Shown here: positions 1 to 64,000 of the stretch, one piece after another
How positions within the stretch are numbered: position 1 is the stretch's first letter
Layout: every line of letters starts with the position of its first letter
Source: an uncultured Gammaproteobacteria bacterium
GTDB taxonomy: Bacteria > Patescibacteriota > Patescibacteriia > UBA11705 > DATKZF01
Length of the DNA: 64,000 bases
Reading direction: 5' to 3'
Assembly (NCBI GenBank): GCA_964411255.1
Contig: CAYPKD010000004.1
Location: 13,093-77,092 of the forward strand
The notes under the pieces: generated by a model
What the model saw: only the letters and a program-made list of their open reading frames with translations
What the model was told of the DNA's origin: nothing
Database searches by the model: none
Translations under genes and position numbers: made by a program

Positions 1-219
1 GTTTTAGATAAATTCAAAAAGATTTGTGAGCAAAATTTAAGCACTGTAGTTTATTCTGGGATTAAAATGGTCAGCTATCATAATAAAGTGATAAAAATCA
101 GCTGTCAAAATAGCGCCATTGCCCAGGAAGTAAAGCTAAATCAACAAAAATTAATAGATGCATTAAATAAAAAAGAAGGAAGACAAGTAGTAGAGAAATT
201 ATCAATAATATTCACATAA
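1..219 (+). CDS. 3' end of a DUF721/DciA-like protein (partial; continues upstream of window)
   Basis: Frame-1 translation (..KISCQNSAIAQEVKLNQQKLIDALNKKEGRQVVEKLSIIFT*) resembles the C-terminal region of DUF721-type proteins. Stop TAA at 217-219. Partial, so low confidence. Confidence 0.35.
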   Translation, partial: VLDKFKKICEQNLSTVVYSGIKMVSYHNKVIKISCQNSAIAQEVKLNQQKLIDALNKKEGRQVVEKLSIIFT

Positions 220-286
220 AATAAGCAGAAAATTCACTTGCCAAACGTATTTTTTCCTGCTAAAATAATTGCAAATAGCGTGAGTT

Positions 287-670
287 ATGACTTTACGTAA
301 ATATTTAATTTTTTTATTCGTTTGTACAGGCTTTTGCTGGCTGACCTGGTTTTTTGTCATCAGATATACTAATCCTGAAACTACAGGATGGCTGGGCTTT
401 GCATTTTTTTATTTAAGCCTGTTCGTCTCTTTAGTTGGAACATTTTCAATTTTTGGTTTTTTAGTCAGAACGATGTTTAAAAGAGAAGAAGTTATTTATA
501 AAAAAATAGACGTATCAAGCAGGCAGTCAATTATTTTAAGCTTATTAATAATTATCAGCTTAATTCTTCAGTCACAAAGACTGATGACCTGGTGGAATTT
601 TGTGATTTTAGTGGCTGCTATTTCATTAGTTGAAATATTTTTTATTTCTTATCGTAAATTTCGTAATTAA
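287..670 (+). CDS. hypothetical small membrane protein (3-4 predicted TM helices)
   Basis: ORF track. Strongly hydrophobic segments. No recognisable family. Confidence 0.4.
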   Translation: MTLRKYLIFLFVCTGFCWLTWFFVIRYTNPETTGWLGFAFFYLSLFVSLVGTFSIFGFLVRTMFKREEVIYKKIDVSSRQSIILSLLIIISLILQSQRLMTWWNFVILVAAISLVEIFFISYRKFRN

Positions 671-775
671 ATCCGAATCCACGAATGTATCCGGATACCC
701 CAAATGCCCCGAATAAAAAATAAAATTAATATTCGAGGTATTCGGATGGGAAATTCGGGTCATTCGGATTAATCT

Positions 776-2041
776 ATGAGACAAACAAAATACTTTCTCA
801 AAACACTAAAAGAAAAACCAAAAGATGAGCCGTCAGTAAATGCGGAATTTTTAATCCGTGGTGGGTTTGTAGACAAATTAATGTCTGGCGTATATTCTTA
901 TTTGCCAGTCGGTTTTAGAGTTTTAAATAATATAAAAAGAATTGTTCGAGAAGAGATGGATAAACTGGGAACTCATGAATTGTTAATGCCAGCTTTGCAG
1001 CCAAAAGAATTGTGGCAGGAAACCGGACGCTGGGATGAGGGTAAAGAAATTATGTTCCAGTTTACAGGCAGGTCAGGGAAAGGCGTCGGTCTTGGATGGA
1101 CCCATGAAGAAGTGATCACAGATATTGTTCGTACAAGAATCAAGTCATATAAAGATCTTCCAGTTGCTTTATATCAGATTCAGGATAAATTCAGGAATGA
1201 GCCTCGGGCGAAATCAGGGCTTTTGCGTGGGATTGAATTCTCAATGAAAGATCTGTACAGCTTTCATAAAGATAATAATGACTTTGAAGAATTTTATGAA
1301 AAGGTAAAAACTGCGTATTTGGTTATATTCAAACGCTGTGGTTTAGATTCAATAATAACTGAAGCCTCAGGAGGAGATTTTACAGAAAAATTTTCTCATG
1401 AATTTCAGGTTGCATGTCCAACAGGTGAGGATACTGTCATTCACTGCACAGATTGTGATTTTTCCAAAAATAAGGAAATAGTTGATAAAAAGGAGCTAAA
1501 AGATGTTTGTCCAAAATGCGGCTCAAAGCTAAAGGCTGAAAATGCCATAGAGGTTGGTAATATATTTCCTTTAGAAACAAAATACTCTCATCAGATGAAA
1601 GCAGTTTACACAGATGAAAATGGCAAGCAGCAGCCTGTTATTATGGGTTGTTATGGATTGGGACCAAGCCGAGTAATGGGTTCAATCGTAGAAGTTCATC
1701 ATGATGAAAAAGGAATAATTTGGCCGTGGGAAATAGCACCATTTAAGATCCATTTAGTTGGCATTGGGCTGGATGACGCAGTGGTAAAAAAACAGGCTAC
1801 AGCCATATATAATGTGTTAAATAAAAAATATGCTGATAATGTTCTGTTTGATGACAGGGAAAATAAAACAGCCGGCGCAAAATTAGCAGATAGTGACTTG
1901 ATCGGCCTCCCAATTCGGATAGTAGTTAGTCCAAAGACCTTGGAAAAGCAGAGCTTTGAAATAAAAAGGAGAAAAGAGACAGATTCAAAGTTGATGAAAA
2001 TAAAGCGATTGGAGGAGGCAATTGAAGATTATTATGTTTAA
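776..2041 (+). CDS. proS: prolyl-tRNA synthetase, short form lacking the INS editing domain, with a Cys4 zinc-ribbon insertion
   Basis: N-terminus (..GGFVDKLMSGVYSYLPVGFRVLNNIKRIVREEMDKLG..LMPALQPKELWQETGRW) matches bacterial class II ProRS motifs. CTDCD..CPKCG insertion. Anticodon-binding-like C-terminus. 421 aa. Confidence 0.85.
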   Translation: MRQTKYFLKTLKEKPKDEPSVNAEFLIRGGFVDKLMSGVYSYLPVGFRVLNNIKRIVREEMDKLGTHELLMPALQPKELWQETGRWDEGKEIMFQFTGRSGKGVGLGWTHEEVITDIVRTRIKSYKDLPVALYQIQDKFRNEPRAKSGLLRGIEFSMKDLYSFHKDNNDFEEFYEKVKTAYLVIFKRCGLDSIITEASGGDFTEKFSHEFQVACPTGEDTVIHCTDCDFSKNKEIVDKKELKDVCPKCGSKLKAENAIEVGNIFPLETKYSHQMKAVYTDENGKQQPVIMGCYGLGPSRVMGSIVEVHHDEKGIIWPWEIAPFKIHLVGIGLDDAVVKKQATAIYNVLNKKYADNVLFDDRENKTAGAKLADSDLIGLPIRIVVSPKTLEKQSFEIKRRKETDSKLMKIKRLEEAIEDYYV

Positions 2042-3089
2042 ACGATTTTTAAATAAATTTTCAAAAAAAATCGGTATTGATTTAGGTACTTCTAATACAA
2101 CTATATGTATTCAGGAAAAAGGAATTATCATAAATGAGCCGTCAATTGTTGCAATTAATAATCGTTTTGATCAGATAATTGCAGTTGGAGAAGAAGCTCA
2201 AAAGATGCTTGGCAAAACGCCAAGATTTATAACCATTTCAAAACCCCTAGTTAACGGAATTATTTCTGATTTTGAAGTAACTGAAAAGATGCTTAAATAT
2301 TTTATTGATAAAATCCAGCATGAAAGCCTGAATTTGTCTGCCAGGCCAATGGTGGTTATCGGTATTCCTCTTGATGTTACAGAAGTTGAAAAAAAAGCGG
2401 TTGAAGACGCAGCCTTGGGAGCTGGAGCTGGGCAGGTTTATTTGGTAGAAGAAGTTATGGCTGCTGCTATCGGAGCCAGGCTGCCGATCCAGGATCCGTC
2501 CGGAAGTTTGATTATAAATTTAGGCGGCGGCAAAACAGAGATAGCAGTTACCTCATTAAATGGAATAGTTACCTGGCGTTCTTTAGATATTGCTGGGGAA
2601 GAGCTCAACAAAAATATAATTTATTATGCTAGAGACCATTTTAATTTATTGATAGGCGAAAAGATAGCTGAAAATATTAAGACAACAATTGGGTCAGCTC
2701 ATCAGGATGGAGAATCCTCGTCAATTGAAATGCGCGGCCGTGATTTAATAACCGGTCTGCCGAAGGAAATTATAGTAGATGATTATCAAATCAGAGAAGC
2801 AATGAAAGCATCTATTAATTCTATTATTGAAAATATTAAAACGACGCTGGAAAATACTCCGCCGGAATTGGTGGCTGATATTTATGAAAGGGGAGTCGTA
2901 CTGACTGGCGGCGGCGCACTGCTTCGTGGCATTGATAAAGCGATTTCTTCCAGTATAGAAATTCCTGTTCGAGTAGCTGACGACCCGCAGACATGCACTA
3001 TCAGAGGGCTGAATATTTTGCTGGAAGACAGTAAGCTACTAAATGAAGTGGAATTACCTCCGGCGAATGAAGAAAGAGTGGTTAGATAA
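2022..3089 (+). CDS. mreB: rod-shape-determining actin homolog MreB (probable true start at the ATG at 2034, MFKRF..)
   Basis: IGIDLGTSNTTI phosphate-1 motif. Overall actin/MreB fold signature. Followed by mreC, a mreD-like gene and PBP2, the canonical order. Confidence 0.9.
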   Translation: MKIIMFKRFLNKFSKKIGIDLGTSNTTICIQEKGIIINEPSIVAINNRFDQIIAVGEEAQKMLGKTPRFITISKPLVNGIISDFEVTEKMLKYFIDKIQHESLNLSARPMVVIGIPLDVTEVEKKAVEDAALGAGAGQVYLVEEVMAAAIGARLPIQDPSGSLIINLGGGKTEIAVTSLNGIVTWRSLDIAGEELNKNIIYYARDHFNLLIGEKIAENIKTTIGSAHQDGESSSIEMRGRDLITGLPKEIIVDDYQIREAMKASINSIIENIKTTLENTPPELVADIYERGVVLTGGGALLRGIDKAISSSIEIPVRVADDPQTCTIRGLNILLEDSKLLNEVELPPANEERVVR

Positions 3090-3156
3090 AGCAGCCGTTT
3101 CAAGTTCTGTAAATAATGTCCGAAATATTTAGTTTCGGATTTATTTTCCAATATTT

Positions 3157-3975
3157 ATGCAAGTAACAAAAATAACAAAAATAGTGGCAATAGTTTTAAT
3201 CTCCTTGGTATTAATAATAGTTTTGCATTATACTGGGATTTTACGGCCAATAGAAAATGCGCTATCAGCTGTTTTGCGTCCAATCCAAAATAAGGTTTTT
3301 AGCTTGTCAGGAAGAATTAATGATGTTTATTATGATCAAAAATCCAAGCAGGACCTACTATTTGAAAACCAGAAGCTCAAGGACGAATTAATTGCAAAAC
3401 AATATTCAGAAAGCAAAATTAAAGAGCTGGAGCAGCAAAATGAATTTTTGCGTAAACAGGTCAGCTTCTTTTCAGAACGAAATATAAACGGTATAGCAGC
3501 CAATGTCATTGGCCGGAGCCAAGACAATTTTCAGAATTTTTTAATTCTAGATAAAGGGGAAAAACAGGGAATAATAGAAGGCTATGCGGTAACCATTCAG
3601 GACGTAGTGATTGGAAAAATTTATGACGTTTCCAAGTACACCTGTAGGGTTCTGCTGATAAACGATACTTTTTCCAAGTTGGCTGTTTCAGTTCAAAATA
3701 AGGATTATTCAATTGGAATTTTGAGCGGCGAATACGGCCTGGGTTTGAGAATTGACCTAATCCCGCAGAATGAAAAAATTAGCGAAGGGGATTATGTCAT
3801 TACCTCAGGTCTGGAAGAAAATGTTTCCCGCGGATTATATGTCGGTCAGATTGATAGTATTATTTATACAGAAGGAGAATTGTTCCAGACTGCTTTTGTC
3901 AAATCGCCGATTGACTTTAATAAAATAAATTTAGTCAGCATTTTGCAGGTTTCTTATGATAGTGAAAACAATTAA
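3157..3975 (+). CDS. mreC: rod-shape-determining protein MreC
   Basis: N-terminal TM, coiled-coil segment, then a C-terminal beta domain typical of MreC. Position between mreB and the mreD-like gene. Confidence 0.8.
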   Translation: MQVTKITKIVAIVLISLVLIIVLHYTGILRPIENALSAVLRPIQNKVFSLSGRINDVYYDQKSKQDLLFENQKLKDELIAKQYSESKIKELEQQNEFLRKQVSFFSERNINGIAANVIGRSQDNFQNFLILDKGEKQGIIEGYAVTIQDVVIGKIYDVSKYTCRVLLINDTFSKLAVSVQNKDYSIGILSGEYGLGLRIDLIPQNEKISEGDYVITSGLEENVSRGLYVGQIDSIIYTEGELFQTAFVKSPIDFNKINLVSILQVSYDSENN

Positions 3976-4489
3976 AGTAACACTGTTTCTATTCATTGTT
4001 TTTATAATGCAAGTTAGTTTTTTGCCTGGCCTTTTTTATCCATTAAATAAACTAAATATATTTTTACCGGTATTAATATTTTTTCTCGTTTTATATGAAG
4101 AAAAAGTAACCATGATCTATGCAATTGTTTTTTCTGTCTTTTTGGCGATTTCTTCTTCCTTGCCCTTAATTTTAAGTATTTTTGTTTTGCCATTAGCAAT
4201 CGCAATTTTAGTAAAAATTTACAATCGTTTTTTTACAAACAAATCAATATATTCACTTTTGCTTCTCAATTTACTCCTTCTTTTATTTTATCAAATCATA
4301 AATACAGTTTTTTTTCTGATATATTATTTTTATAATTATAAGACATTTTCCGCTGCGATTAATTACAATGCAATCCTAAATAGTTTTATCTGGCAGGCAG
4401 TGCTATCAAGCGTTTTTGTTTTTATCGCATTTTTCTTTGTTAATTATCTTTCAAATAAATTAAAAACAGTATTTATTGACGCAACATAA
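3956..4489 (+). CDS. MreD-like polytopic membrane protein
   Basis: Very hydrophobic 177-aa ORF overlapping the mreC stop, immediately upstream of PBP2. Assignment rests on position and hydropathy only. Confidence 0.5.
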   Translation: MIVKTIKVTLFLFIVFIMQVSFLPGLFYPLNKLNIFLPVLIFFLVLYEEKVTMIYAIVFSVFLAISSSLPLILSIFVLPLAIAILVKIYNRFFTNKSIYSLLLLNLLLLLFYQIINTVFFLIYYFYNYKTFSAAINYNAILNSFIWQAVLSSVFVFIAFFFVNYLSNKLKTVFIDAT

Positions 4490-4495
4490 AATATT

Positions 4496-6505
4496 ATGGC
4501 CAAGCAGGATCAAAACGAACCAGTAGAAAAAAAATTTGATTTTTTTGAATTGACAAAATTGAAGGACAATAAGCTTCATAGAAACAGCCGGCTGAGCTGG
4601 ACAGAAGAAGCTTATATCAATTTTTCTGACAAGGAAATAAATAAATCAAACAAGATTTTTTTTGGACTTTCGATCGGCAATAAAGTTCTTAAGGTTTTTT
4701 TATTTATAATATTTATTAGCCTGGGCATACTACTTGGACGGGCAGTACAGCTTCAGGTCGTTCAGGGTGATGAATATTTACAAACTGCTGAACAAAACCG
4801 TCTTCGGGTTCATTATGTAAAAGCTTCACGCGGGATAATTTATGACCGACAGGGGCGGCCCTTGGTTTCAAATATTCCAAATTTTAATCTTTTTATAACT
4901 CCTTTTGATTTTCCACAAGACGAGCAAAAACAACAGAACATAAAACAGAATTTGGAGCAAATTATTAACGCTGATTTGACAGAGAACATGGAGGATGCTC
5001 TAAAAAAAGACCCAAGGCAAAAGGAATATTTTGAGCCATTGATTTTGTTTGAAAACATTCCTTATCAAAAAGCGCTCCAGCTGGAAATAATGACAGTTAA
5101 TATGCCGGGTATTTCGATCGAATATGATACTAAGAGGCATTATATGTTTGCATTACCAGAAGTGGAGGATCCTTTTTTATACAATAGTTTGTCTCATGTA
5201 ATAGGATATGAAGGAAAATTATCAGAAAATGAATACGATGATTTGCGAGGCATTGGTTACTTATTAAATGACCGTATTGGAAAAACTGGCATTGAATACA
5301 GCTATGAACAAGTATTACGCGGCAATCATGGAAAAAAACAGGTTGAGGTTGATTCTCAGGGTAAGGAAAAAAAGATAATCGCAAAAGAAAAGGCAGAGCG
5401 AGGCAAAGGGGTGATTCTCTCAATTGATCTGGAAGTTCAAAATAAGCTTGAAGAAATCTTAAGAAATTCATTAGTAAAGAATGAAAAGAAAAAAGGAGTG
5501 GCTGTTGCCATGAACCCGCAAAACGGAGAGATATTAGCAATGATCAGCCTGCCAAGCTATGATAATAATGATTTTGCGACTGGAATTGAAGCAGATAAAT
5601 ACAAGCTTTTAATAGAAAATGAAAATAATCCGTTATTTAACCGTACTATAAAAGGCGAATATCCTTCAGGCTCGACTATAAAGCCGGTAATTGCCAGCGC
5701 AGCGCTGGAAGATGGAATTGTTAATGAAAATACAAGTTTTTTAAGCACTGGCGGCATCAGAATTGGTGAATGGTTTTTTCCAGACTGGAAAGCAGGCGGT
5801 CATGGATTAACAGATGTAAAAAAAGCAATATCTGATTCTGTCAATACATATTTTTACACTGTTGGTGGCGGTCATGGAGATTTTGAAGGCCTTGGAGTAA
5901 AAAAAATTAATTATTACGCTGCTTTGTTTGGCCTGGGCCAGCAGACTGGCATTGATTTAGCTGGTGAAAAACCTGGGTTTTTACCAACTCCAGAATGGAA
6001 ATATGAAATAAAAGAGGAGCAATGGTATATTGGCGACACTTATCATTTATCAATTGGACAAGGCGATTTACTGGTAACGCCACTTCAAATTGCTAATTTT
6101 ACGTCTGTTTTTGCAAATAAAGGCAAATTTATAAAGCCGCATTTGGTCAGGCAATTCATTGATCCAGAACAGAAAACAATATTTGAGAGAAAAGTTGAAA
6201 TTGAAAGAGAGGACTTCATTGATCCGTATAACATAGACATTGTCAGGCAGGGTTTAAGACAGGCAGTAACTTTTGGCAGTGCGCGATTATTAAATTCCTT
6301 GCCAGTAACTGCAGGTGCAAAGACTGGAACTGCCCAGTGGGGAAAGGACAGAGATCCTCATGCCTGGTTTACCAGCTTTGCCCCATATGAAAATTCTGAA
6401 ATTGTTGTTACAGTATTAGTAGAAGAAGGTGAAGAGGGCAGTACTGTGGCAGCACCAATTGCCTATGAATTTTTGATGTGGTATTTTAATGAGTATAAGG
6501 GCTGA
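4496..6505 (+). CDS. mrdA: penicillin-binding protein 2 (elongasome transpeptidase)
   Basis: N-terminal TM plus dimerisation domain. Transpeptidase motifs SGSTIKP, SxN-like and KTGTAQ. Downstream of the mreB, mreC and mreD-like genes. Confidence 0.9.
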   Translation: MAKQDQNEPVEKKFDFFELTKLKDNKLHRNSRLSWTEEAYINFSDKEINKSNKIFFGLSIGNKVLKVFLFIIFISLGILLGRAVQLQVVQGDEYLQTAEQNRLRVHYVKASRGIIYDRQGRPLVSNIPNFNLFITPFDFPQDEQKQQNIKQNLEQIINADLTENMEDALKKDPRQKEYFEPLILFENIPYQKALQLEIMTVNMPGISIEYDTKRHYMFALPEVEDPFLYNSLSHVIGYEGKLSENEYDDLRGIGYLLNDRIGKTGIEYSYEQVLRGNHGKKQVEVDSQGKEKKIIAKEKAERGKGVILSIDLEVQNKLEEILRNSLVKNEKKKGVAVAMNPQNGEILAMISLPSYDNNDFATGIEADKYKLLIENENNPLFNRTIKGEYPSGSTIKPVIASAALEDGIVNENTSFLSTGGIRIGEWFFPDWKAGGHGLTDVKKAISDSVNTYFYTVGGGHGDFEGLGVKKINYYAALFGLGQQTGIDLAGEKPGFLPTPEWKYEIKEEQWYIGDTYHLSIGQGDLLVTPLQIANFTSVFANKGKFIKPHLVRQFIDPEQKTIFERKVEIEREDFIDPYNIDIVRQGLRQAVTFGSARLLNSLPVTAGAKTGTAQWGKDRDPHAWFTSFAPYENSEIVVTVLVEEGEEGSTVAAPIAYEFLMWYFNEYKG

Positions 6506-6545
6506 TTTACGAGGATATTGGCCCATTGTTATATAGATTTCCAAT

Positions 6546-6620
6546 CCCGCTGCCCTGAACGTCATTCCCGCGGAAGCGGGAATTTCTTAATAGTTTTGTA
6601 TAACCCAAAGCTGCGGTAAT
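6546..6620 (+). repeat. dispersed GC-rich hairpin repeat element, copy 1 (about 75 bp; GCTGCCCTGAACGTCATTCC-hairpin-GGAATTTCTTAATAGTTTTGTATAACCCAAAGCTGCGG)
   Basis: About 85% identity by eye to copies at 61021-61092 (reverse), 52385-52500 (reverse) and 41804-41868. Partial similarity to 59600-59672. Confidence 0.55.
6564..6590 (+). terminator. GC-rich hairpin (ATTCCCGCGGAAGCGGGAAT) plus T-rich tail downstream of mrdA. It is part of repeat element copy 1.
   Basis: Perfect 8-bp stem with GGAA loop, followed by TTCTT. Lies 60 nt after the mrdA stop. Confidence 0.5.
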
Positions 6621-6634
6621 GTATACATATAAAT

Positions 6635-7309
6635 ATGAAAGAAAAACCAAAACAATCACTTGAAAATCAATTGCAAATGGCCCGCCCCAAGCGTGCTGAA
6701 GTTAAGCGTGTCCCTTTGACTCCAGAAGAAAAGGAATTTTTAGGTGAGATTATGGATAAGGCTGTGGCAGCAGAAAAGGCAGGGAAGCTGCAAGAAGCAT
6801 TAGATTTATATACTGATTATAAAAATGAATTATTAAAAATTAAAGAAGAAAAAGAAAAATTTGATAAAATAAAAGAAGAACCAGGCATTAAAAGCCTGAT
6901 TGCTATGGGTTTAGATAGAAAATTTATTGAAGAAAACTTTGATCTGACAAAGCTACCTGAGATTAAATCAAAAGGTGACCTGTTATTTAGTGGCATGAAA
7001 ATTAAAGAATTTCCTAATATAACGGTTAATGGCAATTTGGATTTGGGAAGCTCAACAATTAATAAATGGGATAGCGGGGGATTAATGATTAATGGAGATT
7101 TTATTTTATCTGCCGTAGATACAAAGTCATTGCCAGATGGTATATTTGTTGTTGGAAATGTATATTTGCAGAATTCAACAATACAGGATTTGCCTGATGA
7201 ATTTCATGTTGACAGAGATATATATGTTAAAAATTGTAATGCTAAAGTAAAACAAAAAGCTCAAGTGTTAAAGGTAACTGGAAGAATTAAAGGAAGTGTA
7301 CATAATTAG
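6635..7309 (+). CDS. expanded paralog family member A1: conserved N-terminal QMARPKR/LTPEEK helical module plus variable C-terminal LPxxLxVxG repeat domain
   Basis: N-terminal 65 aa near-identical to 14 other ORFs in the window. C-terminal repeats (..LPDGIFVVGNVYLQNSTIQDLPDEFHVDRDIYV..) and a ..TGRIKGSV tail. Confidence 0.8.
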   Translation: MKEKPKQSLENQLQMARPKRAEVKRVPLTPEEKEFLGEIMDKAVAAEKAGKLQEALDLYTDYKNELLKIKEEKEKFDKIKEEPGIKSLIAMGLDRKFIEENFDLTKLPEIKSKGDLLFSGMKIKEFPNITVNGNLDLGSSTINKWDSGGLMINGDFILSAVDTKSLPDGIFVVGNVYLQNSTIQDLPDEFHVDRDIYVKNCNAKVKQKAQVLKVTGRIKGSVHN

Positions 7310-7337
7310 AAAATTCAAGCTGAAGATTTAAAAATTT

Positions 7338-8048
7338 ATGCATGAAAAAAGTTCAAAATCTTTCGAATCCCAACTCCAAATGGCCCGCCCCAAGCGTGCT
7401 GAGGTTAAGCGTGTGCCTTTAACTCCAGAAGAGAAAGAATTTTTAAGAAAAATTATGGATAAGGCAGTGGCTGCGGAAAAGGCTGGAGATTTGCAGCAAG
7501 CTTTGAATTTATATACGGATTATAAAAATGAATTATTAAAAATTAAAGAAGAAAAAGAAAAAAAAGAAAAAGAAGAAAAAGAAGAACGAGGGGGAATTAA
7601 ATGGACAAAGGAAAAATTAGAAAACTGGATTGCTAGCATTGGAATTGCTGAAGAAGATTTTGTGGAACAATATTTTGATTTATCCAAGTTGCCAAAATTA
7701 GAATCAAAAGGTTCTTTGGATTTCAGCAACCTTATGATTGATATGTTTCCTGCTGATATGAAAGTTAAAGGAACTCTTACGTTGAGTAAATCAGTATTTA
7801 GAAAGGGGTTTGGTTCCGGATTGATCGTTAAAGGAGATCTAATAATGAATCGTTCAGCTATTAGTCATTTACCTAATAATATAAAAATTGATGGTAAATT
7901 AATTTTACGAAATTCAACAGTACAAGATTTACCTGATGATATATACATTGGTTCAGATATTTGGGTTGGAAATTGTAAAGAAAAAGTAATTGAAAAAGCA
8001 GGAAGACTTAAAGCTGAAGGAAAAATTAAAGGTGATGTTAAATATTAA
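7338..8048 (+). CDS. paralog family member A2 (mosaic with A4)
   Basis: Same N-terminal module. Central ERGGIKWTKEKLENWIASIGIAEEDFVE and C-terminal LPDDIYIGSDIWVGNCKEKVIEKAGRLKAEGKIKGDVKY are identical to A4. Confidence 0.8.
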   Translation: MHEKSSKSFESQLQMARPKRAEVKRVPLTPEEKEFLRKIMDKAVAAEKAGDLQQALNLYTDYKNELLKIKEEKEKKEKEEKEERGGIKWTKEKLENWIASIGIAEEDFVEQYFDLSKLPKLESKGSLDFSNLMIDMFPADMKVKGTLTLSKSVFRKGFGSGLIVKGDLIMNRSAISHLPNNIKIDGKLILRNSTVQDLPDDIYIGSDIWVGNCKEKVIEKAGRLKAEGKIKGDVKY

Positions 8049-8056
8049 TATCAAGT

Positions 8057-8764
8057 ATGAAATCAGAAAAAGCTGCACAATCACTCGAATCCCAACTTCA
8101 AATGGCCCGCCCGCGGCGCCATGAGGTTAAGCGTGTGCCTTTAACACCTGAAGAAAAGGGATTTCTCGGCGATATTATGGATAAGGCAGTGGCTGCGGAA
8201 AAGGCTGGAAAACTAGCTGAGGCAATTGAATTTTATACAGATTATAAAAATGAATTATTAAAAATTAAAAATAGGATTGAGAAAGAAGAAAGAGGGGAAA
8301 TAGAATGGACAAAGGAAAATCTGGTGGAGTGGGCAAAAGATATAGGTAAGGATGAAAAATTTGTAGAAGATAATTTTGACTTAACTAAATTACCTAAACT
8401 TGAAACAAAGAGCGATTTGACCTTAGATTTTGCAGTTATAGATAAATTCCCTGCAGCAATGAAAGTTAATGGAACGCTTATTATGAACAATGCAACCATA
8501 AAAAAATGGATTGGAACCAATTTAAGTATTAGAAGAAATTTATTTTTGTTTGGAGCAAAAACTGATTATCTGCCAGATAATACTATGGTCTTTCAAGGCA
8601 ACCTCGATATAAGCCAAAGTTCAATTAAAGATTTGCCAGATGATATCTTTATTGGAGGTAGTATTTCAATTGAAGGCGCAAAGCATGAAAAAAAATTAGC
8701 CCAAAAAGCAAGAGAATTAAAAGCCAAAGAGCAAATTGAGGGAGAAATTATTACTAATATGTAG
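8057..8764 (+). CDS. paralog family member A3
   Basis: Same N-terminal module (MKSEKAAQSLESQLQMARPRRHEVKRVPLTPEEKGFLGDIMDKAVAAEKAG..). Divergent C-terminal repeat region. Tail ..AKEQIEGEIITNM. Confidence 0.8.
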   Translation: MKSEKAAQSLESQLQMARPRRHEVKRVPLTPEEKGFLGDIMDKAVAAEKAGKLAEAIEFYTDYKNELLKIKNRIEKEERGEIEWTKENLVEWAKDIGKDEKFVEDNFDLTKLPKLETKSDLTLDFAVIDKFPAAMKVNGTLIMNNATIKKWIGTNLSIRRNLFLFGAKTDYLPDNTMVFQGNLDISQSSIKDLPDDIFIGGSISIEGAKHEKKLAQKARELKAKEQIEGEIITNM

Positions 8765-8797
8765 TCTGTCGATGAGTTTATTTAACTAAAAATATTT

Positions 8798-9508
8798 ATG
8801 AAAAAAGAACAACAATCATTCGAATCCCAACTCCAGATGGCCAGACCAAAACGATCTGAGGTTAAGCGTGTCCCATTGACTCCAGAGGAAAAGGAATTTC
8901 TGGGTGAGATTATGGGCAAGGCTGTGGCTGCTGAGAAAGCTGGGGAATTGAAAGAGGCTTTGAATTTATATACGGATTATAAAAATGAATTATTTAAAAT
9001 TAAAGAAGAAAAAGAAAAAAAAGAAAAAGAAAAAGAAAAAGAAGAACGAGGGGGAATTAAATGGACAAAGGAAAAATTAGAAAACTGGATTGCTAGCATT
9101 GGAATTGCTGAAGAAGATTTTGTTGAAAATCATTTCAATTTATTTAAATTACCAAAATTAGAATCAAAAGGTTTTTTAAATTTCAGCAACCTAATGATTG
9201 CCACATTTCCAGCCAATATGGAAGTGAATGGAGATCTTATACTGCAAAATGCTGAGGTAAAAAAATGGATTGGCTCTGGATTGAGAATAACAGGAGGTTG
9301 CAAATGTGTCAGCGCAAAAATAAAAAATTTGCCAGAAAGAACTACGATTCATGGTGATCTGTCAATAATAAATTCAACTATTGAGGATTTACCTGATGAT
9401 ATATACATTGGTTCAGATATTTGGGTTGGAAATTGTAAAGAAAAAGTAATTGAAAAAGCAGGAAGACTTAAAGCTGAAGGAAAAATTAAAGGTGATGTTA
9501 AATATTAA
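8798..9508 (+). CDS. paralog family member A4 (mosaic with A2)
   Basis: Same N-terminal module. A middle block different from A2 is flanked by blocks identical to A2. Confidence 0.8.
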   Translation: MKKEQQSFESQLQMARPKRSEVKRVPLTPEEKEFLGEIMGKAVAAEKAGELKEALNLYTDYKNELFKIKEEKEKKEKEKEKEERGGIKWTKEKLENWIASIGIAEEDFVENHFNLFKLPKLESKGFLNFSNLMIATFPANMEVNGDLILQNAEVKKWIGSGLRITGGCKCVSAKIKNLPERTTIHGDLSIINSTIEDLPDDIYIGSDIWVGNCKEKVIEKAGRLKAEGKIKGDVKY

Positions 9509-9516
9509 TATCAAGT

Positions 9517-18056: not shown

Positions 18057-18463
18057 TAAATAAAATTATAAAAAAAATATTCTATTAAATATTTTGTATA
18101 CCTTTCTACTGACATCTGATTTTTATAATGAAACTCTATTCGTTAAAATGTGCGAAAGTGCTTCTCTCACCTATTCTATTCACATATTGACCATTTTAAT
18201 CAATTTGATAGAATTAATAACGTGATCTAGGCAATGGATGACAGTTCAAATTGAGCGCCAAATCAATGTTTTGGATCACACACGCACCTAATTCACAGAC
18301 TTGGACAGGAGGAAAACATGTGGTGGAGGGACACGTGACGTTGCAAACTCGTGCGATGACGACGGAATGGGCTGAGCCGGATTGCCTGATCTAGGAAACG
18401 CCCGAAATGGCCGTGGGACAATGTTCCACGGCCAAACTATTTTAAAAAACCCTTTAAGGGTTT

Positions 18464-18847
18464 TTATGATTGAAAATATTGATTGAGTAATTTGTCTTTT
18501 TTAAATTTTTCAATATTCTTATTTACTTGTTTATAAAACCTGGGATGATGTTGTCGAAGTATCCATCTGCCTTTGTGTCTTTGACGATATGGGGGCTTTT
18601 GATAATGAGCTATTTCATGCGCCAGTAGCCTCAAAATTGAGTTTACAGACTTTGGCTGTCGTCTTTTAGGTGTGAGGACATCTAATACAACTGTTTTTTC
18701 ACTCAGCTTAATATAAGCCAATGTCATTCCATTCGTTGTATTGATCGGACCTCTTCGTTGCATGATTTGTAACTTAAAGTTTTTTACTTTTAATATTAAG
18801 CAAACATGATCAAAGATTTGGTTTACTTGTTGAATATACTTTTCCAT
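18464..18847 (-). pseudogene. truncated YgjP/DUF45-like metal-dependent hydrolase (HExxH: LAHEIAHY) fragment
   Basis: C-terminal half resembles DUF45 (..LAHEIAHYQKPPYRQRHKGRWILRQHHPRFYKQV..). At 127 aa it is about half the usual length. Next to a MITE-like remnant. Confidence 0.4.
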
Positions 18848-18979
18848 ATATGAATAATAAAACAGACCAATTGATCTGAAAATAATATTATTAGTTTATT
18901 TACGGGTAATGTTTGGGCATTGAAGCTTGAAATTTTTTTAAAAATCAACTATAGGCTTTCAACCTTCAACTATAAACTA

Positions 18980-20251
18980 TTAAAATCCCATTCTTGGCAG
19001 ATAATCTAATGGATTTACTGGAATTCCATTTAGTCTGACCTCAAAATGTAAATGAGGGCCAGTTGATAGATTTCCAGCTCCTAATGTGCCTGGCATACCA
19101 CCTGACTGGCCGATTAGTTGCCCTTTCGCCACATATTGATCTACTTGAACCAATATTTTGCTTACATGGCCATAAACAGTTGAAAGTCCATTAGCATGCA
19201 TTATGGCAATATAGCTATAACCATAACCATTGTCTTTGGCTGTTATAATATAACCATCTCCAGCTGAATATAGGTTTGTACCCTGATATGCTCTGACATC
19301 TATTCCAGGATGTTCAAATAAATATCGAAAGGGATAGGTCGGATCATGAAAATATGCAGATATGCCCCTTGATAAATCTTTAACCGGCCACATAAGAGTA
19401 GCGTCAGTCAGCGGAATGAATTCTTCTTTTTCTTCTTCTGTGTCAGCGTTTTCTTTCGCTTTATTCTCCAGCTCCTCAAGTTTTTTTCTGGCCTGTCTTT
19501 CTAGTGAATAAATATCAGCACCAGCGTTCTGTTGCTCTTGTTTGGTCTGCCAATATAGATTATAAAATTTTTCTTCTGAATTTTTTGTTTCTTCAATCAA
19601 ATATTGTTTTGTTTCCAATTCCTCTTCAAGGCCAACTTTTTGCTGCTCAGCTTTAATCTTTAATGAATTTAATTCTTCCTTTTTTTTATTTAAAGTATCC
19701 TTTTTTTCCTCCAGCTGCTTTTTAAATGATTTTACTGAGATTAAAGAATTTTGTAAATCTGACTGAAGAGACTCTGTATATTTTATTTGATCAAAAAAGT
19801 TTGATAATGAATCATTGACCAATAAAATTTCTAATATTCCTTTTTGGTCTGATTTATGTAAAAGCCGTATTAATTCCTCAAGTTCAGAGTCTTTTTTTTC
19901 AATGTCCACTGCCCTGTTCCCTATTTGAATTTCAACATCTTTTATTTCTAATCCTGTTTTATCAATCTCTGCTTCAGTTGTCAGAATGTCAATCTCAGTT
20001 TTTGCAATTTTATTTTCTAAAATTGACAATTGATTTTGCAGGCTGACGGTTTCCTGTTGTTTTTCGTTGATATTATCCAGATAGTGATTTGATTGTTCTT
20101 TTAGCTCATCAAGCTTTTTTTGCTTTTCTTTGATTTGAATGTTCAGTTCATTAATGTCTGTATTAGCTGAGGCAATATTAAAACCAGCCAATGTAATAAC
20201 AACAGCTAGAATTATAAAAAATCCCAAAACATTTTTTATTTTTCTTTTCAT
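18980..20251 (-). CDS. M23 family metallopeptidase with long N-terminal coiled coil (EnvC-like murein hydrolase or activator)
   Basis: Signal/TM N-terminus, extensive coiled coil, C-terminal LytM motifs (..HPGIDV.., ..GHVS.., ..GPHLHFEV..). Confidence 0.85.
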   Translation of the reverse strand: MKRKIKNVLGFFIILAVVITLAGFNIASANTDINELNIQIKEKQKKLDELKEQSNHYLDNINEKQQETVSLQNQLSILENKIAKTEIDILTTEAEIDKTGLEIKDVEIQIGNRAVDIEKKDSELEELIRLLHKSDQKGILEILLVNDSLSNFFDQIKYTESLQSDLQNSLISVKSFKKQLEEKKDTLNKKKEELNSLKIKAEQQKVGLEEELETKQYLIEETKNSEEKFYNLYWQTKQEQQNAGADIYSLERQARKKLEELENKAKENADTEEEKEEFIPLTDATLMWPVKDLSRGISAYFHDPTYPFRYLFEHPGIDVRAYQGTNLYSAGDGYIITAKDNGYGYSYIAIMHANGLSTVYGHVSKILVQVDQYVAKGQLIGQSGGMPGTLGAGNLSTGPHLHFEVRLNGIPVNPLDYLPRMGF

Positions 20252-20305
20252 TTGTATTTGGAATTATGAGAGATTTAGTTTACTGTTTTTATTATAGCAT
20301 TTTCC

Positions 20306-21823
20306 TTAAAGCAAGGAAATAGCATGTTCCAGCCTTTGGATTGTCTTGTCCTTGCCCAAGGCAGCAGCAATCTCAAACGGGCCTGGAGAGGCTTGTCTGC
20401 CTGATAAGCCAACTCTCATTGGCCATAGAATATCTCCGTTTTCATAGCTGTTGTCCTGAATAAACTTTTTTGTTTCATCTTCCAATTTATCTGCTAAAAA
20501 ATCTTCGTCATCTATTTGAGAAATGAAATTTTTTAATGATTTTAGATGTTTTATTGTTGAGTCCTTTGTATTCTTTTTCCAAAGCAGTATTTTGGGTTCA
20601 ATTACAATATCCTTTTTGAAAAAATATTCAAGTGCTGCAGGCAGGTCTGAAAGTTTTTTTATTCTTGGCTGTTCTAGCTCGACTATTTGTTTTAACTGAG
20701 CAGAGCTGATTTTTTCTTTTGTATCTATAATCTCAAAATCTTTTTTTCTTTGCAAAATCAATTCAGCTGCTTCTAAATACGGTACAGCCATTTCAAAAAA
20801 ATTATCCAGGTTTAGTTGCTTTATATAATAATTGTTGAACCAATCCAGTTTTTCCTTATCAAAAACCGCACTTGCTTTATGAACTCGTTCCAGATCGAAT
20901 TGTTTTATCAATTCGTTCTTAGTGAAAATCTCCTGATCTGACCCAGAGTTCCAGCCTAAGAGGGATATGAAATTTAATAAGGCATCATTTAAATAACCTG
21001 CATTTATGAAATCATGCACAGCAACATCTGATTCTCTTTTGCTTAATTTTTTCTTTTGTTTATTAACTAACTGTGGCAGATGAGCAAATGCTGGCAGATT
21101 CCAGCCGAATGAGTCATACAGAATTACGTGCTTTGGCGTACTGGAAATCCATTCATCCCCTCTCATTACATGGGTTATTTTCATTAAATGATCATCAACC
21201 ACATTAGCAAAGTGATATGTTGGATATTTATCTGATTTAATTAATACATAGTCATCCAAATCCTTTGTGTTTATAGTGATCGCTCCATGAATAATATCAT
21301 TAATAACAACTTCTTTATCGTCTGGCATTTTAAATCTGATCACATATGGCTCTTTATATCGAAGTTTTTCCTCAATTTCCTTTCTGCTTAAATCACGACA
21401 GAATTTGTCATATTTAGGCGGAAGCTTTTTTTTCTTTTGCTCTTCTCGTAGATTGTCCAGTCTTTCTTTTGAACAAAAACAATAATAAGCTTTACCGCTA
21501 TCCAGCAGCTGATTTATGTGTTCATTATATATTTCCAGTCTCTTTGATTGAAAATACGGACCATACTCCCCTATTTCGATTAATTTACTATTTTGCATGA
21601 ATGGTCCTTCGTCATACTCAATCCCTGCCCATTCAAGAACTTTTAACAAATTCTCTACTGCTCCTTTTACATATCTTGAGCGATCAGTATCTTCAATTCT
21701 AACTATAAAAGCGCCTTCATTATGCTTTGCAAATAAGTAATTATATAAGATTGTTCTTAAATTTCCAATGTGGACAAATCCTGTTGGACTGGGCGCTATT
21801 CTAACGCGTACTTTTGAAGTCAT
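20306..21823 (-). CDS. gltX: glutamyl-tRNA synthetase (ORF extends to 21841; likely start MTSKVRVRIAPSPTG)
   Basis: Class I HIGH-type (..APSPTGFVHIGNLRT..) and KMSKS-like (..KLSKR..) motifs. Confidence 0.9.
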   Translation of the reverse strand: MTSKVRVRIAPSPTGFVHIGNLRTILYNYLFAKHNEGAFIVRIEDTDRSRYVKGAVENLLKVLEWAGIEYDEGPFMQNSKLIEIGEYGPYFQSKRLEIYNEHINQLLDSGKAYYCFCSKERLDNLREEQKKKKLPPKYDKFCRDLSRKEIEEKLRYKEPYVIRFKMPDDKEVVINDIIHGAITINTKDLDDYVLIKSDKYPTYHFANVVDDHLMKITHVMRGDEWISSTPKHVILYDSFGWNLPAFAHLPQLVNKQKKKLSKRESDVAVHDFINAGYLNDALLNFISLLGWNSGSDQEIFTKNELIKQFDLERVHKASAVFDKEKLDWFNNYYIKQLNLDNFFEMAVPYLEAAELILQRKKDFEIIDTKEKISSAQLKQIVELEQPRIKKLSDLPAALEYFFKKDIVIEPKILLWKKNTKDSTIKHLKSLKNFISQIDDEDFLADKLEDETKKFIQDNSYENGDILWPMRVGLSGRQASPGPFEIAAALGKDKTIQRLEHAISLL

Positions 21824-22148
21824 ATATTTATATATTTTCAATTACTAATCACAGAATCATAAAAATATTAAAGTTGTAGGTTATTAGGCTTAGTAGCAAG
21901 TGTGGTTATTGGTTTTAGGCTTTGGTTTATTCTAATGACTAATAAACTTACGTATTTGCTGCCTGAAATTTGTTATTTAATAACTTAATAATACCCTACT
22001 GCGTGCAGTGTGTCAATGAACAGGCCTGGTAATTATACTAAAAATTGAGTATAATCACTTTGCTAGCATTTTTGGAATTTTCATCATATATCAAAATTTA
22101 ATCTAGTTCGTTTTTTATCTAATTTTAGATAAATATGTCTATTGTGCC

Positions 22149-22177
22149 TTGACTAGAAATAAAATTTATGATATAAT
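22149..22177 (+). promoter_or_regulatory. consensus sigma70-type promoter TTGACT-N17-TATAAT upstream of the GC-rich gene
   Basis: TTGACT at 22149-22154, a 17-nt spacer, TATAAT at 22172-22177. GGAGG RBS at 22283-22287 precedes the ATG at 22294. Confidence 0.5.
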
Positions 22178-22293
22178 GGAATATTCGAATGGCTAATTTT
22201 AGCAATTCGTTGAACATATACAAGTTAGCTGAAAAGGTATGGCCATAGGGGCACGTTCCTTAACATAATACTCAAAATATTTTGGAGGAAAAA

Positions 22294-23712
22294 ATGAGTG
22301 TTATTACAATTGATGCATTCACTGGTATGTATGGATTTAAGCTGGCAAACAGTAGTGGAGAACCCATTACGTTTGTCAAAAAGGAGGGACATGTTTTTTT
22401 GGACAATAGACCGTCCAAAGCGATTACTGGTATGATCATCGACGGTGAATACAAGCCGTGGAGTGAGATTGGTGTCGGTCATATGTCAGAGGAAGGTACG
22501 GTCCGCTGTATGCGAGGCCAGAGCTCTGACAGGCCGTGCACCAACGTGCGAAGTGCGGCAGACGTTGTCTGTCTCGATATGTATCCCGTTCTGCTTTGCG
22601 TGGATCATGCCAAAGCGGGTTTGTCCCATGCGCGGTCAAAGTATGGGGATCGAATCATGTTCCGACCTCTCCAATCAAGGCTCGCATTTGAGTTGAGGAA
22701 CAATCAGGTTCAGGACCTGATTGCTTCTGGCGAAGGTGGCATGACGAGAGAGCAGCTGATCAAGGCTTTCTCAAGCGTCAAGGCCACGTACAAGCTGGAT
22801 GGCCGCGGAGGAGTCGATTTTGACTCTGCCGATATAGACATGGATCAACTCGAACTGGTGGCCGAGCAGCATTCGGTTGACGGTTCCAAGGCTGACAATG
22901 CCTCTACCAAGGATTCGTTTTTCCTGGTCGGTGACAACAATGAAGAAGACGAAGAACGTTTCTTCGTTTTCTCCGGGCAGAATGCTTTGGCAGCCAGAAG
23001 CGAAGGATGTTCTTCCTTCCCGCTGTCTGAGGCTCTGCTCTATCACCGCAACGGTTTCAAGATGTGGGAAAAGGTAGAGGCGCTGCTATTCGGAGAAGAT
23101 CCCAAGGGATTTCCGATCAAAGAATTGGTCGAAGAAATCTTCGCGGATCTGCTCAGGCCTTGCCCTGGTGATAAGGACTACAGGGCTGAAATCTGGGTGG
23201 AATATCCCAAGGCCTTGGACTTCAAGGTTCTGGTCAGGGCAGCGGTCAAGGCCGGGGTGCTGCAGGATGGCACCGAGCTGAAAGAAGATGAAATCGACAA
23301 TCTCAAGAGCGATCCTCTTTCGCTCATTCGTGGCAACTACGACGGAAAGACCGTCCGTTGGCATGTGATGCGCAAGAGTCTGGCCTTCCTGGCTGCTAGG
23401 ATTCTCAACAAGGCTCGCGAGGGTTCGAGAAGGCAGCAGCCCCATGCGCGACCGTATCCGCTTTGTAGCGGACTGCCCTATCAGCGCGAGAATATCCGGG
23501 CGAAGGCCAAGGAAGCTCGCGCAACCTGGGATGATCTGGATGCTCATGAGCCGACTGCTGAGGAGCAGGCCAAGAATAAGAGGCGCAACAAGCGTTTTGA
23601 CGACAGGGGCAAGGGTGCGCGACGTCGAGCGCGTCCGGTTCCTCGGAAGAAAACCAAAGCAGAAAAGCAGGCTGAATTGCATGCCGAGTTGGATGGCCAC
23701 AATGCTGGCTAA
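22294..23712 (+). CDS. compositionally foreign (GC-rich) hypothetical protein with a basic Arg/Lys-rich C-terminal tail. The track ORF begins at a TTG at 22282.
   Basis: About 50-55% GC by eye versus about 30% in flanks. Long ORF with SD and consensus promoter. Tail KRRNKRFDDRGKGARRRARPVPRKKTKAEKQ. No family recognised. Confidence 0.6.
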   Translation: MSVITIDAFTGMYGFKLANSSGEPITFVKKEGHVFLDNRPSKAITGMIIDGEYKPWSEIGVGHMSEEGTVRCMRGQSSDRPCTNVRSAADVVCLDMYPVLLCVDHAKAGLSHARSKYGDRIMFRPLQSRLAFELRNNQVQDLIASGEGGMTREQLIKAFSSVKATYKLDGRGGVDFDSADIDMDQLELVAEQHSVDGSKADNASTKDSFFLVGDNNEEDEERFFVFSGQNALAARSEGCSSFPLSEALLYHRNGFKMWEKVEALLFGEDPKGFPIKELVEEIFADLLRPCPGDKDYRAEIWVEYPKALDFKVLVRAAVKAGVLQDGTELKEDEIDNLKSDPLSLIRGNYDGKTVRWHVMRKSLAFLAARILNKAREGSRRQQPHARPYPLCSGLPYQRENIRAKAKEARATWDDLDAHEPTAEEQAKNKRRNKRFDDRGKGARRRARPVPRKKTKAEKQAELHAELDGHNAG

Positions 23713-23732
23713 TCCACACAGCTAACCTCAAT

Positions 23733-23766
23733 CCCCTTGTTTCATAGAAACAAGGGGGTTTAATTT
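23733..23766 (+). terminator. rho-independent terminator (CCCCTTGTTTC-ATA-GAAACAAGGGG plus TTTAATTTT)
   Basis: Perfect 11-bp stem immediately after the stop of the GC-rich gene. Confidence 0.65.
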
Positions 23767-23856
23767 TAAATAATATTTGACAAAATAGTTATAAAAATGT
23801 AAATTAATATAAATTAGTCCACCAAGGCATTTGGGAAATTGGAAAGGAGTTAACAG

Positions 23857-24444
23857 TTGGTAGTTTTGCCAGAAAAGGTTGCCTTGGCTCACAAGCGCTT
23901 CTGGAATGCATTTTTTGTGCTTTCCAGGCAGTACTTGGAGACTAAAATGGGCGTCATATATATTTCATGCACTGTATCTCAATATGACCCCAGAAAGCAG
24001 GTTTCGTATGTATTGATCATTTCAGAGTTTTTTAACAGTACAAAATATTCTGTTAATGATCTTTGTGTTCAGGCTGATCTTACGCAGCTGTTTGAAAGCC
24101 AATCAGAAAATTTGGTCCAAAGATACAGGCACCAGGGAAGAAATTATGTAATATTTTCGCAAAAGCTTCGGGATATTGGCATTGAACCGCATTTATATCC
24201 TGAACAGGTAGCTTTATATAAATTCAGCGGTTCAAATAAAGAACATGATGTTGTAGTTCTGATTCCCACAAATAACGAGGATGTTAGTTATTTGTTAACC
24301 AGGATGGAGCTTAGACCAGATCAAGATGTTGATTTTTCTCAAATTGAGGTCTTATCAGTTGATGATGTAATTCCTGAAGAACAGGTCATATTCTGTCTTA
24401 GGGAATTAAACCATCCTTTTCCAGATGAAAATACTAGAACATAA
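23857..24444 (+). CDS. hypothetical protein (TTG start after AGGAG)
   Basis: ORF track. Promoter-like TTGACA at about 23787 upstream. Confidence 0.35.
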   Translation: MVVLPEKVALAHKRFWNAFFVLSRQYLETKMGVIYISCTVSQYDPRKQVSYVLIISEFFNSTKYSVNDLCVQADLTQLFESQSENLVQRYRHQGRNYVIFSQKLRDIGIEPHLYPEQVALYKFSGSNKEHDVVVLIPTNNEDVSYLLTRMELRPDQDVDFSQIEVLSVDDVIPEEQVIFCLRELNHPFPDENTRT

Positions 24445-24482
24445 AAGAACGCTAATAAACGTTCTTTTTTTAATGCCTTGGT

Positions 24483-25691
24483 TTATAAATATTTGTATAT
24501 TTTTTTTATTGATTCATGTCGCACTTTGGCCACCTGCGCTAATAAATTTTCTTTTTTTACCCATTGAACAGCTTTTACTTCATCAGATTTTTTATAATCA
24601 AAATCTTTTTGAGAACCAGTGAATTTCCAAAATACGAATTTTTGTTTTTGACCCTTGAAAGGCATTATCAATTTTGACCATTTAGGCCATTTATAGGTGT
24701 AGTCTACCGGAGGTATTTTAATAAATTGCAGTTTATTTGGCCTGATACCCAATTCTTCATCTATTTCCCGCAGGCTGGCCTGTTGATGATTTTCTTTTTT
24801 TTCTATAGCGCCTTGAGGGAGTGTCCAATAATGAAATCGTGGATTATAAATAATTAGAATTTCTCCTTTATGATTAAATATTATACTTGAAGCGTTTTTT
24901 CTATATCTAAAATTCCATCCATACAGCCATTTAATGCATGTTAAAGGGAAGAGTATTAATGCATTTAATATTCTTTTTATTCTTCTAGGTTCCTGAATAA
25001 ATCTGAATAGCCATTCAAAACCAATTTTCCTCATCCATTTTGGAGCACGTTTAATCTTGCCAGCTATAAAATCTAATGTCCCCCCCACTCCCAGTACTAA
25101 TTTTACAGATTTAATTCTGAATATATTTTCATATATCCAATATTCCTGTTTTGGAGCTCCAAAAGCAACAAATAAAATATCTGGCTTCACTTGATTTATA
25201 AAATTGAGTATATTTTGATTTTGTTTTCGGTCATAGCTTATTTTGCCTTTTTCATATTTGATTTGAATCCCCTCTCCTGCTCCTACAATTTGCAGACCTG
25301 TAAAATCCTTTTTTATATTTTTAGCAGCTTTTTTTGCAGTATCACCTTTTCCTCCCAATAGCATTATTTTTAGCTTTTTATCATTGGCCTGCTTTAACAA
25401 TTTATATGTAAGATCAACACCTGTAATTCTGTGTGGTACTTTTTGTCCTAAAATAGCACCGCCAACTTTTAATCCAAAACCATCTGGTATGTTTATATCA
25501 GCAGAATTTAAGATTTTTTTATATTGTTTGTCCTTTGAGGCTTTAAGGCAAATTTCTGGATTTGGTGTGAAAATTTTATGGGATTTGCTTGAATTTAAAA
25601 ATTTATCTATAAGTTCAAGAGTTTGATTGAGGTTCAGTTTTGATAATTCAACCCCTAATATTACTGATTTATTTTTATTATATCTTTTCAT
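24483..25691 (-). CDS. fusion protein: WecG/TagA-family glycosyltransferase (GT26) N-domain plus C-terminal NUDIX hydrolase domain
   Basis: N-part: ..FTPNPEI.., ..ILFVAFGAPKQEYWI.., ..WLFRFIQEPRR.. (WecB/TagA/CpsF family). C-part Nudix box GAIEKKENHQQASLREIDEELGI. Confidence 0.7.
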   Translation of the reverse strand: MKRYNKNKSVILGVELSKLNLNQTLELIDKFLNSSKSHKIFTPNPEICLKASKDKQYKKILNSADINIPDGFGLKVGGAILGQKVPHRITGVDLTYKLLKQANDKKLKIMLLGGKGDTAKKAAKNIKKDFTGLQIVGAGEGIQIKYEKGKISYDRKQNQNILNFINQVKPDILFVAFGAPKQEYWIYENIFRIKSVKLVLGVGGTLDFIAGKIKRAPKWMRKIGFEWLFRFIQEPRRIKRILNALILFPLTCIKWLYGWNFRYRKNASSIIFNHKGEILIIYNPRFHYWTLPQGAIEKKENHQQASLREIDEELGIRPNKLQFIKIPPVDYTYKWPKWSKLIMPFKGQKQKFVFWKFTGSQKDFDYKKSDEVKAVQWVKKENLLAQVAKVRHESIKKIYKYL

Positions 25692-26227
25692 AAATTAATT
25701 TCAGCTAGTTTAGTGTAAATTGGTCCATTTGAGGTAAGTTCACTGCAAAATAAATAGAATTTTTCAGTTTTAAATTCAGAAATGTTTATTGAATTTATTG
25801 TCTTAAATTTACTGTTCAAATATTTTATACGGCCTAATGTAAGGTGTGCTGAAAAAGGCTTTTTTTCATATTCAATGTCTATTGAATTAAGCTGTTGTCT
25901 GATCATTGAGTTTAGTCTTTTTAGATTTCCATTCTTATCTCTTAAAGAAATTTTTATAACCTTTGGATTAAAAACATTAGGGAAAAAGCTTATCTTATTG
26001 TCAAAACCAATAGTAAAATGATTAGATTCAATATTATTTAAAGCTTTTGATAATTCCCCTGCTCTATTAGTTTCAATGTCACCAATAAATTGCAAAGTTA
26101 AATGCATGTTATTAATATTAACCCATTTTATATCCTGATCTGAATTCGCTTTTTTTAGCTTTGTTAAATATTGATCAATTTCAGATTTTATTTTTTTTGG
26201 AATTTTAATGGCAATAAAGCATCTCAT
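25688..26227 (-). CDS. thpR: RNA 2',3'-cyclic phosphodiesterase (2H family, LigT/ThpR-like)
   Basis: Two H-x-T-x motifs (HLTLQF and HLTLGR) at typical spacing. About 180 aa. Confidence 0.8.
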   Translation of the reverse strand: MRCFIAIKIPKKIKSEIDQYLTKLKKANSDQDIKWVNINNMHLTLQFIGDIETNRAGELSKALNNIESNHFTIGFDNKISFFPNVFNPKVIKISLRDKNGNLKRLNSMIRQQLNSIDIEYEKKPFSAHLTLGRIKYLNSKFKTINSINISEFKTEKFYLFCSELTSNGPIYTKLAEINL

Positions 26228-26300
26228 ATTTCCATTATAGCACTTATTTGCTAAAATATAGTTAACATAAATTATACTTTAGTATAATAAATTTGTAAAT

Positions 26301-26507
26301 ATGCCTAATGGATATAAAAAGCCCATCACTATGTCTATTGAAGAGGTTAAAAGATATTGTCAAAAAATCCTTCCAGATGATTCTAGAGCACAAAAATTAA
26401 TGGAAAAAGCTTTATTAGGCGACATAAATATGGAGGAAAAGGCAAGGCTTGATGAATTGCTAAGGCAACAGGGTTTTGAGTATGAAAAATTAATAGCAAA
26501 TTTATAA
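26301..26507 (+). CDS. small hypothetical protein (68 aa)
   Basis: ORF track. Immediately upstream of the radical SAM gene. Confidence 0.3.
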   Translation: MPNGYKKPITMSIEEVKRYCQKILPDDSRAQKLMEKALLGDINMEEKARLDELLRQQGFEYEKLIANL

Positions 26508-26511
26508 TTAT

Positions 26512-27519
26512 ATGAGAGAAGCAATAAATTGGAAGGAATCAAAAAAGGATCAGATAAAATGTTTTAATTGCCAGCACGGATGTTTGATCAGTCCTGATAA
26601 AATTGGCTTTTGCCAGGTCAGGAAAAATATTGATAATAAACTTTTTAGTTTGAATTATGGTAGAATAATTTCTCAAAACATAGATCCGATTGAAAAAAAA
26701 CCGCTTTTCCACTTTTTGCCAGGCACACTCTCCTACTCTATTGCCAGCGTTGGCTGCAATTTTAGATGCCTTCATTGCCAGAATTATTCAATTTCTCAGC
26801 CAGGTCCGCTTGATGAAATGCCTGGAGAGGAAGTTGCTCCTTGGCAAATTGTAAATTCTGCAAAAAGTATGAATTGCAGAAGTATTGCTTATACCTATAC
26901 TGAGCCGACAATATATATTGAATATGCGCTTGAAGTTATGAAAAAAGCAAAAGAAGAAGGATTGAAAAATATCTGGGTTTCAAATGGCTATTTTACAAAA
27001 GAGACTTTTGAAATAATTGAGCCTTATTTAGATGCCATCAATATTGATCTAAAATTTTTTAATGAAGAAAATTATGAAAAGGTTTGCGGAGCAAAATTAA
27101 AACATGTAAAGGACAGTTTACGGCGGGTAGCTAAATCAGATGTTCATTTGGAAGTAACTACCTTATTGATCCCTGGATTGAATGATTCTGATAAAGAAAT
27201 TTCATTAATGGCAAAATTCATACGGTTTGACTTAGGAAATAAAATACCTTGGCACTTAACTGCTTTTTATCCAACACATAAAATGGATAATATTCCGCCA
27301 ACCTCAGAAAAAACAATATTAACTGCAATTCAAATTGCTAAAGAAAATGATATTCAATACGTATATGCTGGTAATTTAAAAACATCTGAGCATGAAAATA
27401 CGTATTGCGCAGAATGCGGCGCTTTATTAATATCAAGAAAGGGATATGTTATTGAAGAAAATTATAGAAATAATAAGAAATGTCCAAAGTGCGGGGCTGC
27501 CTTACCTTTTACTCTATAG
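26512..27519 (+). CDS. radical SAM enzyme of the AmmeMemoRadiSam type (PflA-like activase family)
   Basis: N-terminal Cys cluster (CFNCQHGCLISPDKIGFCQVR). ..DPIEKKPLFHFLPG.. Radical SAM CxxxCxxC-like motif (VGCNFRCLHCQNY). C-terminal zinc ribbon (CAECG..CPKCG). Confidence 0.75.
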   Translation: MREAINWKESKKDQIKCFNCQHGCLISPDKIGFCQVRKNIDNKLFSLNYGRIISQNIDPIEKKPLFHFLPGTLSYSIASVGCNFRCLHCQNYSISQPGPLDEMPGEEVAPWQIVNSAKSMNCRSIAYTYTEPTIYIEYALEVMKKAKEEGLKNIWVSNGYFTKETFEIIEPYLDAINIDLKFFNEENYEKVCGAKLKHVKDSLRRVAKSDVHLEVTTLLIPGLNDSDKEISLMAKFIRFDLGNKIPWHLTAFYPTHKMDNIPPTSEKTILTAIQIAKENDIQYVYAGNLKTSEHENTYCAECGALLISRKGYVIEENYRNNKKCPKCGAALPFTL

Positions 27520-27612
27520 ATCGATGCAAATATACCCTTCGACTAAGCTCAGGGCAGGCGAATGAATACTGATTATACTAATAAAGCGGGTGTGTTAATA
27601 GAAATAAAAATT

Positions 27613-27849
27613 CAAAATTAATTCATCCTGAGTTATCATATATTTTAACTGGGATTTGTTTTAATGTACATCATGAATTGGGTAGATATTGTAGAGAAAA
27701 ACAATATTGTGATTTGCTTGATCACAAGTTAAATGAAATAAAATTACCATTTAAAAGAGAGTTCAACATCATTGATACGGGGAATATAATTGATTTTTTG
27801 ATAGCTAATAAAATAATAATTGAAGTAAAAGCAAAACAATTTATATAAA
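27613..27849 (+). pseudogene. remnant of a PD-(D/E)xK-type nuclease-like gene (no start codon)
   Basis: Open frame without an ATG. Ends ..IDTGNIIDFLIANKIIIEVKAKQFI*, a D..E-x-K-like core. Adjacent to a degenerate copy of the hairpin repeat at about 27530-27570. Confidence 0.25.
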
Positions 27850-28032
27850 AGCTGATTACTATCAAGTGCAAAGATCTTTATAGGCTTCAAATGAAAATTA
27901 GCTTTGTTTGTGAATTTCAGAAATAGATATTTAAAGCCTATACGTGTTATAAGAATTGACACAGATGCCAAAAATAAATTTATATAGTATTCATTCGTAT
28001 CATTGGCATAATTAGTATATTAGCATCGACAT

Positions 28033-28551
28033 ATGCATTGGAAAAAACAAAATGAAAAATTGGTTTATGACGGTTATCGTAAGATTTTACGAAGAACGTA
28101 TAAACTTCCAGATGACAGATTAGATGACTATGATGTGAATAAAGAATGCCAGGTTGTTTGTATTTTAGCGATGACAGAAAATCAGGAAATTATCTTTGCT
28201 AAGCAATTTAGACCAGGACCGGAAAAAGTATTACTTGAACTGCCCGGTGGTGCAATTGAAGAAAATGAAACGCCTGTTCAAGCAGCTGAGCGTGAGTTAA
28301 AAGAAGAAACAGGCTATTGTGGAGAGCTCAAATTAGTTGGCACGACTGTCGGTGGAGGCTATTCAACAATGATTCGGTTTAATTTTGTGGCAACAAATTG
28401 TAAATGTGTTCAATCCCCCAGTCCTGATAAAAATGAATTCATCCAAATTGAAAAAATGAACATTGAAGATTTCAGAAAACATTTACAGCGAGGGCAGTTA
28501 ACTGATGTGGCCACTGGATATTTAGGATTGGATTATTTAGATTTGTTATAA
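28033..28551 (+). CDS. NUDIX hydrolase (ADP-ribose pyrophosphatase-like)
   Basis: Nudix box LPGGAIEENETPVQAAERELKEETGY. Confidence 0.85.
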   Translation: MHWKKQNEKLVYDGYRKILRRTYKLPDDRLDDYDVNKECQVVCILAMTENQEIIFAKQFRPGPEKVLLELPGGAIEENETPVQAAERELKEETGYCGELKLVGTTVGGGYSTMIRFNFVATNCKCVQSPSPDKNEFIQIEKMNIEDFRKHLQRGQLTDVATGYLGLDYLDLL

Positions 28552-28602
28552 CAATTTGAGCAAAATAAAAATCACTAATATTTATCAGTGATTTTTTATT
28601 AT

Positions 28603-29064
28603 TTATGATGCAATCATCATAACATCACCACGAATTTTATTTTCATCCATTAATCGTTCCATATCGTCAATTAATGAATCAGGAGCTCCGCTATCTATAG
28701 TTATATCGCCGCCGACATAAATATCATTTGGCATATGTTTTATTGACGTGTATTTCATTTCTATATCCCTTTCAACATGCAGGCCTGCTGGTAACCTTTT
28801 TAAATCTTCAGCATAGCTAATAATTAAATCTCTGCGGATATGTAAATTTGGCGGCAGCATTTGTATTTCGGGATTTAATTCCAGGTCGCCATTTACTATA
28901 ATTTTTCCTTCCTGTAAAGTTACTTTATCTAGAAATTTATTAATATCTTTTTCATCAAAAAAACCGTTTGATTCTTGAGCCCATTTTTTTAAGGACTTCA
29001 TATCAGGAATTTTCTTGGGTTCAGCTGATTCGATTTTTCCTGGTTCTTTTTCCATATTATTCAT
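28603..29064 (-). CDS. stand-alone homolog of the paralog family C-terminal repeat domain (lacks the conserved N-terminal module)
   Basis: ..LPPNLHIRRDLIISYAEDLKRLPAGLHVERDIEMKYTSIKHMPNDIYVGGDITI.. and tail ..ENKIRGDVMMIAS, matching the family LP repeats and GKIKGDV cap. Confidence 0.6.
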   Translation of the reverse strand: MNNMEKEPGKIESAEPKKIPDMKSLKKWAQESNGFFDEKDINKFLDKVTLQEGKIIVNGDLELNPEIQMLPPNLHIRRDLIISYAEDLKRLPAGLHVERDIEMKYTSIKHMPNDIYVGGDITIDSGAPDSLIDDMERLMDENKIRGDVMMIAS

Positions 29065-29263
29065 TAATTATGTGTTAAATATTGATATTTTTATTATATA
29101 GCAATGCAAAAAAAAACAACAGTTGACAGATTTTTTTTATTTGGTACAATAAATTAGCAGTCTCGTACTTCGAGTGCTAAAAACAGATCAACGGATCGCA
29201 ACAGATTCAACTGATATTAATTAATTTCCGTTGTATCCGTTGTTGATCTGTGGATCCGTAATT

Positions 29264-31894
29264 ATGAATATAAACAAATTAACTATCAAATCTCAAGAAG
29301 CTTTGCAAAGCGCGCAAAACACCTCTTTTGAGTATAAAAATGCTCAGCTTGACGTGCTGCATTTGCTTTTTGCTTTACTAAAACAAAAAGACAGTATTGT
29401 CCTTACAATTCTAAAAAAACTTGATAAAGACACTGAAAAAATTATTAAGAAAACAGAATCAACATTACGTCAATTGCCTAAGGGAGAAATGCCCCAAGCT
29501 CAGGGACAGCTTTATGTCTCCCCTGCCTTGAATTATGTAATGGCAAATTCAGAACAAGTGGCTGAAAGTTTAGGAGATGAATTTGTCAGTACAGAACATT
29601 TATTCTTAACCCTGATCCAGGTAGAAAGCCAGGCAGCAGATATATTGGCGGAAAATGGTTTAAAATACGAAGATGTATTAAAAATTTTATCAGAAGTTAG
29701 AGGCGCTCAAAAAGTAACTGACCCAGATCCTGAAAGTAAATATCAGGTTTTGGAAAAATATACTATAAATTTAACAGAGGAAGCCAGGCAGGAAAAGCTA
29801 GATCCGGTTATAGGCAGAAATGATGAAATCAGAAGAGTGCTGCAAGTTCTATCTCGCAGAACAAAAAACAATCCTGTTTTAATTGGTGAACCTGGGACAG
29901 GTAAAACCGCTATTGCAGAAGGCTTGGCTCAAAGAATCGTATCTGGAGATGTGCCTGAAAATCTAAAAAATAAAGAAGTCATTTCCTTAGATTTGGGTTC
30001 CTTAATTGCTGGTACAAAGTTTAGGGGTGAATTTGAAGACAGATTAAAAGCGGTTTTAAAAGAAATTCAAAAAAATTCAGATAAATTCATTGTCTTTATT
30101 GATGAGCTTCATACAATTGTCGGCGCTGGTGCCACTGAAGGAGCAATGGATGCTTCTAATTTATTAAAACCAGCCTTGGCCAGGGGTGAACTTCGCTGTG
30201 TTGGCGCAACAACCATTAAAGAATATCGAAAGCATATTGAAAAAGATGCAGCGCTAGAGCGAAGATTTCAGCCTGTGTTAGTTGTGGAGCCTTCAATTGA
30301 AGATACGATCGCAATTTTGCGTGGCATTAAAGAAAAATATGAAGTCCATCATGGAGTAAGGATTACAGATGATGCTATTGTTTCAGCTGCAAATTTATCT
30401 CAAAGGTATATTACTGAAAGATTTTTACCTGATAAGGCGATTGATTTAATTGATGAAGCTACTTCAGCTCTCCGAATTGAATTAAATAGTATGCCAGATG
30501 ATTTGGACCAATTACAAAGAAAGATTAAGACTTTGGAAATTGAAAAACAGGCATTAAGTCAGGAGAAAAATGATGAATCAAAACAAAAGCTAAAAGAATT
30601 GGAAAAACAGCTTGAGGAATTAAAAGAGCAGTCAAACCAGCTTGAAATTCATTGGAAGAAAGAAAAAGAAATCATTTCAAAAATTCAGGGTGCTAATAAA
30701 GATATAGACAAATTAAAGCAGGAAGCTGATATTTTAGAAAGAAAGTCTGAATTTGATAAAGTGGCTGAGATCCGTTATGGGAAAATTCCTGAATTAGAAA
30801 AAGAAATTGAAACGCAAAAGCAACGTTTGGCAAAAGTTCAGACAGGCCCTGGCGGAAAGCAAATATTAAAGGAAGAAGTAACAGCTGAAGATATTGCTTC
30901 AGTTGTTGCTAAATGGACAGGTATTCCTGTAACAAAGATGCTTAAGTCTGAAATCGAAAAATTAGCAGATGCTGAAAAAGAATTGGAAAAGCGGGTTGTT
31001 GGTCAAAAAGAGGCAATAAAAGCTGTCTCAAACGCGTTGAGACGTTCACGGGCAGGTCTATCAGAGGAATCAAGACCGATTGGCTCATTTATATTTATGG
31101 GACCAACAGGTGTTGGTAAAACGGAGCTTGCAAAGGCTTTAGCAGAATTCATGTTTAATGATGAAAATGCTTTAATTAGAGTTGATATGTCGGAATACAT
31201 GGAAAAGCATTCTGTTTCTAAATTTATTGGTTCACCTCCTGGTTATATTGGTCATGATGAAGGCGGTCAATTAACTGAATCTGTTAGAAGACGCCCATAT
31301 TCTGTGGTATTGTTTGATGAAATTGAAAAAGCTCATCCAGATGTGTTTAATTCATTGCTTCAATTGTTAGATGATGGCAGATTGACTGATTCAAAAGGCC
31401 GAGCTGTGAATTTTAAGAATACTATTATCATAATGACCTCAAATATTGGCAGTGATTTGATATTACAAATGTCACAGCAGGGTGAAATAGGTTTTGCTGA
31501 TGAGAAAGAAAAGAAACCGTCAGAAGATAATACAAAAAATAAAATTTTAGAAATGCTTAGAGAAAGGTTTAAACCAGAATTTTTAAATCGAGTGGACGAT
31601 ATTATTATGTTTGAAAGTTTGGCTAAATCTCATTTGGCAAAGATTGTAAATTTACAGCTTAAAGAGATAAAGAAAAGATTAGAAATCAAACAGATAAATC
31701 TTGAGTTTACAGATGCAATAAAAAAACATTTGGCTGATAAAGGATATGACCCAGCTTATGGGGCAAGACCTTTGAAGCGAGTGATTCAAAATGAAATTTT
31801 AGATGAATTAGCAATGAAAATAGTTACTAATGAAATTAGTGAACAAAAAAGTATTACAGTCGATTTTAGTGACAATAAAGTTATATTTGTTTAA
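29264..31894 (+). CDS. clpB: ATP-dependent chaperone ClpB (ORF extends to 29231; likely start [14 protein letters not shown])
   Basis: Clp N-domain. Two AAA+ modules (GEPGTGKT and GPTGVGKT Walker A). Long middle coiled coil. About 875 aa. Confidence 0.95.
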
Positions 31895-32050
31895 TACAAA
31901 TTTAGAAAAATCAGATTAATCCAGGTCTGGTTTTTTATTTCTGTAATACTTTTAGCAAAAAATTGTCATAATATATATATAGTCTGCATTGCAGAAAATG
32001 AATTTTTGTATTATACTTAATAAAGTAATTTATTATAAAAAATAAAAAAT

Positions 32051-33424
32051 ATGTTTAAAAAAGTATTGATTTTTGCAGTAATATTTTCATTAACTCCCCT
32101 ACCCTTTTTGAGCCGGGTTTATGCTGCTGAATTTTCGCCTGGATTTATTATTTCAGATATAGAACTTCGAGACTCTACTTCAATGGATTTGATTGATATA
32201 CAAAGTTTTTTAAATTCAAGGCCTGGCGCATTAAAAAGAATGCATTTTAAAGATGTTGACGGCGTATCCAGATCAGCTGCTGAGATCATATATCGCTCAG
32301 CCATAACATATAAAATTAATCCTAAATACTTATTAGTTACTTTGCAAAAGGAGCAAAGCTTATTGGATGATCCAGCTCCAAGCCAAAAGCAGCTTGACTG
32401 GGCCACTGGTTATGCGGTTTGTGACTCATGCTCTATGGATGATCCAGATATTCAAAAATTTAAGGGTTTTGCCAATCAAGTAGATTATGCAGCTGGAGCA
32501 AATGATTATTATTTTGCCAATGCCAACCAATTCAACTTTAAGCCAGGTGGTACATATAATATAGACGGTGAAACTGTAAATATATTTAATCAGGCAACTG
32601 CTAATTTATATATTTACACTCCTCATATTCATGGTAATTACAATTTTTGGAAATTATGGAACAGATATTTTTCTCAGAAATATCCTGACGGTTCTTTGTT
32701 ACAGGTAGATGGTGAGCCTGGGGTTTGGCTAATCGAATATGGCCAAAAAAGACCTTTTTATTCAAAGGGAGCTCTGATAAGCAGGTATGATATAAATAAT
32801 GTTATATTGGTCGACAAGAATGCGTTAAATGCATATCCTACAGGCAATCCGATTAAATATGCGCAGTATTCTTTGTTAAAAACTCCAGATGGTAAAATAT
32901 ATTTATTAGCAGATGATAAGCTTCGTCATATCATAAACATGGACGTATTTAGAACAATTGGTTTCAATATTGAAGAAGTGATTAGTATGGATGCCGGAGA
33001 GGTTTCTCTATTTAAGCCTGGAGAACCGATTACATTGAATACTGCTTATCCAGCCGGCGCCTTGTTGCAAGATAATGAAACAGGTGGTGTATATTTTGCG
33101 CAAAATGGAGTTAAAAAACCGGTTGTAAATAAATATATTCTTGAAATTAATTTTCCGCAATATAATATAACTCAGGTTTCACCTGAAGAACTGGAAAAAT
33201 TTCCTCGGGGAGAATTAGTGCAATTAAAAGACGGTATACTGATTAAATCATTTGATTCTCCAGACGTGTATGTAACCTCAAATGGAAAAAAGATTAGAAT
33301 AACCTCAGAAAAGTCATTTAATTCAATGGGATATAAATGGACTAACATACACATTATTGATCCTGTAACTTTGTTAAATACTCCGAGCGGAGGTGATCTT
33401 TCAATAGATTATTTAGAAAACTAA
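32051..33424 (+). CDS. secreted hypothetical protein (signal peptide; internal G-x-Y-(L/F)-x-x-G-K-(R/K)-x-(P/I) repeats)
   Basis: N-terminal MFKKVLIFAVIFSLTPLPFLSRVYA signal. Repeats such as GVWLIEYGQKRPF, GKIYLLADDKLRHI, GVYFAQNGVKKPV, VYVTSNGKKIRI. Confidence 0.45.
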   Translation: MFKKVLIFAVIFSLTPLPFLSRVYAAEFSPGFIISDIELRDSTSMDLIDIQSFLNSRPGALKRMHFKDVDGVSRSAAEIIYRSAITYKINPKYLLVTLQKEQSLLDDPAPSQKQLDWATGYAVCDSCSMDDPDIQKFKGFANQVDYAAGANDYYFANANQFNFKPGGTYNIDGETVNIFNQATANLYIYTPHIHGNYNFWKLWNRYFSQKYPDGSLLQVDGEPGVWLIEYGQKRPFYSKGALISRYDINNVILVDKNALNAYPTGNPIKYAQYSLLKTPDGKIYLLADDKLRHIINMDVFRTIGFNIEEVISMDAGEVSLFKPGEPITLNTAYPAGALLQDNETGGVYFAQNGVKKPVVNKYILEINFPQYNITQVSPEELEKFPRGELVQLKDGILIKSFDSPDVYVTSNGKKIRITSEKSFNSMGYKWTNIHIIDPVTLLNTPSGGDLSIDYLEN

Positions 33425-33497
33425 TAAATTTATTCTTGTAACTTGTAATATATATTTTGTATCATAAATTTGATATATGTTACATGATATATGATAC

Positions 33498-34298
33498 ATG
33501 ATCGTTATGTCATTAGAATTCGCAGCCATTGTTCCCCATCCTCCAATTATTATTCCGTCAATTGGCAAAGAAAATATTTCAAAAGTTGAAAAGACCATAA
33601 ATTCATTAAAAAAATTAAATGAGCGTCTTTTGGAAATAAAACCAGAGACGATAATAATAATTTCTCCACATGGAGAATTATATTCTGATGCTTTCAATGT
33701 AAATACAAACGCAATTTATGAGGCAGACTTTGAACAGTTTGGTGAATTTGCCACCAAGCTGACTTTTAAGCCTGATCTGGAGTTTATAAATAGGTTTAAG
33801 GAGCAGGTGGAAACAACGATCCCGGTATTTTTGTCTCAGCACGAAAATTTGGACCACGGCAGTAGTGTGCCGCTTTTTTATTTAACTCAAGGGTTAAAGG
33901 ATGTAAAAATAGTTCCGATTAATTATTGTTTGCTAAATTATCAAAAACACATTGATTTTGGTAAAGAATTAAAGGAGGCAATTTTTGACACAGAAAAAAA
34001 GATTGCTGTACTAGCTTCTGGGGATTTGTCTCACCGCTTGAGCATGACTGCTCCTGCCGGATTTTCCAAGCAGGCCAAGGAATTTGATAAAAAACTGATT
34101 AAGCTTCTGAAAGAAAGAAAAATAGAAAATATATTAAACATGGACCCGGCATTGATTGAAGAGGCTGCAGAATGCGGTTTACGGTCAATTTTAACATTGC
34201 TGGGGATTGTAAAGAATATGAATTATGATTTTGAGGTTTTATCATATGAAGCACCGTTTGGGGTTGGATATTTAGTTGGTGAATATATCTTTAAATAA
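33498..34298 (+). CDS. LigB/Memo-like class III extradiol dioxygenase-fold protein (candidate AmmeMemoRadiSam protein B)
   Basis: ..AAIVPHPPIIIP.. and ..IIIISPHG.. are typical of the LigB/DODA/Memo fold. 266 aa. Confidence 0.55.
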   Translation: MIVMSLEFAAIVPHPPIIIPSIGKENISKVEKTINSLKKLNERLLEIKPETIIIISPHGELYSDAFNVNTNAIYEADFEQFGEFATKLTFKPDLEFINRFKEQVETTIPVFLSQHENLDHGSSVPLFYLTQGLKDVKIVPINYCLLNYQKHIDFGKELKEAIFDTEKKIAVLASGDLSHRLSMTAPAGFSKQAKEFDKKLIKLLKERKIENILNMDPALIEEAAECGLRSILTLLGIVKNMNYDFEVLSYEAPFGVGYLVGEYIFK

Positions 34299-34481
34299 TA
34301 GTTTATAATTACATCCTTATTGACACAAAATATTTGTTATTCTAAATTAAAAGTGGATCGGAAAAAAAATAACCCGGCCAAACCACCGCTTCAGCCGATC
34401 CACCCTTTCTCCCTGCTTTGATATTTCAAAACAGGGTTTTTAATTTTTTTTATCACAGCATATTTATGCTACAATAAAATC

Positions 34482-36353
34482 ATGAAAAAAATTGCCAAAA
34501 TTATTCCCATCCGCAAATTACCTAGAAATTTAGAGGTATTTGATTATTTAATTCCACAAAATTTAGTTGATGAAATAAGGTCAGGAATGATTGTTTCTGT
34601 ATTATTTAAAAATGAACAGCTCTATGGTCTGGTCTATGAAATAGAAATATTAAAAACGCAGCCTAAATATAAGCTGAAAGAAATTATCCAGATAATAGAT
34701 GATAAATTAATAGCCGTTTATCAAATAAAATTAATTAAATGGTTTAGCAATTACTACCACTATTCTCTTGCATCAACAGCCAGACTTTTTGTACCAGAGA
34801 TTCCAAAACGAAAAGAACAAAAGAACAGGAAAACAGAAATCGTCCTTCGCCAAAGCTTCGGACGACGAGAACAGAAAGACATACAGGAACCAAAAGGAAT
34901 TATTGCTAAGCTGATACTGGATATAAACAAATCAAAAGAACATTTTCTGTTAATCAATCAAAATATCGACCTTGTTCATGTGCTCTATTATAATCTTATA
35001 AAATCTCATTTATTAAACGAAGAGCAGATCTTAATATTATTCCCTACTTTAGCTGAATTGAAATACTTTTATGCCAAATTAAATAAGAATATTCAGGATC
35101 AAATTTTAATTCTAGACAGTAAAAGCTATAAAACAAGTAAAAATAAATATCATGAATATTATAAGAAAATTGCCAATAATGAATCAAAAATTTTACTTGG
35201 CACCAGGTCTTCAATATTTTTTAATTTGCAAAATGTAAAAACAATTATCTTAGACCGCGCTGAAGCTGATGATTACAAGCAATGGGATCAAAGCCCGCGT
35301 TATGAAGTAAGTGAAGTCCTATTTGAACAGGCCAAACATTTAAAAGCCAAGTTGATAATTTCAGGTTTTGCTATTCGTCCAGAAACATTTTATTTTGCGC
35401 AAAAAAATAAATTTAAATTAATTACTATTGGGCAGGCTGTGCCAGAAAGGCAAATAAAGCGAGTTGAGTATTCTTCTGGAACTGAAAATTATTATTTAAC
35501 GCCAAGTCTGGATGCATTTATTAAAAAAGGTCTTCAAAAAAAAGAAAAAATTTTATTGATTGTAAATAAAAAAGGTTTTTCCAGTTCATTTAAATGTCAG
35601 GATTGTGGCTATATTGCCATTTGTCCGACCTGCGGCTTGCCATTGACAGTTTATCCGGAAAATAAATTGTTTTGTCAACATTGCTTAAAATATGAGACAA
35701 TGCCAGGACAATGTCCCAAGTGTAAAGGTGTCAGCATGAGATCAATTGGTATTGGCGCACTTGGCTTTGAGCATTTAATCAAAGAAAAATATAAAAGCGA
35801 AAATATTGTTGTTGGTCTTCCATCCGTTTATTCTACGAAATTTGAAAAATTTGATCGTGCGGCCTTTGTGTACTTTGACAGTTTGTTTTATTTGCCAGAT
35901 TTTTCGCATCCGTTTAAGGTTTATTATCTGCTTAGAAAATTTAGTCAAAAACTTTTTACTCAAAATCCAAAAATAAAAATTTTAATTCAAAGTAATTTTT
36001 TAGAAAATCATGCAGTGTCGTGTTTTAATAAACCAATACAGGAATTTTTCAAAAAAGAACTTGAAATCAGAAAACAATTAAAATATCCGCCCTACTCTGT
36101 TTTACTGAAGATAATATTCAGAGATAAAAATGATTTGCACTCAAAGCAAAATGCTGAAAAAATTTATCATAAAATTAAAAATATTGTCAAAGCCGAAGTT
36201 TCGCCACCGTTTCCGGTTTATACAAAAAAAGTCAGAGATTATTATATCTGGCAAATTGTCATAAAACTTTTTGGCATAGAAGCTGAAAATAAAATTGTGG
36301 AAAAATTACCGGGAAATGTCATTATTGACAAAAATCCAATTAATCTGTTATAA
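34482..36353 (+). CDS. priA: PriA-like primosomal protein N' with degenerate helicase motifs (Walker A and DEEH not conserved) but intact Cys-rich zinc-binding region
   Basis: N-terminal 3'-DNA-binding-like region (..LEVFDYLIPQNL..SGMIVSVLFKNEQLYGLVYEI). Where GSGKT is expected the sequence reads NQNIDLV. DEEH is replaced by DRAEAD. CQDCGYIAICPTCG..CQHC..CPKCKG is retained. Confidence 0.6.
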   Translation: MKKIAKIIPIRKLPRNLEVFDYLIPQNLVDEIRSGMIVSVLFKNEQLYGLVYEIEILKTQPKYKLKEIIQIIDDKLIAVYQIKLIKWFSNYYHYSLASTARLFVPEIPKRKEQKNRKTEIVLRQSFGRREQKDIQEPKGIIAKLILDINKSKEHFLLINQNIDLVHVLYYNLIKSHLLNEEQILILFPTLAELKYFYAKLNKNIQDQILILDSKSYKTSKNKYHEYYKKIANNESKILLGTRSSIFFNLQNVKTIILDRAEADDYKQWDQSPRYEVSEVLFEQAKHLKAKLIISGFAIRPETFYFAQKNKFKLITIGQAVPERQIKRVEYSSGTENYYLTPSLDAFIKKGLQKKEKILLIVNKKGFSSSFKCQDCGYIAICPTCGLPLTVYPENKLFCQHCLKYETMPGQCPKCKGVSMRSIGIGALGFEHLIKEKYKSENIVVGLPSVYSTKFEKFDRAAFVYFDSLFYLPDFSHPFKVYYLLRKFSQKLFTQNPKIKILIQSNFLENHAVSCFNKPIQEFFKKELEIRKQLKYPPYSVLLKIIFRDKNDLHSKQNAEKIYHKIKNIVKAEVSPPFPVYTKKVRDYYIWQIVIKLFGIEAENKIVEKLPGNVIIDKNPINLL

Positions 36354-36407
36354 TATTATATTACAAGATTACAAAATCTACCATCTTGTCTATCTCGTAA
36401 CAAAAAT

Positions 36408-36881
36408 ATGATTCTAGATATAATCACACATCCAAATGACATTCTGAGAGCTGAAAATAAGCAGATCAGCTCAGAAATGCTAAAAACTGATGATTTCAAG
36501 CAGCTTATTTTAAATATGGCTGAAACCATGCATAAAAGGGATGGAATTGGATTGGCTGCTCCTCAAATAGGAAAAAATATACAAATTTGCGTTGTAAATA
36601 CAGAAAATGGTGATTTAGTGTTAATTAACCCAAAAATAAAGAAAAAAGGCTTTGGCACAGACATTGAAGAAGAAGGATGCCTTAGTATTCCGGGCGTTTA
36701 CGGCACAGTTAAAAGAGCAAAAAAAATCAGTGTTAACGCTATTGATCCAGATGGAAACAAAATCAATTTTATTGCCAAAGGTCTTTTTGCCAGAGTAATT
36801 CAGCATGAGGTTGACCATTTAAATGGAATTTTATTTATAGACAAAGTATTACAAATTACAAAAGGCGATATTCTGAAATAA
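36408..36881 (+). CDS. def: peptide deformylase
   Basis: Motifs GIGLAAPQIG, EGCLSIPG and QHEVDHLNG. Confidence 0.95.
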   Translation: MILDIITHPNDILRAENKQISSEMLKTDDFKQLILNMAETMHKRDGIGLAAPQIGKNIQICVVNTENGDLVLINPKIKKKGFGTDIEEEGCLSIPGVYGTVKRAKKISVNAIDPDGNKINFIAKGLFARVIQHEVDHLNGILFIDKVLQITKGDILK

Positions 36882-36958
36882 TTATCAATTTACAAATTTT
36901 TAAAAAATTTTCAATATGGTAATTTTCAAGTTGTTGATAATTGAAAATTAAATAAAAT

Positions 36959-37888
36959 ATGAAAAATTCTCGCATTATATTCTTCGGTACGCCAGACTTT
37001 GCCATACCAGCTTTAAGAGAACTGGCAGAAAATTTTTCAATTGAAGCGGTGATTACTCAGCCAGATAAACCAAAAGGAAGAAAAAAAGAGCCAATTGCTC
37101 CGCCAATAAAAAAATACGCCTCAACGCGTGATTTTTTAATCCTTCAACCACAAAAATTAGATAAAAAATTTATTGGTCAGCTTGAAAAACTAAAACCAGA
37201 TTTAGGTGTTGTAGTTGCATATGGAAAAATTTTACCTAAGCAAATTCTTGATTTACCAAAACATGGCTGTCTAAATATTCATGCTTCTCTACTTCCAAAA
37301 TATAGAGGCGCAGCTCCAATTCAGGCTGCTTTGCTCAATGGTGATAAAAAGACCGGTATTACCATTATGAAAATTGATAAAGGTTTAGATACTGGAGATA
37401 TTATATCCTCGCAAAGTATTGAAATTCAAAAACAAGATAATTTACAAACTTTACATGATAAACTAGCAGAGCTTGGGGCGCAGCTTTTGATAAAAACAAT
37501 CCCAGATTATATTGCTGGTAAAATTAAACCTCAAAAGCAAGATGAATCAAAAGCCTCAGTCTTCCCTACTATTTCCAAAGGACAAGGTAGAATTTTATGG
37601 AAAAATTCAGCTGAGCATATTTTTAATCAAATACGAGCTTTTACTCCATGGCCAGGCGCATTTACTTTTTATAATAATAAAAAGCTGGACATTATTGAAG
37701 CAGAGCCGGTTGAATGTGGCGAAAATAGACTTATCGGCCAAATCTTTGGGTTTAATAACAAAGTTTTAGTACAGTGCAAGGAAAATTGTTTAGAAATAAA
37801 AAAAGTAAAACTTGAAGGAAAAAAAGAAATTGATATACAAAGCTTTATAAATGGCCATTCAGATTTTATAGGTTTTGAATTAGAATAA
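36959..37888 (+). CDS. fmt: methionyl-tRNA formyltransferase
   Basis: N-terminal IIFFGTPDFAIPAL. Formyltransferase core (..NIHASLLPKYRGAAPIQ..). C-terminal tRNA-binding domain. Follows def. Confidence 0.95.
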   Translation: MKNSRIIFFGTPDFAIPALRELAENFSIEAVITQPDKPKGRKKEPIAPPIKKYASTRDFLILQPQKLDKKFIGQLEKLKPDLGVVVAYGKILPKQILDLPKHGCLNIHASLLPKYRGAAPIQAALLNGDKKTGITIMKIDKGLDTGDIISSQSIEIQKQDNLQTLHDKLAELGAQLLIKTIPDYIAGKIKPQKQDESKASVFPTISKGQGRILWKNSAEHIFNQIRAFTPWPGAFTFYNNKKLDIIEAEPVECGENRLIGQIFGFNNKVLVQCKENCLEIKKVKLEGKKEIDIQSFINGHSDFIGFELE

Positions 37889-37996
37889 TTACTCGGGGAA
37901 TCGCAGATTCCCCTCGGCACACATCTTGCGACGGGAATGGTTGCAGATTTGTTTTATAAATAAAAGAGCAGAAAGTTTGACTTTCTGCTTTTTGAA

Positions 37997-38464
37997 TTAT
38001 TTTGCAGCAGGAGGTTTTAGTCTCTTCTCCATGCGCATTGCCTTATCCAGCTCATCAGCATCATCATCATCGCAAAGGACTGCTTTGCAAACAAGACCCT
38101 TGCATTCAAGCTTATCATAAGTAGTACCTCTGAGCATGACTTCATCATCAGCGCATGCGCCAGTTAAGGAAAGTTCTTTATCAACCTGAGCTCCATTCAA
38201 ATCAATAGAACCCTTGACTCTTACGCCATTTAGCAAAAGAGCGCCTGAAATTGTCATTCCATTTAACAAAAGATTGCCAGCCACTCGAAGACCGCTAAGG
38301 TCAAGGTCACCATCAATCATTGCACCGCTCAGGTTTAATGCTGAGCTGTATGATTTACCACGAAGGTTTAGTGGATCAACCACATGAAAACCTGAAATAT
38401 CTCGAGTTTTAGCTAACTTTCTAATAGCTTCTTCATCAAGTAATTCATGCCGTTTTAGTACCAT
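37997..38464 (-). CDS. pentapeptide-repeat protein
   Basis: Tandem A(D/N)LxG pentapeptides (..LNLSGAMIDGDLDLSGLRVAGNLLLNGMTISGALLLNGVRVKGSIDLNGAQV..). Confidence 0.75.
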   Translation of the reverse strand: MVLKRHELLDEEAIRKLAKTRDISGFHVVDPLNLRGKSYSSALNLSGAMIDGDLDLSGLRVAGNLLLNGMTISGALLLNGVRVKGSIDLNGAQVDKELSLTGACADDEVMLRGTTYDKLECKGLVCKAVLCDDDDADELDKAMRMEKRLKPPAAK

Positions 38465-38501
38465 TTTTGCCTCCTTAGCAATGGGTTTTCAGGGACATAT
38501 T

Positions 38502-38530
38502 ATGATACATATTTTTATATACTTTGTCAA
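38502..38530 (-). promoter_or_regulatory. TTGACA-N17-TATCAT promoter for 37997..38464
   Basis: Read on the - strand: TTGACA, 17 nt, TATCAT, then AAGGAGG RBS and ATG. Same cassette repeated at about 38890-38918 (perfect TATAAT) and 39560-39590. Confidence 0.5.
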
Positions 38531-38561
38531 GTATTAAAAAAGAGGAATTTTTTATTCCTCT
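38527..38561 (-). terminator. hairpin AGAGGAAT-TTTTT-ATTCCTCT plus T-run; the stop codon of 38552..38869 lies inside the hairpin
   Basis: Perfect 8-bp stem. On the - strand it is followed by TTTTT and then a TTGACA -35. A near-identical hairpin at 38929-38947 terminates 38938..39555. Confidence 0.55.
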
Positions 38562-38869
38562 AGTATCGTTTTATTAAAGTAATAATAATGACTGATGCTG
38601 ATTATCATGCCAAAGTTTTTGGCTTTCAAAGCAACCAGGCCAAAAGTTAGCTGAACAACAATAAAGCTTGCCCACATTGAAATTGAAACTGCCTCTACAT
38701 TCTTTGCTTGAAGCACTGCAATTAGCTGCATTGCTACAACCAACGGATTGAGTAGAGAAATTATTCCTGTTGCTCCATCAAAGTATTTGTGATTCAGAAG
38801 CTTTTCAAATTTCCTATATAACCATTTAGTGAAATTAACACCTATTTTTGCAGCCATTTTATCCTCCAA
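38552..38869 (-). CDS. hypothetical small membrane protein
   Basis: ORF track. Own promoter (TTGACA-N17-TATAAT at 38890-38918, - strand), GGAGG RBS and terminator hairpin. Confidence 0.4.
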   Translation of the reverse strand: MEDKMAAKIGVNFTKWLYRKFEKLLNHKYFDGATGIISLLNPLVVAMQLIAVLQAKNVEAVSISMWASFIVVQLTFGLVALKAKNFGMIISISHYYYFNKTILEE

Positions 38870-38937
38870 TGGTTTGGTTATATCATGTTATTATATACTA
38901 TTATTTTCATTTTGTCAAGATTAAAAAAAGAGGAATT

Positions 38938-39555
38938 TTATTCCTCTGAATGATATACTTCTCCTCTTGTTTCCTGATTCTCAGTTAACTCGGTTTTTTT
39001 TAATATAATCACTTCAGTATCAACCTTTCCTTTCAGACGTTTTGCAATTGATGGCGGGCAAATAATTCTCCTAAAGTCAAGCCCAAGGCAAAAGATATCA
39101 GAGTATCGTCCATTAAACCTAATATCATGTGCATTAAGTCCATTTAGGAAAATAACTCCCTCAACCAGGATCCCCTGCATATACAGATTACCTCTGATAT
39201 TTGCACCAGAAAGATTTAGGTTACCGCGGATTTGAGTGCCAGATAAATCCAGATGTACAGGAATTTTTGCTCCGCGCAAAGTTAGATCACCGTTCACAGT
39301 ACAGCCACTAAAATTTAGTGGGCTATCAAATTGTTCTCCATCCAGATCTACAGAAGATCCCCAATGTTTACCGCAGACATCCCCTAAATTTGTTCTAATA
39401 AATTGATTAGCATCTATTTGTTCCTTTTTAGCTTCATCTTTCGCTATTCTTCTATCAATTTCTTTTCCTGAAACACCGTGATTTTCTTCACTTCTTGAAT
39501 GCAGCTCTTTTTCTCTTTTCCGGTCCATAACGCCTCCTTTAGCCTTTTGGGACAA
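38938..39555 (-). CDS. pentapeptide-repeat protein
   Basis: ..NFSGCTVNGDLTLRGAKIPVHLDLSGTQIRGNLNLSGANIRGNLYMQGILVEG.. pentapeptide tandem. N-terminal basic region. Confidence 0.75.
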   Translation of the reverse strand: MSQKAKGGVMDRKREKELHSRSEENHGVSGKEIDRRIAKDEAKKEQIDANQFIRTNLGDVCGKHWGSSVDLDGEQFDSPLNFSGCTVNGDLTLRGAKIPVHLDLSGTQIRGNLNLSGANIRGNLYMQGILVEGVIFLNGLNAHDIRFNGRYSDIFCLGLDFRRIICPPSIAKRLKGKVDTEVIILKKTELTENQETRGEVYHSEE

Positions 39556-39672
39556 GAAATAAGTTTAACATGATATTAAATTTTTGTCAAGTATAAAAAA
39601 AGCTCACATTTAGCATGAATCCCTGCCTTTATAGGAATAATCATACAGTGAGCTTTTATTGCTTATTATTTG

Positions 39673-41748
39673 TTATCTAAGCCAATCGTCAACCTGATCA
39701 TCTGTCGGGCTTGGCACAGGTGGCAATGGCGGATGATATTTTATTGAGTCTAATTTGTTCAGAATATCCAGCTCTTGATTTAATTCATTATCCCCTATTT
39801 TATCCATTTCATTTTGGAAATATTTTGCAAAATCTTCAAAAATGTCTACATAATGTTCAGAAACAACAAGCTCCAATGACTGTCGCTCCCATTGGCCAAG
39901 CTCATATGGCCATGGCGCAATTAATCCAATTTCCTCAGTTACCCGGAAATCCATTACTTCTGGTTCTGGCATTCTGCCTGATGTCATGCCGCTATAATAT
40001 TCTCTTTCATCAATTATCCAATTTTTTATTAAATCAGCATATCTTGAAAGTAAAATACCTTTTTGAATTCCATTGTTTTGATAATAATCAGATTTTTTAT
40101 TTTCAAAATCAATCTTTTTTTCATCAGAATCTTTTTTTCCAGATCTGTCTTCATACGTTGTCTTTAATACAAGTTTACCATTATCTGATGTTTTTTTAAG
40201 TTTTAATAGTACAATTCCACCTTTGGTCTCTCCTTCCTTTGTTTTTGAAGGAAACAAAGTATTTACTTTCATAATTTCTCCGGTAGCTTCATCTGCTTCA
40301 GGTGATCCATAAACTTTTTCAATATCATAACCGTCAGCTTCTAATATTAAATTTAGATCAAAGACCAGTGGCGTAACCATAAATTCAAATTCATCATCCA
40401 TTCTGGTTTTGAATTCATCTTCTGAATGAACAGAATAATAATTTGCTCCTCTGATTTTGGTTAAAGATTCAACAAGATCAGTATTAAAATCAACTCCAAT
40501 TCCAATAAATGTGGTATAAAGGCTATCTTCTGAATTGTTTTCCAGCTGTGAAAATAACCCGCCTCTGGTTGTATCTCCCAAGTTTGGCATTGCATCAGTT
40601 AAAAATATTATTCTATTCTCATATTCATCAGGATTCAATGCCCCTAGCTCATCAAAAAGCTCTGTGCCCTCTTTCATCCCAGCTTCCATATTTGTGCCGC
40701 CCATTGGTTGAATTTTTAAAATATGATCTTCAATTGCATTCATGTCAGTATTACCAACATAATTGAGCGGCTTGGCAAGATATCCATTATCGTCAAAAAG
40801 CACCATCCCAAACCTGTCTTCATCATTTAAATGGTCAAGCAAGGCAACAACAGATTCATTAGCAATTTCCATTTTAGTTTTGTCTGATTCTTTTAAATTC
40901 TCCCTTTCAAGCTGATTGCCAAACTGATCATAATAATATTTATTGAATTGAGAGCTCATTGATCCTGAAATGTCCAACACAATCACCAGGTTAAGCTTTT
41001 TGCGCTCAAAATCGCTTTCCTTTAGGTTTGAATTTAAACCGACTGCTAGATAGTAATCATCTTTATTTGAAATAGGATCTTTAGAAATTGCATATGAATA
41101 GGACGGGCAAAATAATTTTTCGCATTCTTGAGCTTTGCCAGTATCAAAATAATAGTCATAAAACAGGCCTTCATAAGTTATATCAGTTGGCAATGGCAAA
41201 AAATTATTTTTAATATTTTCTCTAAAATTATTAATATCTTTTGCTCCGCCAACAGCAAAACCAATGCTATCATCACCTGCTCCTCCCATTCCATCAGCAG
41301 GAGCCAGACTGGTTTCCAATGCCATATTTTTCATACTTGGTACGCCAGCTTTTTGAGACAAGCTTCTGAAAAATCCAGCATCTTCTTCTTCCTTAGAATA
41401 ATCAAATGTCCAGTCATCCACTTTTTCAACCTGAACAAATACTGGTGGTTCGCCTTGTATATATGTTTTATAAAAATACGGGCCCCCAAAGGCCAGAAGC
41501 AAGATAATTGCTGTAGCGCCTGAAAATGCAAATATCCAGCGCCGCAATTTTTTTAATTGCGCTTTTTTTTCACTGCCCTTTGCTTTTACTTTTAGTTTCT
41601 TTTGCAAATCATTTACAAATTGCTTTGATATTACAATGTTTGGCTTGTTTTTGAGCATTTCTTTTAGCATTTTATTTAATTTTGCCTCATGTTTTTTCAT
41701 AGTGGGATCGATTTTGTAGATTTCTTTTAGTATTTTGTTGATGTTCAT
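39673..41748 (-). CDS. membrane-anchored von Willebrand factor A (VWA) domain protein; candidate anti-sigma factor partner of the upstream ECF sigma
   Basis: About 75-aa cytoplasmic N-terminus and a single TM (WIFAFSGATAIILLLAFGG). Extracytoplasmic VWA with MIDAS DISGSMSS. Gene immediately downstream of and co-directional with the ECF sigma gene. Confidence 0.65.
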   Translation of the reverse strand: MNINKILKEIYKIDPTMKKHEAKLNKMLKEMLKNKPNIVISKQFVNDLQKKLKVKAKGSEKKAQLKKLRRWIFAFSGATAIILLLAFGGPYFYKTYIQGEPPVFVQVEKVDDWTFDYSKEEEDAGFFRSLSQKAGVPSMKNMALETSLAPADGMGGAGDDSIGFAVGGAKDINNFRENIKNNFLPLPTDITYEGLFYDYYFDTGKAQECEKLFCPSYSYAISKDPISNKDDYYLAVGLNSNLKESDFERKKLNLVIVLDISGSMSSQFNKYYYDQFGNQLERENLKESDKTKMEIANESVVALLDHLNDEDRFGMVLFDDNGYLAKPLNYVGNTDMNAIEDHILKIQPMGGTNMEAGMKEGTELFDELGALNPDEYENRIIFLTDAMPNLGDTTRGGLFSQLENNSEDSLYTTFIGIGVDFNTDLVESLTKIRGANYYSVHSEDEFKTRMDDEFEFMVTPLVFDLNLILEADGYDIEKVYGSPEADEATGEIMKVNTLFPSKTKEGETKGGIVLLKLKKTSDNGKLVLKTTYEDRSGKKDSDEKKIDFENKKSDYYQNNGIQKGILLSRYADLIKNWIIDEREYYSGMTSGRMPEPEVMDFRVTEEIGLIAPWPYELGQWERQSLELVVSEHYVDIFEDFAKYFQNEMDKIGDNELNQELDILNKLDSIKYHPPLPPVPSPTDDQVDDWLR

Positions 41749-41803
41749 ATAATTATTTTTTTTAGAGAAATGCGAAAGGCGATATGCGACGAGTTTATTT
41801 TAT

Positions 41804-41868
41804 GCTGCTGCCTGAACTGTCATTCCTGCGTAGGCAGGAATCCAAGTTTAAAAGTGCAGCAGTATTTT
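41804..41868 (+). repeat. GC-rich hairpin repeat element, copy 2 (GCTGCTGCCTGAACTGTCATTCC-TGCGTAGGCA-GGAAT..GCAGCAGT)
   Basis: Shares CTGAAC(T)GTCATTCC plus palindromic GC hairpin architecture with copy 1. Outer arms GCTGCTGC / GCAGCAG are complementary. Confidence 0.5.
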
Positions 41869-41888
41869 CGCTTCTTGCATTTCATTAT

Positions 41889-42449
41889 TCACTTTATTAG
41901 ATTAATAATTTGGCCAAATATTATTATTAATAAAATATTATCTTTTAATTTTTGTGCAGACCTTGAAAAACTAACTTTACATGCATTTTCTGATTTGCCA
42001 ATTATTGACGCAATTTCTTTATATGACAGCCCTTCCCATACTCGTAGAATTACAATTTCCCTTTGCTCTGGGGTTAATGTTTTTAAATACTTTTTCACTT
42101 CTTCTATTTTTAAATTATTACCAATTGTAGTCTCTAAATGATTTGAATCAGCAATTGACCAGAAATCTTCAATGTTTGAATTTGTTTTTTGAGTCCGATA
42201 ATGATCGATAACTGTGTTTCTGGCAATATTAAATAGCCATGTCTGAAATTTTGATTTTGAATCATCAAATTTTTCTAAATTATCCAAAGCTTTAAAAAAC
42301 ACTGTACTGGTCAAATCTTCAGCACTTTCTTTGTGCATTGTTTTGTAAAATACAAATTTGTATATTTTTTCAATGTATTTTTTGTACAATTTATCAAAAG
42401 CTTTTGAATTCCCGTCTAAATACTTTTGAATATAGAATGAATCATTCAT
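41889..42449 (-). CDS. ECF-type RNA polymerase sigma-70 family factor
   Basis: Region 2 (..FQTWLFNIARNTVIDHYR..) and region 4 HTH (..LSYKEIASIIGKSENACKVSFSRSAQKLK..). 186 aa. Confidence 0.85.
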   Translation of the reverse strand: MNDSFYIQKYLDGNSKAFDKLYKKYIEKIYKFVFYKTMHKESAEDLTSTVFFKALDNLEKFDDSKSKFQTWLFNIARNTVIDHYRTQKTNSNIEDFWSIADSNHLETTIGNNLKIEEVKKYLKTLTPEQREIVILRVWEGLSYKEIASIIGKSENACKVSFSRSAQKLKDNILLIIIFGQIINLIK

Positions 42450-42686
42450 ATTTTTGGAGCTGGTTATTGGTCATTGGTCATAGCTGCCAGTTTTGTTTTA
42501 GGTTGTTGGGCATTGGTTTACCAATAATTAAAGCCTTTCGTTATTTTATACGATATTAAATTCAAAAAGTAACACTTGTATTGTAGCAGAAAATAAAAAA
42601 AGAGGAATTAAATCCTCAGTACACGGTCATTTCTCTATTTAGCTACGCTCCATCGGTTACTTAAAACCTCAAACCACACCCCAATC

Positions 42687-43208
42687 TTACATAAATGGAT
42701 ATTCCAAATCAGTTGGGATTATTCCTACATACCCGTTCGTAAAAACAACCTTCTTTTCAATATCATAATATCGTGCAAATGCTGTTGCCCGATGATTGCC
42801 TTCAATAATAGTCCATGGGCCGGCTATATCTTTACAAATGCATATTAATTCTTTTTTTTCTTCAGGCAATTTTTGAATGTCATTATAAATTTCCTCAAGT
42901 TTGTAATATACAGGTTTTTCTTTTTCAAATCTATATTTTGCTACATCCTTGATATATAAGGAAGGTATGTGATTCCAACCCTCGCAATTGATAGCTTTCA
43001 TTTTATGCAAATCATTTTCCTCAAATTTGACATAATGCCATTTGGCCTTATTATAAACTGGAGAAATTAATGTTTGTCTATATTTTTTTATTGCATCAAT
43101 TTTATCAGGATATTTTTGATACCACTTTTTAAAATCATCAGTTTCTTTTTCAAAATCAGTCCATTTATCTAAAACTTCATGTATATTTGATTCCCTAAGG
43201 ATCTTCAT
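42687..43208 (-). CDS. hypothetical protein
   Basis: ORF track only. Confidence 0.35.
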   Translation of the reverse strand: MKILRESNIHEVLDKWTDFEKETDDFKKWYQKYPDKIDAIKKYRQTLISPVYNKAKWHYVKFEENDLHKMKAINCEGWNHIPSLYIKDVAKYRFEKEKPVYYKLEEIYNDIQKLPEEKKELICICKDIAGPWTIIEGNHRATAFARYYDIEKKVVFTNGYVGIIPTDLEYPFM

Positions 43209-43209
43209 A

Positions 43210-44724
43210 TTATTTAATTTGCGGTTTTAATGAATATATCTCAAAAAATATCCCAATTAAAATTACATACCCTATGCCCAGCGGGTGATTTAAATACGGA
43301 CTAAACATGTGAGTTCCTAAAAGGGCTAAAAAGCCCATAATTAAGCCAAAAATTAAAACTCGATCAAATGGTTTTTCTGAAGATTTTATTTCCTGCCAGC
43401 CTAATTTCCAGATTTTATATAAAAGAAGTATAAAAATTACCATGCCAGCTAAACCAAATTTTAATATTTGATCTAAATAACCCCATTCAAATGCATAAGT
43501 TGTGTATTTACCATCTGGATTTACTTCTAAAACACGTGGATCTTGAGAAATATATGTAACAGTTTGGCCAAAACCAGAACCAATTATTGGATGTTTGGCA
43601 ATGGACTTGCTAAGCTCTGGCAATTGAGCCCATCTTGAAGAAACAGCCGCTTCACCTGTGATCTGAAATCTGGAGCTCAAAGCTAGCAGTTCAACATCAG
43701 CTTTTGGCCATGGGAATTTGACTATTGCGATAATTAATCCAATTGAAATGATAAATAAACCAATTGATGCTCCAATAATTTTGGACATCTTTTTTAGTTT
43801 GTATTGATATTTAAAAATAAATATTGCCAATAAAATTATAAAAGCTGCAACTCCAGCCACCCAGAAACTTCTGGAAAGGCTTAGGGTTAAAGTACTACAA
43901 GTTAATATTAATAAAATCAATAAACCAATCAGGTTTTTACTGCGTTTTTCATATTTAATCAAGAATAATAAAGCATAAATTACAAAAAATCCGATTAAAG
44001 TATAAATTTGTGCCTGAGAAAATACACGATAAAAATTTCCCTGCAGCAATGTTACTTCACCAAAGCCGCTGTCTCTCACCCATTTGTATAAAGGTCTGGT
44101 ATAGCTGACAATATGAGAAAAAGTGAAAAGCAAAAGCATTGACTTTAGGCTAATATATGTAATTGAAGCTAAAAATATTTTTAATAATGCATAAAGTTGA
44201 CTTTTTTTTCTGATTAGTTGATATAAAATTGGCGTTAATCCAAAATATAAATATGCATTGGTATCAAAAAATATATCAGTCAGATTGATTTTTCTAATTA
44301 TTGCCCAAATTATTCCCCAGATTAATACAATGCCAAATAATAAATAATAATTTCTCAATTTAGAATGCCAGAATACAAACTTTTCTTTTTTTATTAGATC
44401 CTGAATGATTTTAATTATACCGATCATAAATATAATTAAGAATAATCCTAATCTGATTGAAATCGCATTTTCATCACTGATTGGGATTGAAAACAAGTGA
44501 CCTTTTGAGCCAATAATCAATTCTGAAAGTAATATAAAAAGGCTGAACTCATATTTTATCCAGCCAATTATTGCGGTTAAAATTAGTATTAAAATAAAGG
44601 TTATAATGTTGAATAATTCAAAATAAAAAGCAAAGAATGATAAAAATTCTACTATGATAAATAGTAGCAATGCTGTATAAAAGACTTTGTCGAATAGTTT
44701 TGGCATAAATTTATAAATCAACAC
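43210..44724 (-). CDS. polytopic membrane protein, O-antigen ligase/polymerase (Wzy_C)-like
   Basis: About 12 predicted TM segments with a larger periplasmic loop. Clustered with GT2 and GT1 genes. Family assignment is tentative. Confidence 0.45.
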   Translation of the reverse strand: MLIYKFMPKLFDKVFYTALLLFIIVEFLSFFAFYFELFNIITFILILILTAIIGWIKYEFSLFILLSELIIGSKGHLFSIPISDENAISIRLGLFLIIFMIGIIKIIQDLIKKEKFVFWHSKLRNYYLLFGIVLIWGIIWAIIRKINLTDIFFDTNAYLYFGLTPILYQLIRKKSQLYALLKIFLASITYISLKSMLLLFTFSHIVSYTRPLYKWVRDSGFGEVTLLQGNFYRVFSQAQIYTLIGFFVIYALLFLIKYEKRSKNLIGLLILLILTCSTLTLSLSRSFWVAGVAAFIILLAIFIFKYQYKLKKMSKIIGASIGLFIISIGLIIAIVKFPWPKADVELLALSSRFQITGEAAVSSRWAQLPELSKSIAKHPIIGSGFGQTVTYISQDPRVLEVNPDGKYTTYAFEWGYLDQILKFGLAGMVIFILLLYKIWKLGWQEIKSSEKPFDRVLIFGLIMGFLALLGTHMFSPYLNHPLGIGYVILIGIFFEIYSLKPQIK

Positions 44725-44766
44725 TACTCCCTAGTCCCCTCCTCATTTTTTATGCAATAAATAGGT

Positions 44767-45657
44767 TTATATTCTCGACTGCGGTTTAGGCTTAACTTTA
44801 AATAATTGTGAAAGCCAGGCCAGAAATAAACTAACCGGTGATAAAACACTCAAAATAATGTAAGATACCAGTCCATGATGCTTTTTGAAATATATTCGCA
44901 TTCCTTTATTAAATCTCTTTTGCTTGTCTAAACTTGGGACTTGTTCAAAAGATTTGCCTTCATAATGAATAATTTGACTTATTGGCGAATACACGATTTT
45001 ATAACCTTGTTTTTTTATTCTTTTGCAAATATCAACATCCTCCCACCAAAGCCAGTAATCCTCATCCCAGCCATTGATTTTTTCTAAAATATTCTTTCTG
45101 GTTAAGATGCATGCACCCATCAGCTGGTCAACTTCCTGAGTTTGAGTATAATCAAAGTTTTTAGCTAAGTATTTTTTTAGACTTTTGGTTTTTATAAAAT
45201 GATGTAGTTTTAATAAAATAAGTATTTGGTCTGAGATTTTTGGAAAATTTTTAACAGTAGGCTGGATCGATTTATCAGGATATAATAAGGTACTGCCCAA
45301 GGCGCCAATATTTTGATCTTGCTTAATATAATTTATCATCTTCCCAATAGAATCATCGATAAATTTCATATCTGGGTTTAAAAACCAAATATATTTTCCT
45401 TTGGCAGCTTTCCAGCCCAGGTTATTTGCTTTGGCAAACCCCAGGTTTTCTTGCTGAGCTAGGATTTTAAGATTGCCATTTTTAATTTCTCTGGCAAATT
45501 CCCATTTTATTTTATCAACAGTCCAGTCTTTTGAAGCATTATCAACTACAATTATTTCAAAATCAATGTCTTTTGTATTATTAAAAATCGACTTAATAAA
45601 ATTAAGCAATAATTCCTCCACATTCCATGAAACAATAACTATTGAAATGTCTTTCAT
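44767..45657 (-). CDS. family 2 glycosyltransferase
   Basis: ..ISIVIVSWNVEELL.., ..IIVVDNASKD.. and a DxD-type region (WWEDVD). Confidence 0.85.
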   Translation of the reverse strand: MKDISIVIVSWNVEELLLNFIKSIFNNTKDIDFEIIVVDNASKDWTVDKIKWEFAREIKNGNLKILAQQENLGFAKANNLGWKAAKGKYIWFLNPDMKFIDDSIGKMINYIKQDQNIGALGSTLLYPDKSIQPTVKNFPKISDQILILLKLHHFIKTKSLKKYLAKNFDYTQTQEVDQLMGACILTRKNILEKINGWDEDYWLWWEDVDICKRIKKQGYKIVYSPISQIIHYEGKSFEQVPSLDKQKRFNKGMRIYFKKHHGLVSYIILSVLSPVSLFLAWLSQLFKVKPKPQSRI

Positions 45658-45667
45658 ATCAGGTGAT

Positions 45668-46918
45668 TTAGTATGGTTTGGTGGTCAGGCCATAAGAAGA
45701 TAATTGAATATTTGCCTGATTATTTTTAATTTTATCTAAAAATTGTATTTTTGAACCCTGATTTTTAATATAAAATGTTTTATTATTAATTTTTATGTCT
45801 GAATCTATTATTACTGGCTTGATATCATATTCAAACTGGCCAAAACTTTCACTGGCCAAAGCCAATTCTGCAATATTGGCAAAGGAATAATCATCATGAT
45901 ATATTTTTTCATCATGTTCAAAAGTTGAATACCAGGCTAAACGGCAAGGATTTTTAGAATCATTAAAGAAACGGTCATTATTTAAATATTGAAGATAAAC
46001 GTTAAAATCATTATATTTAAATCGTTTTGACAGAAGACCGGCCATTAAGTATGTTTGCATATTACTTCCCTGCGGTCTGGCACCAAAAGCTGATTCTAAA
46101 AGTCCGTTTTTAAATGTTAAATACTGAAAATTCTTTGTCATTTCCCTGCCAGTGATAACATGATTTATATTTTTAGTCCAGTCGCCATATATTGATAAAA
46201 GGTAGGCTTCCAAAATATGATAATGCATTGAAAAATCTTTTTGCTTATTTTCTCTGTATAAAAAGTCAATTGAAACTGATTCAATAATACTTTGCTCAAC
46301 TTTTTTATTTATTAAATCATAAATTTCCTGATTTACTTCTAAATCATTTCTTTCTAAATATTTAGCTACATAATACCAATAAACGCCGGAGAGCGCAGCT
46401 CTGTTTTCAGTATCTTGCGCCTGAAGAGCAATAGGCATGTGATATAGCAATTCCATTTGGTACATCCTTTTTTCTGCAGGCAGCAATAAATCAGGCATTT
46501 GTTCTAATAATCTAACAATTAAAAAATTGGTTATTGCGCCGTCAAATGAATGAGCTTTTTGGGCTTTAATTTTTTGTTTGAATACAGCTGATCTGACAGC
46601 ATTACTAATTTTTATTTTTGCTTCCTGGTCTTCGCCTAAAGCCCTGTATTTATAAAAAGTGGCAAAACTAACTAAATATCTGGGGTCAGATGCAAAAGTC
46701 CATTCTGGGAAATCATAGGTTGGCGCTGCAAAAAACCAGGTCTGAAATTCTTCATTGTATTTTGTATCTAAATAATAGCTATATTTATTAAAAATCTGCT
46801 CAATGTTTTGTTCAAAACTAATTGTTTCAAATGTTTGAGCTGCACTGGTTTTGCAGACTGGCAAAATTAACATTGAACATAAGGTAATTACGATTCCAAA
46901 AGTTTTTAACATTTTCAT
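45668..46918 (-). CDS. secreted hypothetical protein (signal peptide MKMLKTFGIVITLCSMLILPVCKTSAA)
   Basis: ORF track. N-terminal signal. Located in the glycan-synthesis cluster. Confidence 0.4.
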   Translation of the reverse strand: MKMLKTFGIVITLCSMLILPVCKTSAAQTFETISFEQNIEQIFNKYSYYLDTKYNEEFQTWFFAAPTYDFPEWTFASDPRYLVSFATFYKYRALGEDQEAKIKISNAVRSAVFKQKIKAQKAHSFDGAITNFLIVRLLEQMPDLLLPAEKRMYQMELLYHMPIALQAQDTENRAALSGVYWYYVAKYLERNDLEVNQEIYDLINKKVEQSIIESVSIDFLYRENKQKDFSMHYHILEAYLLSIYGDWTKNINHVITGREMTKNFQYLTFKNGLLESAFGARPQGSNMQTYLMAGLLSKRFKYNDFNVYLQYLNNDRFFNDSKNPCRLAWYSTFEHDEKIYHDDYSFANIAELALASESFGQFEYDIKPVIIDSDIKINNKTFYIKNQGSKIQFLDKIKNNQANIQLSSYGLTTKPY

Positions 46919-46920
46919 AT

Positions 46921-48138
46921 TTATTTATTAATTATTTTTAGCATTTTGTTTGTTTTATTTATCCAATCATGTTTTTTGGCTGCTTCTTGTCTTTTGAGTT
47001 TTAGGTTTTTATCAGTTTCATTGATTGCATGGTTTATAAAACTATTAAACTCTTGTTTGTCTTTTGCAATATATAATAATTCTTTAAAATTATTCACCCC
47101 AGCACCCTCAGTTGTCACTACTGGCTTACCCAATGCTAAATATTCATACATTTTCATTGGATTCATGGACTGGACAAATTTGGTTAATTTATGTGGAATT
47201 ATGCAAACATCAAATTTGTTAATATATGAAGGCGCATATTCAAATTTAATTCTGCCTAAAAATTTTACATTCTCAAGCAGTTCCAGCTTATTTTTTATTT
47301 CTTTTTTTACATTTTTCCAGATTGGACCTGCCAATACAATCAATTTATCTTCATTTTTTTGAGCAATGAATTTTATCAAGTCAAAATCAATTCTATCCTG
47401 AATTGTTCCAATATAGCCAATGATTTTTCTTTTTTCATCGTCTATTACTGTTTGTTTTTGCAAATTTTCATCATTTGTGTAGTGATGATAATCAACACCA
47501 TTTGGAATCCAGTGCACATTGTCTTCTCTACCGAATTGTTTGTAAAATTCAGTTAATTCATCAGAAACTGTAAATATATAGTCTGCCTTAGCAGCAATTT
47601 TTTTATAATTGTTCATTAGCTTTTTCTTTTTTATTAATTTTAGATACGCTTTATGTTCCGTCCAGTTATCTACTGTATCAAATACAAATTGTTCATAATT
47701 AAGTTTGTTTAAAAAGTCTAAAAACATGGGATTATACGACCAAACGATTAAATTATCAAGATTTAATTTTTTTATTATTTTATTCAGTTCTTTGCTAATA
47801 GTTTTTGGAGACCAGACTGAGTCAACACTTGAATAAACATAAATTTTATCAGTCGCTTTATAGCAGGCGCTGGTCATGTCGCCATAAATGATTTGCTTAT
47901 TTTTTGAATTAAACAATAAATTATGATAATAATATTTTAGTCCGGGTTTCAGACTTATAGGCAAAAAGTCAACTGAAATAATTTTATTAATTGAATCATC
48001 TTTTTCCAAATTTTCTAAAATAAAATAATTGCGATTTACAATCCCGTTTTGCCAATCAGAATTGGCTGACATATTAAATATTAAAATATTACTCTTTTTT
48101 TTGATCATAATCTGATTTTTTTTGAACAGATTGCTCAA
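46921..48138 (-). CDS. family 1 (GT4-like) glycosyltransferase
   Basis: C-terminal ..EYLALGKPVVTTEGAGVNNF.. typical of GT-B group 1 transferases. Confidence 0.7.
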   Translation of the reverse strand: MSNLFKKNQIMIKKKSNILIFNMSANSDWQNGIVNRNYFILENLEKDDSINKIISVDFLPISLKPGLKYYYHNLLFNSKNKQIIYGDMTSACYKATDKIYVYSSVDSVWSPKTISKELNKIIKKLNLDNLIVWSYNPMFLDFLNKLNYEQFVFDTVDNWTEHKAYLKLIKKKKLMNNYKKIAAKADYIFTVSDELTEFYKQFGREDNVHWIPNGVDYHHYTNDENLQKQTVIDDEKRKIIGYIGTIQDRIDFDLIKFIAQKNEDKLIVLAGPIWKNVKKEIKNKLELLENVKFLGRIKFEYAPSYINKFDVCIIPHKLTKFVQSMNPMKMYEYLALGKPVVTTEGAGVNNFKELLYIAKDKQEFNSFINHAINETDKNLKLKRQEAAKKHDWINKTNKMLKIINK

Positions 48139-48577
48139 TTTTATTTTGAAGATCCTTTGTTTTTGATATTACATGAATTAGCTGCCTTTCCTCCTCCTCA
48201 TCCATTTGATTAAATTTTTTTTCATAAACTGTATTTAAGGCATTTAATGTGGTTTGCATTTTTTCCTGCAGGATTTTAAGCATTTCTTCCTTTGAAGGAA
48301 CTTTTTCTTTTAGAATTACCCGAGGACCAGAATGAAATCCCTGCTCATGCATTTGGCTTTCCTCATCTTCTGACCATGGTTCCTGAGTGCTTTCGCTTTC
48401 GATTACTAAAAACTTATCATCTTCCTTAAGCCATGTTATAAGCTGATCAATTTCGCAAATATCATTTTTTTCCTGCATTATCAAATCAAAAAGCTTATTA
48501 ATCGGGATTAAAACTTCCTCTTCTTCCTTTAATAATGTTTCAGCTAAATCTAAGATTTCTTTTTTTTGATCTGTCAT
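48089..48577 (-). CDS. hypothetical acidic protein
   Basis: ORF track. Overlaps neighbours by a few nt (operonic). Confidence 0.35.
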   Translation of the reverse strand: MTDQKKEILDLAETLLKEEEEVLIPINKLFDLIMQEKNDICEIDQLITWLKEDDKFLVIESESTQEPWSEDEESQMHEQGFHSGPRVILKEKVPSKEEMLKILQEKMQTTLNALNTVYEKKFNQMDEEEERQLIHVISKTKDLQNKIEQSVQKKSDYDQKKE

Positions 48578-49560
48578 ATTAATTGAGCTTGGTTATTTTC
48601 ATCATTGTCTTCATGCTTGCCTAAATAAATTTGTGTACCTTCAAGGCCAAACTGCTTGTCTGAAAATTGTTCTGGCGTATTAACGCCTAATTCATAGGCT
48701 TTAGCCGCAATGTTTGTTTTTGATGAAAGTTCATCTAAATAATTTAAAACTACTGCTTCTAAAAGCTGGGGTTTTACTGGACTTCCAAATTCCAGTTTGC
48801 CATGATGGCTTAAAATTAAGTGTAAAACCTTATCTTTTAATTCTTCTGGAAAATCTTTAATTTTATCCATTTCTTTTGCCACCTTGATAGTGCCAATTGG
48901 AATATGACCGACAAATTTGCCTTTTAAGGTCTGGAAAATCCTGGAATTGGTCTCCAGCTCATCAATTTTTCCAATATCATGAAGCAAAATTCCGGTAATC
49001 AGCAAATCTTTATTTATATTTGGATAATCCTTTAGCACAGGCTCAGCATAACCAAGCATTTCACTCACATGCTCCAGCAATCCGCCAACATATGCATGAT
49101 GAATCACTTTTGCGCCTGGAGCCTGCTTGAATTTTTCAGAAAATTCTTCATCTTTATAAAATTGATTAAGCAATGATTTTAAATGTTTATTTTGCATGCC
49201 TGATATATTTTTCTCAATAATTTTAAACATTTTATCAATGTCTTTTGATGTTTGTTGTAAAAAGTCACTGATTTCATAATCCTCAGTGATTTGCATGGAT
49301 TCAATGATTAGCTGTTTTTTGCCTTTATACTCATTAACTGCTCCGGAAATTAAAACAGCATCACCTTCTTTAGCGCTTTCACAGGTGTCCAGCTTATCTT
49401 CCCAGACCTTTGCATCAATTTCACCAGTCTTATCACCCAAGGTCAAACTCCAATATTCCTTATTTGAAGAAGTCTTTAATTTTTTTTGGCTTTTCACTAA
49501 AAATGTTTGGTCAATCAGGTCCTGGCCTGTTTTCAATTCATTTACAAATATTTTTTTCAT
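48574..49560 (-). CDS. YhaM-like OB-fold plus HD-domain 3'-5' exoribonuclease / phosphohydrolase
   Basis: N-terminal OB fold (..VKSQKKLKTSSNKEYWSLTLGDKTGEIDAKVWE..). HD motifs (..HHAYVGGLLEHV.., ..ILLHDIGK..). Confidence 0.75.
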   Translation of the reverse strand: MKKIFVNELKTGQDLIDQTFLVKSQKKLKTSSNKEYWSLTLGDKTGEIDAKVWEDKLDTCESAKEGDAVLISGAVNEYKGKKQLIIESMQITEDYEISDFLQQTSKDIDKMFKIIEKNISGMQNKHLKSLLNQFYKDEEFSEKFKQAPGAKVIHHAYVGGLLEHVSEMLGYAEPVLKDYPNINKDLLITGILLHDIGKIDELETNSRIFQTLKGKFVGHIPIGTIKVAKEMDKIKDFPEELKDKVLHLILSHHGKLEFGSPVKPQLLEAVVLNYLDELSSKTNIAAKAYELGVNTPEQFSDKQFGLEGTQIYLGKHEDNDENNQAQLI

Positions 49561-49563
49561 ATT

Positions 49564-50271
49564 TTATTTTAGATCAATTTCTCCTTTAATTTTACCTTCT
49601 TTTTTACGTTTTACCAGCTCCTTTATCATTTCTGTTTCATGCTCTTTTATATATACTCTTCCCCCAACATATATATCATCTGGTATTTTTTTATTTTTTA
49701 TTGAAGTTCCGGATAAACTTAGAGATCCTTCAACTCTAAGGCTATTGGGTAAACAATCTATATTTGCGTTCACAAAAGTACAAGTTTGTGTAACATGCAA
49801 ATTAGCTGGCATCTTTTCAACAGTTGAATTTACTAATGATAAATTGCCATTAATGCGTAAATTGTTTGGTAAAAACGATAACTTCATACTTCGTAAGTTT
49901 AGATCTGATTTTGTTTTTATTACTGGTAATTCATCTAATATAAAAGCTGCATCAACATAATTTGCCGCATTTTCCTCCCAGGAATAAATCTGAATTGCCC
50001 AGCTAATTAAATGAGCTCTGGCAACTTTAACGTCTTTAATCTCCTTTTCAACTTTTTTTTCTTTTATTTTAAGCAACTCATTTTTATAATCAGTATAAAA
50101 ATTTAATGCTTCCTGCAATTCTCCAGCTTTTTCCGCAGCTACTGCTTTATCCATAATCTCACCCAGAAAGTCCTTTTCTTCTGGAGTTAAAGGTACACGC
50201 TTAACCTCAGCCCGCCGCGGGCGGACCATTTTTAATTGACTTTCTAATGATTGAGGTTCTTCTGTTTTCAT
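49564..50271 (-). CDS. paralog family member C1
   Basis: N-terminal module MKTEEPQSLESQLKMVRPRRAEVKRVPLTPEEKDFLGEIMDKAVAAEKAGELQEALNFYTDYKNELLKIKE. C-terminal LPNNLRINGNLSL / LPNSLRVEGSLSL repeats. Tail ..KKEGKIKGEIDLK. Confidence 0.8.
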   Translation of the reverse strand: MKTEEPQSLESQLKMVRPRRAEVKRVPLTPEEKDFLGEIMDKAVAAEKAGELQEALNFYTDYKNELLKIKEKKVEKEIKDVKVARAHLISWAIQIYSWEENAANYVDAAFILDELPVIKTKSDLNLRSMKLSFLPNNLRINGNLSLVNSTVEKMPANLHVTQTCTFVNANIDCLPNSLRVEGSLSLSGTSIKNKKIPDDIYVGGRVYIKEHETEMIKELVKRKKEGKIKGEIDLK

Positions 50272-50274
50272 ATT

Positions 50275-50988
50275 TTACATTTCAGTTATTACTCTACCTC
50301 TGATATTACCTTCTGATTTTAATTGGTGGGCTTTGTTAATCACTTTTTTATTGCAATTTACAAGAAAAATATCTGCTCCAACATATAATTCATCTGGCAA
50401 ATCCTGAATTGTTGAATTATTCATATCTAGATTTCCATCAACATGCATATTTTCTGGTAAAGATTCAATTTGGGCGTGATCCATAAGAACGTCTCCATTC
50501 ACATCTAAATTTGTGCCAATCCATTCTTTTACTACAGCTCTATCCAGATCCAAACGTCCATAAATTGTTATATTTGCAGGAAATTCATCGATTACCTTAG
50601 CAGCCAATTCTAAATCTCCCACAGTCTCCAGTTTAGGGAGTTTTGGTATATCAAAAATTTTGTGAGCCTTTTCCTCAAAAGTCATTTCTTCTGGTGGTGT
50701 TTTAAAGACATTTTCAACCCACTTTACCAATTTTTCTTTTGTCCAGCCTGTTTCTTCTTTTTTTTCTTTTTCCCTTGTTTCTTTAATCCTTAACAATTCA
50801 TTCTTATAATCCGTGTAAAAATTTAAGGCCGCTTGCAATTCTCCTGCCTTTTCCGCAGCCACAGCCTTATCCATAATCTCACCTAGAAAAGCCTTTTCTT
50901 CTGGAGTTAAAGGTACACGTTTAACCTCATGGCGCCGCGGGCGAGCCATTTTGAGTTGGGATTCGAGTGATTGGGCTTTTTCCTTCAT
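50275..50988 (-). CDS. paralog family member C2
   Basis: Same N-terminal module. C-terminal repeats. Tail ..KSEGNIRGRVITEM. Confidence 0.8.
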   Translation of the reverse strand: MKEKAQSLESQLKMARPRRHEVKRVPLTPEEKAFLGEIMDKAVAAEKAGELQAALNFYTDYKNELLRIKETREKEKKEETGWTKEKLVKWVENVFKTPPEEMTFEEKAHKIFDIPKLPKLETVGDLELAAKVIDEFPANITIYGRLDLDRAVVKEWIGTNLDVNGDVLMDHAQIESLPENMHVDGNLDMNNSTIQDLPDELYVGADIFLVNCNKKVINKAHQLKSEGNIRGRVITEM

Positions 50989-50991
50989 ATT

Positions 50992-51645
50992 TTATAAAAA
51001 TTTTATTTCACCTTTGATCAGACCTTTTTCCTTTAATTTATTAAATTTATCCTTCAACTCATTAAGAGTTTTAATAGTTAATCCTATATCTTCTACATAT
51101 AAATTCCCACCAATAAATATTGAATCAGGGATATGCATATTTTCAATATCATAACCTGGTATTAATAAATTTGCGCCAACATGAAAGTTTTCAGGTAAAC
51201 TTTTTATTCTTGTATTTCTCAGCGTACAGCTACCTGCAACTTTAAAATTATTCGGTAATTCTGTGGCATTTGAATCTTCTAATTTAAAATTATCTTTAGT
51301 CCTAATTTCATTAGAGTCATCATCCATACAGGTAGGATCAAGCCATTGAAATATCCATTCCATTGGATTTCCTTCAATGAATTCATCAGCCCAAGCTTCT
51401 AGATCTGCATAACCCCAGGTTTGCTCTACTTTTTCCTTTATTTTCAACAATTCATCTTTATATTCTTGATAATATTCAATTGCCTTTGCTAATTCTCCAG
51501 CCTTTTCCGCAGCCACAGCCTTATCCATTATCTCACCTAGAAAAGCCTTTTCTTCCGGAGTAAGCGGTACACGTTTAATCTCAGCGCGTTTTGGGCGGGC
51601 CATTTGGAGTTGGGATTCGAGTGATTGTTCTGGAGTATTTTGCAT
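50992..51645 (-). CDS. paralog family member C3
   Basis: Same N-terminal module. Distinct Trp-rich middle (TWGYADLEAWADEFIEGNPMEWIFQWLDP). LPNNFKVAGSCTL / LPENFHVGANLLI repeats. Tail ..KEKGLIKGEIKFL. Confidence 0.8.
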   Translation of the reverse strand: MQNTPEQSLESQLQMARPKRAEIKRVPLTPEEKAFLGEIMDKAVAAEKAGELAKAIEYYQEYKDELLKIKEKVEQTWGYADLEAWADEFIEGNPMEWIFQWLDPTCMDDDSNEIRTKDNFKLEDSNATELPNNFKVAGSCTLRNTRIKSLPENFHVGANLLIPGYDIENMHIPDSIFIGGNLYVEDIGLTIKTLNELKDKFNKLKEKGLIKGEIKFL

Positions 51646-51650
51646 AGTTC

Positions 51651-52352
51651 TTATGTTATTTTAATATCACCCTTGATATCGCCCTGCTTTTTAAATTTCT
51701 CTATTTCTTTTACCATATCTGGGTCTGATTCACTTACATATACTTCTTCTTCAACATGTAAAGATTCAGGTTCTTTTTTATTATTTATTTCAGCTTTTGT
51801 CATATCTAAAAGACCTCCAATAATCATGGTTTTTGGTAATTGATTAATTTTTACAAATCTTAAAATACAATTTTCATTCGTATATAAAGCATTTGGCATT
51901 TTCTTAATAGTACAGTTGGTTGAAACAAAGCTCCCATTAACATGTAAAACGTTTGGCAAATCCTCAAGTATCATATTATTAAAGGTCATATTTCCTTTTG
52001 TTTGAATTATAGGTAATTCATCTAATACAAAATTTGCCTCTACATATCTCTCAGCTCTTTGTGTTGATAATCCTAGATTTCTTATAGCCCAATGAATTAA
52101 ATCTTGCTCAGTCCATTCCTTTTCTTCCTCTTCTTTTCTTTCTTTTATTTTTAGCAATTCATTCTTATAATCAGTATATAAATCCAAAGCTTCCTGCAAT
52201 TCCCCAGCCTTTTCCGCAGCCACAGCCTTATCCATAATTTTTCCTAAAAATTCCTTCTCTTCTGGTGTTAAAGGAACACGCTTAACCTCAGCACGCTTTG
52301 GCCGGGCCATTTTGAGTTGGGATTCTAAGGATTGTGGTTGTTCTTTTGGCAT
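51651..52352 (-). CDS. paralog family member C4
   Basis: Same N-terminal module. Tail ..KKQGDIKGDIKIT. Confidence 0.8.
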   Translation of the reverse strand: MPKEQPQSLESQLKMARPKRAEVKRVPLTPEEKEFLGKIMDKAVAAEKAGELQEALDLYTDYKNELLKIKERKEEEEKEWTEQDLIHWAIRNLGLSTQRAERYVEANFVLDELPIIQTKGNMTFNNMILEDLPNVLHVNGSFVSTNCTIKKMPNALYTNENCILRFVKINQLPKTMIIGGLLDMTKAEINNKKEPESLHVEEEVYVSESDPDMVKEIEKFKKQGDIKGDIKIT

Positions 52353-52380
52353 AAAGTCATTAGATATTTATCATTGTTCA

Positions 52381-52542
52381 TTAGGGTTTAAAATAGGGCC
52401 GCTGCTTTGGATTACGCAAAACTAACAGAAAGATTTCTCCATTCCGTCCGCCCTTGGCGGACTTCAGTCGAAATGACAAGCGAGGGCAGCGAGCCATTTG
52501 GAGTTGGGATTTGGGTAATTGTGGCTTTTCTTTTATGTTCAT
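52381..52542 (-). pseudogene. truncated paralog remnant: first 18 codons of a family gene (MNIKEKPQLPKSQLQMAR) fused to a copy of the hairpin repeat element
   Basis: Reverse-strand translation matches the family N-terminus up to QMAR and then reads into the repeat element (52385-52500, reverse orientation; about 85% identity to copy 1). Confidence 0.6.
52385..52500 (-). repeat. GC-rich hairpin repeat element, copy 3 (inside the truncated paralog)
   Basis: Reverse complement reads CGCTGCCCTCGCTTGTCATTTCGACTGAAGTCCGCCAAGGGCGGACGGAATGGAGAAATCTTTCTGTTAGTTTTGCGTAATCCAAAGCAGCGG. Collinear with copy 1, including the palindromic hairpin and the TAGTTTTG..CCAAAGC(A/T)GCGG tail. Confidence 0.55.
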
Positions 52543-52548
52543 ACGAAT

Positions 52549-53256
52549 TTAATTCTTCCAAATAATTTCTCCAATGATTTTCCCTTCACCTTTTAATTTA
52601 TTTAATAGGTCCATAACATTTCCATGAATTGGTTTATTCAAATACACATTGCCTCCAATGAAAATTGTATCTGATATTTTATTATCAATAAAAACTATGT
52701 CATCTAATATTAAATCTCCACTAATATTTAATAGGGCTGGTATTGTATCAATATTGGCTTTTTGTATTAATAAATTCTTATCAACAGTTAATGTCTGAGG
52801 CATTTTTTTAATGATACCTTGTATGGTCATAGATCCTTTTACATGAATATTTTCAGGTATCGTTTCTATATTGACATGTGAAGATAAATCTAAGTCTTTC
52901 TTGGCAATTATTTTGGGATATTCTTCAAAATCAAAATGCTCATCTACCCAGCTTTCACAATCTCTGGCAATTTCATGTTGTTTTGCCCATTCTATAAGAT
53001 CATTTCTTTGCTGCAGTCGTAAAGATTGCTCTTTTTCTAATCGTTCTTTAATCTTCAATAATTCATTCTTATATTCTGTATACAAATCCAAAGATTTTTG
53101 CAATTCCCCGGCCTTTTCCGCAGCCACAGCCTTATCCATAATGTCGCCTAAAAATTCTTTTTCCTCAGGTGTCAATGGTACACGCTTAACCTCAGCACGC
53201 TTTGGCCGGGCCATTTTAAGTTGATTTTCTAATGATTGCGGCTGTTCTTTCTTCAT
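52549..53256 (-). CDS. paralog family member C5 (track ORF extends to 53319; family-consistent start MKKEQPQSLENQLKMARP at 53256)
   Basis: Same N-terminal module. Start lies 1 nt after the AMMECR1 stop. Tail ..KGEGKIIGEIIWKN. Confidence 0.75.
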   Translation of the reverse strand: MKKEQPQSLENQLKMARPKRAEVKRVPLTPEEKEFLGDIMDKAVAAEKAGELQKSLDLYTEYKNELLKIKERLEKEQSLRLQQRNDLIEWAKQHEIARDCESWVDEHFDFEEYPKIIAKKDLDLSSHVNIETIPENIHVKGSMTIQGIIKKMPQTLTVDKNLLIQKANIDTIPALLNISGDLILDDIVFIDNKISDTIFIGGNVYLNKPIHGNVMDLLNKLKGEGKIIGEIIWKN

Positions 53257-53257
53257 A

Positions 53258-53791
53258 TTATTCTGAAAAAATTTCGGACTGATAAGAATAAATCTCGACT
53301 TTAGGATCTTTCCAAGCATCTTCTGGTAAGCCTGCCTTTAAGCATAAATTACTTAAAAAGTCTTCTTTTGTTTTAAAATGTTTCCAAACTTGAGGCAGGT
53401 ATGTGGCTTTTTCTGCACCATATTTTAATACAATGCCATCAATGCCGATTTTAATATGATCCAGCTTTACTTTTTCCGGAACGGTCAAAACTGATATTTC
53501 AATTTTAATATCTTTTAATTCATCGTTTTGCAAAGGTAAAAACCGAGGATCATCAAAAGCTGCAGCTAATGCATTTTGTTTTACTGCTTCCCAAAGTGAT
53601 GTAATTGCCTCAATATAACCAATACAGCCGCGCAATTCTTCATTCTTATGTAAAGTAACAAACACACCTCTGTGCTCCAGAAACTTTTTATTATCAGTTT
53701 GAGGATTAAAATCAGTACCCTCAAGCTTTGCTTCAATGCTTTTCCTTGCTAATTGCAATAATTCGATTTTTTCATAATCAAAAAAAGGCAT
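53258..53791 (-). CDS. AMMECR1-domain protein (AmmeMemoRadiSam system protein A family)
   Basis: ..GVFVTLHKNEELRGCIGYIEA.. The LRGCIG motif is diagnostic of AMMECR1. Confidence 0.85.
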   Translation of the reverse strand: MPFFDYEKIELLQLARKSIEAKLEGTDFNPQTDNKKFLEHRGVFVTLHKNEELRGCIGYIEAITSLWEAVKQNALAAAFDDPRFLPLQNDELKDIKIEISVLTVPEKVKLDHIKIGIDGIVLKYGAEKATYLPQVWKHFKTKEDFLSNLCLKAGLPEDAWKDPKVEIYSYQSEIFSE

Positions 53792-53846
53792 ATATTTTTC
53801 GCAAATATATATTGATATTATATAAAATATTGCAAAATTTAGCCAA

Positions 53847-54314
53847 TTAACTGTGGAACTTTAAATAGTATGCAAAAACACCCCAGGCAACTGCTACATT
53901 TAATGATTCTTTAATACCTTTCATTGGTAAATGAACTGTTTTATCTACTTTTAATAATAAACTCTTTGATATGCCCTCAACCTCATGTCCAAGAACAACT
54001 GCAATAGGAAATTGCGGCTTGAATTTGCGATAATCAATGCTGCTCTTTGTTTTTTCTAAAGCAATTATCTGATAGCCCTGCTTTTTCAAATCATCGATTA
54101 ATTTCCCTGGCTGTTTATAATATTCCCAGTCAACAGACTTTTCAGCATCAAGAGCTGTTTTTGTAATTTTCTTTTCATCTTTATCTGGTCTTGGCGTATA
54201 ACCAGTAATATATATTTTTTCAATATTGCATGCATCGCTTGTTCGAAAAATAGAACCTACATTATATGCGCTTCTAATATTTGGTAGTATAAGAATTATG
54301 TTTTTCTGTCTCAT
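53847..54314 (-). CDS. SpoU-family RNA 2'-O-methyltransferase, TrmL-like (about 155 aa)
   Basis: ..NVGSIFRTSDA.. SAM-binding knot motifs. Size matches TrmL/YibK. Adjacent to queA. Confidence 0.75.
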   Translation of the reverse strand: MRQKNIILILPNIRSAYNVGSIFRTSDACNIEKIYITGYTPRPDKDEKKITKTALDAEKSVDWEYYKQPGKLIDDLKKQGYQIIALEKTKSSIDYRKFKPQFPIAVVLGHEVEGISKSLLLKVDKTVHLPMKGIKESLNVAVAWGVFAYYLKFHS

Positions 54315-55336
54315 AAAATCAACATAGAATCTCCAAAACTATAAAATCTATACCCTTTCTGAATTGCCTTATTATAAATGCTCAATATTTTTGCTCGGCC
54401 TGTTAATGCGGCGATTAGCATAATTAATGAACTCTTTGGTAAATGAAAATTTGTGATAATTCCGTCAATAGTTTTGAATTTATATGATGGATAAATGAAG
54501 ATATCTACTTTGCCTTTCCATGCCTTTTTTATTTGCTTTTGGCCAATAGCTCCTTCCAAAACTCTGGCTGAGGTTGTGCCCACAGCAATAATTCGTCTGC
54601 CTTGTTTTTTTGCTTTTAATAATTTTTCTAAATTTGTTTTATTAATTTCAATACTTTCAGAATGAAGTTTATGTTTTTCTATATCTTCAGATCGTACAGG
54701 TGCAAAGGTTCCCAATCCTACATGTAAAGTTACAAAAGCAGTTTCAATGCCTTTTTTGTTTAATTTATTTAACACTTTTTTTGTAAAATGAAGACCAGCG
54801 GTAGGGGCGGCTGATGAACCAAATTGTTTCGCATATATTGTTTGATATTGTTTTTTAAGTTTTGCCTGCTTTTCATTTGATTTTATATAAGGCGGAAGCG
54901 GTACTAAACCTATTTTTTCGATAATTTTATAAAAATCTCCTGAATATTTGAACTTAACCTGCCATTCCATATCACTTATTCTATTTACTAACTCTGCCTC
55001 AAGTTTATCAGAAAATATTACTTTCATTCCTTTTTTCTTATTTTTTACTCCAACCAAAGCCTTCCAAGTCTTGTTTTCAATCTGTTCAAGCAGCAGAACC
55101 TCTACTTTGCCCCCTGTGAGCTTTTTACCAATCAATCTGGCTGGATATACTTTTGAATCATTAAAAACCAGCAGATCCCCTTTCTGTAAATATTTATCAA
55201 TATTAAAAAATTTATCATGAATAATCTTGTCTCTTTGTCTATTATAAACAAGCAGCCTCGATTTATCTCGAGGATGCAATGGTTTTTGAGCAATTAGCTC
55301 TTTTGGTAAATTATAATCAAAGTCTGATAGTTTCAT
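54311..55336 (-). CDS. queA: S-adenosylmethionine:tRNA ribosyltransferase-isomerase
   Basis: N-terminus MKLSDFDYNLPKELIAQKPLHPRDKSRLLV is a near-canonical QueA start. 341 aa. Confidence 0.9.
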   Translation of the reverse strand: MKLSDFDYNLPKELIAQKPLHPRDKSRLLVYNRQRDKIIHDKFFNIDKYLQKGDLLVFNDSKVYPARLIGKKLTGGKVEVLLLEQIENKTWKALVGVKNKKKGMKVIFSDKLEAELVNRISDMEWQVKFKYSGDFYKIIEKIGLVPLPPYIKSNEKQAKLKKQYQTIYAKQFGSSAAPTAGLHFTKKVLNKLNKKGIETAFVTLHVGLGTFAPVRSEDIEKHKLHSESIEINKTNLEKLLKAKKQGRRIIAVGTTSARVLEGAIGQKQIKKAWKGKVDIFIYPSYKFKTIDGIITNFHLPKSSLIMLIAALTGRAKILSIYNKAIQKGYRFYSFGDSMLIL

Positions 55337-55337
55337 A

Positions 55338-55997
55338 TTAAAAACGTTCTTTTATACCTAAAACTCGTCCTGCTCTTAAAGCCTCTAGAGCTGATTTGAT
55401 TAAAGCTTTATTATCTGGGCTTACATAAACTTTACCGTTTACAGTATTGAATTGAGGTAATGATTTTATGTTTAAGCCCCGCAAATCTAGATCACCATTC
55501 ACCTCTAAATGTTCAGGTAATTCTATTATGTTTTTAGAATCTTTTAATGAAAGATCTCCAATAATGTATAAATTCTCAGGTAAATATTCCAAATTATCTT
55601 CATTTTCAATGCTCAATGAGCTATTAATAATAATTTTTCCTGGAAAATCCTCATCAAATTCTACTGCTGAATTCACCCAAAATTTTGCAAATGAAATGTT
55701 TGTCAAATTCGTTTTAACCCAGTCAATAAGCCCTTTCCTGGCTTTTTCAATAATTTCTTGTTTTGACATTGTTTGGCTTTCCTTTCTTTCTTTTATTTTC
55801 AGCAATTCATTCTTGTAATCAGTATAAAATCCCAAGGCCTTTTCTAATTCTCCAGCCTTTTCAGCAGCCACTGCCTTATCCATAATCTCGCCCAGAAACT
55901 TCTTTTCTTCTGGAGTCAATGGCACGCGCTTAACCTCAGCGCGCTTTGGACGGGCCATTTTGAGTTGGGATTCTAAAGATTGGGATTTTTCCGGCAT
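55338..55997 (-). CDS. paralog family member D1
   Basis: N-terminal module MPEKSQSLESQLKMARPKRAEVKRVPLTPEEKKFLGEIMDKAVAAEKAGELEKALGFYTDYKNELLKIKE. LPENLYIIGDLSL / LPEHLEVNGDLDL / LPQFNTVNGKVYV repeats. Confidence 0.8.
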   Translation of the reverse strand: MPEKSQSLESQLKMARPKRAEVKRVPLTPEEKKFLGEIMDKAVAAEKAGELEKALGFYTDYKNELLKIKERKESQTMSKQEIIEKARKGLIDWVKTNLTNISFAKFWVNSAVEFDEDFPGKIIINSSLSIENEDNLEYLPENLYIIGDLSLKDSKNIIELPEHLEVNGDLDLRGLNIKSLPQFNTVNGKVYVSPDNKALIKSALEALRAGRVLGIKERF

Positions 55998-55998
55998 A

Positions 55999-56667
55999 TT
56001 ATTTTACTTGAGTAACTTTACCTATTTGTCCTTTTTTTTCCAATTTTTTAGCTTGATCTAGCAGATCTGTATCAGTTTTTTTAATAAATATATTCATTGC
56101 TACTTTTAGATCATCTGGTAACTCTTTGATATTCGCATTTACAAGATGAAGATCTTTATTAACTACTAGGTTTCTAGGCAAATACTTAAAATCATTCCGT
56201 TCAATAATTAAAGTCCCATCAACAATTAAATGATTTGGTAATCTTTTAATATCATAAACAGCAGGATTGATTCGAAGATCACCTTTTATTTTAAGATGTG
56301 GAAGAGGGGCTGATCTGTCAAACTTCTTCTCTATCCAATTTACAGCAGCTTGTCCTGAAAATCCGACTTCATTATGTACCCAGTCTAATACCTCTTCAGG
56401 AAGATTTAAATCAAAACCCTCATCTGACTTTTTTTTCTTTTCTTGTTCTTTTTTATCTTTTATCCTTAATAATTCATTTTTATAATCAGTATACAAATTC
56501 AAAGCTTCTTGCAATTTCCCAGTTTTTTCCGCAGCTACAGCTTGATCCATTATCTTTCCGAGAAAATCCTTTTCTTCAGGAGTTAAAGGCACACGCTTAA
56601 CTTCAGCGCGCTTTGGGCGGGCCATTTTGAGTTGATTTTCTAATGATTGGGGTTGTTCTTTTGGCAT
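55999..56667 (-). CDS. paralog family member D2
   Basis: Same N-terminal module. LPNHLIVDGTLII / LPRNLVVNKDLHL / LPDDLKVAMNIFI repeats. Confidence 0.8.
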   Translation of the reverse strand: MPKEQPQSLENQLKMARPKRAEVKRVPLTPEEKDFLGKIMDQAVAAEKTGKLQEALNLYTDYKNELLRIKDKKEQEKKKKSDEGFDLNLPEEVLDWVHNEVGFSGQAAVNWIEKKFDRSAPLPHLKIKGDLRINPAVYDIKRLPNHLIVDGTLIIERNDFKYLPRNLVVNKDLHLVNANIKELPDDLKVAMNIFIKKTDTDLLDQAKKLEKKGQIGKVTQVK

Positions 56668-56675
56668 AATTAGAG

Positions 56676-58157
56676 CTAAATTTCTATTACTCTTTTTACA
56701 TATGTATTTTCATCTTTAGCAATGATATACGCCTTATTATCATTAATTGGTACAACATGGTAAATTTTATCATAATCCTCACTAACTTTTTCTCTTTTTT
56801 CATTTACCATAAACCATTTATCACCTTTTTTTGCTTTAAAAACTAGCGTTCCTTCAATATCCTCAACAGAACTAATTTTATCATATTCATCACTAATTTT
56901 TTCACCTTTTTCATTAATTAAAAATTGTTTTCCATCGTTTTCTGCATAAAAAATGATCCTACCTCCAATATCTAATGGATGCCTGACAAAATCATAGTCT
57001 TTTCCAATAATTTCACCCTTTTCATTTACAATGTATTTTTTTTTCTTGATTTTAACTTGATAAAACATAATTCCTGCAACATTGAAAATGAACTCGATTC
57101 CATCATAATCTTCACTAAGTTTTTTGCCTTTTTCATCCACGATAAACCATTTATCATCTTTTTTTGCTCCAAACACAAGTTTGCCCCCGATGTTTTTTGG
57201 AGTACCAATTTCCTCATAATCTTGTTCAAGTTCTTCCCCTTTTTCATTGACGATAAACCATTTATTATCTCTGGTTGCCGAGAAAACAATATTCCCCCCA
57301 ATATTATCCAGATATGAAATCCATTCATATCCTTTACTGATTTTTTCTCCTTTTTCATTAAATACAAACCATTCGCTACCCTGTCTGGCATGGAAAAACA
57401 TTTTATCTTCAAAAAATTGAGGAGGATCAATAGCATTATATTCTTGCCCATATTTACCTTCTTTTTCATTCACCAGAAACCATTTACTACTATTTTTTTT
57501 TGTTTCACAGGCATGAAATACACATTCTCCTTTTACATTCATTAGATTTGAAACAGATGAATAATTGCTGCCAATCTTTTCTCCTTTCTCATTTACTACA
57601 AAGTATTCATCGTTTTTCATTCCACTAATAAATAACTGCCCGGCTATATCAGTAATATGATGTATTTCATCAAACGCTGCTCCTATTCTTTCTCCCTGTT
57701 CATTAACTACAAAACTCTTCTTATCCTGTTCAACAGGAAAAAATAACCTGCCTAGGCTATGCATAGGATTATGAGCAAAGTCATAGCCTTTTCCGATCTT
57801 TCTGTCTTGCCCATAAATAACATAAAATTTGCCATCTTTTTTTGCACTAAAAGCAATTTTACCTTCTATATCTGAAGGCTCATAATATTCTTCGTACTCA
57901 TCTAAATTTATTGTATATTCCTGTTCCTTTTCTGAAATAGATTCCTTTATCTTTAACAATTCATTCTTATAGTCTGTATAAAATCCCAAAGCCTTTTCTA
58001 ATTCTCCAGCCTTTTCCGCAACTACAGCTTTTTCCATAATCTCACCTAAGAATTCTTTTTCCTCAGGTGTCAACGGTACACGTTTAACCTCAGCGCGCTT
58101 TGGACGTGCCATCTTCAATTGACTTTCAAGTGATTGTTCAGTTTGTTCTGCTTTCAT
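56676..58157 (-). CDS. paralog family member D3: N-terminal module fused to about ten WG-like (KWF-variant) beta repeats
   Basis: N-terminal module, then about 38-aa repeats DKWFIVNEKGEKISxDYDxI....IGGxLVFxAKKD. 493 aa. Confidence 0.8.
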   Translation of the reverse strand: MKAEQTEQSLESQLKMARPKRAEVKRVPLTPEEKEFLGEIMEKAVVAEKAGELEKALGFYTDYKNELLKIKESISEKEQEYTINLDEYEEYYEPSDIEGKIAFSAKKDGKFYVIYGQDRKIGKGYDFAHNPMHSLGRLFFPVEQDKKSFVVNEQGERIGAAFDEIHHITDIAGQLFISGMKNDEYFVVNEKGEKIGSNYSSVSNLMNVKGECVFHACETKKNSSKWFLVNEKEGKYGQEYNAIDPPQFFEDKMFFHARQGSEWFVFNEKGEKISKGYEWISYLDNIGGNIVFSATRDNKWFIVNEKGEELEQDYEEIGTPKNIGGKLVFGAKKDDKWFIVDEKGKKLSEDYDGIEFIFNVAGIMFYQVKIKKKKYIVNEKGEIIGKDYDFVRHPLDIGGRIIFYAENDGKQFLINEKGEKISDEYDKISSVEDIEGTLVFKAKKGDKWFMVNEKREKVSEDYDKIYHVVPINDNKAYIIAKDENTYVKRVIEI

Positions 58158-58183
58158 ATTGTTATATGATATATGTTACATGA

Positions 58184-58906
58184 TTAAAGTTTTTCAGGCA
58201 TAAATGATGCCTTTTCCGTTTTCATTAATTCTTTAATATACTTTTGTGCTTTTTTATCTTTTTTTATTGACTCTTCAAGATCCTTTTCAATCTCTGGCTT
58301 AATGTCCATCTCAAATCGTTCAAATGATTTTTCTGATAAATTTTCATCATTTAAAATTTCAATAATTTTCAAACTCTCTTCAGGTAAATTAAAAAAATCA
58401 AGCGAATTATCCTTTTCAACATTATATTTGTCAATCAATATTCTTCTAAATTTTCTCAGACCACCTATTTCAGCCATTGAATCTAAAACGAGCTCTTTTT
58501 GATTAACTACAAAATTTATTTCTTCCTGCCAATGCTGCGGGTCATCAGCCTTAGCCTTAGCCTTTGCCATTGTATATCTGCGAATTAAATAATCTAAAAT
58601 CATTTCTCTTTTATATAATGTTTTAATATTATCAATTATCTCTTCATGTTTTTTCTCCTTTATACGATTTATTTCTTTTTTCCTCTCTTCCTGCAATTTA
58701 TCGTTTATTTTCATTAATTCGTTTTTATAATCAGTATACAAATCTAGGGCTTCTTTTAGTTTCCCCGCTTTCTCTGCCGCCACTGCCTTATCCATTATCT
58801 TTCCGATAAATTCCTTTTCTTCTGGCGTTAAGGGCACACGCTTAACCTCACTCCGCCGCGAGCGGGCCATCTTCAATTGACTTTCAAGTGATTGTTCTGC
58901 TTTCAT
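58184..58906 (-). CDS. paralog family member D4: N-terminal module fused to an unrelated charged helical C-terminal region
   Basis: N-terminal module (MKAEQSLESQLKMARSRRSEVKRVPLTPEEKEFIGKIMDKAVAAEKAGKLKEALDLYTDYKNELMKI). C-terminal part lacks LP repeats. Confidence 0.75.
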   Translation of the reverse strand: MKAEQSLESQLKMARSRRSEVKRVPLTPEEKEFIGKIMDKAVAAEKAGKLKEALDLYTDYKNELMKINDKLQEERKKEINRIKEKKHEEIIDNIKTLYKREMILDYLIRRYTMAKAKAKADDPQHWQEEINFVVNQKELVLDSMAEIGGLRKFRRILIDKYNVEKDNSLDFFNLPEESLKIIEILNDENLSEKSFERFEMDIKPEIEKDLEESIKKDKKAQKYIKELMKTEKASFMPEKL

Positions 58907-58921
58907 ATTGGTTTGAGCAAG

Positions 58922-59557
58922 TTACTGTTCTTCCAATCCCTTTACTCTCCCTTCGTTTATGGCTTTTAGTACAGATTCTCTTAATTTAGTTTTTGATGCA
59001 TTACTAATAACTTTGCAATCAACTCTAATATCATCAGGCAATACTACAATATCAGTATCCAACAAATTTAAATTTCCTCTAACATGTAAATTATTGGGTA
59101 AATCGCCTAATGATGTGCCTTTTAATGAGAATTCTCCATCAATCTCTAAATTTTCAGGCATTTCAGTACAATTTTTTTTATGTTCAATTTTAATAGGACT
59201 ATCAACTATAATTTTTGGATATTTACTAAAATCAACATTAGCATCTGTCCATGATTCAATATTTGTATCTTCTATAAAAATTGATGAAAGCCATTCAATA
59301 AATTTTTGCCTGGTATTTTTTATTTTTTCAATTTGTTCCTTTTCTTCCTTTATTTTATTTAATTCATTTTTATAATCTGTATAATACCCCAAAGCCTCAG
59401 CCAATTTTCCTGCCTTTTCCGCAGCTACAGCTTTATCCATAATCTCACCTAAAAAAGCCTTTTCTTCTGGAGTTAATGGCACACGCTTAACCTCACTCCG
59501 CCGCGGGCGGGCCATTTGGAGTTGATTTTCTAATGATTGTTTTGGCTTTTCTTTCAT
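58922..59557 (-). CDS. paralog family member D5 (track ORF extends to 59596; family-consistent start MKEKPKQSLENQLQMARP at 59557)
   Basis: Same N-terminal module. LPNNLHVRGNLNL / LPDDIRVDCKVIS repeats. Confidence 0.75.
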   Translation of the reverse strand: MKEKPKQSLENQLQMARPRRSEVKRVPLTPEEKAFLGEIMDKAVAAEKAGKLAEALGYYTDYKNELNKIKEEKEQIEKIKNTRQKFIEWLSSIFIEDTNIESWTDANVDFSKYPKIIVDSPIKIEHKKNCTEMPENLEIDGEFSLKGTSLGDLPNNLHVRGNLNLLDTDIVVLPDDIRVDCKVISNASKTKLRESVLKAINEGRVKGLEEQ

Positions 59558-59599
59558 AATAAAGGTAATATATTTCCGCTGATTTGGGATATTCAATTC

Positions 59600-59672
59600 T
59601 GTTAAATAGATCTCTCGACTGCGCCCTTCACAAGCTCAGGGCTTCGCTAGAGATGACAGCTGGACAGCGGTA
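59600..59672 (-). repeat. GC-rich hairpin repeat element, degenerate copy 4 (immediately upstream of array D)
   Basis: Reverse complement CCGCTGTCCAGCTGTCATCTC-TAGCGAAGCCCTGAGCTTGTGAAGGGCGCAGTCGAGAGA. Shares the GCTG(T)CC..GTCAT head and a GC hairpin. Shares 10-11-mers with 27538-27560 and 44770-44782. Confidence 0.4.
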
Positions 59673-59678
59673 TTAAAC

Positions 59679-60158
59679 CTACTTGAGTTTATTAACCTGC
59701 TTTACAATTTCATTAATATCTAAATAATCCTCAAAGTTCTTTCCCTTATATGCCCAGACGATTTCATGATCTGGGTTTATTAAAAATAAAGCTGGTAGGC
59801 TCATTTTTTTATTATTTTTTATCTCAGTTTTCACACCAAGCAGCTCTGTTATATTAAATTCTGGATCAGGCAAAATTGGAAATTTTAATAATAAAAATGA
59901 TTTTAGCACAGCAGTGCCCATTTTATTATCATTTGAAATTGCCAAAGGCTTGGCTTTTAATTTATCTAAATTTTCGTTAAGTTTCATTAAATGTTTTCTG
60001 CACAGACCGCACCATTTGCCTCTGATAAAGGTAATCAAAACCCAGTCATCTTTTTGCCAATTATAAAAATTAAAGATACCCCCTTTAGTATCTTCAAGTT
60101 GCCAATTATTAATTTGTATATTCATATACGATTTATTCGTAACTTTAACAACAATCAT
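59679..60158 (-). CDS. thioredoxin-fold redoxin (AhpC/TSA-like; single CxxC)
   Basis: ..WVLITFIRGKWCGLCRKHL.. CxxC in thioredoxin-fold context. Confidence 0.65.
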   Translation of the reverse strand: MIVVKVTNKSYMNIQINNWQLEDTKGGIFNFYNWQKDDWVLITFIRGKWCGLCRKHLMKLNENLDKLKAKPLAISNDNKMGTAVLKSFLLLKFPILPDPEFNITELLGVKTEIKNNKKMSLPALFLINPDHEIVWAYKGKNFEDYLDINEIVKQVNKLK

Positions 60159-60303
60159 CTAAGCTTAATTCATCCAGCTCTTTCATTTGCTTTTCGAACT
60201 TTTGCAAACATTCTTCACTACAAAAATTTTGGTCATGTTTTTCAATGCAATCTTTTTCAATCTTTTTTTCACAAACAATACATTTTTTTTTGAATATTCC
60301 CAT
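60145..60303 (-). CDS. possible small zinc-ribbon protein (52 aa; MGIFKKKCIVCEKKIEKDCIEKHDQNFCSEECLQKF..)
   Basis: Manual translation. CxxC..C..CxxxC pattern. Below the track cutoff. No clear RBS. Confidence 0.25.
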   Translation of the reverse strand: MGIFKKKCIVCEKKIEKDCIEKHDQNFCSEECLQKFEKQMKELDELSLDDCC

Positions 60304-60304
60304 A

Positions 60305-61000
60305 TTAAAAGTGACCGTTTTTATGGTTTTTTTCTATTTCAACTTCTTCTTCAATCTTTTTCTCTGCCACTTTTTTTACTTTATAAAAACCAAGCAAAGA
60401 AAACACCAATACAGCTGACACAATAATTCCAATCAAATTTGCTACAGCTGATTGAAGGGCACCAATTATAATTGCCGGATTTAGCATGCCAATACCAATT
60501 GAAATAGTGGCAAACGGCGGCAACAAAGTGACGGCAATGGCTATTCCAGGCAAAATTACAGATAATTCCTTTCTGGCCCAGGCAAAAGCAGCAGCCACGC
60601 CTGATGCAATAGCAACATAAAAAAATGTTAAATTTACAAAGCTTTTTGAACTAATCTCTTCTGTAATAACTTTTTCCGGAGCAATAATGGTCATTATCAA
60701 AGATACTATTAAAATTATGCCAATTGACTTCACAATAATTTTAATTGACCACCACATTACTTTTTTATCAACTACCACAACACCCAGAGCTAATGTTAAT
60801 AATGGCGATAAAAGCGGTGCAATCAGCATTCCACCTATTATAACCGGAACATTGTCTAAAAGCAGTCCTAAAGATACAATAACAGATGATAAAATTAACA
60901 TCAAATAAAAAGAATAAGTCAATTTACTTGATTCTATAAGTTCAGTTGCACGCTTTTTTTTCTCACGTGTTTTTGGTATTAATGTATCGTTTTTAGTCAT
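60305..61000 (-). CDS. DUF389-like integral membrane protein
   Basis: ..VIIGGMLIAPLLSPLLTLALGVVV.. Hydrophobic repeats resemble DUF389. Confidence 0.5.
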   Translation of the reverse strand: MTKNDTLIPKTREKKKRATELIESSKLTYSFYLMLILSSVIVSLGLLLDNVPVIIGGMLIAPLLSPLLTLALGVVVVDKKVMWWSIKIIVKSIGIILIVSLIMTIIAPEKVITEEISSKSFVNLTFFYVAIASGVAAAFAWARKELSVILPGIAIAVTLLPPFATISIGIGMLNPAIIIGALQSAVANLIGIIVSAVLVFSLLGFYKVKKVAEKKIEEEVEIEKNHKNGHF

Positions 61001-61020
61001 GTGATTTATATCCTGGAATT

Positions 61021-61092
61021 ATAATTACTGCGTTAGGTAATACAAAACTATTAGCAAATTCCCACCTTTGCGGGAATGACGGACAGGACAGC
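61021..61092 (-). repeat. GC-rich hairpin repeat element, copy 5
   Basis: Reverse complement GCTGTCCTGTCCGTCATTCCCGCAAAGGTGGGAATTTGCTAATAGTTTTGTATTACCTAACGCAGTAAT. Collinear with copy 1 over about 70 nt. Confidence 0.55.
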
Positions 61093-61093
61093 T

Positions 61094-62134
61094 TTATTTA
61101 TTAATAAATTCTTTTGCTAAATCAATATAATCAGAATATCCATGCTTTTTCATATAATACCACCATTCTACTCCCCAAATATAATATTTTTCAAAACCAG
61201 CTTCTTTTGCATATTCAGTATTTTCTATAAATAATTCCGGACTGAATTTTTCATATTGCTCGATTATTGGCACACTGGTAAATGGTACATTAAACCATGG
61301 TTCCATTTGAAATTCAGCAACTATTACTTTATCTACCCTTTTTTCTGCCAAATAAGCTCTTTTTGAATACCAGGCTGGGGGGCTGGCCCAGTGAAAGTCT
61401 CCAAGTAAAGGATTAGAAACATCGCGATACATTGTAATACCTAAAATATCAGCATATTTTGTAACATTCAGCCAGGTGCTTAATTCTCCAGAATCAGTAA
61501 GCATTATTTGTCTATCTGGATCAAGAGAATGAACCAAATCAATTTCATTTACAAAAATTTCTTTGTTTGGCTTTGGACATCTGCCAAATGGAAATAGCGC
61601 CTCATTTTCAACCTGCCACATATTAATAACCTTTTTATCTTTATATCTATTTACAACTGTCTCAATCATTTCTAAAAGCTCTTTTTCCTTTGTGTCATAC
61701 ATTAAATCCTGCACCCAGTCTGGTTCATAGCATTCTGGCCAGCGAAGCAATTTTCTGCCAACAGCTAATACAACCTTGCCATCTCTTTTTTCTACTTCAT
61801 TGATCATCCAATCTAATTGTTCAAAATTATATTGATTATTTTCAGGCTCAATTTCATCCCAATAAGCGGAAATCCTGACATCTGTTAATTTCAGTTCATC
61901 AAGCATGTTTATAAAAGTATTTTGCCAGTCTAAATGCAATTCCTGGGCAAATCGTGGGCTAAAAGTAACGCCCCACTCTGGATTATTATTTCTCGGCTTT
62001 TCTGGTAGTAATGAATATAAAAAAAAGAAAATTGCCAAAGCAAGTAATATGATCATTACTATTATAAATACTATAAATCTAATTTTAATTTTTTGTGGTT
62101 TTGGTTTTCTTTTTAGTTTTTTCTTTTTCACCAT
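61094..62134 (-). CDS. membrane-anchored hypothetical protein, possible glycoside-hydrolase-like TIM-barrel domain
   Basis: N-terminal basic segment plus TM. Trp-rich ectodomain (..WGVTFSP.., ..YWDEIEPENNQYNF..). Assignment weak. Confidence 0.35.
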   Translation of the reverse strand: MVKKKKLKRKPKPQKIKIRFIVFIIVMIILLALAIFFFLYSLLPEKPRNNNPEWGVTFSPRFAQELHLDWQNTFINMLDELKLTDVRISAYWDEIEPENNQYNFEQLDWMINEVEKRDGKVVLAVGRKLLRWPECYEPDWVQDLMYDTKEKELLEMIETVVNRYKDKKVINMWQVENEALFPFGRCPKPNKEIFVNEIDLVHSLDPDRQIMLTDSGELSTWLNVTKYADILGITMYRDVSNPLLGDFHWASPPAWYSKRAYLAEKRVDKVIVAEFQMEPWFNVPFTSVPIIEQYEKFSPELFIENTEYAKEAGFEKYYIWGVEWWYYMKKHGYSDYIDLAKEFINK

Positions 62135-62136
62135 AT

Positions 62137-63027
62137 TTAAAATAATAAATATAATCCAAACGCAATTAATAATATTGCAATTGATTTTTGAATGATTACT
62201 TTTTTAGTAATATTTTCTTTTAACTGAGGAAATCTCTTTGCAAATATGAGGGTCAAAATTAATAAAAATGCAAATTGAGTGCCAGCCATAGCATTAACCA
62301 GGCTTACTTTACCAATTGAAATTGCGTAATTTACTAAAACAAAGGCAATGGCTGCGCTTACTTGTGAAATTAAAATCAAGCTTGCTTTTGCCTGAGTTGA
62401 TTTTTTATTTCTGCCTTTAATTTCTTTTAACACCAATTTAAGTGTTTGTGGGTAAATAAATAATATTAAACTGCCCAAAAAACCTCCAACTCTCATAATG
62501 ACAAAACCTGATACAAAATCAGATTCTAAAAATATATATTTGCTTAAAAAGTAAAAACCACCTAAAAGCAAAGCCCCCAATGCTGCCCAGACAAATGTTA
62601 ATTTTGGCTTACCTCTTTTTTTCTTTTTATAGCTAATAACAATTCCGCCAATAATAATTACAAAAAAAGCGATCAATTGCTTGCTTGATAAGCTTTCAAT
62701 TCCTGATATTGAAGCTAAAATTAATACAAATACTGGAATAAAGCCGCCAACAAACGATACTACTCTGCTGGTTTGACCCATTTTTATTGCTTTGTAAAAA
62801 GGAACTAAGCCTAAAGTATAGAGCATGCCAGCAAATAAGCTAACAAAGATTATCCAAATGCTCGGCCAGGAAAATCCAAAAAACACAAACACCAAACCTA
62901 ACAAACCTAAGGTGCCTACAGTTGCAGCATACACTCTTGGTTTATTAACTTTTGATAAAACTAATTTATCGACAAGACCATTTATTGAAAAAAATAAATA
63001 GCCTGAAATGGCAATTAAAATCCACAT
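62137..63027 (-). CDS. EamA/DMT-superfamily transporter (10 TM)
   Basis: Two-fold repeated 5-TM architecture by hydropathy. Typical size of 296 aa. Confidence 0.55.
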   Translation of the reverse strand: MWILIAISGYLFFSINGLVDKLVLSKVNKPRVYAATVGTLGLLGLVFVFFGFSWPSIWIIFVSLFAGMLYTLGLVPFYKAIKMGQTSRVVSFVGGFIPVFVLILASISGIESLSSKQLIAFFVIIIGGIVISYKKKKRGKPKLTFVWAALGALLLGGFYFLSKYIFLESDFVSGFVIMRVGGFLGSLILFIYPQTLKLVLKEIKGRNKKSTQAKASLILISQVSAAIAFVLVNYAISIGKVSLVNAMAGTQFAFLLILTLIFAKRFPQLKENITKKVIIQKSIAILLIAFGLYLLF

Positions 63028-63065
63028 ATATAATCACATATCACATATTATGTGGCATGTAACAA

Positions 63066-63992
63066 TTATAAATATAATGAAATTAAGTATCCAAGGATTG
63101 AAAAGAAAGCAATTGGCGGCAAAGCAGGCATAGGAGAACGTTTCTTTTGTATAGCAAATAAAATATGAATGGTCATCACGCCAATTAATGAGCCTAGAAT
63201 TATTAATGCTGCGCTTATTACATTTGTTGAAATAACAGAAGCGGCAAAAATCATTGGCAAGGCAATATCACCTGTTCCCAAAAACATAAATCCTTCCTTT
63301 GGCTTTACCTTTTTCAAATCAACAAACCAATTATGTGCATGTTCTGGAATGACAATAGAAAAAATAATACCCCTAGACAGCAATCCTTTAAACATTTTTA
63401 CCATTGTCTTTGTTCTATAAACAGCTATATAATCGTAAATTGATAATATTACTAAAATAATAACCACCCCTAAAGGTTTCAGGTCAAGACCGATTGATGC
63501 AGACAATCCTGCTAAACCAAATATTAAAGCAACATTATGAGACCAAATTTGCGGTACAGTCAATCTTAATATTAATATTATTAAAGCAACAGCCAAAGCT
63601 AATTCAAAAGGCATCACAGTCTGAAAAACAGTAAAGGCACCTAATACGATAACAAAGTAAAATATAAGAATAAAAAATCTTCCACCACGTAAAAATCGTA
63701 TTGCCAGAACTATAAATAAAGTTGCAATAATAAATGAAGTTAAAAAATAATACCAAGGAACTGGTTCAGGCGCTACTTCAAATCCCCTTTTAGCAAATAA
63801 AAAGACAGCAGTTATGCCTGCAATTATCTGAGCAACTAAAAAAGTTAAGGAATTTTGCCATAATATTGACCAGCTCATTCTAAAATGAGATTTTTCTTTT
63901 TTCTTTTTTACTATTTTTCTAGGTTTTGTCTTTCGGGTTGTCCTTTTTGTTTTTGTTGCTTTTTTCTTTTTTTGAGTTTTAGTTTTTGGCAT
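63066..63992 (-). CDS. polytopic membrane protein with presenilin/signal-peptide-peptidase-like YD and GxGD motifs (candidate A22 intramembrane aspartyl protease)
   Basis: ..ILSIYDYIAVY.. (YD) and ..FLGTGDIALP.. (GxGD) in successive TM segments. Highly basic cytosolic N-terminus. Confidence 0.45.
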   Translation of the reverse strand: MPKTKTQKKKKATKTKRTTRKTKPRKIVKKKKEKSHFRMSWSILWQNSLTFLVAQIIAGITAVFLFAKRGFEVAPEPVPWYYFLTSFIIATLFIVLAIRFLRGGRFFILIFYFVIVLGAFTVFQTVMPFELALAVALIILILRLTVPQIWSHNVALIFGLAGLSASIGLDLKPLGVVIILVILSIYDYIAVYRTKTMVKMFKGLLSRGIIFSIVIPEHAHNWFVDLKKVKPKEGFMFLGTGDIALPMIFAASVISTNVISAALIILGSLIGVMTIHILFAIQKKRSPMPALPPIAFFSILGYLISLYL

Positions 63993-64000
63993 ATTTTTTA

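Follow-up and report, generated by a model that had tools for sequence, protein, structure and literature searches.

D3 and D4, two adjacent genes in a 64,000-nt stretch of bacterial DNA (the whole of which is called the window here), begin with the same conserved N-terminal module and continue into unrelated C-terminal domains. It is strongly supported that this N-module is an autonomous, transferable unit that has been recombined with unrelated bodies. With a probability of roughly 0.55, we read D3 and D4 as intact members of an expanded family in which the module serves as a common docking or targeting handle. The module is about 72 aa long, is common to 15 paralogs in the window including D3 and D4, and is always located at the start of the protein. 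At least 20 family genes are present in the genome.

Both genes were taken from the ORF list and lie on the reverse strand, as do all of their parts. D3 (56676..58157) encodes 493 aa. Its N-module (residues 1-72, 57942..58157) was delimited by alignment A1 and the helices of the structural model, and is followed by a short acidic linker with an N-terminal cap strand (residues 73-94, 57876..57941; strand 81-84 in the model), which is kept in proteins P0003 and P0050, and by a beta-repeat domain (residues 95-493, 56679..57875). D4 (58184..58906) encodes 240 aa and consists of the N-module (residues 1-70, 58697..58906; alignment A1) and an all-helical C-terminal domain (residues 71-240, 58187..58696; alignments A4 and A5). 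Both are flanked by paralogs with a different, "LP"-type body. One lies directly upstream of D4 (58922..59596, reverse strand; ORF list), and its true start is probably an internal Met that gives the 211-aa protein P0007. Two others lie directly downstream of D3 on the same strand (55999-56667 and 55338-55997). Five further LP-type paralogs form an array at 49564..53319 (reverse strand), and a second five-gene array is found on the opposite strand (6635..10287, forward). Metagenome contigs often break at arrays of this family. Rfam and tRNA scans of the window returned no matches, promoter and terminator scans gave signals at chance level only, and no obvious Shine-Dalgarno motifs were seen 5' of the genes.

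In alignment A1 of the 15 paralogs, the module has a mean column identity of 84% and 35 invariant positions, compared with 29.5% identity for the LP bodies. In D3, a short helix is followed by a basic linker with RPKRAEVKRVPLTPEEK and then by a TPR/MIT-like helical hairpin; within the family module of about 70 aa, the basic linker reads MARPKRAEVKRVPLTPEEK. The AlphaFold2 model of D3 places the module helices at residues 10-17, 21-24, 31-49, and 53-77. The second hairpin helix runs straight on in the models (53-77 in D3, 50-117 in D4), and in D4 it continues out of the module as a helix of 68 residues. A charged, helical, E/K-rich spacer sits between the module and the C-terminal domain.

Profile and model comparisons suggest that the core of the module is a TPR/MIT-like helical hairpin, resembling MIT helices 1-2 as well as a TPR unit. 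Pfam scores for MIT (PF04212) ranged from 14.6 to 21.6 bits (E = 0.0002-0.04) across paralogs and relatives, below the gathering score of 30 bits. In hhalign, profile A9 aligned with the MIT domain of VPS4A at 79% along 34 columns, limited to helices 1-2, and the narrow profile A2 reached 28.7% with MIT. An hmmsearch of PDB sequences with the module retrieved VPS4A (E = 0.0036) and VPS4B (E = 0.007-0.02). The sequence behind the hairpin varies across the family, and the third MIT helix is not conserved. MIT forms the N-terminus of VPS4, spastin, and katanin; unlike in these proteins, no AAA ATPase is attached to the N-module. The turn "AEKAG-L-EA-LY" is a TPR/PPR hairpin signature, and the hairpin resembles single units of TPR_10/12-type proteins and of designer PPR/TPR proteins, but each family protein has one hairpin rather than at least three tandem 34-aa hairpins. 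Proteins matched by the module profile in multiple stretches (P0024, P0028, and others) were rejected as members, being TPR_10/12-type kinase-associated repeat proteins. The module, the D3 repeat, and the D4-type domain had no family match in Pfam, NCBIfam, PADLOC, or PHROGs.

For the N-core, median dN was 0.105 and dS was at least 1.15 or saturated, giving a dN/dS of about 0.09. Over the module, pS averaged 0.62 and reached 0.95 between D3 and D4, with a pN of 0.10, and identical amino acids were encoded by the same codon in only 59% of cases. As synonymous sites are saturated and dN is low, the conservation of the module is due to selection and not to gene conversion, which is ruled out as the cause of module identity. 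The module is thus kept almost invariant by purifying selection, and the bodies diverge freely.

These values also bear on the view that the shared N-terminus is a functionless by-product of duplication or gene conversion and that D3 and D4 are degenerate, chimeric, or assembly artefacts. In its favor, the genes are in tandem, their N-terminal DNA is 79% identical on average among paralogs, contigs break at the arrays as mentioned above, and some family copies are frameshifted or carry deletions. We consider this view highly improbable, as the synonymous sites of the module are saturated, other genomes contain genes of the D3 and D4 types whose modules are only 52-59% identical, and the models of both proteins are of high confidence. 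Moreover, the identical D3 protein is present on 8 contigs from at least three samples, and D4 is identical to P0014 and present on 6 contigs. Because identical sequences occur in at least three independent assemblies, assembly chimerism was ruled out for both.

The distribution of the module was examined with an exhaustive HMMER search that covered 1.84 billion proteins. Word-indexed protein searches returned only one or two relatives each time and missed known members, so the exhaustive search was needed. A total of 67 matches were obtained, and about 54 of them, counted as cluster representatives, begin with the module. The bodies that follow it belong to 15 unrelated classes, including LRR-like, D3-type, D4-type, and WD40 domains (the WD40 domain of P0052 has a Pfam E-value of 6.7e-23); WD40 and at least 10 others are found in more distant relatives. 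In family members, the module is always N-terminal and present in one copy per protein. The initial annotation had proposed that the module is a transferable handle on structurally unrelated domains and had suggested a search for fusions to still other domains; such fusions exist, WD40 being one example, and the proposal is borne out by the diversity of the classes. The opposite case that it had named, in which the module would occur only with LP repeats and D3 and D4 would be accidents, is refuted, since genes of both types are found in several genomes and as multiple paralogs. D3-type genes comprise D3, P0003, a third copy in L003, P0027/L001, P0050, and P0074, and D4-type genes comprise D4, P0020 to P0022, and those in L001, L019, and L021.

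Two module subtypes, A and B, could be distinguished, each of which is paired with LP, D3-type, and D4-type bodies; both are present side by side in the L001 genome. P0022 combines an A-type module with a C-terminal domain nearest to that of a B-type gene. Within the window, the D3 module is 95% identical to that of the LP gene at 55338-55997, and their C-terminal parts are unrelated. Since the relationships of the N- and C-terminal parts conflict and both subtypes are combined with all three bodies, the parts must have been shuffled. In these searches, neither D3-type repeats nor the D4-type domain occurred without the module; therefore, these bodies may have arisen inside the family rather than having been borrowed. 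A scan of the contigs of 185,579 GTDB species representatives with the module gave no matches, and one with GluRS, aimed at taxonomic placement, gave only a 22% match to Kangiella. No description of the N-module family was found in literature searches. Close members of the family are restricted to a single uncultivated lineage, in which they take up a noticeable share of a small genome.

It could also be that the module is a self-association element, whose hairpins and long helix would form a bundle or coiled coil and build homo- or hetero-oligomers with no external partner. The 3-4 spacing of hydrophobic residues in the hairpin helices and the continuation of the second helix into the long charged helix of D4 point in this direction, and hetero-oligomer compatibility would require near-identical modules across the paralogs of one cell. 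However, a simple coiled coil would need neither the conserved charged surface residues nor the RPKR..KRVPLTPEEK linker, and the two subtypes in L001 fit two partners equally as well as two oligomer classes. Self-association alone appears rather unlikely, and a docking or targeting handle is preferred.

The repeat domain of D3 contains a partial unit at residues 95-110 and 10 full units starting at residues 111, 148, 185, 226, 263, 300, 337, 374, 411, and 448, followed by a conserved C-terminal cap (NKAYIIAK..YVKRVIEI). Self-comparison at an offset of 37 residues gave a mean BLOSUM62 score of 1.36, versus a maximum of -0.63 +/- 0.05 in 200 shuffles; Tandem Repeats Finder reported a period of 111 nts, equal to 37 aa, and an HMM of the unit matched 11 units. 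The 493-aa length and the arrangement of N-module plus about ten repeats agree with the initial annotation, and its period of about 38 aa is corrected to 37. D3-type relatives vary in unit number from 2-3, as in P0050, to 11. The AlphaFold2 model of D3 (pLDDT 86.6, pTM 0.70) shows three to four strands per 37-aa unit. In a Foldseek search of the PDB, 248 matches were obtained at E ≤ 0.001, and the best 50 of the 248 were all beta-propellers; the best TM-scores among the matches listed (0.41-0.42) belonged to the 10-bladed Vps10p domains of SorLA and sortilin. We predict with high confidence from the model that the D3 repeats fold as a beta-propeller of about 10 blades, nearest to the 10-bladed Vps10p type. 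The predicted four-stranded blades of about 37 aa are shared with Vps10p and PD40/TolB-type propellers, but sequence identity with known propellers of about 10 blades is only about 10%. D3 had no Pfam match to PD40 (PF07676), and its hhalign comparison with a PD40 proxy verified in Pfam reached 14%, along 25 columns. Pfam matches of HTH_45 to the repeats were dismissed as artefactual, arising from a short beta-hairpin match that the repetition multiplies. Phage and plasmid records gave no match in a tblastn search with D3.

The repeats had also been described as following the pattern of WG beta-repeats (WG_beta_rep, PF14903), with Phe in place of Gly. In Pfam, D3 had no match to this family at E ≤ 1 (gathering score 25.6 bits); P0003, P0027, and a concatemer of six consensus units had none at E ≤ 10, and P0050 scored 7.5 bits (E = 5.9). 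The double-unit profile A7, compared by hhalign with a synthetic WG sequence that Pfam verified at 218 bits, aligned in register at 33.5% over 53 columns. The two repeats have similar periods (35 aa in WG_beta_rep, 37 aa in D3) and a common motif order, W-x-hydrophobic-[IV]-[DN]-x-K-G-x..YD-x-[IV]..G-hydrophobic..K-x-x-K. Unlike WG_beta_rep, D3 has a 4-residue insertion and carries Phe, Ile, or Tyr where the WG pair has Gly; no Trp-Gly pair opens the units of the D3 type, in which F, I, Y, or L comes after an initial W or other residue. The register of the earlier assignment is retained but its family label is not, and "WG-like" denotes a resemblance only.

D4 gave an all-helical AlphaFold2 model (pLDDT 82.3) and no periodicity above that of shuffled sequences, in agreement with the helical, repeat-free region noted initially. 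This part is, however, more than a charged helical region: it represents a conserved family of domains, of which other genomes carry both orthologs and paralogs. Its conserved motifs are WQEKI, KYN..L..F[DN]I[SP].EE, and IKPE.K.D.EK.LR.DEK.Q.YVEEL, and the corresponding HMM (D4C) matches paralogs in L001, L002, L019, and L021. No fold match with E < 1 was obtained for this domain in the PDB or among the viral models of BFVD. Most paralogs carry the short LRR-like LP body. Five LP paralogs had no Pfam LRR match at E ≤ 1, and only a weak NCBIfam match to XopAE (E = 0.019) was recorded for LP paralogs. PADLOC and PHROGs gave no significant match for D3, D4, LP members, or five other architectures.

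The neighbors of the arrays are housekeeping genes with no relation to the family (queA, trmH, AMMECR1, greA, serS, and PBP2), and no conserved partner gene was found in the flanks of 30 or more loci. An AAA_5/vWA gene pair adjoins the L001 array and is not seen beside the window arrays. No hydrophobic segment of the signal peptide or membrane type was found in the family proteins; therefore, these would be cytoplasmic adaptors or substrates of non-Sec export. In the latter case, the module could be an export or translocation domain, and the family would comprise effectors secreted toward a host or a neighbor cell. In line with such effectors, the module invariably heads a wide range of bodies, most of them protein-binding, and the genes form a large, variable family in arrays, in which deletions at the population level and pseudogenes occur. 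A T4SS pilin/TrbC gene is located 9 kb from the L001 array, and Patescibacteria commonly carry T4SS with unknown cargo (PMC12102498). On the other hand, no secretion genes adjoin the arrays within the window (among partial contigs), and the family has no match to known trafficking-domain families in Pfam or NCBIfam. Known T4SS signals, moreover, are C-terminal. A dedicated export domain is considered unlikely.

A targeting, docking, or delivery role would fit the purifying selection on the module, its strictly N-terminal place, and the binding-type C-terminal domains. As a docking handle, the module would bring varied ligand-binding domains to one shared partner, possible candidates being a machine of the host cell, a cellular machine, and an export pathway. 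The logic would be that of F-box-type receptor families or of effector families with a common N-terminal delivery domain. In F-box families (FBXL, FBXW, FBXO, and, in bacteria, F-box/LRR effectors such as the GALA proteins of Ralstonia), a small helical N-terminal module docks to one machine. The present family is similar in having many paralogs in which a conserved helical N-module is combined with alternative LRR, WD40/propeller, and other domains. It differs in that no Pfam F-box match was found and in that a helix, a basic linker, and a TPR/MIT-like hairpin make up the module instead of the three-helix F-box motif. Common N-terminal delivery domains on unrelated bodies are also known from Salmonella SspH1, SspH2, SlrP, SifA, and SseJ (a translocation domain), from T7SS LXG proteins, and from T6SS MIX proteins. 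Here too, one N-terminal domain is found on unrelated bodies, some of them LRR, in multi-copy and recombination-shuffled genes. However, the N-module has no homology to the domains of these effectors, there is no associated secretion system, and the bodies are mostly binding repeats rather than toxins.

More tentatively, the family may be a new receptor or effector system, in which an MIT/TPR-like tag on a stiff charged spacer would bring more than 15 recognition domains to one machine. The recognition domains would be LRR-like, propellers of three kinds, helical domains, and a domain of about 300 aa of unknown type, and candidates for the machine include an export apparatus, an AAA+ ATPase or protease, and a host ESCRT-III-like target. 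If so, a small-genome, probably symbiotic bacterium would have at least 20 host or prey specificities, and the family would be the equivalent, in a prokaryote, of F-box-type adaptor families.

The combination of a conserved handle with exchangeable bodies is familiar from F-box proteins, from polymorphic effectors, and from the receptor-binding proteins of phages, but all three components here are unclassified: the N-module, the propeller repeat of 37 aa, and the helical domain of the D4 type. The family is a clean natural case in which domains are shuffled and the module next to the junction is under strong selection. If the partner of the module were found, it would point to how this organism deploys its large set of binding proteins, and it would bear on how small-genome uncultivated bacteria interact with their hosts.

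The D3 gene (56676-58157, minus strand, 493 aa) and the D4 gene that adjoins it (58184-58906, minus strand, 240 aa) lie in a tightly packed same-strand array with intergenic gaps of 1-26 nt. One paralog of the LP type, whose body is short and LRR-like, is located upstream of the pair (58922-59596, minus strand), and two more are found downstream (55999-56667 and 55338-55997, both minus strand). The array directly abuts queA, a SpoU-type methylase gene and AMMECR1, beyond which five further paralogs follow (49564-53319); a second array of five paralogs occupies 6635-10287 on the plus strand. All 15 paralogs in the window open with a shared N-terminal helical module of ~72 aa (N-module, QSLESQLKMARPKRAEVKRVPLTPEEKEFLGEIMDKAVAAEKAGELQEALxLYTDYKNELLKIKE). 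Its alignment in these proteins has a mean column identity of 84% with 35 invariant positions, and conservation ends abruptly past KIKE. The bodies of the 13 LP proteins are 29.5% identical on average, whereas their N-cores are 84.6% identical. The initial annotation had claimed that D3 and D4 fuse the same module to unrelated bodies, and this was borne out. The modules of D3 and of the LP gene at 55338 are 95% identical over 64 aa, but their bodies are unrelated.

In the N-core, mean pN over the 105 paralog pairs is 0.10 and mean pS is 0.62 (median dN 0.105, median dS 1.15, 17 pairs past saturation, dN/dS ~0.09), and pS is 0.95 between D3 and D4. Recent duplication or gene conversion was rejected as the cause of module identity on the pS of 0.62 versus the pN of 0.10. 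This combination of low pN with high pS marks the paralogs as old, with module identity kept by selection.

The identical D3 protein was detected on 8 contigs and the identical D4 protein on 6; these contigs come from three or more independent samples and assemblies and show the same neighbours, and D3 and D4 are neither an accident nor an artefact. The window matches a 364,661-bp JGI contig (Ga0309772_1000015), on which each window protein looked up is encoded without any change and the gene order is preserved. Two further D3-type genes are present in this genome. The first, P0003 (460 aa), has a C-part 41% identical to that of D3 and sits among glycosyltransferase genes. The second (locus L003, 9995-11336; contig ~263.8-265.1 kb) contains ten nearly identical units (WF.VNEKGEKVGQDYD.V..PQDIGGKIAFSAKKDGK), but an internal deletion and a frameshift interrupt its N-module, and gene calling splits it into P0002 (51 aa) and a 373-aa ORF. 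This copy is probably a pseudogene in which the repeat array was homogenised recently. At 7 kb from P0003, the same genome encodes a protein of 983 aa (L005, 17752-20703) that contains the shoulder domain of major vault protein (PF11978).

Large metagenome contigs terminate at or near family arrays (window 6635-10287 and 49564-59596; ends of L009 and L012): the 364-kb contig breaks off near window position 43.2 kb, and another of 316 kb runs out within the plus-strand array. Because paralogs break assemblies, family copy numbers in MAGs are likely underestimates. The paralog at 8798-9508 has a copy from the same population in another assembly (L012, 852-1445) with 100% identical flanks and a 124-bp deletion in the LP repeats that truncates the protein; either the family varies structurally within the population or the assembly collapsed here. 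Elsewhere in the window, a 1.3-1.4 kb island (22300-23700) of 50-58% GC in a genome of ~32% GC looks like foreign DNA; its 476-aa ORF (22282-23712, plus strand, TTG start) has no match in Pfam or Rfam.

A word-indexed search badly under-reported the family, and therefore an exhaustive HMMER search was run against 1.84 billion cluster representatives, giving 67 hits at E <= 0.001 and 19 at E <= 1e-30. Long hits with 5-13 matching stretches were rejected as family members, being TPR_10/12-type repeat proteins. The module is carried by ~54 proteins, once in each and always within the first ~30 residues. Their C-parts fall into 15 classes (BLAST E < 1e-4): LP (13 representatives), a domain of ~250-300 aa ending in G.R (8), D4-type (5), P0040-type (4), D3-type and P0017-type (3 each), and several pairs and singletons, including two WD40 groups, helical repeats with LAGLDS..AW, another LRR type and a beta-repeat class built on KWD.W..HPQGVII (P0064, P0069). 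The initial annotation would have been refuted by a module confined to LP-type repeats, with D3 and D4 as recent accidents, but the module also occurs with these other bodies. The C-parts of P0031, P0033, P0034, P0039, P0042, P0060, P0032, P0017 and P0049, which follow distant N-modules and belong to several of these classes, align as one domain of ~250-300 aa (motifs GF..L..P, KGKT, GLTL.EYL, W.WL and terminal G.R), which has no match in Pfam or PDB and may be enzymatic. A metagenome scan added 20 loci, all from one sample set (Ga018043x), whose arrays mix LP, D4-type, D3-type and other bodies. None of the GTDB species representatives encodes the module.

All three architectures occur within 10 kb on a 170-kb ENA contig of a different, related genome (L001), which has a single D3-type gene (531 aa), three of the D4 type, one of them split, and three of the LP type. 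These seven genes (10001-19980) flank genes for a MoxR-like AAA_5 ATPase of 467 aa and a 660-aa CobT_C/vWA protein, and a gene for T4SS pilin/TrbC is located 9 kb upstream; the vWA protein gene in the window (39673-41748) is not beside any array. The stand-alone 72-aa module P0001 (L001 10001-10729) is the front half of the split gene, of subtype B, and an intact 242-aa version is present in another contig (L021 5142-5915). Clustering separated modules into subtypes A (VPLTPEEKEFLGEIMDKAVAAEKAG) and B (VELTPDEDKRLFLILNKAIAAEKAG), both present in L001 and each paired with LP, D3-type and D4-type bodies. In the D4-type protein P0022 the module is of type A, with 82-89% identity to the other A modules and 59% to B, but the C-domain is closest to that of the B-type gene L021_5142 (score 251 versus 130-194 for A-type genes). 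On these pairwise scores, the N and C parts have different histories.

D3 consists of the module, a short acidic linker, and one partial plus ten full units (WFIVNEKGEKIGEEYDEIDNPEDIGGKIVFIAKKDKK), closed by a cap (NKAYIIAKDENTYVKRVIEI) that is kept in relatives. The unit, initially given as 38 aa, measures 37 aa (offset-37 score 1.36 versus a shuffle maximum of -0.63 +/- 0.05; Tandem Repeats Finder period 111 nt). An AlphaFold2 model from a shallow four-sequence alignment (pLDDT 86.6, pTM 0.70) is all-beta from residue 80 onward, and each unit has 3 to 4 strands. The best 50 Foldseek matches in PDB are all beta-propellers, with TM-scores of 0.41-0.42 to the Vps10p domains of SorLA and sortilin, which have 10 blades, and 0.2-0.3 to 7-/8-bladed propellers; the blade count and ring closure are read from these scores. 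Even at E <= 10, Pfam WG_beta_rep gives no match to D3, to two of its orthologs or to a concatemer of the consensus. Hhalign of a double-unit profile against a single synthetic WG proxy (PF14903 score 218 bits) gave 33.5% over 53 columns in the previously proposed register, and the unit profile gave 14% against a single synthetic PD40 proxy checked likewise. Therefore, the proposed WG likeness appears real as a pattern, while family membership is not established, and we treat the modelled unit as an unclassified propeller repeat.

The D4 C-part shows no periodicity by offset scoring, and its model, also from a shallow alignment, is helical (pLDDT 82.3), the module's second hairpin helix extending as a 68-residue helix. 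The earlier description as helical and repeat-free holds, but this is more than a charged tail: it is a conserved domain aligning with homologs in other genomes (WQEKI, KYN..L..F[DN]I[SP].EE, IKPE.K.D.EK.LR.DEK.Q.YVEEL), and its HMM finds several paralogs in L001/L002, L019 and L021. No match with E < 1 was found in PDB or viral structures.

The module itself is modelled as a short helix (10-17) followed by a basic stretch and then a pair of long helices (31-49, 53-77). Pfam MIT scores it recurrently at 15-21 bits, below the cut-off of 30. For the close-family profile, the only match is to the KAG.L.EAL.LY turn in designer PPR/TPR proteins, and hhalign against VPS4A MIT reaches 28.7%; a profile widened to 24 diverse modules (A9) reaches 79% over 34 columns that span MIT helices 1-2, and in PDB hits VPS4A MIT (E = 0.0036) and PICH TPR (E = 1.9e-4). 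The third MIT helix has no conserved counterpart in the family. We take the core to be a TPR/MIT-like hairpin and the module to be a new domain family rather than an MIT domain.

The N-module is autonomous, under strong selection and recombined with unrelated bodies, which diverge freely and are mostly of a ligand-binding repeat type. In terms of architecture and evolution, the evidence for a transferable handle is good. The module would dock every family member to one shared partner or route, and the bodies would confer specificity. A look for such a partner in the flanks of >30 loci found no conserved non-family gene. The main rival is that the module serves as an oligomerisation element. 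A secretion tag would be a special case. No hydrophobic segment was found in the family proteins. Searches of NCBIfam, PADLOC and PHROGs gave no match for them, and tblastn with D3 as query had no hit in the collections of phage and plasmid records. F-box receptor families join a shared module to varied bodies by the same logic, as do effector families whose members share an N-terminal delivery domain; the likeness is one of analogy only. The handle-bearing family is a case of a known design principle, with component domains that are all unclassified.

Follow-up and report, generated by a model that had tools for sequence, protein, structure and literature searches.

Positions 59558–59678 of the window (the whole stretch of DNA that was analysed, 64,000 nucleotides) form the spacer between a gene for an AhpC/Bcp-like protein (59679–60158, minus strand) and the first gene of array D, the start codon of which lies at 59557. 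The spacer contains a copy of a repeat element (c4; 59576–59671, minus strand), which was recognized from its sequence and with nhmmer (E = 7e-13). Between the element and the start codon there is an AT-rich stretch of 18 nt (AAATATATTACCTTTATT; 59558–59575, minus strand) that contains TATATT. Array D (55338–59557, minus strand) comprises five genes of one protein family; further arrays of five family genes are present at 6635–10287 (array A, plus strand) and 49564–53256 (array C, minus strand), the latter with an additional gene fragment and an element copy, c3. Array A is headed by copy c1, as array D is by c4. The head of array C carries no element, and its first gene, C1 (start codon at 53256), begins 1 nt past the AMMECR1 stop codon. 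Genes within the arrays are spaced by 3–30 nt, without the element. The arrays sit between co-directional housekeeping genes, and the next genes begin 1–3 nt past the array ends; a single nucleotide separates the last stop codon of array D (gene D5 in our numbering) from the queA start codon. Since the 3′ ends of the arrays abut the next housekeeping gene, the arrays are embedded in long co-directional transcription units. Array ends that abut or overlap the next start codon were observed at 55336–55340 and 49560–49566 in the window and at two loci outside it, L014 (11999–12006) and L020 (18483–18486).

The family is restricted to one lineage, and its proteins are built from an invariant helical N-terminus of 70 residues and a variable β-solenoid/LRR-like C-terminus. 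An AlphaFold model (pLDDT 91.5) has a helical N-terminal domain and a β-solenoid/LRR-like C-terminal domain. Its likeness to PDB entries is weak (best E = 6e-3, with the LRRs of IpaH/SspH at E > 0.1), and the structure search gave no functional lead. A search of 5.8 billion clustered proteins gave only 63 homologues, and 1.84 billion cluster representatives gave only 53 clusters with the N-terminal domain. An alignment-based contig scan of the GTDB species representatives returned 79 pattern matches and no true relative. The organism has no orphan gene family more expanded than this one, of which 213 kb yielded at least 35 copies. The third gene of array D (56676–58157, minus strand) encodes 493 residues, and six tandem repeats of 111 nt (37 residues) in its C-terminal part replace the usual LRR-like domain; a similar long form is P0036 in L014 (460 residues).

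Five copies of the element were found in the window using nhmmer and a profile built from the copies (E = 1e-9 to 1e-28); further window matches to the profile were obtained only at E > 0.1. The first profile gave four of them (E = 1e-19 to 1e-28), and copy c2 was picked up with the refined profile. The existence of the repeat, reported in an earlier note on this DNA, is thus borne out, and the number of window copies rises from the four counted there to five through copy cX (61027–61095, minus strand; E = 7e-16). Copy c1 (6546–6616, plus strand; E = 9e-20) starts 40 nt past the PBP2 stop codon and ends 18 nt ahead of the start codon of A1 at 6635; the end at 6620 and the gap of 15 nt given previously were inexact. 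For c4 the placement as such was right, but the extent given previously (59600–59672, about 45 nt from the start codon) missed the 3′ third, and the gap is 18 nt, the same distance as at c1. Both genes, A1 and the gene at 59557 (D1 here, D5 in the earlier note), have a copy directly upstream in gene orientation, as had been claimed. Copy c3 (52399–52493, minus strand; E = 5.5e-13) is a long nested hairpin 46 nt ahead of the start codon of C2 at 52352. Its head is fused to a truncated family gene start of 54 nt (52487–52542, minus strand; start codon at 52542, MNIKEKPQLPKSQLQMAR), which ends in the junction ATGGCTCGC–TGCCC. Where the earlier note had c3 inside a truncated paralog of array C, the copy follows the family fragment and is internal to the array. 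The two other copies are away from family genes. The short copy c2 (41803–41862, plus strand; E = 3.4e-9), probably copy 2 in the count of the earlier note, stands between an ECF sigma factor gene (41889–42449, minus strand) and a VWA gene (39673–41748, minus strand) and is inverted with respect to both, and cX has a GH-like gene (61094–62134) on one side and a DUF389 gene (60305–61000) on the other, 27 nt ahead of the DUF389 start codon.

The copies are 60–99 nt in length, have no ORF of their own and have a GC content of about 50%, compared with 32% in the host genome. Short terminal inverted repeats of 6–9 nt (CCGCTGCC...GGCAGCGG, the tail also being read as GCAGCGG) enclose the same order of parts in all copies: a head (C)CGCTG(C/T)CC, 4–8 nt, the invariant GTCAT, a GC-rich hairpin, a T-rich stretch, the block TAGTTTTG(T/A)AT and a tail CCAAAGCAGCGG that is complementary to the head. 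The conserved 3′ block in the copies reads TAGTTTTGTAT. The hairpin begins at the AT of GTCAT and its GC-rich core is modular, being exchanged between copies; the cores include two short forms (ATTCCCGC-GGAA-GCGGGAAT and ATTCCTGC-GCAG-GCAGGAAT), a CTCGA-GCGAAG-TCGAG form and several long nested forms. In c4 the head ACCGCTGTCC starts at 59671 and is followed by GTCAT (59657–59653), a long imperfect hairpin, TTGAAT (59596–59591) and the tail CCAAATCAGCGG, the last base of which is 59576 (all minus strand). Copy c1 consists of the head CCCGCTGCCC, GTCAT (6561–6565), a hairpin at 6564–6583 (ATTCCCGC GGAA GCGGGAAT), the block TAGTTTTGTAT from 6591 and the tail CCCAAAGCTGCGG (plus strand).

All copies fold into an outer stem formed by the inverted repeats and an inner hairpin; in c4, where the head pairs with the tail around the inner hairpin, the predicted energy is −26.3 kcal/mol. 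Standard pairs occupy 92.6% of the pair cells in an alignment of eight copies, with four pairs changed on both sides. None of 500 shuffles of this alignment matched the pairing values, and registers slid by 1–3 columns paired at 23–59%. The helix of the CCGCTG head and the CAGCGG tail is 97.7% paired in the eight copies, with two pairs changed on both sides. Compensatory changes thus keep both stems paired.

The element is of a known class, with MITE- or REP-type behaviour, and belongs to no named family. A search of the whole window against Rfam gave no match at the gathering thresholds, and with permissive filters the best match was FtrB (24.9 bits against a gathering score of 66). In most cases, Correia elements (CREE/NEMIS) lie just upstream of genes; a given site can carry them in either orientation, and they are reported to have outward σ70-like promoters, to invert in place and to be cut by RNase III at the paired inverted repeats (PMC10969869). 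The present element resembles them as a short, non-coding, palindromic MITE with terminal inverted repeats and with sites upstream of genes in both orientations. It differs in having no sequence similarity, no clear TA duplication and no recognized IHF box, and in its swappable GC-rich hairpin behind GTCAT, its occurrence in another phylum and its enrichment at one paralog family. A Correia element proper was rejected as an identification: the ends (CCGCTGCC) are not the 26 bp Correia repeat, and the host belongs to the Patescibacteria, not to Neisseria. In Escherichia coli REP sequences a short invariant motif, GTAG, precedes the palindrome. With REP/BIME/REPIN sequences the element shares a GC-rich imperfect palindrome behind such a motif (here GTCAT), an intergenic position between co-directional genes, compensatory stem changes and the lack of an obvious target duplication. 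Unlike them it has outer terminal inverted repeats and a conserved non-palindromic 3′ block, and it lies upstream of one family, whereas REPs are typically at gene 3′ ends. No RAYT (Y1 transposase) gene is present in the Pfam annotations of the 213 kb sampled. The SPRITE, BOX and RUP repeats of Streptococcus pneumoniae are likewise small, intergenic and able to form stable hairpins, but are unrelated in sequence, and we know of no report of an association of these with a paralog family. SPRITE resembles a rho-independent terminator (PMC10969869). A literature search found no description of MITE-like repeats in CPR/Patescibacteria.

The element also has traits of the Rickettsia palindromic elements (RPE), being a dispersed palindromic repeat of a small AT-rich genome that can be read as protein: c3 extends the family fragment in frame, and the ORF of a DUF2304 gene in L014 ends inside a copy. 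Its copies are, in contrast to RPEs, overwhelmingly intergenic. RPE1–7 were rejected, as ten element translations gave no RPE match at E values up to 10 in NCBIfam (in which the RPE models were assumed to be included); for the translations of all open frames only two irrelevant weak matches were obtained there at E up to 10. The 53-residue ORF formed by the fragment and the element gave no candidates among 5.8 billion proteins. The last ~20 codons of the DUF2304 gene of L014 (9571–9972) come from the element, and the head gene of array D can also be called as a TTG-started ORF (58922–59596) that begins in the TTGAAT of c4. ORF extensions of this kind may be an annotation risk.

For the association with the family, a non-redundant sample of 213,331 nt was analysed, which comes from the same genome or population and has 207 genes by ORF calling. 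Proteins of the window recur on contigs of several metagenomes. Overlaps were removed. Since the additional loci (L numbers) were reached via family proteins, the sample does not represent the genome at random. It holds 13 strong copies (nhmmer E = 4e-7 or better), namely the five of the window and eight elsewhere, and for nine of the 13 a family start codon follows within about 75 nt: those at A1, D1 and C2 in the window and those at L009 (9169–9238), L014 (9912–9985), L016 (8838–8936), L018 (9856–9928) and L020 (14717–14801 and 16413–16501). This is the association test that the earlier note had proposed for the whole genome, and on these 213 kb it came out positive: with paralogous heads counted singly although they are not independent events, the element is found at nine of 13 array heads and at two of 172 other genes (Fisher p = 6.6e-11, about 7e-11). 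An element within 110 nt upstream was found for nine of the 35 family genes against two of the 172 others (p = 1.9e-6), and in the window alone at three of four heads against two of 51 other genes (p = 0.0015). The link of the element with the first gene of arrays, or with singletons of the family, is real and far above chance. As a mark of the 5′ boundary of every array it fails, since only two of the three array heads in the window carry it and C1 does not; with P0027 in L012, L020 8507 and P0041 in L021 there are four heads without an element in all. Nor is the element specific to the family: four canonical copies stand at non-family genes (41803, 61027, L001 5267 and L018 4287), and related hairpins occur at GIY-YIG genes. 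The contigs of L001–L004, L011 and L012 end inside arrays; the repeats and the arrays explain the assembly breaks at these loci.

At six heads the element ends 15–18 nt upstream of the start codon. Six of the nine copies at family heads are direct and three (L016 8838–8936, L020 14717–14801 and L020 16413–16501) are inverted, so that the rule stated previously, that the element shares the orientation of the family genes, does not hold. The gene-side flank TAAATTTA is common to L014, with a direct copy, and L016, with an inverted one; along with the variety of hairpin cores at heads, this points to several independent events. The lack of a strong orientation bias argues against a strictly orientation-dependent function and favours an orientation-independent property, that is, an RNA or DNA hairpin that could form a barrier, be processed or be prone to recombination. 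A dedicated cis-regulatory 5′ leader RNA of the family (riboswitch- or attenuator-like), one of the functions first suggested for the element, would accord with the distance of 15–18 nt at six heads and with the conserved structure. The hairpin core, however, varies in sequence and length, the element is inverted at three heads and present at unrelated genes, and no Rfam family comes near its threshold; we regard a leader RNA as extremely unlikely.

A second function proposed there was that of a simple intrinsic terminator insulating the arrays from upstream operons. Every array is downstream of co-directional genes, the hairpin of c1 (8 bp, then TTCTTAATAG) was called terminator-like, and in direct copies a T-rich tract (TCTTTCTGTTAGTTTTG) follows the hairpin. 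Against this, c4 and cX were not called terminators, the hairpin of inverted copies is followed by GACG... with no T run, and the housekeeping genes that begin 1–3 nt past the array ends must be transcribed through the arrays. Simple termination is thus disfavoured as a general rule, and we consider it very unlikely as the role of the element.

On the minus strand, c4 and its spacer together give a σ70-like match, TTGAAT-18-TATATT (9/12; from 59596 to 59567). Promoter-like matches around c4 were not above chance (11 found against 9.2 expected from shuffles). With the spacing loosened to 15–19 nt, matches were found at only three of nine family heads: c4, L018b (ATGACA-15-TATAAT, 11/12, ending 62 nt before the start codon of the gene) and L016 (ATGACA-19-TACTAT). 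At c1, c3, L009 and L014 a spacer of 15 nt with weak −10 boxes was read by eye. Other genes of the organism have boxes of the TTGACA/TATAAT type, mostly without a Shine–Dalgarno sequence. A promoter of the Bacteroidetes type, the TAnnTTTG of which matches TAGTTTTG, was rejected because the window genes show TTGACA/TATAAT and the organism is a Patescibacterium. Many genes have a TATAAT-like box that ends 5–9 nt before the start codon (e.g. upstream of 25688–26227 and 34482–36353), which suggests that leaderless mRNAs or mRNAs with a very short leader may be frequent.

The reading that we prefer, tentatively and at a probability of roughly 0.45, is that 59576–59671 is one copy of a non-coding, MITE-like palindromic repeat of Correia/REP-like character that is kept at the junction of a housekeeping operon and an array as transcriptional punctuation. 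That the element persists at the junction through Correia-style punctuation is the part for which we would allow rather less than an even chance. The hairpin within the paired inverted repeats would act as a barrier or processing site that parts the upstream housekeeping message from the array. In direct copies, the T-rich tract and TTG(T/A)AT would then join the AT-rich flank (TATATT, TAAATT or TATAAT) to make an outward promoter. Such a promoter would serve the array and the housekeeping genes that abut its 3′ end, with transcripts that have no Shine–Dalgarno sequence. Correia elements set a precedent for this reading in their position ahead of genes, their promoters, their inversion in place and their cleavage by RNase III.

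Some family start codons are directly preceded by heptamer tandem repeats (TAATGAN or NAATTAC, 3–6 units), as at 52353–52398 in the window, L009 9245–9285, L014 ~11395–11435 and L016 10055–10100. Similar repeats precede other genes (TGATACA × 4.6 at 33471–33502 and TTTTTAA × 5.4 at 11593–11629). These could be slippage-prone or protein-binding tracts. A second periodic repeat, CCGAAT/ATTCGG every 8–11 nt, occupies the intergenic regions at ~720–775 in the window, L016 11192–11250 and L021 11186–11240; two of the spacers concerned are array 3′ ends.

Comparison with related genomes bears on how the element and the arrays reached their sites. Using SerRS as the query, a related genome was found, that of Patescibacteria group bacterium Betzabe_MAG187 (locus L023; SerRS 82% identical), in which the gene order HisRS-MreB-MreC-MreD-PBP2-GreA-SerRS is conserved. 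There PBP2 is followed by 84 nt and then by GreA, with neither array nor element, and these 84 nt align with the window spacer after A5, including the TTGACT box of GreA. The empty PBP2–GreA junction indicates that the 40 nt flank, c1 and array A (6506 to ~10295) form an insertion just past the PBP2 stop codon; it is the whole array that is missing from L023 along with the element. A two-gene array with an element lies inside a conserved glycosyltransferase operon at L014 (9912–12006). By these comparisons, the arrays with the element appear to be lineage-specific insertions between co-directional housekeeping genes. In the window, 10899–11438 and 12927–15572 are also missing from the syntenic locus in L023; they hold ORFs with no Pfam match, the second including a paralog pair (14363–14866 and 14970–15572) with a common 78 nt repeat at 71%. 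These segments are further lineage-specific insertions, free of the element.

No clear target-site duplication was found at the copies inspected. Possible 3 nt repeats are AAT at c1 and c4 and AGG at L020 16413, and none was seen at L014 and L018b, the element ends being ambiguous by 1–2 nt. No transposase was seen in the 213 kb sampled, and thus none with matching ends, and there was no recombinase near the element. A scan of metagenome contigs for the pattern GCTGYCY..GTCAT..TAGTTTTG.. returned only four loci, the window copies not being among them; L005 and L008, which came from this pattern scan, were rejected as chance matches.

The AMMECR1 junction differs between strains. In the related strain represented by L006, in which AMMECR1 is 88% identical at the nucleotide level, this junction holds a c1-type element, then the spacer known from c1 (identical in 17 of 18 nt) and a C2 orthologue (82%); the window strain has C1 there, without an element, and the arrays differ as well. 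Positions 581–888 of L006, the head of the orthologue of array C, match 6546–6858 of the window (element, spacer and 5′ end of A1) at 84%. It appears that the element, the spacer and the conserved 5′ coding region were copied jointly between heads by recombination and that part of the association is inheritance and not independent insertion. On a rival reading the repeat is selfish or neutral and plays no part in the expression of the arrays: array heads would be young, permissive junctions at which insertion is harmless, and the element, the spacer and the 5′ end of the gene would then be copied through the conserved 200 nt of 5′ coding region by ectopic recombination. Besides the 84% match between the head of array A and that of array C in another strain and the shared spacer, this explanation draws on the presence of both orientations, the four heads without an element, the canonical copies at unrelated sites (including L018 4287–4384, between convergent genes) and the chance level of the promoter matches; short intergenic spacers, moreover, put any insertion close to a start codon. 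It would lead one to expect the element at array 3′ junctions too, since these ought to be just as young, yet all the 3′ ends examined were free of it, against nine of 13 occupied 5′ junctions. The heads carry at least seven different hairpin cores, a variety that copying of one unit leaves unexplained; the first codons of the head genes are heterogeneous and form no single group. The cores and the codons together argue against pure co-duplication, and a single co-duplicated clade of head genes was ruled out by the heterogeneous codons. On balance a selfish or neutral repeat seems to us somewhat unlikely, though a reading to be taken seriously.

The third proposal of the earlier note, that the element is a recombination site, survives as a footprint only. 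At the junction ATGGC(C/T)CGC–TGCCC a family fragment runs into a c3-type element; this was found in the window, once in L006 and twice in L007, that is, at c3 and at three places of a related strain, and the four fragments differ further upstream. The supposed resemblance of the element head to the family motif ATGGCCCGCCC comes down to CCCGC, which is all that the two share and which occurs 41 times in the window on both strands; this microhomology of 5 nt is nonetheless the place of the actual junction at c3, which recurs in another strain. The simplest account would be that one illegitimate exchange took place at the microhomology and that homologous exchange within the conserved 5′ coding region came afterwards; recurrent targeting is a conceivable alternative. 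A decayed family start, ATGAAAGAACA(A/G)CC(C/A)C(A/G)ATCATA(G/A), which ends in a stop codon and is followed by an inter-gene spacer and a real gene, was observed past the element and a spacer of 15–17 nt at L018 9929–10000 and L007 ~890–947. It is a footprint of the deletion of a former first gene.

In a stronger form of this proposal, arrays are seeded and rearranged at the element, which would serve as a recombination or landing site. The palindrome, either fragile or recombinogenic in itself or targeted by some recombinase, would have family genes captured beside it, and recombination of its head with the invariant ATGGCCCGC motif would duplicate or move array segments. The joining of four different N-terminal fragments to c3-type elements, the two-gene array in the glycosyltransferase operon of L014, the placement of c1 and array A exactly between the PBP2 stop codon and the GreA promoter and the varying array content at the AMMECR1 junction all fit such a site. 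A common motif of just 5 nt, found 41 times in the window, speaks against it, and the different fragments are accounted for by one ancestral junction that was spread through homologous exchange within the conserved 5′ region; furthermore, the element stands at one array end only and not between cassettes, there is no recombinase nearby and four heads have no element. Integron attC sites offer a parallel in that they too form imperfect palindromes, conserved at the ends and variable in the centre, and adjoin promoterless-looking arrayed genes. They differ in that the element is present once per array head, not once per cassette, with no adjacent integrase gene, and attC was rejected as an identification because the ends read CCGCTG...CAGCGG and not RYYYAAC...GTTRRRY. 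A recombination or landing site is in our judgement improbable.

It is quite improbable, too, that the element and the ATGGCCCGC motif constitute a cassette-mobilizing system, in which the palindrome, as the recognition site of a recombinase or nuclease, would pick up family genes, start new arrays between housekeeping genes and promote the growth of the arrays. Gene families in reduced CPR genomes would in that case expand by a route not described before. At L012 (4341–4948 and 6795–7406) two small GIY-YIG genes (4450–4740 and 6919–7206) are each bracketed by GC-rich GTCAT-hairpin elements, which have inverted repeats of their own (GCAGCCGCG... and CACCGACA...); one of these ends 7 nt before a GIY-YIG start codon. 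The flanking hairpins may represent a related element family or a clue to the mobilizer, and the GIY-YIG genes themselves are a speculative lead to a mobilizing enzyme.

Patescibacteria have very small, compact genomes, and in this one the repeat is tied to the most expanded orphan family of the organism. Should the element provide promoters or sites of RNA processing, as in the preferred reading of transcriptional punctuation, it would illustrate how newly inserted arrays become connected to operons already in place; a recombinogenic element would help to account for the spread of the family. Elsewhere in the window, an ORF of 472 residues (22294–23712, plus strand) has a GC content of about 55%, compared with 32% in the genome, and no Pfam match. 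Unlike most window genes, it is preceded by a TTGACT...TATAAT-like promoter of its own and by a GGAGGA ribosome-binding site, and it is probably a recent horizontal acquisition.
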